Shown here one piece after another: positions 1-64,000 of a stretch of DNA of 64,000 nucleotides. How positions within the stretch are numbered: the stretch's first letter is position 1; every line of letters starts with the position of its first letter. Source of the stretch: Euprymna scolopes (Eukaryota); assembly GCA_053919585.1 (NCBI GenBank), contig CM132790.1, one strand, 5' to 3'. Under the pieces are notes generated by a model that was given only the letters and a program-made list of their open reading frames with translations, was not told the origin of the DNA and did not search any database. A program made the position numbers and the translations under genes.

Positions 1-3000
1 AAAAGGCCAGTCATTTATAACAGTCTGGACATCAGACAATGTAGTAGCTGGCTTGATTAATCTGTTTATACAAACATGACTTTATGATTTCAAACCCTTG
101 GTCCGAGGAACTCCTATAAATAAAAGGCCAGTCATTTATAACAGTCTGGACATCAGACAATGTAGTAGCTGGCTTGATTAATCTGTTTATACAACCATGA
201 CTTTATGATTTCCAACCCTTGGTCCGAGGAACTCCTATAAATAAAAGGCCAGTCATTTATAACAGTCTGGACATCAGACAATGTAGTAGCTGGCTTGATT
301 AATCTATTTATACAAACATGACTTTATGATTTCCAACCCTTGGTCCGAGGAACTCCTATAAATAAAAGGCCAGTCATTTATAACAGTCTGGACATCAGAC
401 AATGTAGTAGCTGGCTTGATTAATCTGTTTATACAAACATGACTTTATGATTTCCAACCCTTGGTCCGAGGAACTCCTATAAATAAAAGGCCAGTCATTT
501 ATAACAGTCTGGACATCAGACAATGTAGTAGCTGGCTTGATTAATCTGTTTATACAACCATGACTTTATGATTTCCAACCCTTGGTCCGAGGAACTCCTA
601 TAAATAAAAGGCCAGTCATTTATAACAGTCTGGACATCAGACAATGTAGTAGCTGGCTTGATTAATCTATTTATACAAACATGACTTTATGATTTCCAAC
701 CCTTGGTCCGAGGAACTCCTATAAATAAAAGGCCAGTCATTTATAACAGTCTGGACATCAGACAATGTAGTAGCTGGCTTGATTAATCTGTTTATACAAC
801 CATGACTTTATGATTTCCAACCCTTGGTCCGAGGAACTCCTATAAATAAAAGGCCAGTCATTTATAACAGTCTGGACATCAGACAATGTAGTAGCTGGCT
901 TGATTAATCTGTTTATACAAACATGACTTTATGATTTCCAACCCTTGGTCCGAGGAACTCCTATAAATAAAAGGCCAGTCATTTATAACAGTCTGGACAT
1001 CAGACAATGTAGTAGCTGGCTTGATTAATCTGTTTATACAACCATGACTTTATGATTTCCAACCCTTGGTCCGAGGAACTCCTATAAATAAAAGGCCAGT
1101 CATTTATAACAGTCTGGACATCAGACAATGTAGTAGCTGGCTTGATTAATCTATTTATACAAACATGACTTTATGATTTCCAACCCTTGGTCCGAGGAAC
1201 TCCTATAAATAAAAGGCCAGTCATTTATAACAGTCTGGACATCAGACAATGTAGTAGCTGGCTTGATTAATCTGTTTATACAACCATGACTTTATGATTT
1301 CCAACCCTTGGTCCGAGGAACTCCTATAAATAAAAGGCCAGTCATTTATAACAGTCTGGACATCAGACAATGTAGTAGCTGGCTTGATTAATCTGTTTAT
1401 ACAAACATGACTTTATGATTTCCAACCCTTGGTCCGAGGAACTCCTATAAATAAAAGGCCAGTCATTTATAACAGTCTGGACATCAGACAATGTAGTAGC
1501 TGGCTTGATTAATCTGTTTATACAAACATGACTTTATGATTTCCAACCCTTGGTCCGAGGAACTCCTATAAATAAAAGGCCAGTCATTTATAACAGTCTG
1601 GACATCAGACAATGTAGTAGCTGGCTTGATTAATCTGTTTATACAACCATGACTTTATGATTTCCAACCCTTGGTCCGAGGAACTCCTATAAATAAAAGG
1701 CCAGTCATTTATAACAGTCTGGACATCAGACAATGTAGTAGCTGGCTTGATTAATCTATTTATACAAACATGACTTTATGATTTCCAACCCTTGGTCCGA
1801 GGAACTCCTATAAATAAAAGGCCAGTCATTTATAACAGTCTGGACATCAGACAATGTAGTAGCTGGCTTGATTAATCTGTTTATACAAACATGACTTTAT
1901 GATTTCCAACCCTTGGTCCGAGGAACTCCTATAAATAAAAGGCCAGTCATTTATAACAGTCTGGACATCAGACAATGTAGTAGCTGGCTTGATTAATCTG
2001 TTTATACAACCATGACTTTATGATTTCCAACCCTTGGTCCGAGGAACTCCTATAAATAAAAGGCCAGTCATTTATAACAGTCTGGACATCAGACAATGTA
2101 GTAGCTGGCTTGATTAATCTGTTTATACAACCATGACTTTATGATTTCCAACCCTTGGTCCGAGGAACTCCTATAAATAAAAGGCCAGTCATTTATAACA
2201 GTCTGGACATCAGACAATGTAGTAGCTGGCTTCATTAATCTGTTTATACAACCATGACTTTATGATTTCCAACCCTTGGTCCGAGGAACTCCTATAAATA
2301 AAAGGCCAGTCATTTATAACAGTCTGGACATCAGACAATGTAGTAGCTGGCTTGATTAATCTGTTTATACAAACATGACTTTATGATTTCCAACCCTTGG
2401 TCCGAGGAACTCCTATAAATAAAAGGCCAGTCATTTATAACAGTCTGGACATCAGACAATGTAGTAGCTGGCTTGATTAATCTGTTTATACAACCATGAC
2501 TTTATGATTTCCAACCCTTGGTCCGAGGAACTCCTATAAATAAAAGGCCAGTCATTTATAACAGTCTGGACATCAGACAATGTAGTAGCTGGCTTGATTA
2601 ATCTGTTTATACAACCATGACTTTATGATTTCCAACCCTTGGTCCGAGGAACTCCTATAAATAAAAGGCCAGTCATTTATAACAGTCTGGACATCAGACA
2701 ATGTAGTAGCTGGCTTGATTAATCTGTTTATACAACCATGACTTTATGATTTCCAACCCTTGGTCCGAGGAACTCCTATAAATAAAAGGCCAGTCATTTA
2801 TAACAGTCTGGACATCAGACAATGTAGTAGCTGGCTTGATTAATCTGTTTATACAACCATGACTTTATGATTTCCAACCCTTGGTCCGAGGAACTCCTAT
2901 AAATAAAAGGCCAGTCATTTATAACAGTCTGGACATCAGACAATGTAGTAGCTGGCTTGATTAATCTGTTTATACAAACATGACTTTATGATTTCCAACC

Positions 3001-6000
3001 CTTGGTCCGAGGAACTCCTATAAATAAAAGGCCAGTCATTTATAACAGTCTGGACATCAGACAATGTAGTAGCTGGCTTGATTAATCTGTTTATACAACC
3101 ATGACTTTATGATTTCCAACCCTTGGTCCGAGGAACTCCTATAAATAAAAGGCCAGTCATTTATAACAGTCTGGACATCAGACAATGTAGTAGCTGGCTT
3201 GATTAATCTGTTTATACAAACATGACTTTATGATTTCCAACCCTTGGTCCGAGGAACTCCTATAAATAAAAGGCCAGTCATTTATAACAGTCTGGACATC
3301 AGACAATGTAGTAGCTGGCTTGATTAATCTGTTTATACAAACATGACTTTATGATTTCCAACCCTTGGTCCGAGGAACTCCTATAAATAAAAGGCCAGTC
3401 ATTTATAACAGTCTGGACATCAGACAATGTAGTAGCTGGCTTGATTAATCTGTTTATACAAACATGACTTTATGATTTCTAACCCTTTGTCCGAGGAACT
3501 CCTATAAATAAAAGGCCAGTCATTTATAACAGTCTGGACATCAGACAATGTAGTAGCTGGCTTGATTAATCTGTTTATACAAACATGACTTTATGATTTC
3601 CAACCCTTGGTCCGAGGAACTCCTATAAATAAAAGGCCAGTCATTTATAACAGTCTGGACATCAGACAATGTAGTAGCTGGCTTGATTAATCTGTTTATA
3701 CAAACATGACTTTATGATTTCCAACCCTTGGTCCGAGGAACTCCTATAAATAAAAGGCCAGTCATTTATAACAGTCTGGACATCAGACAATGTAGTAGCT
3801 GGCTTGATTAATCTGTTTATACAAACATGACTTTATGATTTCCAACCCTTGGTCCGAGGAACTCCTATAAATAAAAGGCCAGTCATTTATAACAGTCTGG
3901 ACATCAGACAATGTAGTAGCTGGCTTGATTAATCTGTTTATACAACCATGACTTTATGATTTCCAACCCTTGGTCCGAGGAACTCCTATAAATAAAAGGC
4001 CAGTCATTTATAACAGTCTGGACATCAGACAATGTAGTAGCTGGCTTGATTAATCTGTTTATACAACCATGACTTTATGATTTCCAACCCTTGGTCCGAG
4101 GAACTCCTATAAATAAAAGGCCAGTCATTTATAACAGTCTGGACATCAGACAATGTAGTAGCTGGCTTGATTAATCTGTTTATACAACCATGACTTTATG
4201 ATTTCCAACCCTTGGTCCTGAGGAACTCCTATAAATAAAAGGCCAGTCATTTATAACAGTCTGGACATCAGACAATGTAGTAGCTGGCTTGATTAATCTG
4301 TTTATACAAACATGACTTTATGATTTCCAACCCTTGGTCCGAGGAACTCCTATAAATAAAAGGCCAGTCATTTATAACAGTCTGGACATCAGACAATGTA
4401 GTAGCTGGCTTGATTAATCTGTTTATACAACCATGACTTTATGATTTCCAACCCTTGGTCCGAGGAACTCCTATAAATAAAAGGCCAGTCATTTATAACA
4501 GTCTGGACATCAGACAATGTAGTAGCTGGCTTGATTAATCTGTTTATACAACCATGACTTTATGATTTCCAACCCTTGGTCCGAGGAACTCCTATAAATA
4601 AAAGGCGAGTCATTTATAACAGTCTGGACATCAGACAATGTAGTAGCTGGCTTGATTAATCTGTTTATACAACCATGACTTTATGATTTCCAACCCTTGG
4701 TCCGAGGAACTCCTATAAATAAAAGGCCAGTCATTTATAACAGTCTGGACATCAGACAATGTAGTAGCTGGCTTGATTAATCTGTTTATACAACCATGAC
4801 TTTATGATTTCGAACCCTTGGTCCGAGGAACTCCTATAAATAAAAGGCCAGTCATTTATAACAGTCTGGACATCAGACAATGTAGTAGCTGGCTTGATTA
4901 ATCTGTTTATACAACCATGACTTTATGATTTCCAACCCTTGGTCCGAGGAACTCCTATAAATAAAAGGCCAGTCATTTATAACAGTCTGGACATCAGACA
5001 ATGTAGTAGCTGGCTTGATTAATCTGTTTATACAACCATGACTTTATGATTTCCAACCCTTGGTCCGAGGAACTCCTATAAATAAAAGGCCAGTCATTTA
5101 TAACAGTCTGGACATCAGACAATGTAGTAGCTGGCTTGATTAATCTGTTTATACAACCATGACTTTATGATTTCCAACCCTTGGTCCGAGGAACTCCTAT
5201 AAATAAAAGGCCAGTCATTTATAACAGTCTGGACATCAGACAATGTAGTAGCTGGCTTGATTAATCTGTTTATACAACCATGACTTTATGATTTCCAACC
5301 CTTGGTCTGAGGAACTCCTATAAATAAAAGGCCAGTCATTTATAACAGTCTGGACATCAGACAATGTAGTAGCTGGCTTGATTAATCTGTTTATACAAAC
5401 ATGACTTTATGATTTCCAACCCTTGGTCCGAGGAACTCCTATAAATAAAAGGCCAGTCATTTATAACAGTCTGGACATCAGACAATGTAGTAGCTGGCTT
5501 GATTAATCTGTTTATACAACCATGACTTTATGATTTCCAACCCTTGGTCCGAAGAACTCCTATAAATAAAAGGCCAGTCATTTATAACAGTCTGGACATC
5601 AGACAATGTAGTAGCTGGCTTGATTAATCTGTTTATACAACCATGACTTTATGATTTCCAACCCTTGGTCCGAGGAACTCCTATAAATAAAAGGCCAGTC
5701 ATTTATAACAGTCTGGACATCAGACAATGTAGTAGCTGGCTTGATTAATCTGTTTATACAACCATGACTTTATGATTTCCAACCCTTGGTCTGAGGAACT
5801 CCTATAAATAAAAGGCCAGTCATTTATAACAGTCTGGACATCAGACAATGTAGTAGCTGGCTTGATTAATCTGTTTATACAAACATGACTTTATGATTTC
5901 CAACCCTTGGTCCGAGGAACTCCTATAAATAAAAGGCCAGTCATTTATAACAGTCTGGACATCAGACAATGTAGTAGCTGGCTTGATTAATCTGTTTATA

Positions 6001-9000
6001 CAACCATGACTTTATGATTTCCAACCCTTGGTCCGAGGAACTCCTATAAATAAAAGGCCAGTCATTTATAACAGTCTGGACATCAGACAATGTAGTAGCT
6101 GGCTTGATTAATCTGTTTATACAACCATGACTTTATGATTTCCAACCCTTGGTCTGAGGAACTCCTATAAATAAAAGGCCAGTCATTTATAACAGTCTGG
6201 ACATCAGACAATGTAGTAGCTGGCTTGATTAATCTGTTTATACAACCATGACTTTATGATTTCCAACCCTTGGTCCGAGGAACTCCTATAAATAAAAGGC
6301 CAGTCATTTATAACAGTCTGGACATCAGACAATGTAGTAGCTGGCTTGATTAATCTGTTTATACAACCATGACTTTATGATTTCCAACCCTTGGTCTGAG
6401 GAACTCCTATAAATAAAAGGCCAGTCATTTATAACAGTCTGGACATCAGACAATGTAGTAGCTGGCTTGATTAATCTGTTTATACAAACATGACTTTATG
6501 ATTTCCAACCCTTGGTCCGAGGAACTCCTATAAATAAAAGGCCAGTCATTTATAACAGTCTGGACATCAGACAATGTAGTAGCTGGCTTGATTAATCTGT
6601 TTATACAACCATGACTTTATGATTTCGAACCCTTGGTCCGAGGAACTCCTATAAATAAAAGGCCAGTCATTTATAACAGTCTGGACATCAGACAATGTAG
6701 TAGCTGGCTTGATTAATCTGTTTATACAAACATGACTTTATGATTTCCAACCCTTGGTCCGAGGAACTCTTATAAATAAAAGGCCAGTCATTTATAACAG
6801 TCTGGACATCAGACAATGTAGTAGCTGGCTTGATTAATCTGTTTATACAACCATGACTTTATGATTTCCAACCCTTGGTCCGAGGAACTCCTATAAATAA
6901 AAGGCCAGTCATTTATAACAGTCTGGACATCAGACAATGGCTTGATTAATCTGTTTATACAAACATGACTTTATGATTTCCAACCCTTGGTCCGAGGAAC
7001 TCCTATAAATAAAAGGCCAGTCATTTATAACAGTCTGGACATCAGACAATGGCTTGATTAATCTGTTTATACAAACATGACTTTATGATTTCCAACCCTT
7101 GGTCCGAGGAACTCCTATAAATAAAAGGCCAGTCATTTATAACAGTCTGGACATCAGACAATGGCTTGATTAATCTGTTTATACAACCATGACTTTATGA
7201 TTTCCAACCCTTGGTCTGAGGAACTCCTATAAATAAAAGGCCAGTCATTTATAACAGTCTGGACATCAGACAATGTAGTAGCTGGCTTGATTAATCTGTT
7301 TATACAAACATGACTTTATGATTTCCAACCCTTGGTCCGAGGAACTCCTATAAATAAAAGGCCAGTCATTTATAACAGTCTGGACATCAGACAATGTAGT
7401 AGCTGGCTTGATTAATCTGTTTATACAACCATGACTTTATGATTTCGAACCCTTGGTCTGAGGAACTCCTATAAATAAAAGGCCAGTCATTTATAACAGT
7501 CTGGACATCAGACAATGTAGTAGCTGGCTTGATTAATCTGTTTATACAAACATGACTTTATGATTTCCAACCCTTGGTCCGAGGAACTCCTATAAATAAA
7601 AGGCCAGTCATTTATAACAGTCTGGACATCAGACAATGTAGTAGCTGGCTTGATTAATCTGTTTATACAACCATGACTTTATGATTTCCAACCCTTGGTC
7701 CGAGGAACTCCTATAAATAAAAGGCCAGTCATTTATAACAGTCTGGACATCAGACAATGGCTTGATTAATCTGTTTATACAAACATGACTTTATGATTTC
7801 CAACCCTTGGTCCGAGGAACTCCTATAAATAAAAGGCCAGTCATTTATAACAGTCTGGACATCAGACAATGGCTTGATTAATCTGTTTATACAAACATGA
7901 CTTTATGATTTCCAACCCTTGGTCCGAGGAACTCCTATAAATAAAAGGCCAGTCATTTATAACAGTCTGGACATCAGACAATGTAGTAGCTGGCTTGATT
8001 AATCTGTTTATACAAACATGACTTTATGATTTCCAACCCTTGGTCCGAGGAACTCCTATAAATAAAAGGCCAGTCATTTATAACAGTCTGGACATCAGAC
8101 AATGTAGTAGCTGGCTTGATTAATCTGTTTATACAAACATGACTTTATGATTTCCAACCCTTGGTCCGAGGAACTCCTATAAATAAAAGGCCAGTCATTT
8201 ATAACAGTCTGGACATCAGACAATGTAGTAGCTGGCTTGATTAATCTGTTTATACAAACATGACTTTATGATTTCCAACCCTTGGTCCGAGGAACTCCTA
8301 TAAATAAAAGGCCAGTCATTTATAACAGTCTGGACATCAGACAATGTAGTAGCTGGCTTGATTAATCTGTTTATACAACCATGACTTTATGATTTCCAAC
8401 CCTTGGTCCGAGGAACTCCTATAAATAAAAGGCCAGTCATTTATAACAGTCTGGACATCAGACAATGTAGTAGCTGGCTTGATTAATCTGTTTATACAAA
8501 CATGACTTCATGATTTCCAACCCTTGGTCCGAGGAACTCCTATAAATAAAAGGCCAGTCATTTATAACAGTCTGGACATCAGACAATGTAGTAGCTGGCT
8601 TGATTAATCTGTTTATACAACCATGACTTTATGATTTCCAACCCTTGGTCCGAGGAACTCCTATAAATAAAAGGCCAGTCATTTATAACAGTCTGGACAT
8701 CAGACAATGTAGTAGCTGGCTTGATTTATCTGTTTATACAACGATGACTTTATGATTTCCAACCCTTGGTCTGAGGAACTCCTATAAATAAAAGGCCAGT
8801 CATTTATAACAGTCTAGACATCAGACAATGTAGTAGCTGGCTTGATTAATCTGTTTATACAACCATGACTTTATGGTTCCCAACCCTTGGTCCGAGGAAC
8901 TCCTATAAATAAAAGGCCAGTCATTTATAACAGTCTGGACATCAGACAATGTAGTAGCTGGCTTGATTAATCTGTTTATACAACCATGACTTTATGATTT

Positions 9001-9960
9001 CCAACCCTTGGTCCGAGGAACTCCTATAAATAAAAGGCCAGTCATTTATAACAGTCTGGACATCAGACAATGTAGTAGCTGGCTTGATTAATCTGTTTAT
9101 ACAAACATGACTTTATGATTTCCAACCCTTGGTCCGAGGAACTCCTATAAATAAAAGGCCAGTCATTTATAACAGTCTGGACATCAGACAATGTAGTAGC
9201 TGGCTTGATTAATCTGTTTATACAACCATGACTTTATGATTTCCAACCCTTGGTCCGAGGAACTCCTATAAATAAAAGGCCAGTCATTTATAACAGTCTG
9301 GACATCAGACAATGTAGTAGCTGGCTTGATTAATCTGTTTATACAACCATGACTTTATGATTTCCAACCCTTGGTCCGAGGAACTCCTATAAATAAAAGG
9401 CCAGTCATTTATAACAGTCTTGACATCAGACAATGTATTAGCTGGCTTGATTAATCTGTTTATACAACCATGACTTTATGATTTCCAACCCTTGGTCCGA
9501 GGAACTCCTATAAATAAAAGGCCAGTCATTTATAACAGTCTTGACATCAGACAATGTATTAGCTGGCTTGATTAATCTGTTTATACAACCATGACTTTAT
9601 GATTTCCAACCCTTGGTCCGAGGAACTCCTATAAATAAAAGGCCAGTCATTTATAACAGTCTGGACATCAGACAATGTAGTAGCTGGCTTGATTAATCTG
9701 TTTATACAACCATGACTTTATGATTTCCAACCCTTGGTCCGAGGAACTCCTATAAATAAAAGGCCAGTCATTTATAACAGTCTTGACATCAGACAATGTA
9801 TTAGCTGGCTTGATTAATCTGTTTATACAACCATGACTTTATGATTTCCAACCCTTGGTCCGAGGAACTCCTATAAATAAAAGGCCAGTCATTTATAACA
9901 GTCTGGACATCAGACAATGTAGTAGCTGGCTTGATTAATCTGTTTATACAACCAGGACTT
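1..9960. repeat. 121-bp tandem satellite, ~82 monomers, runs off the left edge
   Basis: AAAAGGCCAGTC recurs at 1, 122, 243... Units are near-identical, with a recurring ACAAACATG/ACAACCATG dimorphism and five 112-bp units (9-bp deletion) at 6899, 7011, 7123, 7719 and 7831. Confidence 0.99.
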
Positions 9961-10152
9961 TGTAGTTCTAATGAGCCTCTCCCAAACACTTCCATACCCA
10001 GAAGAGTACAAGGGTATTTTAACATGTTCTATTTCACATGTCCCAAATCTTTCCTTGTATGCACTGGAGGTAAAAGCTTCATGTATCACACTGCACCCTG
10101 CAACAAATGACTTTGCATTGTCACTGTAGATGTGCGAGGGTATGCCGTATGT
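9840..10152 (-). pseudogene. Bel/Pao integrase core fragment, 3' of the LINE insertion; source of the satellite monomer
   Basis: Minus-strand translation YGIPSHIYSDNAKSF...YGSVWERLIRTTKSWLYKQI, then after a frameshift TTLSDVQTVINDWPFIYRSSSDQGLEII. This matches the Bel/Pao integrase pattern GxPxxIYSDNxxxF...GGxWERLxRxxK...TxLxExExxxNxRPL. Confidence 0.9.
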
Positions 10153-12990
10153 CTGATAGGTTAAGGGCACCGGTTTGACAATTTGGCTGCTGTATTCCGA
10201 CGGACAGTACAGAAGCCCTAACTCTTTGGTAGCACTGAGAACAACTGCTCCATCATCACTTGTATTATATCGGGATGATTGTAGTGCCATGTTGCGCATG
10301 GAAAGGGACCCTGCATCCATCTCCGGTGGGCTTTCCCAAGGCCACAATTCTGCAGATGAAGATGCGCTGATGGTCTAATTGTGTTGCATGTTTGATATTC
10401 TACACAATTCTACACAACTACTTTGTTCAGTACCTCTCACTCTAAAACTGACACTTTTAAATGAAATAAAATGACACTTCAATAAAAAATTATGATTAAA
10501 CCAAGTGCAAACTCAAACAAAACTAATTCGCTTCTCCCCTTGAGGCTTGCATATTGAATATCCACAGGTTTAGAACTAATTTGGATGCTGTTGAATCATT
10601 TCTCCTAACAAACTCCTCGGATATCTTAGTGCTAAATGAAACTAACCTATGCTCCTTCATCCCCTACAACCACTTTAACATGCCTATCTCCCACTTTGCC
10701 GTAAGGACTTAGACATATGCACGGACTTGAAGTGTATATTCGAAACACTCTTGACTAGAGAATCAAAACTAGAATCAGATGACCAGATCTTCATGTGCTT
10801 TAGACTTGTAACATAGCGTTAGCTACTTATATTTTCTCTACAGGTCTCCCTCGACCCAAGACTGCATCCTAATCGACCAAGTCTCTGACGGCATAGATAC
10901 AGCACTCTCCCTTGATATTAGCACACAAGTACATGTATTTGGTGACTTTACTGTCCACTACAGTAATTGGCTTGGTTTTTATACAGATGCAGCTGGTAGT
11001 ATGACATATAACTTCTCTATAACTCATTCCCCATCAGAGACAGTTACGTTTTCGACCTATCTCCCAGATCAACAAGATCAACAAGCCTCACTTCTTGATC
11101 TATTTCTGACCACAGTTCTCGAGGATTGTGTAAGAATGCCCATAGCCCACTCGGGAATGCTGATAACGTTGCGATAATGATAGAAATCACTTTAACTCTC
11201 GACCTAAAGCTGAAGCTTAAAACAACAAGATACTCTAAGAAAGCAGACTGAGCAGCCATCAGAGATTTCATCAGAGATGGCTCATGGGGAAGTATCTGTT
11301 CTCTTCCTGCAGAAAAAATGAGACCACCAAATGGTTCAAAGCGGCAATTGAAGCACATGTTCTCACAATGGAAGTTCTATAGCAAACCCACTCTCCCCAA
11401 TATTTTACTTCTACTTGCACAGCTGTCATTGCTCAAAGGCAACATGCATACTACAGATTTATCCGGCATAAGTCCAGTACAAACAGACAAAAGTTAATAG
11501 AAGCTGGAAGTAATTGCAAAGAAGGAAATCATGACAGGTAAGGGGGAATACACCAAAACCACCAGAAAATGCATTGAAATGCAGAAATTAAGAACTCGTG
11601 ATTTCTAGAAAATCTACAACAGTGTAGTGCATAATGGGCAATCTACAATTCCCCCACTATTCAACAATCATGAGATTGCTTGCATGGCAACTGAGAAGGC
11701 TAACATGTTTGCCAGTCAGTTTGTCTCAAACTCTACAGTGGACCCAGCAAACCACTCCCTCCCTGATTTTCCTTTGCGGAGAGAAACCACTTTTAGGCAA
11801 GCCCTTTCTATTGCAGATATCCTAACTGTAATCTCTGAACATATTTACCATACACTGGATAAAGCAGGAGAAGGTAGGGCAGTAGCCCTAGATATATCCA
11901 AAGCTTTTGACAGGGTATGGCATGAGGGTCTTCTCAGGAAAATCAGATCCTACGGTATTACTGGATGATAATTTAATTAAATCCTTCTTCAGTAAGAGAA
12001 GAATCCAGGTTGTCCTTGATGGACGTACGTCAGATCAATATGATATAAATGCAGATGTACCTCAAGGGTCGATCCTTGGACTTATTATTCCTGATATTCA
12101 TAATTGACTTCTCTGATAAAATAGTTTCTGAGATGAGGATATTTGCTGATGACACCACACTCCATAGTAGGTGCAAGGGGAAAACAAATGAACTAAGATA
12201 ATAGCAGAAACCCTAGAAGAAGACCTCCAATCTGTAGTAGAATGGAGACAAAAATGGATGGTGACATTGAATGCTACCAAGACCAAGCCTATTTCCTTCA
12301 ATAATTACAAGAAACCTTCTCTACCAATAATAACTATGGCTAATGATACATTACCTGAAAGTATTTCTTTCAAATTCCTCGGCTTAATGTTTAGAGGGAA
12401 CATGAATTTGAACAGATACATTGAAGAAGGAGACATTGCTGCGAAGAAGGTGGGCTCTCTCTACTGTGCTAGAAAGTTACTTACGCATGAAAGTATCCTG
12501 TACCTCTACCAGGCCACCATTCGCCCATGTATAGGGTAGTGTTGTCACATTTGGGCTGGTGCATCTGCTACTGGACTCTCACTCCTGGACAGGGTTCAAA
12601 AGAGTCGCCAACCCAATAGGTCCTGAACTAGGTTTTGGCCTCTGTCCCATTGATGAAATGTTGCATCCCTCTGCCTATTTTACAAGTATTTTTATGGCAT
12701 ATGCTCCGATGAACTACAAGTCCTTGTACCCCCTCGACATAAATACTCCCAATAAACCTGACAAGCAGCAAAATCCCACCTCTTCACAGTAGAAATCCCC
12801 AGATGACAGAAAGCCGCCTACTCTAATAGTTTCTTTTCCAGAACTGCTAAATTTTGGAATTCCTTTGGTGTAAGCAGACATCTTAATGCTCAGCTCCCTA
12901 CACAATATTCCTGCAATCATGGCCCAGATAGTAGCCCCCTACATCAAATTGGCACCCTTGTTTGGGGTGAAAATGCAATTTAAAAAAAAA
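10153..12990 (+). mobile_element. Decayed CR1/L2-group (Zenon-like) LINE, endonuclease + RT, inserted into the Pao integrase
   Basis: APE motifs (NIH.FRTNLDAVESFL...DILVLNETNL, VFGDF) ~10530-10950; RT motifs ALDISKAFDRVWH, VPQGSILG, FADD, CCHIWAG; poly(A) 12981-12990; ATGT duplicated at 10149-10152 and 12991-12994; internal deletion near 11790; many frameshifts. Confidence 0.88.
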
Positions 12991-15250
12991 ATGTGTTGGT
13001 AAATCATACGAATGCTGTTAGGAATGAATGGAACACTTTAGGGCTTCTGTTATTCCTTCTTGTTCCAGATTTTCAAAAACCCTTAAATATTCATCATGGA
13101 GTCGTTTTTTCTCCAAATCACAAACTACTCTATTTAAGACCTTAATGGCAACATGGTGGTTAGCTTGAACTCTTTTCAGTCTATTCTCATACCATGGAAA
13201 CGTGATCAAATAGTGTCCGTCTCTAAGAGAGATGTTATCCATAAACTCGTCCAACATAGAATCATCTTCGGAATAAAGGAAGTCCTAGTGACTCGAGGCT
13301 GAACATCCACTTCAAACCCCTGTCCACTTGGCTATCCTCAAAAACGTCTGAAAAAGGATCAACATAAGAAGGGCAGGGATTCATCAAACTATTGAAAGGA
13401 AACCTTCTAACAATTCAGTCATAGCTTTGGTTCTTGGAGAATTTAGTGAGAGGCTTCATTTGGTCATCGAACAGGAAATGTCTGGTATCCTCGAAGAGGA
13501 TTATACCAACTGGGGTTTCCCAAGCAGTTCTGTGCATGCGCTCCACTACCCTAATAGGATACATATGCTGCAAGAGATCCACCCTCATCAGGCTCCAAAG
13601 GTAAACAGATCCACTTGTAATATCAGTTGTCAGATCCAAGCCTAAGCGTCAGAGATTCTTCCAGATTAGAGGCAAAGCAAGAACCTAGCTAACTAAGATC
13701 TAGCTAACTGTCGATAAGAATTGGAACTTGAGGGACAGCACCCAGGAACAAATCAACCACGATCATTAAATATAAAACGGCGGTGCCTCTTTCTTACAAA
13801 AGAGACAATATCTACAGCCACATGTTCAAATGAGTCTTGGTCACAATGCATATGGTCTAAGGCTTTTTAGAAAAATATGACCTCTGACTACCGGAATCTA
13901 AAAGACAGGTCAGTGAAACCGACTAATTTCCCCTTCTAATGGTAGTTCTGATCATAGGCAATATGTTCTGGGCTGTTTCAGCATTAGTGCTCACGTTAAT
14001 GTTAATTCCAGACTTATCTGATTTTAGTTCCAGGCACAACACTGACAGATGTCCATGAGCATGGCAAAAATTGCCATTTGGACAAGCTCTGCTATGGTGA
14101 CTGGGATCTGAACAACTCTGACACAAACTCAGTTGTTTACATTGCTTGAGCCATTCCCTGTATGATGGATAGGCTTTACAGTTAACACTGGAATGCCCAT
14201 TCCTGGCACAAAAATTGCAGAAGTAGGGACTCTCCTCAAGATCAATATGAAATCCCTCTGTGGTCCCTCCTTGATCATTCCTATTCCATGAAGAATTTGT
14301 CCTAGGACGGAAACGAGAGATATTAGTCTCGTGCGCAGGCTCAGGTCTCGCTCAAAGGATGGCCTTTACACATCACTAGTATAATGAAGTATGAAATCCT
14401 GGCTAGGATAAGGCAAGTTTGATCCTCTAATCAGCTCAGCCCTGACTTCATATGGAATCTTTTCAAAGAAAATTTGAACCACCAAGGCACCACTGTCTGA
14501 ACCCTCCACTAGAAAATCATATCCATAATTGGAGTCTAGTTCCCCAAGCTCATAGTGCACCTGGGCCAGATATTCCTTCAAATATTCATAGTTTTTATCC
14601 ATCTTGGGCTGGCCTTGAATAATTTTCTCAAAACTCTCCTCTCGAATGGCATTCTTATCGCAGTATTCTGCCTTGAGAATATCAATAGCAATATTGTAAT
14701 TCCACTTGTTCTTAGAAAGAGTATAATTGAGGTGGAACGGTCATCCTGACACGTTTTTAAACATATTAGCCTTTCTTTATCGGTATTAAGTCCCGATGTG
14801 CAGAACTTGAATTTTTCTAAAAAAATCCCTCAAGGCAAACTTGTTGTCACGATCGAGGCCATCAAACGTAAGCTAAGAGATCTTGGGTTTTGCCAGCTCA
14901 TATCCCACCTGACTAGCTTTTGGCAAAGTTAGTTGAGGGGTAGCTGTTAAAAGAGTGGTAAATTCTGCTGAGGGAAGAGAGTTCCTTATGCCTCTTTGTG
15001 ATAAATATATGCCAGTCTGATAGGTGAAGATGTCATCAAACAGAGCACTCACTTCATCAAGACGAGCTACTCTGATTATATATCCTTATCTAATTGTTTC
15101 AACTCCTCCAACCATAAATCGATTCCCGACTATGTAGTTCTAGAACTTCTGCTTCAAGGGGTTTCAATGCCTCTAGTCTTTCCAGTGGATGATCACCTCG
15201 ATTGTCACTTAGAGATGCAAACTGGGAAGACTGTATTCCTGTAAAAGAAT
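12991..15250 (-). mobile_element. Bel/Pao LTR retrotransposon remnant: gag with zinc knuckles, protease, pre-RT region; RT/RNase H deleted
   Basis: Knuckles CNFCARNGHSSVNC, CQSCSDPSHHSRAC, CHAHGHLSVLC (14035-14225); protease LLDSGSQRSYF (~13872-13910); DGHYLITFPW...EQEGITE (13050-13257) joined almost directly to integrase FLTAFV*FTNT (12991-13025). 5' boundary approximate; LTRs not identified. Confidence 0.88.
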
Positions 15251-15764
15251 TTAATCTGGGTAGATATGAAAAAAAAATTTACTGCAAAGTGATCGAAATA
15301 ATATGAGGAATTCCCACAAAATAAAATGTAGAAGTAAATGACGTTGCAACAAGTTACCTTGTTGCAGTCTAGGTCTATCTCCAAGTTCTGGTAGACTGAT
15401 ATGCGTTAAACCTGTCAAAAGAGTTGAGCAACACCTAAGCCACTTTTAAAGAAAAAAGTGAGGAGGTATGTAATGAAATCCCGTAAAAACGTCATTCATG
15501 TCAACAAACTTAATATAAGGCATACTAAAGAAGGCCACTGTTTCCTCTTATCATTCCAGCTACCATGGTAGGCAGCTGGAATTTTCTACAATAATTGCAA
15601 AAATATTTCATGTGATTTTTAATAACAGTTTCCATGAAATTTAAATGTAATAATAGAATATTTCCCTTGTATGCATGACATGTAAATATCAGTGTAAGTG
15701 GCTTTGGTGTTGTGGGAGGTCATGTTTATGATATTTTTGACGTATGATCAAACAAAGTAATGCA

Positions 15765-16100
15765 GTGGGAGGGTTAGAGAAGAGTACAAAGTTGTAGCAC
15801 TCCTTCTGAAGCCAAGCCTGGGTCTCTTTGGACTTGTGAGCTAGCACCGAGTCCTGTTGCCACACTCAAGGTCTTTCAGTGGCCACCAGATTGCACCAAG
15901 GGATCATCACACTCTTCAGCACATCCTGGTACACTTTGGTGTTGATTTCAAAGACAACTTTGGTGTTGACTTTCAAGACAACTTCGAAGATGCGAGGTGG
16001 CATGATGTAGCTCTCATTTGAAACCACATCAAACGCCATAACATGGGCATAACCTTTGTTTTCATCACCCTGGGCATGTTATTTGTGGCCAACCAGTGAT
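15765..16100 (-). mobile_element. Tc1/mariner DD37D (maT-like) transposase fragment
   Basis: Minus translation WLATNNMPRVMKTK..VMAFDVVSNESYIMPPRIF...LKVNTKVYQDVLKSVMIPW...VWQQDSVLAHKSKETQAWL; contains a ~24-bp tandem duplication at ~15933-15981. Confidence 0.8.
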
Positions 16101-16603
16101 GCATTTTGATGGCAATGGTCCCGTTGTCATAACTTGGATTAGTAGAGAACATGAGTTGTACAGTAGGGCATCATTGATTTTGCTCATTGAACATTGTGTC
16201 ACTTTCAGGCATGATAGAAGGTTCCTATCGCTCTTGGGATTTGCACACAACTGACAAACTAGTAGAGAGTCTTCACCAAAAAACCCCTAAAAAACTGCTT
16301 TTCATCAAATGGAAATGAAGTCATGTCTTTTCTATGGCAACAATTTTATTGTTCCATCCTTTACTTCATAATCAGCATCTTTTCTAATTTTGCTATGTAA
16401 ATCAGATGAATGCTGTTTCATTGGCTTTAACATTGGATAACATTGCAATGATAAAATTAGTCTCCTATCGCTATTTGCTTTATCATAAACTTATTGTAAC
16501 AACATCAGTTAAATTAAAAATCTGGGCTCCCACTTTTAGTAACTGTAAATCCAATGAATAGTATGTATAGAATTAGATGTCAGCAAACATTGTATGTGCA
16601 TCA

Positions 16604-18028
16604 TGAGTTGCTGGAATCTGTGTTAAATAGAGAAGTAGTCAATCACCTCAGTAAAAATAACCTTCTTTGTGATATGCAATATGGTTTCCATTCTGCTAGA
16701 TCTACAGCAGATGTGCTAATGGTTATATCTCATATGATTAGTGACTTTATTGATGGTGGCTTCTTTTCTAGGGCAATTGCTCTTGACACATCAAAGGCCT
16801 TTGATAGGGTATGGCATAAAGGTTTACTTCATAAAATCTCCAACTATGGTATAGCTAGAAATGTCTTCTCAATTATTAAATCATTTCTCTCTGATAGAAT
16901 CATCAGAGTAGTAGTTGATGGGCAAAAATCAGAAGCTCACAGTATTAATGCTGGAGTCCCTCAGGGGTCCATCCTGAGACCAACTCTCTTCCTGATCTAC
17001 ATTAATGATCTTCCAAATCACATCCTAAGATCATTCATAGACATTTATGCTGACGGCACTACCATCTATGGCAACACATCAAAGGCCATAATGACCAAGT
17101 TCTCTCTGATTCTCTCTCCTTTAATCTTGATCATGTAGTACAATGGGGAAAGAGGTGGCTGGTTACTTTTAATGCATCTAAAACCAAGATTCTATTTTTA
17201 CATCATCAACGCTCTGATCCTCATCTGGCATCAATTGAAATGAGTGGCTCTCGTCTTGGGGAGGCTCCATGTTTTAACAAGCTCCTGGACTTGACCTTTA
17301 CTCCTGATCTGAAATGGAAAACTTACATCAAATCTATTGCCAAGGTTGCTGGAAAAATGGTGGGATCGTTCTATCACTCCAGTAGATATCTCACTGCTGA
17401 TGCAATTCTCTACCTGTATAAAAGCTAGGTACGTCAAAGAATGGAGTACTGTTGCCACATCTGGCCAGGAGCTGCTTGAAAGGACTTATCTTGCCTTGAC
17501 AGAGTACAAAATAGACTTCGTAGCCTAGTGGAGGATGCGCCTCTCTCTCCCCTGCAACCTCTTTCCCACAGAAGAGATGTTGTGAGCCTGTCTCTGCTTT
17601 ATTGTTATTTTTGTGGTAAGTGCTTGTCTGAGCTCCAATCTATGGTCCTTCCTTACCAAACTTTCATGAAAAACACTCATCTAGCTGAAACCACTAAAAC
17701 CACTATCAATTATTTCCCCACTCTTTATCTGTGCCTAAACCTAAACCTAAACGTAGATTCCATGAACAAAGCTTCTTTCTTAGAAGTGCACACCTGTGGA
17801 ACTCTCTTCCGTTTGCCTGCTTTCCAGTTGACTACAATTTGGTCATTTTGAAGTCCAATGTAAACCAATTCTTGTTGAATTGTCCCCTTACATATTCCAA
17901 TTTACCAAATTTCCACTAACGATTACTACAACATTTTCCCATTGACTACTGTACACTCATTAACTCTTATCCTCGAGTGACTTCTGGGACTTTTTGAATG
18001 GTGACTCCTTTGTAAAAAAAAAAAAAAA
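16604..18028 (+). mobile_element. 5'-truncated, decayed CR1/Zenon-like LINE (same family as 48288 and 62790 copies)
   Basis: QYGF, ALDTSKAFDRVWH, GVPQGSIL, YADG (mutated YADD), MEYCCHIW; frameshifts; 3' poly(A) 18014-18028; near-collinear with 63222-64000. Confidence 0.93.
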
Positions 18029-18660
18029 TCATGTCCATAGTCGTCAAAATGTAGAAAATGAAGTTGACAAAATCTCATTCTAGAAACAACTTTATTGGTT
18101 ATCTTTGTTAGTAAGAATAAGGAAACAGGTTAGTTGTGGAAAGTGTTCTTGTGCGGAGACATAGATTAAAGATTAGACACACCTGTTAAAAGAGATGTGT
18201 CAGTCCAAGATCTAGAAAAAGAGTGTGTTGCCAGTTTAACCGTTTATAAACACGATTACATGACTGAGAGCTGGTGTCTGATTGAACAAGCCAGGAAAGA
18301 AGTGTATTCAAAATCTCCAGCTGCTAGAATTCGCTGCTGCTTATGTTTGTTGCAATTGCATCTGCCACAAGTATTAGAGTCATAATATCATTCCTTGTGC
18401 TTGTAATATAGAAGAACTATCTTGAGATGGTATTTAAGAAAATCATTCTCAGTTATACTGCAGATTATTCAACAAATACTCGGGCAGAAGCAAAAGTAAT
18501 TACTGATTTCTGGTCCACACACCTCTTGGAATGTTTTGCCATCCTTTTAAATTATTAACTGCAACTGTCCATAGAGTATAGAGAAATTTTTTACTGAGAT
18601 TTAGCTCTTCGAGATCTATTGTGGGTAAAGTAAATAAACTTATGTTATTTTGACTCATGC

Positions 18661-21600
18661 TTTCTGTTTAGCAGAAGTCAGGCCATTTCTGTTTAGCGTA
18701 AGTGAGACCATTTCTGTTAAGTGAAAGTCAGGCCATTTCTGTTTAAGGGAAGTAAGGCAATTTCTGTTCAGTAGAAGTTAGACAATTTCTGTTTAGCGGA
18801 AGTTAGACAATTTCTGTTTAGTGGAAGTCAGGTCATTTCTGTTTAGTGGAAGTTAGACCATTTTTGTTTAGTGGAAGACAGGCCATTTCTGTTTAGTGGA
18901 AGTAAGGCCATTTCTGTTTAGTGGAAGTCAGGCAAATTTCAGTTTAGTGGAAGTACGACCATTTCTGTTTAGCAGAAGTAAGACCATTTCTGTTTAGCAG
19001 AAGTAAGACCATTACTGTTTAGCAGAAGTTAGATCATTTCTGTTTAGCAGAAGTTAGACAATTTCTGTTTAGCGGAAGTTAGACCATTTCTGTTTAGTGG
19101 AAGTCAAGCTTTTCTGTTTAGTGGAATTCAGATCATTTCTGTTTAGTGGAAGTTAGACCATTTCTGTTCAGTAGAAATTAGATTATTTCTGTTTAGCAGA
19201 AGTCAGGCCATTTCTGTTTAGCGTAAGTGAGACCATTTCTGTTAAGTGAAAGTCAGGCCATTTCTGTTTAAGGGAAGTAAGGCAATTTCTGTTCAGCAGA
19301 AGTTAGACTATTTCTGTTTAGCAGAAGTTAGACAATTTCTGTTTAGTGGAAGTCAGGTCATTTCTGTTTAGTGGAAGTTAGACCATTTCTGTTTAGTGGA
19401 AGTCAGGCCATTTCTGTTTAGTGGAAGTCAGGCCATTTCTGTTTAGTGGAAGTTAGGCCATTTCTGTTTAGTGGAAGTCAGGAAAATTTCAGTTTAGTGG
19501 AAGTACGACCATTTCTGTTTAGCAGAAGTAAGACCATTTCTGTTTAGCAGAAGTAAGACCATTACTGTTTAGCAGAAGTTAGATCATTTCTGTTTAGCAG
19601 AAGTTAGACAATTTCTGTTTAGCAGAAGTTAGACCATTTCTGTTTAGTGGAAGTCAAGCCATTTCTGTTTAGTGGAATTCAGATAATTTCTGTTTAGTGG
19701 AAGTTAGACCATTTCTGTTCAGTAGAAATTAGACCATTTCTGTTTAGTGGAAGTAAGGTCATTTTTGCATAGTGGAAGTTATACCATTTCTATTTAGTGG
19801 AAGTAAGACCATTTCTGTTTAGTGGAAGTCAGGCTATTTCTGTTTAGTGGAAGTCAGGCCATTTCTGTTTAGTGGAAGTTAGACCATTTCTGTTTAGCAG
19901 AAGTTAGACCATTTCTGTTTAGTGGAAGTCAGGTCATTTCTGTTTAGTGACAGTTAGATCATATCTGTTTAGCAGAAGTTAGACATAAGAAGTAAGTTAG
20001 AAGTAGAAAACATTTTTGCGTAATGGAAGTTATACCATTTCTATTTGGTGGAAGTTATACCATTTCTTTTTAGTGGAAGTCAGGCTATTTCTGCTTAGCG
20101 GAAGTTACACCATTTTTCTGTTTAGCCAAAGTTAGACAATTTCTGTTTAGTGGAAGTTAGACCATTTCTATTTAGTGGAAGTCAGGCCATTTCTATTTAG
20201 TGCAAGTAAGACTATTTCTGTTTAGAGGAAGTAAGACCATTTCTGTTTAGAGGAGGCTAGGCCATTTTTGTTTACTGGAAGCCAGGCCATGTTTGCTTAG
20301 TAAAAGTTAGACTATTTCTGTTTAGCGGCAGTGAGACCATTTCTGCTTAGTAGAAGTCAGGCCATTTCTATATAGTGGAAGTTAGACCATTTCTGTTTAG
20401 TGGAAGTTAGACCATTTCTGTTTAGTGGAAGTTAGACCATTTCTGTGTAGCGGAAGTAAGACAATTTCTTTTTAGCGGAAGTTAGGCCATTTCTATTAAG
20501 TCGAAGTTAGACCATTTCTGTTTAGCGGAAGTTATACCATTTCTGTTCAGTGGAAGTTAGACCATTTCTGTTTAGCGGAAGTTAGACCATTTCTGTTTAG
20601 CAGAAGTGAGACCATTTCTGTTTAGCCGAAGTGAGACCATTTCTGTTTAGCGGAAGTTGACCATTTCTGTTTAGCGGAAGTAAGACCATTTCTGTTTAGT
20701 GGAAGTAAGGCTATTTCTGTTTAGAGGAAGCTAGGCCATTTTTTTTAGTGAAAGTCAGGCCATTTCTGTTAATGGAAGTCAGGTTATTTCTGTTTAGCGG
20801 AAGTTAGACAAATTCTGTTTAGCACAAGTGAGGCCATTTCTTTTTAGTGAAAGTAAGGCCATTTTTGTTAAGTGGCAGTTAGACCATTACTGTTTAGTTG
20901 AAGTGAGGCCATTTCTGTGTAGTGGAAGTCAGGCCATGTCTATTTAGTGGAAGTTGGACCATTTCTGTTTAGCGGAATTAAGACCATTACTCTTTACTAG
21001 AAGTTAGACCAATTCTGTTTCGCAAAAGATAGACAATTCCTGTTAGGGAAGTTAGACGATTTCTGTTTAGTTGAAGTAAGGCCATCTTTGTTTAGTGGAA
21101 GTTAGAACATTTCTGTTTAGTGAAAGTAAGGCCATTTCTGTTTAGCGGAAGTTAGACCATGTCTGTTTAGCAGAAGTTAGACAACTTCTGTTTAGTGGAA
21201 TAAGACCATTCTATTTAGTGGAAGTCAGGCCGTTTCTGTTTAGTAGAAGTCAGGTAAGTTCTGTTTAGTGGAAGTAAGACCATTTCTGTTAAGTGGTAGC
21301 CAGGCCATGTTTGTTTAGTAGAAGTTATACCATTTCTGTTTGGCGGAAGTTAGACCATTTCTGTTTAGCGGAAGTAAGACGATTTCTGTTTAGCAGAAGT
21401 TAGGCCATTTCTATTAAGTGGAAGTTATACCATTTTTATTTAGCGTGAGTTATACCATTTCTGTTCAGTGGAAGTTAGACATTTTATGTTTAGTGGAAGT
21501 TCGACCATTTCTGTTTAGCGGAAGTTCGACCATTTCTGTTTAGCGGAAGTAAGACCATTTCTGTTTAGCGGAAGCTAGACCATTTCTTTTTTGTGGAAAC

Positions 21601-24600
21601 TAGACCATTTCTTTTTTGTGGAAGTTAGACCATTTCTGTTTAGTGGGCGTCAGCATTTCTGTTTAGTGAAAGTAAGGCTATTTCTGTTCAGTGAAAGTCA
21701 GGTTTCTGTTTGGATGATGTTAGGCCATTTCTATTTAGTGGAAGCCAGGCCATGTTTGTTTAGTAGAAGTAAGACAATCTCTGTTTAGCAGGAGACGGCC
21801 CATTTCTGTTTAGTGGAAGTCGGGTCATTTATGTTTAGAGGAAGTTAGACCATTTCTGTTTAGCAGAAGTTAGACCATCTCTGTTTAGCGGAAGTGAGAC
21901 TATTTAGTCGAAGTCCAGTTATTTCTGTTTAGTTGAACCAGCACATTTCTGTTGAGTTGATATCAGGCCATTTCTGTTTTGTGGAAGTTAGACCATTTCT
22001 GTTTAGCGGAAGCCAGACCATGTCTGTTTAGCAGAGACTTAGACCATTTCTGTTTAGTGTAAGTAAGGTCATTTTTGTTTAGCAGAAGTAAGACCATTTC
22101 TGTTTAGTGAAAGTAAGGCCATTTCTCTTTGGTGGACGCCAGGCCATTTTTGTTTATTGGAAGTTAGACCATTTCTATTAGAGTGGAAATCAGGTCATTT
22201 CTGTTTACTGGAAGTAAGGCCATTTCTCTTTGGTGGAAGCCAGGCCATTTTTGTTTATTGGAAGTTAGACCTTTTCTATTTAGTGGAAATCAGGTCATTT
22301 CTATTTACTGAAAGTTAGACCATTTCTGCTTAGTGGAAGCCAGGCCAGTTTTGTTCAGTGGAAGTTAGACCATTTCTGTTCAGTGCCAGTCAGGAAATTT
22401 CTGTTTAGTTTGTAAGTTAGACCATTTCTGTTTAATGGAAGTCAGGCAATTTCTGTTTAGTGGAAATTAGACCATTTCTGTGCAGTGTGAAGTTAGACCA
22501 TTTCTGTGCAGTGTGAAGTTAGACCATTTCTGTTTAGCGGAAGTTACACCATTTCTGCTTAGTGGAAGTAAGGCAATTACTGTTTAGTGGAAGTTACACC
22601 ACTTCGGTTCAGTGGAAGTCAGGACCATTTATGTTTAGTGGAACTTAGACCATTTCTGCTTAGTGGAAGTTAGACCATTTCTGTTTAGCGGAAGTTAGAA
22701 CATTCCTGTTTAGTGAAAGTTTAGCCATTTATGTGTAGCGGAAGTTAGACCATTTCCGTTTTGCTAGAGTGTAACTATTTCTGTTTAGCAGAAGTTAGAC
22801 CATTTCTCTTTAGTTGAAGTCACGCCATTTCTGTTGAATGGAGCCACACCATTTTTGTTTTGAGGAACAGGCCATTTCTGTTTTGTGGAAGTTAGACCAT
22901 TCCTGTTTAGTGGAAGTCAGGTCATTTCTGTATAGTTGAAATTAGATCGTCTGTGTAATGGAAGTTTGATCATGTCGGTTTAGCGGAAGTTACACCTTTC
23001 TGTTTCGCAGAAGGTAGACCATTTCTGTTTAGCGGAAGTGAGAGCATTTCTGTTTAGCGGAAGTTAGATCATTTCTGTTTAGGAGAAGTTAGACTATTTC
23101 TGTTTAGTGGAATGTAGACCATTGCTTTTTAGCAGAAGTTAGACCATTTCGGTTCAGGAGAAAGTTAGATCATTTCTGTTTAGTAGACGTTAGACAATTT
23201 CTGTTTAGTGGAATGTAGACCACTGCTTTTTAGCGGAAGTTAGGCAATTTCTGTTTAGTGGAAGTTTGACCATTTCTGTTTATCGGAAGTAAGACCATTT
23301 CTGTTTAGCGGAAGTCAGACCACTTCTGTATAGTGGAAGTTACACCATTTCTGTTTAGCGTAAGTCAGGTCACTTCTGTTTAGCGGTAGTGAGACACTTT
23401 CTGTTTAGTGGAAGTCAGGCCATTTCTCTTTGGTGGAAGCCAGGCCATTTTTGTTTATTGGAAGTTAGACCATTTCTATTTAGTCAAAGTCCGGTCATTT
23501 CTGTTGAATGGAAGTAAGGCAAATTCTGTTTAGTGGAACTCAGGCTATTTCTGTTTTGCGGAAGTTAGACAATTTCTGTTTAGCGGAAGCCAGACCATTT
23601 CTGTTTAGCAGAAGTTAGACCATTTCTGTCTAGTGTAAGTCAGGCCATTTCTGTTTAGTGGAAGCCAGGCCATGTTTGTTTACTAGAAGTTAGACCATTT
23701 CTTTTTAGTAGAAGTCAGGCCATCTCTGGTTAGCGGAAGCTAGACCATTTCAAATCGCATATTTCTGTTTAGTGGAGCCAGGCCATTTCTGTTGAGTGAA
23801 AGTCAGGACATTTCTGTTGAGTGGAACTCAGGCCATTTCTATTTTGTGGAAGTTAGACCATTTCTGTTTATCGGAAGCAAGACCGTTTCTGTTGAGTGTA
23901 AGTCAGGTGATTTCTGTTTAGCAGAAGTTAGACAATTTCTGTTTAGTGGAAGTCAGGTCATTTCTGTTTGGTGGAAGCCAGGCCATTTTTGTTTATTGGA
24001 AGTAAGACCATTTCTATTTAGTAGAAGTCAGGTCATTTCTGTTTACTGGAAGTTAGACCATTTCTGTTTAGCGGAAGTCAGACGATGTCTGTTTGTGTAA
24101 GTCAGGCCATTTCTGTTTAGCGGAATTTAGACCATTTCTGTTAAGTGGCTGTCAGGCCATTTCTGTTTAGTGGAAGCCAGGCCATTTCTGTTTAGTGGAA
24201 GCCAGGCCATTTTTGTTCAGTGGAAGTAAGCTAACTTCTGTTTAGTAGAAGTTAGACCATGTCTGTATAGCTGAAGTTAGACTATTTCTGTTTAGTGGAA
24301 GGTAGACCATTGCTGTTTAGCGGAAGTTAGACAATTGTTGTTTAGTGGAAGTTAGACCATTTCTGTTTAGTGTAAGTCAGGTCATTTCCGTTTATTTTAA
24401 GTTTGACCATTTCTATTTAGTGGAAGTCAGGCCATTTTTCTTTGGTGGAAGCCAGGCCATTTTTGTTTATTGGAAGTTTGACCATTTCTATTTCGTGGAA
24501 ATCAGGTCATGTCTGTTTACTGAATGTCAGGCCATTTTTCTTTGGTGGAAGCCAGGCCATTTTTGTTTATTGGGAGTTAGACCATTTCTATTTAGCAGAA

Positions 24601-27600
24601 GCTAGACCATTTCTATTTAGCAGAAGTTAGACCATTTCTATTTAGCGGAAGTCAGAAGATAAACCATTTCTGTTTAGCGGAAGTTTGACCATTTCTGTTT
24701 CGTGGAAGTTAAACCATTTCTGTTTAGCGGAAGTTAAACCATTTCTGTTTAGCGGAAGTTTGACCATTTCTGTTTAGTGGAAGTTAAACCATTTCTGTTT
24801 AGCGGAAGTTTGACCATTTCTGTTTAGTGGAAGTTAAACCATTTCTGTTTAGCAGAAGCCAGACCATTTCTGTTTAGCGGAAGTAAGATCATTTCTGTTT
24901 AGTGTAAGTCAGGTCATTTCTGTTTCACGGTAATTAAACCATTTCTGTTTATTGGAAGTCAGGCCATTTCTCTATGGTGGGAGTCAGGCCATTTTTTGTA
25001 TTGGAAGTTAGACCATTTCTATTTAGTGGAAATCAGGTCATTTCTATTTACGTGAAGTCAGGCCATTTCTCTTTGGTAGAAGCCAGGCCATTTTTGTTTA
25101 TTGGAAGTTAGACCATTTCTATTTAGTCGAAGTCCGGTCATTTCTGTTTAGTGGTGCCAGGATATTTCTGTTGCTTGGAAGGCGGGCCATTTCTGTTTGA
25201 TGAAAGCCAGGCCATTTTTGTTTATTGGGAATTAGACCATTTCTGTGTAGTGGAAGTAAAACCATCTCAGTTTAGTGGAAGTCAGGCCATGTCTGTTTAG
25301 TGGAAGTTAGGCTATTTCTGTTTAGTGAAAGTCAGACCATTTCTGTGTAGTGGAAGCCAGGCAATTTTTGTTTAGGTGAACGTAGAAGTTAGACCATTTC
25401 TGTTTAGCGGAAGTTAGACCATTTCTGTTTAGCAGAAGTTAGACCATTTCTGTTTAGCAGAAGTTAGACCATTTCTATTTAGTTACAGTTAGACCATTTC
25501 TGTGTAGTGGAAGTCAGGACCATTTTTGTATAGCGGAATTTTGACCATTTCTGTTTAGTAGAAGTTAGACCATTTCTCTTTAGTGGCAGTCAGGCCATTT
25601 CTGTTGAGTGGAGCCGCGCCAGTTTTGTTGTGTGGAAGTCAGGCCATTTCTATTTTGCAGAAGTTAGACCATTTCTGTTTATTGGAAGTCAGGCCATTTC
25701 TGTTTAATATAAGTTAGACTATTTCGGATCAGTGACAGTTAGGCCATTTTTGTTTAGTGGAAGTTAGACCATATCTGTTAAGTGGAAGTCAGGCCATTTC
25801 TGTTTAGTTGGAAGCCTGGCCATTTTTTTTTAGTAGATTTTAGACCATTTCTGTTTTGCGGAAGTTACATCATTTCTGTTCAGTGGAAGTCACCCCATTT
25901 CTGTTTAGTGGAAGTTAGACCATTTCGGTTCAGTGGAAGCTAGGCCATTTTAGTTTAGTTAAGATTATAACTGTTTAGTGGTAGTAATTCAATTTCTATT
26001 TGGTGGAAGTTAGATATTCTGTTTAGCAGAAGTTAGACCATTTCTGTTTAGTGGAATTTAGATGATTCTGTTCAGTGGAAGTCAGGACCACTTCTGTTTA
26101 GCAGAAGTTAGACCATTTCTGTTTCACTTCCACTTTCTGTTTCACTTCTTTTCACTTTCTGTTTCACTTCCACTAGGAAGTCCGGCCATTTCTGTTTACC
26201 GGAAGTTAGAACATTTCTGTTTAGCGGAAGTGAGACCATTTCTCTTTAATGGAAGTCAAGTCATTTTTGTTTAGTGGAGCCAGGCCATTTTTGTTTAGTG
26301 GAAGTTGGGCCATTTCTGTTTAGCGGAAGGTAGATCATTTCTGTTTAGCAGAAGTTAGACTATTTCTGTTTAGCAGAAGTTAGACAATTTCTCTGTAGCA
26401 GAAGTTAGACCATTTCTGTGTAGCAGGAGTTAGACCATTTCTGTTTAGTGGAAGTCCGGCCATTTCTGTTTACCGGAAGTTAGACCATTTCTTTTTTGCA
26501 AAAGTAGACCATTTCTGTTTAGCAGAAGGTAGGCTATTTCTGTGTAGCGGAAATTAGACCATGTCGGTTTTGCTAGAGTTTGACCATTTCTGTTTAGCGG
26601 AAGTTAGACCATTTCTCTCTAGTGGAAGTAAGGCCAGTTGAGCCACGCCATTTTTGTTTTGAGGAAATAAGGCCATTTCTGTTTTGTGGAAGTTAGAACA
26701 TTCCTGTTTAGTGGAAGCCAGACCTTTTCTGTTTAGTGAGAGTTAGACCATTTCTGTTTAGTGTAAGTTAGGTCATTTTTGTTTAACGGTAGTTAGACCA
26801 TTTCTGTTTAGTGGAAGTCAGGCCATTTCTCTTTGGTGGAAGTCAGACCATTTTGTTTTATTGGAATGTACACCATTTCTATTTCGTGGAAATCAGGTCA
26901 TTTCTGTTTACTGGAAGTTAGATCATTTCTATTTAGTGGAGGTCAGGTCGTTTCTGTTTAGTGGAAGTAAGACCTTTCTGTTGAAGTCAGACAATTTCTG
27001 TATAGTGGAAATTAGACCATTACTGTTCAGTTGGAAGTTAGACCATTTCTTTTCAGCTGAAGTTACAACATTTCTGCTTAGTGGAAATCAGGCCATTTCT
27101 GTTTAGCAGAAGTTAGGCCATTTCTGTTTAGCGGAAGTTAGACCATTTCTGTTTAGCAGAAGTAAGACCATTTCTGTATAGTTGAAGTTAGACCATTTCT
27201 GTATAGTTGAAGTTAGACCATTTCTGTTTATTAAAATTAGACCATTTTTGTTTAGTGGAAGTTAGACCATTTCTGTGTAATGGAAGTTAGACCATATCTG
27301 TTTAGTGGCAGTTAGACCATTTCTGTTTAGCAGAAGTTAGACTATTTCTCTTAAGTTGAAGTCAGGCCATTTCTGTTGAGTGGAACCACGCCATTTTTGT
27401 TTTGTGGAAGTCTGGCCATTTCTGTTTTGCGGAAGTTAGACCATTTCTGTTTATTGGAAGTCAGTCCATTTCTATTTAGTGGAAGTAAGACCATTTCGGT
27501 TCAGTGGAAGTTAGGCCATTTTAGTTTAGTGGAAGTTACACCATATCTGTTTAGTGGAAGTCAGGCGATTTCTCTTTGGTTGAAGCCAGGCCATTTTTTT

Positions 27601-30600
27601 TAGTGGAAGTTAGACCATTTCTGGGTAGCGGACATTAGACCATTTCTGTGTAGCGGAAGTTACATCATTTCTGTGTAGCGGAAGTTACATCATTTCTGTT
27701 TAGCGGAAGTTAGACCATTTCTGTTTAGTCTAAGTTAGACATTTCTGTTTAGTAGAAGTTAGACCATTTCTGTTTAGTTGAAGTTAGATAATTTCTGGTT
27801 AGTGGAAGTCAGGACCACTTCTTTTTAGCAGACGTTAGACCATTTCTGTTTAGTGGAAGTTGGACCATTTCTGTTTAGCGGAAGGTAGATCATTTCTGTT
27901 TAGCGGAAGTGAGACCATTTCTGTTTAGCGGAAGTGAGACCATTTCTCTTTAATGGAAGTCAAGTCATATTTGTGTAGTGGAGGCAGGCCATTTTTGTTT
28001 AGTGGAAGTCAGGCCATTTCTGTTTAGTGGAAGTCAGGTCATTTCTGTTTAGTGGAAGTTAGACCATTTCTGTTTGGTGGAAGTTAGACCATTTCTGTTT
28101 AGTGTAAGTTAGGTCATTTTTGTTTAGCGGTAGTTAGACAATTTCTGTTTAGTGGGAGTCAGGCTATTTCTCTGTGGTGGAAGCCAGGCCATGTTTGTTT
28201 ATTTGAAGTAAGACCAATTCTATTTAGTCGAAGTCCGGTCATTTCTGTTTAGTGGAGCAGGCCATTTCTTTTTATTGGAAGTCTAGCCATTTCTGTTTGG
28301 TGTAAGCTAGGCCATGTTTGTTTATTGGAAGTTAGACCATTTCTATTTAGTGGAGGTCAGGTCATTTCTGTTTAGTGGAAGTTCTGTTTTGCTTGAGTGA
28401 GAGCATTTCTGTTTAGCAGAAGTTAGACCATTTCTCTTTAGTTGCAGTCAGGCCATTTCTGCTGAGCGGAGCCACGAGATTTTTGTTTTGTGGAAGTCAG
28501 GCAATTTCTGTTTATTGGAAGTCAGGCCATTTCTGTTTAGTGGAAGTTAGACCATTTCGGTTCAGTTGAAGTTAGGCCATTTTAGGTTAGTTGACGTTAG
28601 ACCATATCTGTTTAGTGGAAGTCAGGGCTATTTCTCTTTGGTCGAAGCCAGGCCATTCTTTTAGTGGAAGTTAGACCATTTCTGTGTATCGGAAGTTACA
28701 TCATTTCTGTATAGTGGAAGTCACCCCATTTCTGTTTAGTGGAAGTTAGACCATTTTTGTTTAATGGAAGTTAGATAATTTCTGTTTAGTTGTAACTCAG
28801 GACCACTTCTGTTTAGCAGACGTTAGACCATTTCTGTTTAGTGGAAGTTGGACCATTTCTGTTTAGCGGAAGGTAGATCATTTCTGTTTAGCAGAAGTAA
28901 GACTATTCCTGTTTAGCAGAAGTTAGACCATTTCTGTGTAGCAGAAGTAAGACTATTTCTGTTTACCAGAAGGAATACCATTTCTGTTTAGCGGAAGTGA
29001 GACCATTTCTGTTTAGCGGAAGTGAGACCATTTCTCTTTAATGGAAGTCAAGTCATATTTGTGTAGTGAAGGCAGGCCATTTTTGTTTAGTGGAAGTCAG
29101 GTCATTTCTGTTTAGCGGAAGTTAGACCATTTCTTTCTGGTGGAAGTCAGACCATTTCTGTTTAGTGTAAGTCAGGTCATTTCTGCCTATTGGAAGTTAG
29201 ACCATTTCTATTTAGCGGAAGAGGCTATTTCTGTTTAGTGGAAGTTAAACCACTTCCGTTTAGTGGAAGTCAGGTCATTTCTGCTTCGCAGAAGTTAGAC
29301 CATTTCTGTTTAGCAGAAGGTAGACCATTTCTGTTTTTTTGAAGTTAGACCATTTCTGTGTTGCGGAAGTTACATCATTTCTGTATAGTGGAAGTCACCC
29401 CATTTCTGTTTAGTGGAAGTTAGACCATTTCGGTTCAGTGGAAGCAAGGCCTGTTTAGTTAAGTTAGACCATAACAGTTTAGTGGCAGTCAGGCAATTTC
29501 TGTTTGGTGGAAGTTAGATAATTTCTGTTTAGTTGAAGTCAGGACCACTTCTTTTTAGCAGACGTTAGACCATTTCTGTTTAGTGGAAGTTGCACCATTT
29601 CTGTGTAGCGGAAGGTAGATCATTTCTGTTTAGCAGAAGTTAGACTATTTATGTTAGACCATTGCTGTGTAGCAGAAGTTAGACCATTTCTGTTTAGCGG
29701 AAGTTAGACCATTTCTGTTTACCGAAAGTTAGACCATTTCTGTTTAGCGGAAGTGAGACCATTTCTGTTTAGCCGAAGTGTGACCATTTCTCTTTAATGG
29801 AAGTCAAGTCATTTTTGTGTAGTGGAGCCAGGCCATTTTTGTTTAGTGGAAGTTAGACCATTTCTGTTTAGTGGAAGTCAGGTCATTTCTGTTTAGCAGA
29901 AGTTAGACCATTTCTGTTAAGTGGAAGTTAGACCATTTCTGTTTAGTGTAAGTCAGGTAATTTCTGTCTATTGGAAGTTAGACCATTTCTATTTAGCGTA
30001 AGTCAGACTATTTCTGTTTAGTGGAAGTTTGACCTTTCTGTTTAATGGAAGTTAGACCATATCTGTTTAGTTGAAGTTAGACCATTTCTGGTTAGCAGAA
30101 GTTAGACCATTTCTCTTTAGTTGAAGTAAGGCTATTTCTGTTTGGTGGAAGCTAGGCCATGTTTGTTTATTGGAAGGTAGACCATTTCTGTTTAGTGGAA
30201 GTTTTGTTTTGCTTGAGTGAGAGCATTTCTGTTTCGCAGAAGTTAGACCATTTCTCTGTAGTTGCAGTCAGGCCATTTCTGCTGAGGGGAGCCACGATAT
30301 TTTTGTTTTGTGAAAGTCAGGCCATTTCTGTTTATTGGAAGTCAGGCCATTTCTGTTTAGTTGAAGTTAGACCATTTCGGTTCAGTTGAAGTTAGGCCAT
30401 TTTAGGTTAGTTGAAGTTAGACCATATCTGTTTAGTGGAAGTAAGGGCTATTTCTCTTTGGTCGAAGCTAGGCCATTTTTTTAGTGGAAGTTAGACCATT
30501 TCTGTTTTGCAGATGTTAGACCATTTCTGTGTAGCGGAAGTCACCCCATTTCTGTTTAGTGGAAGTTAGACCATTTCAGTCTAGTGGGAGCAAGACTTTT

Positions 30601-33600
30601 TAGTTTAGTAAAGTTAGACCATTACTGTTTAGTGGCAGTCAGGCAATTTCTGTTTGGTGGAAGTTAGACAGTTCTGTTTAGAAGAAGTTAGACCATTTTT
30701 GTTCAGTGGAAGTTGGACCTTTCTGTTTAGTGGAAGGTAGATCATTTCTGTTTAGCAGAAGTTAGACTATTTCTGTTTAGCAGGTGTAAGACCATTTCTG
30801 TGTAGCAGAAGTTAGACCATTTCTGTTTAGCGGAAGTTAGACCACTTCTGTTTAGTGGAAGTCAGGTCATTTCTGCTTAGCGGAAGTTAGACCATTTCTG
30901 TTTAGCAGAAGTTAGACCATTTCTGTTTAGTTTCAGTGAGACCATTTCGGTTCATTGGAAGCTATGCTATTTTAGTTTAGTGGAAGCTAGGCCATTTTAG
31001 TTTAGTGGAAGTTAGACCATAACTGTTTAGTGGAAGTCAGGCAATTTCTGTTTGGTGGAAGTTAGACATTTCTGTTTAGCAGAAGTTAGATCATTTTTGC
31101 TTAGTGGAAGTCAGGACCACTTCTGTTTAGCAGACGTTTGACCATTTGTGTTTAGTGAAGTTAGATAATTTCTGTTTAGTGGAAGTCAGGACCACTTCTG
31201 TGTAGCAGACGTTAGACCATTTGTGTTTAGTGGAAGGTAGATCATTTCTGTTTAGCAGAAGTTAGACTATTTCTGTTTAGCAGAAGGTAGACAATTTCTG
31301 TGTAGCAGAAGTGAGACCATTTCTGTTTACCGGAAGTTAGACCATTTCTGTGTAGCGGAAGTTAGACCATTTCTGTTTAGCGGAAGTGAGACCATTTCTC
31401 TTAAATGGAAGTCAAGTCATTTTTGTGTAGTGGAGCTAGGCCATTTTTGTTTAGTGAAAGTTAGACAATTTCTGATTGGTGGAAGTTAGTTCATTTTTAT
31501 TTAGCTGTAGTTAGACCATTTCTGTTTAGTGTGAGTCCGGCCATTTCTCTTTGGTGGAAGCCAAGCCATGTTTATTTATTGGAAGTTATACAATTCTATT
31601 TAGTCGAAGTCCGGCCATTTCTGTTTAGTGGAGCAGGCCATTTCTGTTGATTGGAAGTCAGGCCATTTCCGTTTGGTTGAAGCTAGGCCATGTTTGTTTA
31701 TTGGAAGTTAGACCATTTCTATTTAGTGGAGGTCAGGTCATTTCTGTTTAGTGGAAGTTTGTTTTGCTTGAGTGAGAGCATTTCTGTTTAGCAGAAGGTA
31801 GACCATTTCTCTTTAGTTGAAGTCAGGCCGTTTCTGCTGAGCGGAGCCACGATATTTTTGTTTTGTGGAAGTCAGGCCATTTCTGTTTATAGGAAGTCAG
31901 GCCATTTCTGTTTAGTGGAAGTTAGACCATTTCGGTGCAGTTGAAGTTAGGCCATTTTAGGTTAGTTGAAGTTAGACCATATCTGTTTAGTGTATGTCAG
32001 GGCTATTGCTCTTTGGTCGAAGCCAGGCCATTTTTTTTTGTGGAAGTTAGACCATTTCTGTTTTGCGGATGTTAGAACTTTTCTGTTTTGCGGATGTTAG
32101 ACCATTTCTGTGTAGCGGAAGTCACCCCATTTCTGTTTAGTGGAAGTTAGACCATTTCAGTTCAGTGGAAGCTAGACCTTTTTAGTTTAGTTAAGTTAGA
32201 TCATAACTGTTTAGTTGCAGTCAGGCAATTTCTGTTTGGTGGAAGTTAGACAGTTCTGTTTAGCAGAAGTTTGACCATTTCTGTTTAGTGGAAGTCAGGA
32301 CCACTTCTGTTTAGCAGACGTTAGACCATTTCTGTTTAGTGGAAGTTGGACCTTTTCTGTTTAGTGGAAGGTAGATCATTTCTGTTTAGCAGAAGTTAGA
32401 CTATTTATGTTTAGCAGGAGTTAGACCATTTCTGTGTAGCAGAAGTGAGACCCTTTCTGTTTAGGTGAAGTGTGACCATTTCTGTTTAGCGGAAGTTAGA
32501 CCATTTCTGTTTAGCGGAAGTTAGACCATTTCTGTTCAGCGGAAGTGAGACCATTTCTCTTTAATGGAAGTCAAGTCATTTTTGTGTAGTTGAGCCAGGC
32601 TATTTTTGTTTATTGGAAGTTAGACCATTTCTGTTTTGTGGAAGTAAGGTCATTTCTTTTTAGCGGAAGTTAGACCATTTCTGTTTAGTGCAACAAAGAC
32701 CATGTCTGTTTAGTGAAATTTAGACCATGTCTGGTTAGTGTAAGTCAGGACATTTCTGTCTATTGGAAGTTAGACCATTTCTATTTAGCGGAAGTCAGGC
32801 TATTTCTGTTTAGTGGAAGTTAGACCATTTCTGTTTAATGGGAGTTAGACCATATCTGTTTAGTGGAAGTTATACCATTTCTGTTTAGCAGAAGTTAGAC
32901 AATTTCTCTTTAGTTGAAGTAAGGCCATTTCTGTTGAGTGGAGCCACGCCATTTTTGGTTTGTAGAAGTCAGGCCATTTCTGTTTTGCGGAAGTTAGACC
33001 ATTTCTGTTTATTGGAAGTCAGGCCATTTCTATTTAGCGGAAGTCAAACCATTTCGGTTCAGTGGCAGTTAGGCCATTTTAGTTTAGTGGAAGTTACACC
33101 ATATCTGTTTAGTGGAAGTCAGGCGATTTCTCTGTGGTCGAAGCCAGGCCATTTTTTTAGTGGAAGTTAGACCATTTCTGTGTTACGGAAGTTAGACCAT
33201 TTCTGTGTAGTTGAAGTTACATCATTTCTGTGTAGCGGAAGTTACATAATTTCTGTTTAGTGGAAGTCACCCCATTTCTGTTTAGTGGGAGTTAGACCAT
33301 TTCGTTTCAGTTGAAGCTAGACCTTTTTAGTTAAGTTAAGTTAGTCCATAACTGTTTAGTGGTAGTCATGCAATTTCTGTTTGGTGGAAGTTAGACATTT
33401 CTTTTTAGCTTTTTTTGTTTATTGGAAGTTAGACCAACTCTATTTAGTCAAAATCCGGCCATTCCTGTTTAGTGGAGCCAGGCCATTTCTGTTGATTGGA
33501 AGTCAGACCATTTCTGTATGATGGAAGCTATGCCATGTTTGTTTATTGGAAGTTAGACCATTTCTATTTAGTGGAGGTCAGGTCATTTCTGTTTAGTGGA

Positions 33601-36281
33601 AGTTCTGTTTTGCTTGAGTTAGAGCATTTCTGTTTAGCAGAAGTTAGACCATTTCTCTTTAGTTGAAGTCAGGCCATTTCTGTGAGCGGAGCCACGCCAT
33701 TTTTGTTTTGTGGAAGTCAGGCCATTTCTGTTTATTGGAAGTCAGGCCATTTCTGTTTAGTGGAAGTTAGACCATTTCGGTTCAGTTGAAGTAAGGCCAT
33801 TTTAGTAAAGTGGTAGTTAGACCATATCTGTTTAGTGGAAGTCAGGGCTATTTCTCTTTGGTCGAAGCCATGCCATTTTTTTTAATGAAAGTTAGACCAT
33901 TTCTGTTTTGCGGAAGTTAGACCATTTCTGTGAAGTGGAAGTGACATCATTTCTGTTTAGTGGAAGTCACCCCATTTCTGTTTAGTGGAAGTTAGACCAT
34001 TTCGGTTCAGTGGAAGCTAGACCTTTTTAGTTTAGTTAAGTTAGACCATAACTGTTTAGTGGTAGTCAGGCAATTTCTGTTTGGTGGAAGTTAGACATTT
34101 CTGTTTAGCAGAAGTTAGAGCATTTCTGTTTAGTGGAAGTTAGATAATTTCTGTTTAGTGGAAGTCAGGACCACTTCTGTTTAGCAGACGTTATACCATT
34201 TCTGTTTAGTGGAAGTTGGACCTTTTCTGTTTAGCGGAAGGTAGATCATTTCTGTTTAGCAGAAGTTAGACTATTTCTGTTTTGCAGAAGTTAGACTATT
34301 TCTGTTTAGTAGAAGTTAGACCATTTCTGTTTACCGGAAGTTAGACCATTTCTGTTTAGCGGAAGTTAGACCATTTCTGTTAGCGGAAGTGAGACCATTT
34401 CTCTTTAATGGAAGTCAAGTCATTTTTGTGTAGTGGAGCCAGGCCATTTTTGTTTAGTGGAAGTTAGACCATTTCTGTTTAGTGGAAGTCAGGTAATTTC
34501 TGTTTAGCGGAAGTTAGACCATTTCTGTTTAGTGGAAGTTAGACCATTTCTGTTTAGTGTAAGTCAGGTCATTTCTGTCTATTGGAAGTTAGACCATTTC
34601 TATTTAGCGGAAGTCAGGCTATTTCTGTTTCGTGGAAGTTAGACCACTTCTGTTTAGTGGAAGTCAGGTAATTTCTGCTTAGCGGAAGTTAGACCATTTC
34701 TGTTTAGCAGAAGGTAGACCATTTCTGTTTTTTTGAAGTTAGACCAGTTTCTGTTTAGTGGAAGTTAGACTATTTCTGTTTACTGGAAGTGATGCCATTT
34801 TTGTTCAGTGGAAGTAAGCTTATTTCTGTTTAGCAGAAGTTAGACCATTTCTGTTTAGTTTAAGTTAGACCATTGCGATTCATTGGAAGCTATGCTATTT
34901 TAGTTTAGTGGAAGCTAGGCCATTTTAGTTTAGTGGAAGTTAGACTATAACTGTTTCGTGGAAGTCAGGCAATTTCTGTTTGGTGGAAGTTAGACATTTC
35001 TGTTTAGCAGAAGTTAGACCATTTCTGTTTAGTGGAAGTTAGATAATTTCTGGTAAGTGAAAGTCAGGACCACTTCTGTTTAGCAGACGTTAGACCATTT
35101 GTGTTTAGTGGAAGTTGGACCATTTCTGTTTAGCGGAAGGTAGATCATTTCTGTTTAGCAGAAGTTAGACCATTTCTGTGTAGCAGAAGTGAGACCATTT
35201 CTGTTTACCGGAAGTTAGACCATTTCTGTGTAGCGGAAGTTAGACCATTTCTGTTTTGCGGAAGTGAGATTATTTCTCTTTAATGGAAGTCAAGTCATTT
35301 TTGTGTAGTGGAGCTAGGCCATTTTTGTTTAGTGGAAGTTAGACCATTTCTGTTTAGTGGAAGTCATGTCATTTCTGTTTAGCGGAAGATAGACCATTTC
35401 TGTTTAGTTGAAGTTAGACCATTTCTGTTTAGTGTAAGTCAGGTCGTTTCTGTCTATTGGAAGTTGGACCATTTCTATTTAGCAGAAGTCAGGCTATTTC
35501 TGTTTAGTGGAAGTTAGACCATTTCTGTTTAGTGGAAGTCAGGTCATTTCTGCTTAGCGGAAGTTAGACTATTTCTGTGTAGCAGACGGTAGACCATTTC
35601 TGTTTTTTGAAGTTAGACCATTTCTCTTTAGTTGAAGTTATACCATTTCGGTTCATTGGAAGCTAGGCTATTTTAGTTTAGTTGAAGCTAGGCCATTTTA
35701 GTTTAGTGGAAGTTAAACCATAACTGTTTAGTGGAAGTCAGGCAATTTCTGTTTGGGTGAAGTTAGACTATTTCTGTTTAGGAGAAGGTAGACCGTTTCT
35801 GTTTATTTGAATTAGACCATTTCTGTAGCGGAGGTAGACCATTTCTGTTTAGTGGAAGTCAGGCCATTTCTGTTTAGTGGAAGTGTGGCTACTTCTGTTT
35901 AGTGAAAGTCAGACCATTTCTGTGTAGTGGAAGCCAAGCCATTTTTGTTTAGTGGAAGTTAGGCCATTTCTGTTTAGTAGAAGCCAGGCCATTTTTGTTT
36001 AGAGGAAGTTAGACCATTTTTTTTAGATGAAGTTAGACCATTTCTTTTTAGCAGAAGTTAAGCCATTTCTGTTTAGCAGAAGTTAGACCATTTCTGTTTA
36101 GCAGAAGTTAGACCATTTCTGTGTAGCGGAAGTCAGGTCATTTCTGTTGAGTGGAAGTCAGGCCATTTCTGTTTAGTCGAAGTAAGGCCATTTATGGGTA
36201 GCGGAAGTTATACCATTTCTGTTCAGTGGAAGTCAGGCCATTTCTGTGTAGTGAAAGTTAGGCCATTTCTGTTTAGCAGAA
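18661..36281. repeat. 25-bp satellite (consensus ~GAAGTTAGACCATTTCTGTTTAGTG), ~700 diverged monomers
   Basis: TTTCTG recurs at 18661, 18686, 18711...; units diverged, with recurring variant blocks. Confidence 0.99.
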
Positions 36282-36854
36282 ATTATATTGATGAAATGCC
36301 CCTTCTGATTTATACATATGAATAAAAGACAAATTCACATTAAATTTTCAGTTATAAACTGGAAACCGTTCTGTAAAAATTAATCAGAAGGTAAAACATT
36401 TTAAATTAAAAATTATTTGTATTGAAACTTTTAAAATATATTTTAGTATATAAATCCATTCTGAAAAAAAAAAACATTTCAAAGTAAAAACTAAACAAAT
36501 ATATTTTGATTATAACATTTTATGAAAAATAAAATTATTCCAAAATAAAATCATTTAAAAGTAAAGATTATTCTTTTATGTAAAATTTTAAAATTAAACT
36601 GGAATTATGTTATTTATTAATCACAAGACACTTTTCCTTGTAGAAATTTCCAGGTTGATTGGGGTTGCATTTAACTGGCTAGGGGAGATGCACGCCCAAA
36701 TCAAGGCAGAAAGCAAAGGAAAAGTACCATCTTCACTTGTCTTTCTGAGATTACCATAGCTCTACAATTTGGAGAGGCATGGTTGCTGATTCTGTTAAAA
36801 AAGCAGAGCCGCTGATGATTTGTTTTTTATTTTAGCTTTGTCTGCTAATATATA

Positions 36855-37065
36855 CAGTAGAACCCCGAGATATGGCATTAAGAATTAGTAACAAAATATG
36901 GTACAGTATATAATACACATGTATATAATCAAATAATATTATAAATATAAATAACACCGTCAGGCAGGACAAATACCATAACCAGGGGGCCAGAAAAACA
37001 TTGTATTCAACATTGTAACCTGAAAAAACTGTATCCTAAGGCCACTGTATCCCAGGGTTCTACTG
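36855..37065. mobile_element. pogo/Tigger-like MITE
   Basis: TIRs CAGTAGAACCCCGAGATA / TATCCCAGGGTTCTACTG flanked by TA on both sides; the empty-site paralogue TCTGCTAATGTATATTCGAATT is at ~37690. Confidence 0.8.
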
Positions 37066-37275
37066 TACTTGAATTTATTCTGCATTACTAGTTATAGAAA
37101 GTCCAATATACATATTGCTATTCAAGCTTAAAGATGTATCATTCCTGGAAAGTGTCTCATTTAAATATTCAATCAACCCTAACCAAACATATTTTGACGC
37201 ATATGGATATATATTACCAGTGCATTTAAAGCACAAATCATCAATCTAGCATTCACATGCTAATTTAACCTAAAC

Positions 37276-37464
37276 ATGGACAAACTCACTGAAGATAAAC
37301 CTTTCTCATCTCAAGTGCAGAACTCATCCTCAAGTGAATTTGATCTAACAACAAACATGCACAGCAACACTGAAGACAAACGTTATTCTTGTGAAGTGTG
37401 TTGCTTATCGTTTACAGTAAAATCCAATTTACAAATATTTGTTCATTCTCATAGAAAATGTTAA
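37276..37464 (+). pseudogene. Truncated paralogue of the ZNF N-terminus with one broken finger
   Basis: MDKLTEDKPFSSQVQ...KRYSCEVCCLSFTVKSNLQ aligns to the start of 38784-39623. Confidence 0.85.
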
Positions 37465-37936
37465 TATTCAAAATTTGTACAAATAAATATTTTTGTCATA
37501 ATATTTGGTTTCAACTTTGGTTGTTTGTTTATGTATATTTGAATTAATGTATTTGCTGTAAACTATTCCTCATTCTTTCCTTTCGGAACATTTGAATTAG
37601 AGATTAATTAATTACATGTGAAAATGAATATCACCACTGCCTTTAAGTTAAGGAAGTTAGTAAAATTTGTTTTTAATTTTGGTTATCTGTCTGCTAATGT
37701 ATATTCGAATTAATGTAACATAAAATCTTTTATTCATTCACAGGCCAAAAATGAAAATATCAAATGAAGAATTATGGAATAAAAAGCTTAATATTTTTGG
37801 AGCATATGGATAAATATTATGATTGCATTTAAACTCAAAAACATTGATCCAATATTTACATGCTATTCCAACCTAAAGATAAATATAATTCCTGGAAAAT
37901 GTTTTATCTAAATTAATCAACCAACTTTAACGAACC

Positions 37937-38059
37937 ATGGAAAAACTTACGGAAGATAATAAACCTTTTTCATCTTCAGTTGAAACAGACAAGTCCATTG
38001 CATTATCTCAGGTGCAGGAATCATCACCACCAAGTGAATGTGACCTTATGGTGAACTAG
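37937..38059 (+). pseudogene. Second truncated ZNF N-terminal duplicate (40 aa)
   Basis: MEKLTEDNKPFSSSVETDKSIALSQVQESSPPSECDLMVN*. Confidence 0.85.
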
Positions 38060-38138
38060 TTCAACCAGGTCATAAAGGGTTAATATTTTTGAAACATATG
38101 GATAAATATTATATCTGCATTCAAATTCCATAACAACA

Positions 38139-38240
38139 ATGGAAAAACTTGCTGAAGATAATAAACCTCTTTCGTCTTCATTTCAAATGGACAAGTACAT
38201 TGCATCATCCCAAGTGAAGGAATCATCGCCACCAAGTTAA
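38139..38240 (+). pseudogene. Third truncated ZNF N-terminal duplicate (33 aa)
   Basis: MEKLAEDNKPLSSSFQMDKYIASSQVKESSPPS* (GAA>TAA relative to the intact ORF). Confidence 0.85.
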
Positions 38241-38350
38241 TATGGTCTTACAACAAACATTATGAAATAAAAAGATGAATATTTTAAAGCATATGGATAA
38301 AAATATTTAAACTCCAAAACAATGATCTGGTATTTATATGCTATTCCAGC

Positions 38351-38698
38351 ATCCATCCATCCAGCGCAGCTGCAGCCAAGATTGAACTTATTACACTAGT
38401 TTATAGTGTAATTCAAATCTTGTCGGTAGCTGAATACTTGATGGTTTGCAAGGGTTATCAAGAGTATTTTTTATTGTGACGCCATCATTAGATGGGGTGC
38501 CTACCATGGCTTAAGAGAGTCCCATCTACCAAGAGAAGGATAGACTGCACCAATTTCTCAACCTGGTATTTTACCTCACAGTATATACAGCGCCTTGCCT
38601 TCCCAAATGGTCATCTATCTGGTGCTGGCCAGGCTCAACGTAGCTTAACTTTGGTGATCTGTCGAGAACCGGTATGTCAACGTGATTGTGCCGTATAA
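38351..38698 (-). mobile_element. 5S rRNA-derived SINE (SINE3), family A, full length
   Basis: The reverse complement begins TACGGCACAATCACGTTGACATACCGGTTCTCGACAGATCACCAAAGTTAAGCTACGTTGAGCCTGG...GATGACC (5S-like) and ends in (GGAT)n; TSD ATTCCAGC 38343-38350 / ATTCTAGC 38699-38706. Confidence 0.88.
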
Positions 38699-38783
38699 AT
38701 TCTAGCGTAAAGAGAAATATCATTCCTGGAAAGTGTCTTAGCTAAATAACAAACCAACTTCAATCAACCAACTTAAACCAACC

Positions 38784-39623
38784 ATGGAAAAACTCACTGA
38801 AGATAATAAACCTCTTTCGTCTTCATTTCAAACAGACAATTCCATTGCATCATCCCAAGCGCAAGAATCATCATCACCACCAAGTGAATCTGACCTTACA
38901 ACAAAGATCGAAACGAGCAACAGAAACGCAGGCAATAGCGAAGAGCGGCGATATCCTTGCGAAGTGTGTGGGGTGTCATTTGCAATGAAATCCGACCTCC
39001 AACGACATATTCGAACTCACACAGGTGAAAAGCCATTTTCTTGTGACATTTGCGTTGCATCATTTGCGTTGAAAGGAAACCTAAAAACGCACATGCAAAC
39101 GCACACGGATGAGCGGCCATTTTCGTGCGACGTCTGCAACGCCTCATTCTCACGTCATGCCGTCCTAAACATCCACATGCGCATACACACTGGCGAGAAG
39201 TATTACTTATGTGATGTGTGTGGTGCATCATTCACTTTCAAAGGCAACCTCAAGACGCATATGCGCATACACAGCGGCGAGAAGCCGTATTTATGCAATG
39301 TCTGCAACTCATCTTATCGTGCTAAAACTGATTTAACGATCCACATGAGAACCCACACCGGGGAAAGACCTTATTCTTGCGGTTTGTGTGGCTCGTCTTT
39401 TGCACATAATGCGACATTTCGGCGACATTTAAAAATACACATTGCAAAGAAATGTTGCAAATTGTGCAGTGCAGCATACAAGACAAAATTTGAATTAAAT
39501 GCACACATGCAATCGCACGTGGGCGATAAGCCATATTCTTGTGAAGCTTGTATCATATCGTTATCAAGTAATGCTGCATGGAAAAAACACATGATGAGCA
39601 TGCACACCGGGGAGATTTCATAG
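38784..39623 (+). CDS. C2H2 (Kruppel-type) zinc finger protein, 279 aa, 8 fingers, single uninterrupted ORF
   Basis: Eight CX2CX12HX3-4H motifs with TGEKP/TDERP/SGEKP/TGERP linkers; Ser-rich N-terminus; CAACC-ATG start context; no KRAB/ZAD/BTB domain visible. Confidence 0.92.
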   Translation: MEKLTEDNKPLSSSFQTDNSIASSQAQESSSPPSESDLTTKIETSNRNAGNSEERRYPCEVCGVSFAMKSDLQRHIRTHTGEKPFSCDICVASFALKGNLKTHMQTHTDERPFSCDVCNASFSRHAVLNIHMRIHTGEKYYLCDVCGASFTFKGNLKTHMRIHSGEKPYLCNVCNSSYRAKTDLTIHMRTHTGERPYSCGLCGSSFAHNATFRRHLKIHIAKKCCKLCSAAYKTKFELNAHMQSHVGDKPYSCEACIISLSSNAAWKKHMMSMHTGEIS

Positions 39624-39758
39624 TTTTGTGCAATTTTATGTTGTTAATTACTCTTGAAACATACTTAAAAGTTTATATCATGTTTATACTGAACATAAAT
39701 CGATTTTTTGTTTATTTTTGTGTTTCTGAAACTTTACATAAGTTATTTAGTAATTTAT

Positions 39759-39975
39759 TAACCCTAACCACTAAACCTGACTAACCCTAACCCTAAAACA
39801 TAACCCTAACCCTTACGTTAATCTCTAACCCTAATATAATCATAGTGTGTGGGAAATAACTTTATTTAACCCTAACTCTAACTTTAACTAACCCTAATCC
39901 TTAACCTCATCCTTAACTCTAAAATAACCACAAAACTTAACTCTAACCCATACATTAATCCTAACCCCTACTCTT
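39759..39975 (+). repeat. Degenerate (CCCTAA)n tract; second tract at 40700-40826
   Basis: Repeated AACCCTAACC/CTCTAA variants. Confidence 0.8.
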
Positions 39976-40097
39976 ATTTCTAATATAAAGATAACTGTCT
40001 AGAAGCTCCCGGCTGGCCCCATTAATTTTTTTTTTTCAATATTTTCCCCAAAAATCATTTGCTCGTTTGTCGCGCATTGATCTGCGTCTTATGTCAG

Positions 40098-40525
40098 ACT
40101 AGCCTGGGTGCTTGGCATTACCTGGGTGTTTGGAGCAATAAAAAAAGTAAGAAAGTGGTAGTAGGCAAGCAAGCTCGAACCGTTCCACGAAGGAGAAAAT
40201 AAAAGTGAAAAAAAAGCCTCACTTCTTTGCCATTACGTCTATTGCCAAACTGGAAGTGGCAAAGTTTTAAATTAAGCCTAGTCAGATGAAAAGAGGGGAT
40301 GATTTTCGAAAATATCAGTGAAAAAAGTGACCCCGCCTTGTAAAAAAAAGTGCCCAGTGAAGAAATTAATGTTTTTAGCCAATTTTTCGATATTTGGCAT
40401 CTGAAAGGTCGAGCTTCAAAATGATACCAATCTCGTGAAAATCCATTGCCTGTCGAAAGTTTTAGGCAGACATACAAACAAACATACATACATTTAAACA
40501 CACAGGTGAGATTTATATTATAGAT
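40098..40525 (-). mobile_element. Non-autonomous Helitron-like element
   Basis: The minus strand starts ATCTATAATATAAAT followed by a (TGTA/TTTG) microsatellite and ends with a GC-rich subterminal tract and CTAGT. Confidence 0.65.
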
Positions 40526-40914
40526 TACAGTAAAACCTGAATGCATGACGTTATGTTCCAAGCAAAGCTGAGTGGAGGGTCAGTTATGCACGGTTCAAAT
40601 TCTGCACAAGTACCAAAAGTTTGCATCCTATTCATACTGAACACAAACCTATTTTTTATTTTATCTTGCTGAACCTTTAAATTAGTGAATTAATGATTTA
40701 TTAACCCTAACCCCTAACTCTAACCTTAAAACTTAACCCTAACCCCTAAGCCTAATTCTGATATGACCATGGTTTGTTGGAAATAACTTTATTTAACCCT
40801 AACCCTTATCCTAATCCCTAACTCTAATATAATGACAGTGTATGGGAAATAACTTTATTTAAACAATAGAATCGATTGTTAACTCTATTTAGCCATGATT
40901 ATATAAAATAAATT

Positions 40915-41132
40915 GACATTTTGATGATATTTAAAAATGCACGCTGCAAAGAAATGTTGCAAATTATGCAGTGCAGCGTACAAGACAGAGCTTGAATTGA
41001 GTGCACACATGCAATCGCATGTGGGCAATAAGCCATATTCTTGTGAGGCTTGTATCATTATCGTTATTGTGTAATACTGCATGAAAAAGTACATGATGAG
41101 CATGCATACTGGGGAGATTTAATAGTTTTGTG
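40915..41132 (+). pseudogene. Duplicate of the ZNF 3' end (fingers 7-8 and stop region), frameshifted
   Basis: AAKKCCKLCSAAYKTELELSAHMQSHVGNKPYSCEAC... is collinear with 39415-39632. Confidence 0.9.
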
Positions 41133-41137
41133 TGAAT

Positions 41138-41363
41138 CTGTGGAATACTGTTATGCTCACCTGCTTCCCGATTGAATAGAATATAGTAACCTTCAAATCT
41201 AATTTAAACAAGTTCTTGTTGAGCCATCCCCACAAATAATAAAATTCTACCTTATTTACATCATTAACAATTACTAATCTACCACCTTACATTCATTAAC
41301 CCTTATCAAGGTTTAAAAGCCACTCAAGGATAAGTGGTGACTCTCAAAAAAAAACAAAAAAAC
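41138..41363 (+). mobile_element. Short 3' tail of a CR1/Zenon-like LINE
   Basis: CTGTGGAA...TTCAAATCTAATTTAAACAAGTTCTTGTTG...GGTGACTCTC-A-rich tail resembles 17793-18028. Confidence 0.7.
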
Positions 41364-41565
41364 AACTCTAATCTTAATATAACCACAGTGTATGGGAAAT
41401 AACTTTATGAAACTTTTATTGAAACAATGGAATCATTCATTTAAATCTCTAATTAGCAATGTTAACGTAACAATAACACAAGGGAGAAAAACTCTATTCA
41501 ATTTCCATTTAATCAATCGAATTCAACATTAACTCGATTTAGCCACGATTATATAAAAAAAAAAA

Positions 41566-41993
41566 TCTAATATATAAACGGCTATATGTCTGTTTGTCTG
41601 TCTCCATATTTTCAAACTTTATCTCCTCCAAAACTAAAAATCGTAGAGCGGCGCTAGGGGCTTCGACTGATTGGATTTTTTATGGGCCGTTCTTTTATGG
41701 ATCATTAGCCAGTTAAATTTGTTTATAAGGGTTTAAAAATGGGTCAAAATTGAAAAAAAATCATTAAACATTTGATTTTTGATCGATTTATATGCGTCAC
41801 GTTGGTACAGTGGTAACGTCACCAGCTTTGAATGCTAGTTTCGGTTTTGATTCTCGGTGATGACACCTAAATACTTGTTTTTTACTTTTTGAAATCATGA
41901 CACTATAATAATATATACAAAATCTTCACAAATTAAAATATCATATTTAAGCATATTTTGCCTGGGGAAATTTGTCCCCCCCCATCCCGCTAG
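41566..41993 (+). mobile_element. Non-autonomous Helitron-like element with an internal tRNA-like segment (41796-41865)
   Basis: A|TC start followed by a (TGTC/TTTG) microsatellite; 3' GGGGA..TCCCC hairpin then CTAG|T; internal TGGTACAGTGGT (A box) and GGTTTTGATTC (B box-like). Confidence 0.65.
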
Positions 41994-42283
41994 TTTAATC
42001 ATAATTAACAATTTAACTTTTATTTAATCAAGATAAATCCTAAAAATCTCTAATGAGATGTATTAATATATAAAAAAATGAAAGGATGTAACTTCTATTC
42101 GATCAACATAATTTTGCCATTAGCGGCGTTTATATAATAAGGGAGATAACTATTTAATTGCTATTTAAACAATAGAATTGGCCGTTAGAATCTCTATTTA
42201 ATAGGTAAAGGAAAAAATGGGTGGATAGAGGGACCTTGTTTTGAAAGCCGATTTATCATAATTTTTTGTAGGTTTCCGACTAC

Positions 42284-42697
42284 TTTTTGATTGTATTTGA
42301 AAGATTAGAGACTAAAGTTAATTTTTGATTGTATTTGAAAGATTAGAGACTAAAGTTAATTTTTGATTGTATTTGAAAGATTAGAGACTAAAGTTAATTT
42401 TTGATTGTATTTGAAAGATTAGAGACTAAAGTTAATTTTTGATTGTATTTGAAAGATTAGAGACTAAAGTTAATTTTTGATTGTATTTGAAAGATTACAG
42501 ACTAAAGTTAATTTTTGATTGTATTTGAAAGATTACAGACTAAAGTTAATTTTTGATTGTATTTGAAAGATTAGAGACTAAAGTTAATTTTTGATTGTAT
42601 TTGAAAGATTAGAGACTAAAGTTAATTTTTGATTGTATTTGAAAGATTAAAATTAATTTTTGACTGTATTTGAAAGATTAGAGACTAAAGTTAATTT
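42284..42697. repeat. 38-bp tandem repeat, ~11 copies
   Basis: TTTTTGATTGTATTTGAAAGATTAGAGACTAAAGTTAA repeated near-perfectly. Confidence 0.97.
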
Positions 42698-44692
42698 CCT
42701 AAAGGAAAAAAAATATTTGTGCATGTGAAAAAAAAAGTTATGAAAAATGTTTTTACGGCGAGGTAACCAATTTAGGTAAATTTTGAAGTTAAATAAATTC
42801 ATTGTAAAAATCCTTTAAAAGATAAACATTAATTTTCTAGGTCTATTTCCTATTTTAGTAAAGTCCTAACATTGAATTAAATGAAAAAAAAACAAAAAAA
42901 AAACATCTTGTTTGTGCAAATATAACTTAATTAGCCTTCAAAAAGCAAGTAATTGTACGGTTCGCCAAAAACGCAACAAATAAAGGTTTGTAAACACGAT
43001 TATATGAAAGCCCAAAATTATAGCCAATCAGAATGCTGTTTCAAAATGAAGTCATGATAGTAAAAGGAGGTAGGGGTGTCAGATTTCTTTTTTTTTTCCC
43101 CCAGACGTGAATCCGTACAATCCTAATCTGAAGGTTTATATCAATTTTTATCATTTTTTAATTTAATTATTTTTTATTTTCCTGTTTTTAAATTAAATTT
43201 TTTTTTAATTATTGTTCGAGATTATATAAAAATTATGTTGCGCTGAAAGTTTCACATTCTTGCGAGCAAGGAACTTATTAAAATCTTGCATATAAAAATT
43301 ATGCAAAATCTGTAATTTCAAAAAAAAAAAGTAGAAATATTTTTGCAATTATAATTTTTTTTGTGTGAAAATGTTAAATAAACAATGCTATGCTGTAATG
43401 CAATTATAATATCGGTAGTTTGAGAAATTCATTTTTCTTCGAGTTATATCGAATTCATTAATACGGACTTTAGGGGCTTTTTTTTTTGTAATGTCCGTGT
43501 AAAAATTATTTTATTTTTCTTTTATTGTTACAAATTACGATGCTTTATTTATATAAAGGAAGCAAAATTAAATTCTTGCGTTTTTTTTTATTTACTACTG
43601 AAAACCATAACTTTAGTAAAGGTATTTTTTGTTTAAGCAAAATAATACATTTTCACTAATATTTAAATAAAAATAATTAGTTCATTATATTCCGCGATCA
43701 TTACTTGATAAATCCTGAAAATATTATTAAAATTGGTTAATTTCCTGATTTTTGGTGAATTTTTAAGTAAAGGGAGGGGTCAAAATGTTTATACATTTGG
43801 ATCATCGGCATTCATTTTGCTAAAAATGTAAGTGTAATACCTATTTAACATCTAACCATTATTATGCGACCTTAAGATATCAATAATGATCAGGAGATAA
43901 TTTTTATTTAATCAATATAATCGGCAATAACAAAATGTATTTAGCCAGTAAATATAACGATAATTTAAGGGAGATAATATATTCTAACTTATATTTAATC
44001 GATATAATCTCATTTCTGGCATTTATATAATAATAAAATTAATGTACGGGAGATAAATCTATTTTACTTAATTTAATCAATAAAATTGAACATTAGAATC
44101 TCTAACGGTGTTAATACACACAAATGTAAGAGAAATAACGGTTATTTAATCGGCTCTTTAACTGAGTTAACATAAAAATACTTTCAGAATGATAATTATA
44201 TTTAATTTCAATTTAATCAATATAATCCGTTATTAGTTACCTTTCTTTAACATCGTTTATATAACAATAATGTAAGGGAGATTACTCTATTTTCTATTTA
44301 ATTTAGAATCACTTTAATTTAATCAATAAATTAGCCATTAAACTTCTGTTCAGTGGAATTTATGTATTTTGCCAACATGTAAAGGAAATGAAGGCTCTCT
44401 TGCAGTTTAAACCAAAATATGATGGAAAATACTAAGACATATTTGGGGTTTCACCGCTTGTAAGAATATAATTTGATTGGTTATTGAAATTAACGTAATG
44501 TAAAAAATTAAAAAAAAAAAAAATTGTTAAAGAATTTAATTATTTTTTTAATCATTAATTACTTAATTATTATAAAACTATATTATTGTAAAATAATTTT
44601 TAAAAGCCATGCAGTTTGATTAGTTATTGAAAGTTAAACATTTTATTTTATTTTAAAATTAGAAAAAATCTAGTAAGATCTCATTAATACTA

Positions 44693-44805
44693 AGCAAAAA
44701 ATCGAAAATGCTATATAAGAAAACGAAATCGCAAATGCAATATAAGAAAACGAAATCGAAAATGCAATATAAGAAAACGAAATCGAAAATGCAATATAAG
44801 AAAAC
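44693..44805. repeat. 27-bp tandem repeat, ~4 copies
   Basis: GAAAACGAAATCGAAAATGCAATATAA. Confidence 0.9.
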
Positions 44806-45003
44806 CTACAACAAATGATCATGTACTAACGCCGCAAGAATTACATGACGTAAAATGTTTCTCATATTATGGATTTGAGAACAATATCATTTCGAATTAT
44901 GTTTATTTGTTTCTGTATTTGATAAAAATCGTTTAAAAAATTTTTCTGCATTTAATAAAAAATATTGTTTTCTAATATTGTTTCCATTTAATTTTATTAC
45001 ATC

Positions 45004-46018
45004 AATTTCAATATTGTTCCATTTTAATTTTAAAATTCTTTTACAATTACGTTAATTTCAATATTGTTCCATTTTAATTTTAAAATTCTTTTACAATTAC
45101 GTTAATTTCAATATTGTTCCATTTTAATTTTAAAATTCTTTTACAATTACGTTAATTTCAATATTGTTCCATTTTAATTTTAAAATTCTTTTACAATTAC
45201 GTTAATTTCAATATTATTCCATTTTAATTTTAAAATTCTTTTACAATAATTACGTTAATTTCAATATTGTTCCATTTTAATTTTAAAATTCTTTTACAAT
45301 AATTACGTTAATTTCAATATTGTTCCATTTTAATTTTAAAATTCTTTTAGAATTACGTTAATTTCAATATTGTTCCATTTTAATTTTAAAATTCTTTTAC
45401 AATAATTACGTTAATTTCAATATTGTTCCATTTTAATTTTAAAATTCTTTTAGAATTACGTTAATTTCAATATTGTTCCATTTTAATTTTAAAATTCTTT
45501 TACAATAATTACGTCAATTTCAATATTGTTCCATTTTAATTTTAAAATTCTTTTACAATAATTACGTCAATTCCAATATTGTTCCATTTTAATTTTAAAA
45601 TTCTTTTACAATAATTACATCAATTTCAATATTGTTCCATTTTAATTTTAAAATTCTTTTACAATAATTACGTCAATTTCAATATTGTTCCATTTTAATT
45701 TTAAAATTCTTTTAGAATTACGTTAATTTCAATATTGTTCCATTTTAATTTTAAAATTCTTTTACAATAATTACGTTAATTTCAATATTGTTCCATTTTA
45801 ATTTTAAAATTCTTTTAGAATTACGTTAATTTCAATATTGTTCCATTTTAATTTTAAAATTCTTTTACAATAATTACGTCAATTTCAATATTGTTCCATT
45901 TTAATTTTAAAATTCTTTTACAATTACGTCAATTTCAATATTGTTCCATTTTAATTTTAAAATTCTTTTACAATAATTACGTCAATTTCAATATTGTTCC
46001 ATTTTAATTTTAAAATTC
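45004..46018. repeat. 50/53-bp tandem repeat, ~19-20 copies
   Basis: AATTTCAATATTGTTCCATTTTAATTTTAAAATTCTTTTAC(AAT)AATTACGTT; period 50 (45004, 45054), with +AAT variants. Confidence 0.97.
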
Positions 46019-46647
46019 ATTAACAATAGCCAATCAAATTACATTCTTACATACGGTGTAGTCCTAAATATGTCCCAGTATTTTGCTCATATTTTGATTT
46101 ATAATCAATATGATCGACCATTAGAACCTCAATTTAGCGGCAGTAACAATAATGTATTGGAAATAATTATTGATTTTTTTTCAATCACTCTAATCAGCAA
46201 CTGCAGCTATGGGTCAGTATAACAATAATGTAAGGGAAATAACTCTCTTCAACTTCTTTTTAACCAATATAATCAATACAATCGAACCATATTTATTTAC
46301 TGAAGTTAAACTAATAAAAATTTAAAGGTGCTAAGTCTATTATTAAACTTTAATCAATATAATTGGTGATTAGAACATCTTTTTAGCAGCGTTAACACAA
46401 CAAAAAGTGAGGATGAGAACTCTTAAAATTTTATTTAATAAACATAATTGTCCAAAAAGAAAATCTGTACATAGCGCCGTTAAAATAAAAATGTAGGGGA
46501 GATAACAATATTTAAATTTGTTACATTTAAGACAATCGACAATTTTAATATTTATTTAGCCACGTAAATACAACAAAAACATTAAGTAAATAACAATATT
46601 TAATCAGCATTAAAGCAATACAATCCCCCATTAGTGCCGGTAATATA

Positions 46648-47482
46648 CGAGTTGCTTTCAATAAGTTTCCTGAATTTCTTTTGTATAGGCACTTTTATTG
46701 GTAGTACACACATGAAACTCTAGTCCCCTTTGAAGTAATCTCCTCCGACTGCAATGCACCTCTACCATTCCAACAACTTCTGGAAAGCTCCATAGAAGTT
46801 CTCTTGTGTGAGCGTGTCAATGACCCTTGTCACAGCCCCTTTCATCTCCTCAATTGTCCCATAACGATAGCCTCTAAGGTTTTCCTTGAGCTTAGGGAAT
46901 AACCAAGTCACAGGGGACAAGGTCTGGAGTAGAGGGAAGAGGAATACCCATCTTTGTCAAATAATCTGTGACAACGATGGAGCACCCTTGGGACAAACTT
47001 TGTGCAAATCTTCCACATCTTCAGTTCCTTATAAATAATTGTGTGTACAGTTCCCACACTGACATCAACCTGTGCACTTATTGTCTCTATAGACACATGA
47101 CAGTCCTTAATAAAAAATATTGTTTTCTAATATATCTCTTATACCACTCAAAAACTGATGCTCCAGTCATGCAAGATGGTCCAAAAGTATTCCATACTTT
47201 TCTGTGGCATTTTTTTCCAAGTTTAAATTTTATTGCAAATACTTCTTCTAAAGTGTCCTCACATCCAGACTGCATTTTTGAAATTCATCAGCTGTGACAA
47301 TTAGGCTTTAATAGGATGTATTCCAATTCCTGTTGTAGTTGTTCATTTGAACCTAAAATCATAAAAATTGGTCAGTTACCTGATAAGATGTATAGCAATA
47401 AAATACTGAATTTTCAAGAGTCTACAACAATTTTAAATGTATGTAAAAAAAAAAAATTTGGAAATTAATTGAAGGCCTCTTG
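46648..47482 (-). mobile_element. Internally deleted mariner (DD34D) element
   Basis: Degenerate TIRs with TA on both sides; MQSG.EDTLEE..AIKF.LGK...SVFEWYKR, KICTKFVPRVL (WVPHEL-equivalent) and a frameshifted YSPDL.PCD.WLFPKLK remnant. Confidence 0.9.
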
Positions 47483-47789
47483 TAAGAATACGTTGAGGAT
47501 GATAACTTTATTTAACTTCTACTTAGTCCATAGAATTAGCAATTAGAAGATCTATTTAGCAAGGTTAATATAAAAATTATGTGTAAGAAATAACTCTTAT
47601 TGCACTTCTATATAATTAATACAATAAGCTCTTTGAACCTCTATATCACGGAGATCACAGAGTTAACAATTTAATGGAGATAACTAACTTTTTTTCAATC
47701 AATATAATCACATTTTTAATTTCTATTTAGTGGCTTTAATATCACAAAAATATAACGGAGACAATTCTGTTTAACTAGTATTAAAGCAA

Positions 47790-48031
47790 GTATGGCACAA
47801 TCACATTGACTCACTGGTTCTCGCCAGATCATTGAAGTTAAGCAACATTGAGCCTGGCCAGTACCAGATGGGTGACTATTTAAGAAGGCTATGTGTTGTA
47901 TGTACCTTCTGGGATGGTTGGACTTGTGGCCAGCACCCTCACCCTGAAAAAAGAACTCCTTGCTATAAAAGTATCTACAAAATTGTAGATGGCCTATGCC
48001 CCTCTAGGGGCTCAAGGCTATGGATGGATGA
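47790..48031 (+). mobile_element. 5S rRNA-derived SINE (SINE3), family B
   Basis: Head GTATGGCACAATCACATTGACTCACTGGTTCTCGCCAGATCATTGAAGTTAAGCAACATTGAGCCTGGCCAGTACCAGATGGGTGAC; TGGATGGATGA tail; perfect 13-bp TSD AGTATTAAAGCAA (47777-47789, 48032-48044). Confidence 0.9.
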
Positions 48032-48287
48032 AGTATTAAAGCAATATCGGATACTAGAACGTCTAATTAGCATAATTAATTTCACAATACCTTAAACAAA
48101 GTAATTCCATTTAACGTGCGCTTAAAACCCGCCCTCAATAATCTTGACTTTCCAAACACACACATTTCAACTTCCTACTCTTTTTCCTCACACCTAGTCA
48201 AATACCAACATCTTAATGTTGATAAACTTATGTAACTACTATTTATCAACCAGCGCTGGTAGCAGCAGTACTTGCAGAACACAGAGT

Positions 48288-48950
48288 TTGCTGAAAAAAT
48301 GCTGGGATCATTCTACTGCTCCAGTAGATATCTCACTGCTGATGTAATTCTCTATTTCTATAAGAGCCAAATACATCCTATGATAGCACGTCTGGGCAGG
48401 AACTGTTAGAAGCACCTTGTCCTGCCTTGACAGAGTTCAAAATAAACTTTGTAGCTTAGTAGGGGATGCTTTTTTCTCTTTGCAATCTCTTTCCCTCAGA
48501 AGAGACATTGCAAGCCTGTCTCGGCTTTATCGTTATTTTCATGGCAAGTGCTCGTCTGAGCTCCAATCTATGGTCCCCCTCATGCCACACTTTCATGAAA
48601 AACACTCGTCTAGATGAAACCACTATCAATAATTTCTCCCATTCTTTATCTGTGCCTAAACATAAATGTAGATTCCATGAACAAAGCTTCTTTCTTAGAA
48701 CCGCACACCTGTGAAACTCTTCCATTTCCCTGCTTTTCAGCTGACTACAATATGGTCGTCTTCAAGTCCAATGTAAACAAGTTCTTGATGATCTGCCCCC
48801 TTAAGTAATTCAATTTACCAAATTTCCACTACAAACAATTACTACGATATTGTCCTATTGACTACCATACACTCGTTAAATGTTAAACTCGAGTGGTCTC
48901 CAAATAATACATGATAAATGGTGATTCCTTTGTAAAAAAAAAACAAAAAA
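48288..48950 (+). mobile_element. 5'-truncated CR1/Zenon-like LINE 3' end
   Basis: Collinear with 17346-18028 (CLDRVQN..., LQSLSLRRDIASLS.LYRYFHGKCSSEL); A-rich tail. Confidence 0.92.
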
Positions 48951-49539
48951 CATTCCTACTCCAGCTCTCTACTGGTCCTCCAACACCTCATGCTCCAGCT
49001 TCTTCCTGCCTTAGTTCCTTTCAGCAATTCCTGAATATAGCCTCTGACTCCTTGTTTCAGTGCCCCTCAATGTCAGACTCTCCGTTCCAGTGACCGTCGA
49101 TGCCCAACTCCAAGATCCTGATTCCTCACTTCCTTTCCTGCAACCTCTGTTCCTGTTAATCCAGACCTTGGCCACATTCATGCAGACTGGACCTACCTAA
49201 GACATATCATCACACCTCAGATACATCCACATCAATCTCCATGTGACATTCCATGCTGTCTAGGATCCAATTTCCATATCTCCAACCTTTCCAGTTTTCC
49301 AATGTCCTGTCTCTGCTGTTGTCTAGGTACATTTCCTGTTATTCAACCTTTCTTGCTTCCAAACTTTTCTATGAACCAACTTTCTCCAGTTCTACATTTT
49401 CCGCATGTATTTATCATGAAATAAAAACATTTCTTTTATGATTGTTTGTCATTTTTTTCTTTGTGTTGATTTCCTTAGTTTTGATCAGAACCTCATCTAT
49501 CAGGCTACTGCAACAAATCTTTATTTATCAGAGATAATA

Positions 49540-49640
49540 CAGGGTGTGGCATGAATACTGTTACAAAATAAAAGTCAGATTTATCCCAACAAAATAATTT
49601 ATTACAAAACCCAATTACAGAAAATGATTAACAAATACAT
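49540..49640. mobile_element. Orphan duplicate terminus of the DD37D element
   Basis: TA-CAGGGTGTGGCATGAATACTGTTACAAAATAAAAGTCAGATTTATCC...ACAAAACCCAATTACAGAAA matches 49852-49925 + 50167-50190 without the SINE. Confidence 0.8.
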
Positions 49641-49925
49641 TTATGAACAAATCCTTCCACTCAGAGGAGGGGGTTGTGCCTGGATCTCCCTTCGTAAAAT
49701 GTGAAATTATTTATTCTCTGGATGAGTTGTGGTACACTAAACCACACGCTCTTATTTTCAGAGCTGCCTTGACCGACACAATGAAAGACATGACATCATC
49801 ATCTGTGTTACTACGCCATCATTTTCCACACAATTTACTTCAAACTATGTACAGGGGGGGGGGCATAGATACTGTTACAAAATAAAAGTCAGATTTATCC
49901 AACAAAATAATTTATTACAAAACCC

Positions 49926-50157
49926 CGCGAGGTAAAAATACCACGCTGACAAACTGGCATGGTCTATCCTTCTCTCAAGGGTAGATCGGACTCTTTTAAG
50001 CTGTGGTAGGCACCCCATCTAGTGATGGCATCACGATAAAAAATGCCTTTGATAGCCCTGGCGAAGCATCAAGTATTCAGCTACCGACAAGATTTGAATT
50101 ACACTACAAACTCATGTAGTGAGTTCAATCTCAGCTACGGCCATGCTGGATGGATGG
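49926..50157 (+). mobile_element. 5'-truncated copy of SINE family A (head missing)
   Basis: Reverse-complement homologue of 38351-38580; GGATGGATGG tail; 9-bp TSD ACAAAACCC (49917-49925, 50158-50166). Confidence 0.9.
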
Positions 50158-50820
50158 ACAAAACCCAATTACAGAAACTGATCAGCAAACACTGGAGGAA
50201 CAATATGGCATAAGTATTATTTCAAAATGTTTCCCTTGAGCTTTCATTACACTACAAAGTCTTTTCGGGAAATCATCTGTAGTGGTACGCACAACATCTA
50301 AAGGTATTTTCTCCCTGTATTTGTTCAATTTTATTTTAAAAGCTTCAATATTTTGACAAGGAGTAGAGCAGTCTTCACTTTCTGGGAATGATCACCAAGA
50401 ATAATCAAGAGCGTTAAAATCAGATGATGAGGAAGATCATTCTTCTTTGCTGATCGAGGACGAACAGTTGTCTCTATACGACTACTGTGTTACATGAATA
50501 GTTTGGCTTGTCACACCATCTTGTTGAACAGTTGAAACTTCATCACTCTACACAGAATTTTATCATGGGGGTCAGTTCATCTTCAAAAATTTTTGTAAAT
50601 CTTGACCCCTTGATGGTTTTTGCATTCTGAAATTTGATGGGAAAGAACAAGTGGAGAAATCCTTTTCTCAGAAATGCCTGCCCAAACCATACTTTCTGGT
50701 TTTTGCATTCTGAAAACCTTTCCTGCATTATCAGATATTACCTCATGACTTCTCGCAAGGACGCTATCATTTTTTTGATGATTGTGGGACTGTTGAAGTG
50801 AGAGTAACTTTTCATCCATG

Positions 50821-51760
50821 ATGATGATGCTATTGAGCATGCCCCGATGATGATGCTGTTGAGCATGCCCCGATGATGATGCTGTTGAGCATGCCCCGAT
50901 GATGATGCTATTGAGCATGCCCCGATGATGATGCTGTTGAGCATGCCCCGATGATGATGCTGTTGAGCATGCCCCGATGATGATGCTGTTGAGCATGCCC
51001 CGATGATGATGCTATTGAGCATGCCCCGATGATGATGCTATTGAGCATGCCCCGATGATGATGCTGTTGAGCATGCCCCGATGATGATGCTATTGAGCAT
51101 GCCCCGATGATGATGCTGTTGAGCATGCCCCGATGATGATGCTGTTGAGCATGCCCCGATGATGATGCTGTTGAGCATGCCCCGATGATGATGCTGTTGA
51201 GCATGCCCCGATGATGATGCTGTTGAGCATGCCCCGATGATGATGCTGTTGAGCATGCCCCGATGATGATGCTATTGAGCATGCCCCGATGATGATGCTG
51301 TTGAGCATGCCCCGATGATGATGCTGTTGAGCATGCCCCGATGATGATGCTGTTGAGCATGCCCCGATGATGATGCTGTTGAGCATGCCCCGATGATGAT
51401 GCTATTGAGCATGCCCCGATGATGATGCTATTGAGCATGCCCCGATGATGATGCTGTTGAGCATGCCCCGATGATGATGCTGTTGAGCATGCCCCGATGA
51501 TGATGCTGTTGAGCATGCCCCGATGATGATGCTGTTGAGCATGCCCCGATGATGATGCTGTTGAGCATGCCCCGATGATGATGCTGTTGAGCATGCCCCG
51601 ATGATGATGCTGTTGAGCATGCCCCGATGATGATGCTGTTGAGCATGCCCCGATGATGATGCTGTTGAGCATGCCCCGATGATGATGCTATTGAGCATGC
51701 CCCGATGATGATGCTGTTGAGCATGCCCCGATGATGATGCTGTTGAGCATGCCCCGATGA
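50821..51760. repeat. 26-bp minisatellite, ~36 copies, inside the transposase ORF
   Basis: GATGATGCT(G/A)TTGAGCATGCCCCGAT. Confidence 0.98.
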
Positions 51761-52534
51761 TACAATTTAACAAGAGTTGATTTCTGATGAGTCTCTTTGC
51801 AATTATAGGTGCAGAGAGAAGCCGTCGCTTTTGGAGCTTATAGGGTGATATTTGGAGGTCACTTCGACATATTTTCCGCAAAGTCCTTTGTGACGTTTGT
51901 GCTCCCTTTGTAATTTGTCTCATAGATCTTAGATTTAGCCTAATTTTTTCCATAACACTTTTGATAAGTTTAGATGTTCTGGAGGTGCGGATATGACCTG
52001 ATCATTGTCTCTCTTTCGTGAAGTTTGCAGGTAACGTTCATTCAACCTTTTTATGAACATTCTGTTGATTTTGAGGTTTTTCCAAACTTAAATATTTCAC
52101 ATGCAGCTCTATGATGAATCTTGTCTTCAATTCAACAGAAATTGTGAAAAATAAGAAATCATATATTACATTATCATATAATGACAATAAAATAGTAAAT
52201 CTATTTTAATATTATCATAAAAAATAGTTCCGAAATTTTGTAACAGGACTTATGCATATCATGTATAACAATAATAAATGACCCTATTAATCTTCTTTTT
52301 AATCACTATAACAATTAAAACCTTTTTTAGTTGCTTTATATTACAATAATGGAATGGAGATTACTTCTGTTTAATCAATATAATTGGCTATTATAACTTC
52401 TGTTTAGTGGAGAATAATATAAGGATGATAACACTTTAAATTCTATTTAATCCGTATAAGCAGCCATTAAAACCTCTATTCATTTAATGTTGATATAACA
52501 ATAATGTTCTGAATTTTTTAGATGAAATTTGATT

Positions 52535-52975
52535 GCACTATTGTTCTCATCTTATGCAACGTTTCGGTTGATGTAACATTTGTCAGGCATGTTGGTTGCC
52601 ATCTTGGAAAAGAAAGGAGAAATGTTACTATCTCTGTAACTGATTTCGTATTCTTGGATTGTTCTTGTTTTTTTTTTTCACTGTGATTTTGTATGTGTGA
52701 AAAAAAATTGGACAACCCCTTCCTTAAAATTCCAATGGTAAAAGGGAGATAATCCCATATGAAACTTTATTAGAGTTATCTTCCTTTGTAAACCAATTTT
52801 TTTTTAAACCACGGCGAAAAAAACAGAAACAACTCCAAGAATACAAAACCAACTATGCAGTCAGTAACCTTTCTTCTTTCTTTTTCAAGATGGCGACCAA
52901 CATGCTTGACGAAGGTGGGAGGCTACATCAACCGAAACGTTGCACAAATAAACGTCAAGATGAAAAAAGTAATAC
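52535..52975. mobile_element. Inverted-repeat element with hammerhead-like motifs in both arms (Penelope-like inverted pseudo-LTRs)
   Basis: 52545-52685 is the diverged reverse complement of 52810-52965. Right arm (+): TGC-TTGACGA-A-GGT..ACC-GAAAC-GTT-GCA (52903-52944). Left arm (-): ATGC-CTGACAA..GAAAC-GTT-GCAT. Confidence 0.65.
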
Positions 52976-53009
52976 GTACTCTATTTGACTGTTATATAAT
53001 CAATGTAAT

Positions 53010-53525
53010 CATCACCAGATTGTGGTTTTATTAATTGTGAGCAAATGCAGCACCCATTTTGAACATAGCTTTGTCATTGAAGTGCCCATACAAAAGAGTG
53101 ATAGAGTCAACTCCTCTGCTATCAAATCTAAATTGAATTTAGAGTTGGATAAAGTGAATATGTCAATTTTTTGTTCATCAGCACAACTACAAAGTTTGGG
53201 TGAGCTGAGCATTCAGCAAAATTTGTGTCTCTTGAACCATTTTCAAAGTCAGTATACCATGTTTTAACCATTGTTATTGATTAAACAAAGTCAGCATAAC
53301 ACTTATTAAGCTTTTGCTTAGGGTGAACTATATTTTTTCCTACCAGAAAGCAATGAATTATCAAAATTTTCTATAGTATTGAAAATTTTGAAAAAGTTCA
53401 TAAATTACTAATACAATCTGACTTAAACTTTAAGAATTGTAATTTGAAGTTTAATACTTTGTAGAAATTATATGGATTTTTTATTAGTTGTCCTCTCTAT
53501 GTCAGGCCCGGAACTTATTAAGTGG

Positions 53526-53529
<4 letters not shown>
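53010..53529 (-). mobile_element. 5' fragment of an irritans/Himar1-like mariner
   Basis: The minus end TAAACCACTTAATAAGTTCCGGGCCTGACA resembles the Himar1 TIR; IAEELTLS...MTKLCSKWVLHLLT resembles MRKLCAKWVPRELT. Confidence 0.75.

Positions 53530-53573
<44 letters not shown>
53530..53573. repeat. (TA)n microsatellite at the mariner TA target; another (TA)n(CA)n at 60226-60268
   Basis: Direct reading. Confidence 0.97.
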
Positions 53574-53575
<2 letters not shown>

Positions 53576-53611
53576 ATTATACTAGATATGAAATTGCATG
53601 TTTCCTCCCTG

Positions 53612-53710
53612 GGCAAGGGTTTGCAGCCTATGGCCTGTAGGCTGGATGTGGCAACCTACAGCCCTCAGGCTAGATCCGGCCTGTGAAGGCATTTTGACTC
53701 ATCTGCTAGC
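53612..53710 (+). mobile_element. Possible hAT (Charlie-like) MITE terminus
   Basis: GGCAACCTACAGCCCTCAGGCTAGATCCGGCCTGTGAAGGCATTTT resembles CpG-decayed hAT ends; the other end was not found. Confidence 0.4.
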
Positions 53711-55479
53711 CTGATTACCAATAACTATTTTTTAACTTGAAAGATAAGGCTTTCGAATTCAACAAAATGCCCATTGTTACCTTCATCTGATCCACCCAAC
53801 TGAATTTGAATATTACGACCACAAAAACACAATCACCTCTATTTCTGTGTAAAAATATACAAAATAAACATAAAACAAAAACTTGTGGTGGACTGGTGGA
53901 TATATTATATATATTCCCCAGTCGTACAAAATATGAGAAATGAATTGAATTGAGAAAGGAAAAATGAATTGCTTTGAGGTAGAAATGAACAACGCGTTTA
54001 CTTGAATTAAACAAACTAGGATTTATTTTGTGAAGAAACATGAAAGAAAAGGGTACAGCACGCGTTTAGTTTGGCGTGCGTCTCTCGTTGTTTACTGGTG
54101 AGAAGGAAAGTCTATTGTCATAGAAAGAGAGAAAGAAAGTCAATCCAGTTTGGCGTGCGTCTCTCGCTGTTAGTTGGTGAGAGGGAAAGTCTATTGCAGT
54201 AGAGAGAGAGAGAGAGAAAATGAGAAAAAGTCAATCCAGGCCATGGAGATAGAAAACGTGTAAGGTGTACGTACTGTCTGTTGACGCTTGCCCCATGCAT
54301 AGTAGCAGGTGGCGTGAGGCGCACGCTACCTGAAAGGGGTGAATGGTTCGTCGACCACTCAGCTCGGAAGGCGAGTGGAAAAAAGGAGGAAGCAGCTTAT
54401 TGCTCTTGCTTTTATAGTTGTTTCCGGTGGTCTTTTGTGCATGTGTGGATTTCCTTCAAAGGGGAAGTGACGTTGCCCATGTGTGCGTACGTGTGCACGT
54501 ACATGTGTGTACGTTAGTGTGTGTGTATGCACGTGAATATGGGTGTATGTACATGAACGTGAAGACATCTACGTGTGTGTACGTGTGCACACGTATGTTT
54601 GTGTGCGCGTATGTATATGACAAGAAATATGGCTTGAGATGCGAACGCGTGTTTTTGTGTGAGACTAGGAAAGGCTCCCACAAACCCAAGAACCGATTTA
54701 ACCAATTGACCAGTTACAAACATTAGGCGAGGGCAGCTTTAATGGGACAATGTTGTCTCAGTCAGCTTTCTATTTCATTTATCCAACAGCGACCCCCCCT
54801 TCCATCACTTACCCATGCCACCTATCATAAGGTGATGGAATCTTTCAATAGTCCATAATTTCTTATCATACTCCTCCTCTTCATTGTTTTCCACTAATTT
54901 GGTTTTGCCCACTGCCTGGCTTAACACCGGCCATAAATCACACTTTCTAAAGCTTAATAACTCTGCAAATAAACTGAATAAGATTAGGGTGAATATAATC
55001 AGTATTTACTTATTCAAAAAAAAAATGAATTCAGTGCAAGTTTTCAAGCATTATACTCTCAATTATTTATTTATGCGAGAAGAGGTTCTGGTGTCTTCAA
55101 ATATTTCACCAAATAATTAGATATGTTTTTATTCATCAGACAAATAATAATAAAAAAAAAGATCAGTGAATGTTTGCTTGGTAGATCAAGCAGCATCACA
55201 GTTATTAAGATTAGATCCTTTTCAGAACAAGTAATCGGCATTAACCCTGCGTTAATCACCTGAGTGTTTCGCACATAGTTAATCTCATGGGGTGTTTATA
55301 CACCCCAACACAAAAATGTTTATAGTGTTATTGTTTTGAAAAATATAGTTATCCTGCTGATTCAAGATATATATACAGTCCATGTTAAACAGTTTGAATC
55401 ACTTGTAGCTTGTTGATATTAATATAAAATACAATAAAATAAATTATAAAACTGAGGAAAATTTTAGATTTAGATCACA

Positions 55480-55985
55480 ACTAATAAAGATGAAAACAAC
55501 AACTAATAAAGATGAGAATAATAGTCCGAAGTAAGGATAGATTAATGTATATAATGCTTATCTCAAAAATGAATTCCAATTAAGGAATAATATATATACC
55601 AATCGGTACGGACCCGACTATGGAAGATCAGATAATAAATAAACGTGGATTTATAAGATCAAAGAATCCAACCTTGATCACCCTTCGGAGTATGTGGTGC
55701 AGTTGATAGAGACATTGAATCTCTACGATTCCAGATGAGCATTGTCTGAAGATAGCGGTTTCAATCCTACCCAAAGCCGGCCAGAGGCTTACTTGGCCAA
55801 AAACGTGGTGAGACGATAACAACTACGGATGGCAGTGATTTCTGCGAATGCAGTTAGGAGATTTGAAGTTCCTATCCGTCGCGGTTACCACCTGACGAAG
55901 GCCAGAGGAATAGCTGGCCGAAACATTGTGAAAACAACAACTAATAAAGATGAGAATAGTAGTCTGAAGTAAGGACAGGTTAATA
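55480..55985 (+). mobile_element. Non-coding retrozyme/Penelope-like insertion: 438-bp monomer with ~56-bp terminal redundancy and 10-bp TSD
   Basis: Direct repeats 55491-55546 and 55929-55984; TTAGATCACA at 55470-55479 and 55986-55995. Confidence 0.8.
55878..55930 (+). ncRNA. Hammerhead ribozyme motif (minimal, Penelope-type; possibly decayed)
   Basis: CTGACGA (55892-55898)-A-GGCCAG-8 nt loop-CTGGCC-GAAAC (55920-55924); CAC/GTG helix I around it. Confidence 0.7.
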
Positions 55986-56823
55986 TTAGATCACATTTAT
56001 TTAAAAATACCTACACCGGTTTGTGTCATTTTTTAACATTTATGATGAATACAAAATGTTTCCATAGATTGAAATAGCAAGAAAAATGTCTAAACACTGA
56101 GATACTGTACCATACCATGTGTGATACTCTCATTGAGTCTGAGTAGAGTACTGAGAGAGTGGAAAAGAAATAAGTTGCCAACAAAGAATTATGAGCACTT
56201 AAGCAAAATTAGAATGACAAAACACTCGATGGGACTAACATAAGGTTAAAAAATATTTTGTGTTATTTCATTTTCAGTCCCGCTTTTTATATAAACTCAT
56301 CATATGATCCGCTGGCACTCTCAGTAAAGGTTATCGATTTTACCTTGAAGAGCTTGCCTGTGCATATGATCAAACATTAAAACAAATTACTAATTCAAGT
56401 TATATCTTGTTTGGATTTTGCTTGCATATATTATTATTTATAAACGGATATTTATATTTATTAACTGGAAACAATGATACAACATATAATTTATTCATTT
56501 TAAAACAATTCAACTTATTAATCTATGTTGCAATATGCGTTGCATGTTTGATGACATAAATTAATGAAAATTGATACCGAAGTAATTTATTTACAACTGT
56601 AGACTGTAATTAAAAAAAGTAAAGAATATTTATACATTTTTTACACAGACAATAGCTTTTCGTGAAAAATGCATGAGACCATGTGTGTGTATGCATATGT
56701 GCATCTTGTTGATCTCTGCGATCATGTGTGAACTGAGATTAACATATTTTGTTTAATGTAGTTACAGAATTAATTCAGTGATTGCACAGTTCGTTGTTTA
56801 TGATTTTGCAAAGTTTAGCTTAC

Positions 56824-56924
56824 CTCTGTAAGACTGATATGCAAAGATGTTTCCATTATCGAGTCGGTTTGCATGTGTAACTAAACTCGGAGTGCCTGAG
56901 TGCCATCTGTTTTTGTCTGTGTAA
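56824..56924 (-). other. Candidate 101-nt internal exon of an unidentified gene
   Basis: Minus strand: (CT)n-TTCCAG acceptor and GAG|GTAAGC donor; one open frame YTDKNRWHSGTPSLVTHANRLDNGNIFAYQSYR; no recognisable domain. Confidence 0.3.
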
Positions 56925-57315
56925 CTGGAAAGAGAGAGAGAGAGACAGAAGAGGAAGTTGATATCACCACCTATAAGCTGAAACATGTAACTGCTGGAAA
57001 TAAGGGAAATAACTGTATAAGTCTCAAATTGGAAATGTTATGCATTTTGTCTGTGTTTGCTATGCACCAAACTACAGACTACTGAGTCTCCACACCTATG
57101 ATTTTATTTTGCTTATTTATTATTTTTTTTATAAATATCTACATTCTTTTTTATTTATTATGAACTCAAATATTATAGAAAATTATTGCCTTGAATTAAA
57201 AATCCTTTTGTTTATTCTATGGAAGCTAAAACCACATTATTTTTAATTCCACAGTTTGTTTTGTATGATTATTTATTCTATTTCTGTCACTTATTTTTTT
57301 AATAATAATATATTT

Positions 57316-57974
57316 TACGAGGAATAATTTGCCCAGTGGGCTAATTTACAAAAAATAAATAAATAAAATAAAATTATAATGTTGCTTATCAAATTCTGTC
57401 TGTGTTTGTTTACAATATCACGTCAGCTGATATTTGGGCTTGACGATGAATGCTCTGGAAAAGTCACTTCTGATTAAGGTTTAGTTTTAAAATATGTAAA
57501 TGAAGAAATGATTTGTGGCGATTTTAAATGGTACCTCTTCTTTTATCGTAAATTGAACTCATTAATTATAAAAAATTAAAATAGTGAGGTACACCCAGGC
57601 TTGAACAGGGGATCATTCGATCTGTAGTCAAATGCTCTACCACTAAGTTACATCTCCAGATTATAATAAATCTGTTTTTAAGAAGAAATGATTTGCTGAA
57701 ATTTTAGTATGTCCTGATATAATGTAAAATACTCCCCTGTAAAAATTTTTTTTTATCTATAAGAGAAAGAGAAAAGCTATTTTTATGATAGGATTTTTTT
57801 TTCGATTTTCGATACTTATTGGATGAATTTCTGAACAAAACATATCTAAGAACACTGCCAGACATATAAATTAGCTTTGTGTGAAATTTGCAAAAGATAA
57901 GCCCAGCCGTTTCAGAACCTATAAGGAAGAAACTCACACACAAACAGACAAAGTGACTTTTATATAACAGTAGA
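57316..57974 (-). mobile_element. Helitron-like non-autonomous element
   Basis: Minus start ATCTACTGTTATATAAAAAG followed by TTTGTCTGTTTGTGTG; GCCCAGTGGGC hairpin near the putative 3' end (57331-57341); terminal CTAG degenerate. Confidence 0.5.
57586..57657 (-). pseudogene. Degenerate tRNA-Cys-derived sequence
   Basis: The reverse complement GGAGATGTAACTTAGTGGTAGAGCATTTGACTACAGATCGAATGATCCCCTGTTCAAGCCTGGGTGTACCTC is collinear with metazoan tRNA-Cys; anticodon ACA; stems mismatched. Confidence 0.8.
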
Positions 57975-59349
57975 TTTAGATTTTATTCATGGGAAAATAT
58001 TGATGATAAATGCTGAATTTTTAAAGATAATTGGACATTAGATTATTTCTTCATTGGGAAGCTGATTTGTCTCATATGTCAAAAAAACCTTGCTATGAAT
58101 AATGTAGCAAATATTAGACAACATTATGAGACAAACCATTTGTGACAATTTCAAGAAATTTACTGCACAATCAAGGAAAGTTGATGTTGAGTGGTTGATG
58201 TCTTCTTTTTTTTATAGAAGAAAGGCAAACATGTTGCCAATACAACAAAGAAAATGAAGTTATGAAACAAAAAAAACATTTACAGATTTTCTTTTTTGTT
58301 CTTCTCCTATAATCGGCCTTTCCTGTTCTACACTGGCCTTACTCCGCTCTAGGTCCTTCAGATCACCTCATCTCCTTCAGTCCTTTCTGTCATCCTTGCA
58401 TTATCCCAAGCTAAATTCTTGGCTTCTAGTAAGGAGAATGGCCGATCTCTGAGTTTCTTTGTCATCTAGACCATCCACAAATGAATGGCCTGAATGGGGA
58501 AGCTGATTCTGATTTTCTTGGGGAATGCAAGCACTGCTGGCTCCTTTATGTAATCCACCAAATCGTTTCATGTTCAGATATCCTCAGATGCATCAATCTT
58601 CGAGCAGCTTGGATCGCCATTTGTTCGCTGGAATATTGCCTCACCAGCAACTTGTGCAATGCTGACCAGATGACATTTTGGTTATTGGCATAGATTGTCC
58701 CAATAAACTTTCGAGACCAGTTCTGTAGCTCCACAGAAAGCCAACAGGACTATCTCATAATCCACATAATCTACATAGGTGCTTTGGTGAATGGCTGGCA
58801 TGCTGATTTTCTTAGCTGAAGCTTGGCCTCACGTTCAGGGTAAATCTAAAAGCAACTGTGTCAAATCAAAGCAATTAATAAAAACTTCGGAGATTATTTT
58901 CTTATTAACAAAAATAATTATTGCATAAAATAATTTCAAATACAGTCACGCAAAGAAAAGTTAAATTTGCATTTTATGTCCTTAAGAAAAAACAAACTAA
59001 TGTTTTTGGATGCAAAGCTCATTTAGCTTTCTTGTGTTTGGGGATTTCAAAGTAACTTTAAGATTGTGATTTATGGATCTGTGGTCGGAGAGAAAAGGTC
59101 AAAACAGGGCAGAGACCCACACCTCTGGAAAATCTAGGCAAAAAGACTGTATTATCTCCCCAAAAAATTGGTTTATGAAACCCTAATTCCTCATCCTATC
59201 TCCTTGAGATCATTCTGATTTCCTCTCTTATTTGTTTTCCTCTTCTACCCTTTTTTCTGAAATTCTTCTCTTTCTCGATATCTCTCTTTAATTCTATTTC
59301 CTTTCGTTTTTATGATGCTATCACTCAGAGCTTTAAATATACAAATATA

Positions 59350-60048
59350 GATAAAATTTTCAGAACGTGAGAGATTATATAATAATTTCTACAGCCAAAC
59401 GTTTATTGCAGTCCCCAAGACCTATGACAGTTAACACACTGGAAGTCCAAGACTTATTTAGACTCATCAGTTAGATACATCCGAACTCAGGATTTGAAAC
59501 CCGAGCCTCTTGCATACGAGGCAAGCACTCTGCCAACTGAGCAAACACTTCACACACAAGAAATTCTATTAGCTAACACAGATCAAGCAAACTGCGCCAA
59601 AATCCAACTGTGAAAATGGACCTACTTGATCTCGACAAGGGATGCGGTCATCCAACCAGCTAATAACCCCAAGCCGATGTCTCACAAGTTGGAATTTCAA
59701 CTCGTAAGGATGATGCCATTCAGCAATGCTAACCTAGCGAGCAATTAATGATAGAATTTTCAAAACGTGAGAGATTATATAATAATTTCCACAGCAAAAC
59801 AACACCGCAGCCCACAAGAGCTGTAACAGTCAACAAACCGGAAGTCCAAGACTCAAATTTTGCCCTCATTTTTGCTCAGTTGGCAGAGTGCTTGCCTTGC
59901 ATGCAAGAGGCTCAGGTTTCGAATCTTGAGTTCAGATGTATCTAACTGATAAACCCAAATGAGGGCGAAACTCAAGTCTTGGACTTCTAGTATGTTGACT
60001 TTCATGGCCTTTGTGAACTGCGATGTTGTCTGGCTGTGAAAATATACA
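59350..60048. mobile_element. Cluster of three tRNA-Ala-derived SINE-like copies (minus 59350-59545, headless minus 59750-59870, plus 59872-60048)
   Basis: Head GCTCAGTTGGCAGAGTGCTTGCCTTGCATGCAAGAGGCTCAGGTTTCGAATC (A box, TGC anticodon, B box); shared body AAGTCTTGGACTTC...GTTGACT...CTGCG...GCTGT. Confidence 0.75.
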
Positions 60049-60223
60049 TATATAAATAAGTGTCTCATCAGCGTGACTAGCACAATGAGATTCAACCCTT
60101 AGGCCAAGGAAAGTGCGGCTGCTGCTTGCCAACTATTGCTATAATTAATGGAAGAATTACGCTATTTCTAATACAGAGCTTGCTTACATTAGCCATTCAC
60201 CACTAGTATATGTCAAGACGGAG

Positions 60224-60265
<42 letters not shown>

Positions 60266-62789
60266 TATGGCTGAGTGATAGATTGAACAGTAAAAACACA
60301 AGCAACGAACAATGGTTGTTTCGACAAGAGCTGATTCTTCAATTCATGAGAAAATACCAAATCTGTTGTAATTCTTGAATTATTGATTAAATGTCATTTT
60401 ATGAAACCAGAAGGATGACCTCGAGTGAGCTTAGATCCTGAACAGATTGTGAGAATAGCAGTGTCCTTGGGGCTTAGTTGATAAGCAAGAAATCTAGAAT
60501 AGATGGCTGAACAATCGTCTTTTAGTGAGAATTGGCATGGTGAGCTTAATTGGTGGACGAGGGAGATTGCATCTAACCAATTGGACAACCTTCCCTGATA
60601 TAAAACACGGTTGCACACACTTGCTGGCTGAGTTGCAGAATTTACCAAGAGTGGCACAAGGTTGTTTGGTGTGAAGCAAACTGATCCTAAGGATTGACAG
60701 TTGAGAAAATCTTCAATACTTTTGAAGATTCACAAAGCACCTTGGAAATTAGCAACTCAGTTACCCAAAGAACTGAACACCCTCCAAGAAAAAAAAAACG
60801 ACAGTTACCAGCTCATAAGTTTGGTTGGATATGACCAAGTGACTGAAAAAAAACTTAATTCGCTCAACTTGGTTGAGGAAACAAAAAAATAAGAGAGAAC
60901 CAATGCAAAACATTCAATAGTTGATAACGAGTAAAACTGGATGCCCCCTCCTTTCCTTTCTCATCAAAAAGATCTATGGTTGCTGTTATTCATCCAGATA
61001 AAGATAAAGAGAAGAAAAAAAAAAGAAAGAAAAATGATATGCGCAACATAACTTATTGACTTTATTTTTATTTTTTTTTACTATATTTTATCACTTATAA
61101 TTTTTACTTTTTGTTATTCTTCCATTGAGCAGGACACTTGTACAGTGTTAACATTGGTGATAATATATAACCCGAAAACCAAAACAAAGATTTGTGTAGT
61201 ATTTTTTTGTGTTTATTCCTGTCTTTTGATTCGCTCCTGTTTTGGAACAATCGCCAACAACATTCTTTTTCAGCACCATTGACAACAGTGACGCCACATA
61301 AACCGATTGAATGAAGATCTCTTTTTTATGGTAAGTGTGCTTTACAGCACATGAAAACATAAGTTGCCAGGTTTGGAAACATTGGGTTGATTAAGACTAG
61401 CGAACATGGGATCACAAGAACTCTATAGCTGTCTGAGCTTGACTTTGAAATGGCTTAATAAGAGTTTGTTGCTTGGATGATGTCATAATTGTATTGTGAC
61501 CAAAGATTTTGTATCTTTGTAACCGGCATGGAACTCTGACCTGTTATAGTTGGTGACCATAATCACAGATTCCATGTAACTCACAAGAGGTCAGCCACGT
61601 GATCCTCAAGTGGTTTATAACTAATCCTGTCGCCCAATGCGTGTTATATTTTTATTTCCCTCTTCAGCATCATTCAAGTTATTCTTATATCAAAACTTTC
61701 ACTAACATGCATTCGCTATTCTTTCTTGAACAAAATGACAACAAACTTTTATTTTTAATTCGTTTTGCATATTCAACACATGATGATGTTGTTGATATTT
61801 ACTAGTGGTCTTTCCAATGCCTATCATTTTGATAATTAAAAAGTCTATTTTTCTGCCATCTTCGAAAAATGACATTTTATTATTCTGCCTGCAATTTGGA
61901 CTTTTTTTAATCATGTGCAAAACACATATAACCGCTGACCATCCATGTTTATACTAACAAGACAAACCTATGCTGTCCGGATAGCAATAGTGTTATATAA
62001 AATAACCTAATACTTTCTCAGAGGAATTCTTGACTACTAAACTTCCATCTCTTTCCATATCAGATATTTAGGCCTTTGATTTCTAGTCGTTTTGCTCTGA
62101 GACTTCCAATTGTCTTCCTACCTATCTTAGGTCCCCTATTTGAGCCACGTTACTTTACATGTGCTAATAAGTTGATGTGATAGTTGAGTACATACTGACT
62201 TCATGACTCCGATATCATTCGGTTTTGAAACTCAAATCATCAGACTAGAAATGCACTCATTACTTTTGTATAATTATATCAATCCTGATTTTCCATCCAA
62301 TTTTCATTCAACAAGGCCAGAAGTGAAAGACTTACATCAAATCTGTTGCTAAAATAAATGGTAAAATAGTTGTATCATTCAATCGATCAAGAAAATATCC
62401 AACTCAGATTCAGCCCTAAATTGAAAGCTGCTGCCACATCTGAGAACACATTCTTCAACAGATTACAAAATCGACTCAGTAATTTGATGAGATTATTTCT
62501 AGCCCTCTGTAGCCTTTTTCTCACAGAAAAAAAATGTCGATAATCTTTTAGTAGGTTACCAATATTTCCATAAAAAGTCCTCAACTGAGCTTTAAGCTTT
62601 GATTTAGATTGAAAATACCTTCTCAGCAAGAACACCCTTTCTAATAAAACTGGAAAGGATCCCTTTTTTCCTATGTGTATCTAAAATCAAACAAAACTTC
62701 CATGAAGAAAGATACTTTGCAAGCTCTTCACACCTGTGGGTTATGTTACTGTAGTGAAACTGAACAACACTGAGGTTACAAAATAATGC

Positions 62790-64000
62790 GCACAAGAACA
62801 TTCCAACTATCATCAATGGACCTGAGGTAATCTCGTCAGCATCAGACAAAGCCAAACTCTTTGTCAAGAATTTTGTAGCTAATTCTACCTTTTGCGATCA
62901 AGGCCGCCAACCCCCAATATTTCCTCCTGTATCTGAAAACACACTATGTGATATACGTATATCTGTACGTGATGTTGCCAAGCTAATCAAAAACCTTGAT
63001 TCCAGTAAAGCAACTGGCCCTGACAGTATTCCAATTATAGTACTCAAAAAACTTCAACCTGAACTAGCGCCCATACTTACAAAACTATTTAAACGTTGTC
63101 TTAAGGAGAATAGTTTCCCATCTCCCTGGAAAATTTCATCTGTATGCCCTGTATTTAAGAATTCAGGTGATCGCTCATCCCCCTCTCAGTACAGGCCAAT
63201 AAGTCTCCTGTGCGTCATGAGTAAGTTGCTGGAATCTGTGTTAAATACAGAAGTAATCAACCATCTCAACAAAAATAACCTTCTTAGTGACACTCAATAT
63301 GGTTTCCGTTCTGCTAGATCTACAGCAGATGTGCTTACAGTTATATCTCATAGGATTAGCAAATCTCTCGACGGAGGCAACCTTTCTAGGGCAATTGCTC
63401 TTGACATATCTAAGGCCTTTGATAGGGTATGGCATAAAGGTTTACTTCATAAGATCTCTAGCTATGGTATAGCTGGAAACGTCTTCTCAATTATTAAATC
63501 ATTTCTTTCTGATAGGTTCATAAGAGTAGTAGTTGATGGGCAACAATCAGAAGCCCACAGTATTAATGCTGGTGTCCCTCAGGGGTCCATCCTGGGCCCA
63601 ACTCTTTTCCTGATCTACATTAATGATCTTCCAAATCACATCCTTACATCATTTGTAGACATTTATGCTGACGACACTACCATTTATGGTAGCACATCTA
63701 AGACAGTAAATGACCAAGTTCTCTCCAATTCTCTCTCCTCTGATCTTGAGCATGTAGTACAATGGGGAAAGGAGTGGCTGGTTACTTTTAATGCATCTAA
63801 AACCAAGCTTCTCTCTTTACATCATCAACATTCTGATCCACATCTGGCATCAATTGAAATGAATGGCTCTCGTCTTCAGGAGGCCTCAAGTTTTGACAAG
63901 CTTCTGGGCTTGACCGTTACTCCTGATCTTAAATGGAACACGTACATCAAATCTGTTGCCAAGGCCGCTGGAAAAATGGTGGGATCTTTCTATCGATCCA
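62790..64000 (+). mobile_element. Young 5'-truncated CR1/Zenon-like LINE; RT frame uninterrupted to the window end
   Basis: Frame from 62794 reads KATGPDSIP, FPSPWKIS.VCPVFK, YRPISLL, QYGFR, ALDISKAFDRVWH, GVPQGSILGPTLFLIYINDL, YADD, W.VTFNASKT with no stop for ~400 codons (absent from the ORF track because no stop is reached). Confidence 0.95.

What the first reader, a model, noticed from the sequence alone, without database searches (positions are those of the whole stretch)
1..10152. A >=10-kb satellite born from 121 bp of a Bel/Pao integrase gene, still attached to its parent
Seen: on the minus strand the integrase reads WERLIRTT-KSWLYKQINQA/TTLSDVQTVINDWPFIYRSSSDQGLEII and then loops back to KSWLYKQ ~82 times. 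The entry point (ACAAAGTCCTGG, 9953-9964) and the monomer junction (ATAAAGTCATGG) share AAAGTC, a plausible microhomology. The monomer already carries a frameshift, so the element was dead before amplification. Known: TE-derived satellites usually come from LTR/UTR or Helitron repeats, less often from enzyme-coding DNA. Inference: a microhomology-primed duplication or circle was amplified in situ, with source and junction preserved.
Basis: partly seen in the sequence, partly recalled or inferred. Interest (0 to 1): 0.75.

Follow-up and report, generated by a model that had tools for sequence, protein, structure and literature searches.

The report
Tandem array inside dead retrotransposon integrase
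A 121-bp piece of the integrase gene of one old, broken Bel/Pao retrotransposon copy has been multiplied about 88 times on the spot into a 10.6-kb array found nowhere else in this 5.9-Gb animal genome; it is an unusually complete example of an already known way that tandem repeats arise.

Summary
TRF finds a 121-bp array at window 1-9961 (98% matches). It runs 639 bp further left of the window, giving 10,600 bp and 88 monomers.

The array sits inside the integrase frame on the minus strand:
- Upstream, window 9962-10152 reads ...YGIPSHIYSDNAKSF...GSVWERLIRTT.
- Downstream, left of the window, the frame resumes as TPNHFL..., followed by DUF5641, a PHD finger and a 3' LTR.

The host is a single insertion of 18.1 kb with both LTRs and a 4-bp TSD. 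A non-LTR element has replaced its RT-to-integrase N-terminal part. Family copies carry Peptidase_A17, Integrase_H2C2 and DUF5641, so the family is Bel/Pao.

All 87 head-to-tail junctions in the assembly lie at this locus, and 39 of 39 other copies hold the segment once.

All monomers share a 20-bp frameshifting deletion and about 11% divergence from relatives. They differ from each other by only 1.1%, against 20% between the LTRs. Amplification was therefore late, in an already dead copy.

Rare variants cluster locally, which fits stepwise unequal exchange.

No reads could be examined. This is a new member of a known kind, of moderate interest.

The parts
1..9960 (-). In-window part (monomers 0 to about 82) of the 121-bp tandem array. 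The whole array is C8:170,747,362-170,757,961 (10,600 bp, 88 monomers) and continues 639 bp left of the window (L008:9362-10000).
   Evidence: TRF. Monomer-by-monomer listing. Mean pairwise substitution difference 1.08%, 25 distinct monomer sequences, the two commonest present 34 and 18 times. No open stretch longer than 56 codons on either strand.
9961..10152 (-). Integrase catalytic-core remnant directly upstream of the array in the sense direction: ...YGIPSHIYSDNAKSF...GSVWERLIRTT. It contains the second D and the E of the DDE triad. The boundary with the array is ambiguous by 1-2 bases (AA).
   Evidence: Translation. BLASTP 81% identity over 78 residues, E 8e-43, to the family integrase ORF. 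DNA homology to family copies ends at 10152.
10153..12992 (+). Copy of a very abundant non-LTR retrotransposon with a poly(A) run at 12982-12991. It replaces about 2.15 kb of the host element (family positions 2621-4769: RT, RNase H, integrase N-terminus). Bases 12993-13031 are filler of unknown origin.
   Evidence: RVT_1 fragment below Pfam's cut-off. Own-genome search gives 46,443 first-look candidates, with matches spanning query 9-2842. Sequence. Gap in the element map.
13032..15289 (-). Gag / zinc-knuckle / upstream pol part of the same Bel/Pao copy (family positions about 325-2620), degenerate with many stops.
   Evidence: blastn 78% identity over 2,679 columns to the C13 family copy, together with the 5' LTR. 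ORF fragments.
15290..15590 (-). 5' LTR of the host element (TGTAG...GATCA).
   Evidence: Aligned with the 3' LTR (L008:8430-8203 plus 7583-7500): p = 0.20, JC 0.24.
15591..15594 (-). 4-bp target-site duplication TTAT. Its partner is at L008:7499-7496, just past the 3' LTR.
   Evidence: Two other family copies also have 4-bp TSDs, ACAC and CAGA.

Best explanation
One old Bel/Pao LTR-retrotransposon copy inserted here, about 594 kb from the telomere of a 171-Mb chromosome, and decayed. It lost RT through the integrase N-terminus to a non-LTR insertion. It also acquired a 20-bp frameshifting deletion in the stretch just after the integrase catalytic glutamate.

Much later, a 121-bp segment of that dead gene was duplicated head-to-tail. 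In intact relatives the segment is 47 codons, from the K after WERLIRTT to LEII before TPNHFL. The break points lie in a short microhomology: AA today, CATAA in the family state.

Once two copies existed, out-of-register exchange or replication slippage between copies grew the array stepwise, in blocks of one to a few monomers. The result is 88 copies (10.6 kb).

The array codes for nothing. It is a private, single-locus by-product of DNA repair and replication in a region rich in tandem repeats.

Shown: anatomy, parentage, uniqueness, relative timing.
Inferred: the microhomology-mediated first step and the unequal-exchange mode of growth.
For: - Both flanks continue the integrase frame. DUF5641 and PHD lie downstream in the same copy.
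- The host is a single insertion: two LTRs plus a 4-bp TSD, as in other family copies.
- The family is Bel/Pao: Peptidase_A17 at 96 bits, Integrase_H2C2, DUF5641.
- The junction 33-mer (up to 2 mismatches) occurs 87 times in 5.9 Gb, all in this array.
- All 39 scored copies of this and the related family, and the 7 loci, hold the segment once.
- All monomers share the 20-bp deletion.
- Monomers are 82-92% identical to family copies, like the flanks. Monomer pairwise difference is 1.1%, against 20% between the LTRs.
- The two edge monomers differ from the bulk by only one substitution and one 6-bp deletion, so the whole array is young.
- Rare variants cluster: the A39/A56 variant at monomers 1, 3, 4 (P about 0.002); the 9-bp deletion at 17, 18, 23-25 (P < 0.001); T19 at 68, 73, 77, 80, 83 (P = 0.03). 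Short type patterns such as BADAB recur.
- CATAA is the majority family state, seen in 6 of 9 copies at the segment start and in 6 of 9 at its end.
Against: - The copy number, and the array itself, rest on the assembly alone.
- In this copy the upstream motif now reads TACAA, not CATAA, so only 2 nt of exact microhomology are demonstrable.
- Low monomer divergence dates the last homogenisation, not strictly the first duplication.
- The common G/T variant at monomer position 9 is not spatially clustered.
- Variant clustering does not exclude an initial rolling-circle burst followed by exchange.
Confidence: 0.8

Rival explanations
1. Rolling-circle origin. A 121-bp (or multimer) extrachromosomal circle excised from this copy was replicated by rolling circle. 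The concatemer then recombined back into the parent by homology, which also leaves both parental flanks in place.
For: This route gives the same end product as observed. The array is very homogeneous: 52 of 88 monomers belong to two sequence types. The junction sits in a short repeat that could mediate excision.
Against: Rare variants and multi-monomer patterns are locally clustered, as expected from stepwise block duplications rather than one burst. A 121-bp circle is very small and stiff. No other locus has the junction, so no dispersal by circles is visible. A burst followed by later exchange cannot be excluded.
Confidence: 0.1
2. Assembly artefact. The array is real but its length is wrong, or a short duplication was inflated by the assembler.
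For: No read-level check was possible. Tandem arrays are a classic place for assembly error.
Against: The array holds 25 distinct monomer sequences in a non-periodic order, including 112-, 115- and 122-bp variants at specific places. An assembler loop would not invent these. At 10.6 kb the array is within the span of single long reads. Both flanks are unique and collinear with the host element. No alternative contig carries the junction.
Confidence: 0.07
3. Pre-insertion origin. The duplication arose by template switching during reverse transcription, or was a feature of a subfamily, and the copy inserted already carrying an array.
For: Tandem repeats in plant Ogre 3' UTRs are thought to arise during element replication (PMC7004042).
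Against: None of the 39 scored copies, nor the 7 loci, has more than one unit. All monomers share this copy's private 20-bp deletion and its roughly 11% divergence. The edge monomers are as young as the core, while the LTRs differ by 20%.
Confidence: 0.03

Closest known systems
Tandem repeats / satDNA derived from internal segments of transposable elements, as reviewed in PMC12628747. That review lists LTR, gag or pol segments of LTR retrotransposons among known sources.
   Same: The monomer is a sub-segment of a TE. It arose by tandemisation of a decayed copy, and short direct repeats or microhomologies are invoked for the first step.
   Different: Here the array is at one locus only. The complete pedigree is preserved: both parental flanks, both LTRs, the TSD, and single-copy relatives. 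Most published cases are inferred from consensus similarity.
Chenopodium CficCl-61-40 satDNA, generated from a roughly 40-bp fragment of the tnp2 transposase domain of the CACTA-like element Jozin (PMC7320549)
   Same: Enzyme-coding DNA of a TE serves as the start monomer of an array that is still joined to the parental coding sequence. Deletion derivatives are involved.
   Different: That is a plant DNA transposon, and the repeat is the most abundant satellite of the genome, arising repeatedly at many loci. Here the source is an animal LTR retrotransposon integrase, with one locus and 88 copies.
Ogre (Ty3/gypsy) 3'-UTR tandem repeats that expanded into satellites in Lathyrus sativus (PMC7004042)
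   Same: Arrays are embedded in LTR retrotransposons between recognisable element parts, and short arrays are candidate seeds of satellites.
   Different: Ogre repeats lie in the non-coding 3' UTR, are carried by many element copies, and probably arise during replication. Here the array lies in pol coding DNA of a single dead copy and arose after insertion.
LCA-ApaI repeat of the Arctic lamprey, with homology to the integrase-coding region of Gypsy-26_PM (PMC5381345)
   Same: A repetitive sequence with homology to an LTR-retrotransposon integrase.
   Different: It has a 702-bp unit, is spread over nearly all chromosomes, and has no documented parent junction. It comes from a Gypsy element, not Bel/Pao.

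Membership tests
Bel/Pao LTR retrotransposon (host element) | Pao-type pol signature (Pfam Peptidase_A17, PF05380) | tested here: met
   96.4 bits (cut-off 22.3) in the C13 family copy. 93.5 bits in the related family, L035. In the window's own copy this part is deleted, so membership rests on 78-85% DNA homology to those copies over the remaining parts.
Bel/Pao LTR retrotransposon (host element) | Integrase with H2C2 zinc domain and DDE core, followed by DUF5641 | tested here: met
   Family copy: Integrase_H2C2 at 37.5 bits, rve/rva_4 weak and below Pfam's cut-offs, DUF5641 at 49.4 bits. Host copy: the core remnant is 81% identical to the family ORF, and DUF5641 scores 23.1 bits, exactly at the cut-off. 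The window fragment alone gives no Pfam hit.
Bel/Pao LTR retrotransposon (host element) | Two LTRs (TG...CA) flanked by a short target-site duplication | tested here: met
   5' LTR at window 15590-15290. 3' LTR at L008:8430-8203 plus 7583-7500. TSD TTAT on both sides. Family copies have 4-bp TSDs.
Satellite DNA in the strict sense | Long head-to-tail array of homogeneous monomers | tested here: met
   88 monomers, 10.6 kb, 98.9% mean pairwise identity.
Satellite DNA in the strict sense | High genomic abundance, usually several loci or chromosomes | tested here: not met
   The junction 33-mer (up to 2 mismatches) is found 87 times in the assembly, all within this array. 10.6 kb is about 0.0002% of 5.9 Gb.
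Satellite DNA in the strict sense | Heterochromatic or centromeric packaging | not testable with these tools
   Only position is known: 594 kb from a (TTAGGG)n chromosome end.
TE-derived tandem repeat born in situ | Monomer homologous to a contiguous TE segment, parental sequence continuing on both sides, other copies single-copy | tested here: met

The most novel reading that the evidence does not exclude
The locus is a satellite seed caught close to its birth. Its whole pedigree is readable: the dated host insertion, the decay, the founding junction and the block-wise growth. It also lies in a subtelomeric stretch where unrelated sequences have independently been turned into arrays, so that about 47% of the 64-kb window is tandem repeats. 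If the region has a local amplification propensity, for example break-induced replication with template switching near the chromosome end, this copy would be a natural marker for measuring array birth and growth rates across individuals and sister species.
Probability: 0.15. Interest if true: 0.55.

Novelty: new member of a known kind. Interest (0 to 1): 0.35.

Why it matters
Most claims that a satellite comes from a transposon rest on similarity between consensus sequences. Here every step can be read at one locus:
- the parent copy with both LTRs and its target-site duplication;
- the pre-existing frameshift;
- the exact founding junction and its microhomology;
- single-copy relatives as controls;
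- variant patterns that record how the array grew.

That makes it a useful teaching and calibration case for models of tandem-repeat birth, and a possible copy-number marker. It does not reveal a new mechanism or a function. Pol-derived tandem repeats are already listed among known origins (PMC12628747).

Tried and rejected
- **Pfam on the window's own integrase fragment and a monomer ORF.** No hit. Identity had to be established through family copies.
- **Coding or structured-RNA role for the array.** Rejected: no open stretch above 56 codons, no Rfam family, and a DNA fold z-score of -0.94.
- **Family-wide array.** Rejected. A 121-bp-period repeat in L054 is an unrelated CAG-rich low-complexity stretch.
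Rejected as identity by descent.
- **Strict higher-order repeat.** Only a weak lag-2 signal: autocorrelation 0.30 for the G/T site, and divergence 0.89% at lag 2 against 1.09% at lag 1.
- **Earlier scan notes by words.** Nothing found. The two notes near this place concern other parts of the window.
- **Collapsed or mended element.** I built no collapsed, consensus or mended version of the retroelement. All comparisons used native pieces taken by reference.
Full report
**1. The observation**

Tandem Repeats Finder reports a 121-bp unit, 82.7 copies, 98% matches and no indels at window 1-9961. The window is G000:C8:170,748,001-170,812,000 of a 5.9-Gb, 925-contig animal assembly.

I fetched the 30 kb to the left. 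The array continues for 639 bp and starts at L008:9362. The whole array is 10,600 bp (C8:170,747,362-170,757,961).

Cut in register on the minus strand, it holds 88 monomers: 81 of 121 bp, five of 112 bp, one of 122 bp, and a terminal one of 115 bp. There are no N in the array or its flanks.

The entry motif is one base off the stated coordinates.

**2. The array lies inside the gene, not beside it**

Upstream in the sense direction, window 10152-9962 reads ...YGIPSHIYSDNAKSF...GSVWERLIRTT and runs straight into the first monomer, KSWLYKQ....

Downstream, the last monomer ends ...DQGLEII. The unique flank then continues in the same frame as TPNHFLHPVIN...KRIWYQEYL (L008:9440-9189). It is followed by an ORF with DUF5641 (23.1 bits, exactly at the Pfam cut-off) and a PHD finger (31.7 bits).

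So a 121-bp internal segment was multiplied in place, and both parental joints are preserved.

**3. The parent element**

A DNA search of the same genome with a dimer found dispersed copies, each matching about one unit.

Two copies were extended.
- The C13 copy is a 6.4-kb element with 327-bp LTRs that are 94% alike.
- The C9 copy has LTRs that are 88% alike.

Family ORFs carry:
- Peptidase_A17 ('Pao retrotransposon peptidase', 96 bits against a cut-off of 22.3);
- Integrase_H2C2;
- a weak rve core, below Pfam's cut-off;
- DUF5641;
- PHD fingers.

This places the family in Bel/Pao. The window's own integrase fragment gives no Pfam hit. It is, however, 81% identical over 78 residues to the family integrase (E 8e-43).

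Mapping the C13 element onto the locus gives the following layout on the minus strand.

| Part | Position |
|---|---|
| 5' LTR | window 15590-15290 |
| gag and upstream pol | down to window 13032 |
| Family positions 2621-4769 (RT, RNase H, integrase N-terminus) | absent |
| Integrase core | window 10152-9962 |
| Array | window 9961-1, continuing to L008:9362 |
| Integrase C-terminus, DUF5641, PHD | L008:9361 to about 8596 |
| 3' LTR, with a roughly 620-bp insert | L008:8430-8203 and 7583-7500 |

The missing 2.15 kb is replaced by window 10153-12992. This is a copy of a very abundant non-LTR retrotransposon on the plus strand, ending in a poly(A) run.

The LTRs begin TGTAG and end GATCA and are flanked by TTAT on both sides. 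Two other copies also have 4-bp duplications, ACAC and CAGA.

The host is therefore one insertion event, now 18.1 kb long. Everything inside it happened afterwards.

**4. Private to this copy**

A 33-nt pattern across the head-to-tail junction, allowing 2 mismatches, occurs 87 times in the whole assembly. All 87 are inside this array, and the reversed control gives none.

A second own-genome search with 801 bp of an intact relative scored 39 copies. Ten were at 84-100% identity, and at least 29 belonged to a related family at about 69%. Each aligns collinearly with no extra length.

TRF and BLAST on 30 of these loci show one unit each. The segment measures 135-152 bp from start motif to end motif in nine close copies.

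**5. Order of events**

Family copies have 141 bp (47 codons) between the K after WERLIRT(I/T) and LEII. Every monomer lacks the same 20 bp there, which shifts the frame.

The 112-bp and 115-bp variants carry further nested deletions of 9 and 6 bp at the same spot, next to a CTACTA repeat.

| Comparison | Value |
|---|---|
| Monomers vs family copies (ungapped identity) | 82-92% |
| Flanks vs family copies (ungapped identity) | 82-92% |
| Monomers vs each other (mean difference) | 1.08% |
| The two LTRs of this copy | 20% (JC 0.24) |

The two edge monomers are the ones least exposed to homogenisation. The first differs from the bulk by one substitution. The last differs by the 6-bp deletion only.

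The array as a whole is therefore young. Its depth is roughly 5% of the time since insertion, if rates are equal. It was made from a copy that was already diverged and frameshifted. The caveat is that concerted evolution can erase older history.

**6. How it grew**

Rare variants are clustered.
- A two-site variant is at monomers 1, 3, 4 (P about 0.002).
- The 9-bp deletion is at monomers 17, 18, 23, 24, 25 (P < 0.001).
- A T variant is at monomers 68, 73, 77, 80, 83 (P = 0.03).

Written as sequence types, the array shows recurring short blocks, such as ...DABBADABADABD.BD..., and repeated AC pairs.

There is only a weak dimer signal. This is the signature of repeated out-of-register exchange or slippage moving blocks of one to five monomers, rather than a single burst. 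An initial rolling-circle burst followed by exchange cannot be excluded.

**7. The founding junction**

The informative comparison is the parental sequence at the start of the segment against that at its end. In this copy these read ...CTACAA|AGTC... and ...ATCATAA|CCCC..., so AA is shared.

In the majority state of family copies they read ACCATAAAGT and ATCATAACCC, each seen in 6 of 9 copies. That is a 5-nt CATAA on both sides. The internal junction reads ATCATAAAGTC, which is exactly what a CATAA-mediated join predicts.

Whether this copy still had CATAA upstream when the first duplication occurred cannot be known.

**8. What it is not**

- It has no coding capacity: at most 56 open codons.
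- It matches no Rfam family.
- It shows no unusual single-strand fold (z = -0.94).
- Its composition is ordinary for the region: GC 37.4% against 36.4%.
- It is not centromeric.

Contig C8 ends in (TTAGGG)n, and the array lies 594 kb from that end.

**9. Comparison with what is known**

A 2025 review lists segments of the LTR, gag or pol of LTR retrotransposons among known sources of satellite DNA. It also describes microhomology-based first steps (PMC12628747).

The closest documented parallel for enzyme-coding DNA still attached to its array is the Chenopodium satellite seeded by a tnp2 transposase fragment (PMC7320549).

Ogre 3'-UTR repeats are the best-studied LTR-element case, but they are non-coding and family-wide (PMC7004042). 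A lamprey repeat resembles a Gypsy integrase but has no documented junction (PMC5381345).

I found no report of a Bel/Pao integrase-derived array in the searched library. Absence from that library is weak evidence.

**10. Limits**

The reality of the assembled copy number, transcription, small RNAs and circles are therefore all untested.

One Atlas lead points to molluscs (score 0.84, a lead only).

No collapsed, consensus or repaired version of the retroelement was built. Comparisons used native stretches by reference.

**11. Verdict**

It is a clean new example of a known process, with moderate interest.

Noticed in passing
L035:1017-3719 (-); L001:1680-2545; host copy L008:8596-9135 (-): This Bel/Pao lineage ends its pol with DUF5641 followed by one or two PHD fingers (56 bits in L035, 40 bits in L001, 31.7 bits in the host copy). 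PHD fingers read histone H3 tails, so this may be an integration-targeting module analogous to the chromodomain of chromoviruses. A literature search found no description. An Atlas cluster named 'Integrase zinc binding/PHD-finger/Integrase core', commonest in Mollusca, is a lead only (score 0.84).
   Followed up: partly
window 18661-36276: A 17.6-kb array of a 25-bp unit (about 706 copies, 72-75% matches) with strong strand asymmetry (GC skew about +0.25, AT skew about -0.23). It lies 3 kb beyond the host element's 5' LTR. Together with the 38-, 53-, 26- and 27-bp arrays further right, about 47% of the window is tandem repeats.
   Followed up: no
L055 (C8:171,347,435-171,352,434): The chromosome end has a terminal (TTAGGG)n block of at least 860 bp. 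Before it come an 89-bp satellite (31 copies, also read as a 358-bp higher-order period) and a second, internal (TTAGGG)n block of about 700 bp.
   Followed up: partly
window 10153-12992 (+) and 16554-17138 (+): Two non-LTR retrotransposon fragments. The first belongs to a very abundant family (46,443 first-look candidates in the genome). It is associated with the loss of 2.15 kb of the Bel/Pao copy and with 39 bp of filler at 12993-13031. The second has an RVT_1 match of 75 bits.
   Followed up: partly
L008:7584-8202: A roughly 620-bp insertion inside the 3' LTR of the host element, containing a (GA)n / (TC)n microsatellite. Its origin was not determined.
   Followed up: no
window 39759-39834: A short, degenerate interstitial telomere-like repeat (TAACCC, about 12 units, 68% matches).
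   Followed up: no
L035-L054 (e.g. C6:110,529,501; C41:45,708,513): A related Bel/Pao family, 69% identical in DNA to the host family. It has at least 29 copies giving nearly identical scores, which suggests much more recent activity than the host family. It was used here only as an in-frame reference for the 47-codon segment.
   Followed up: partly
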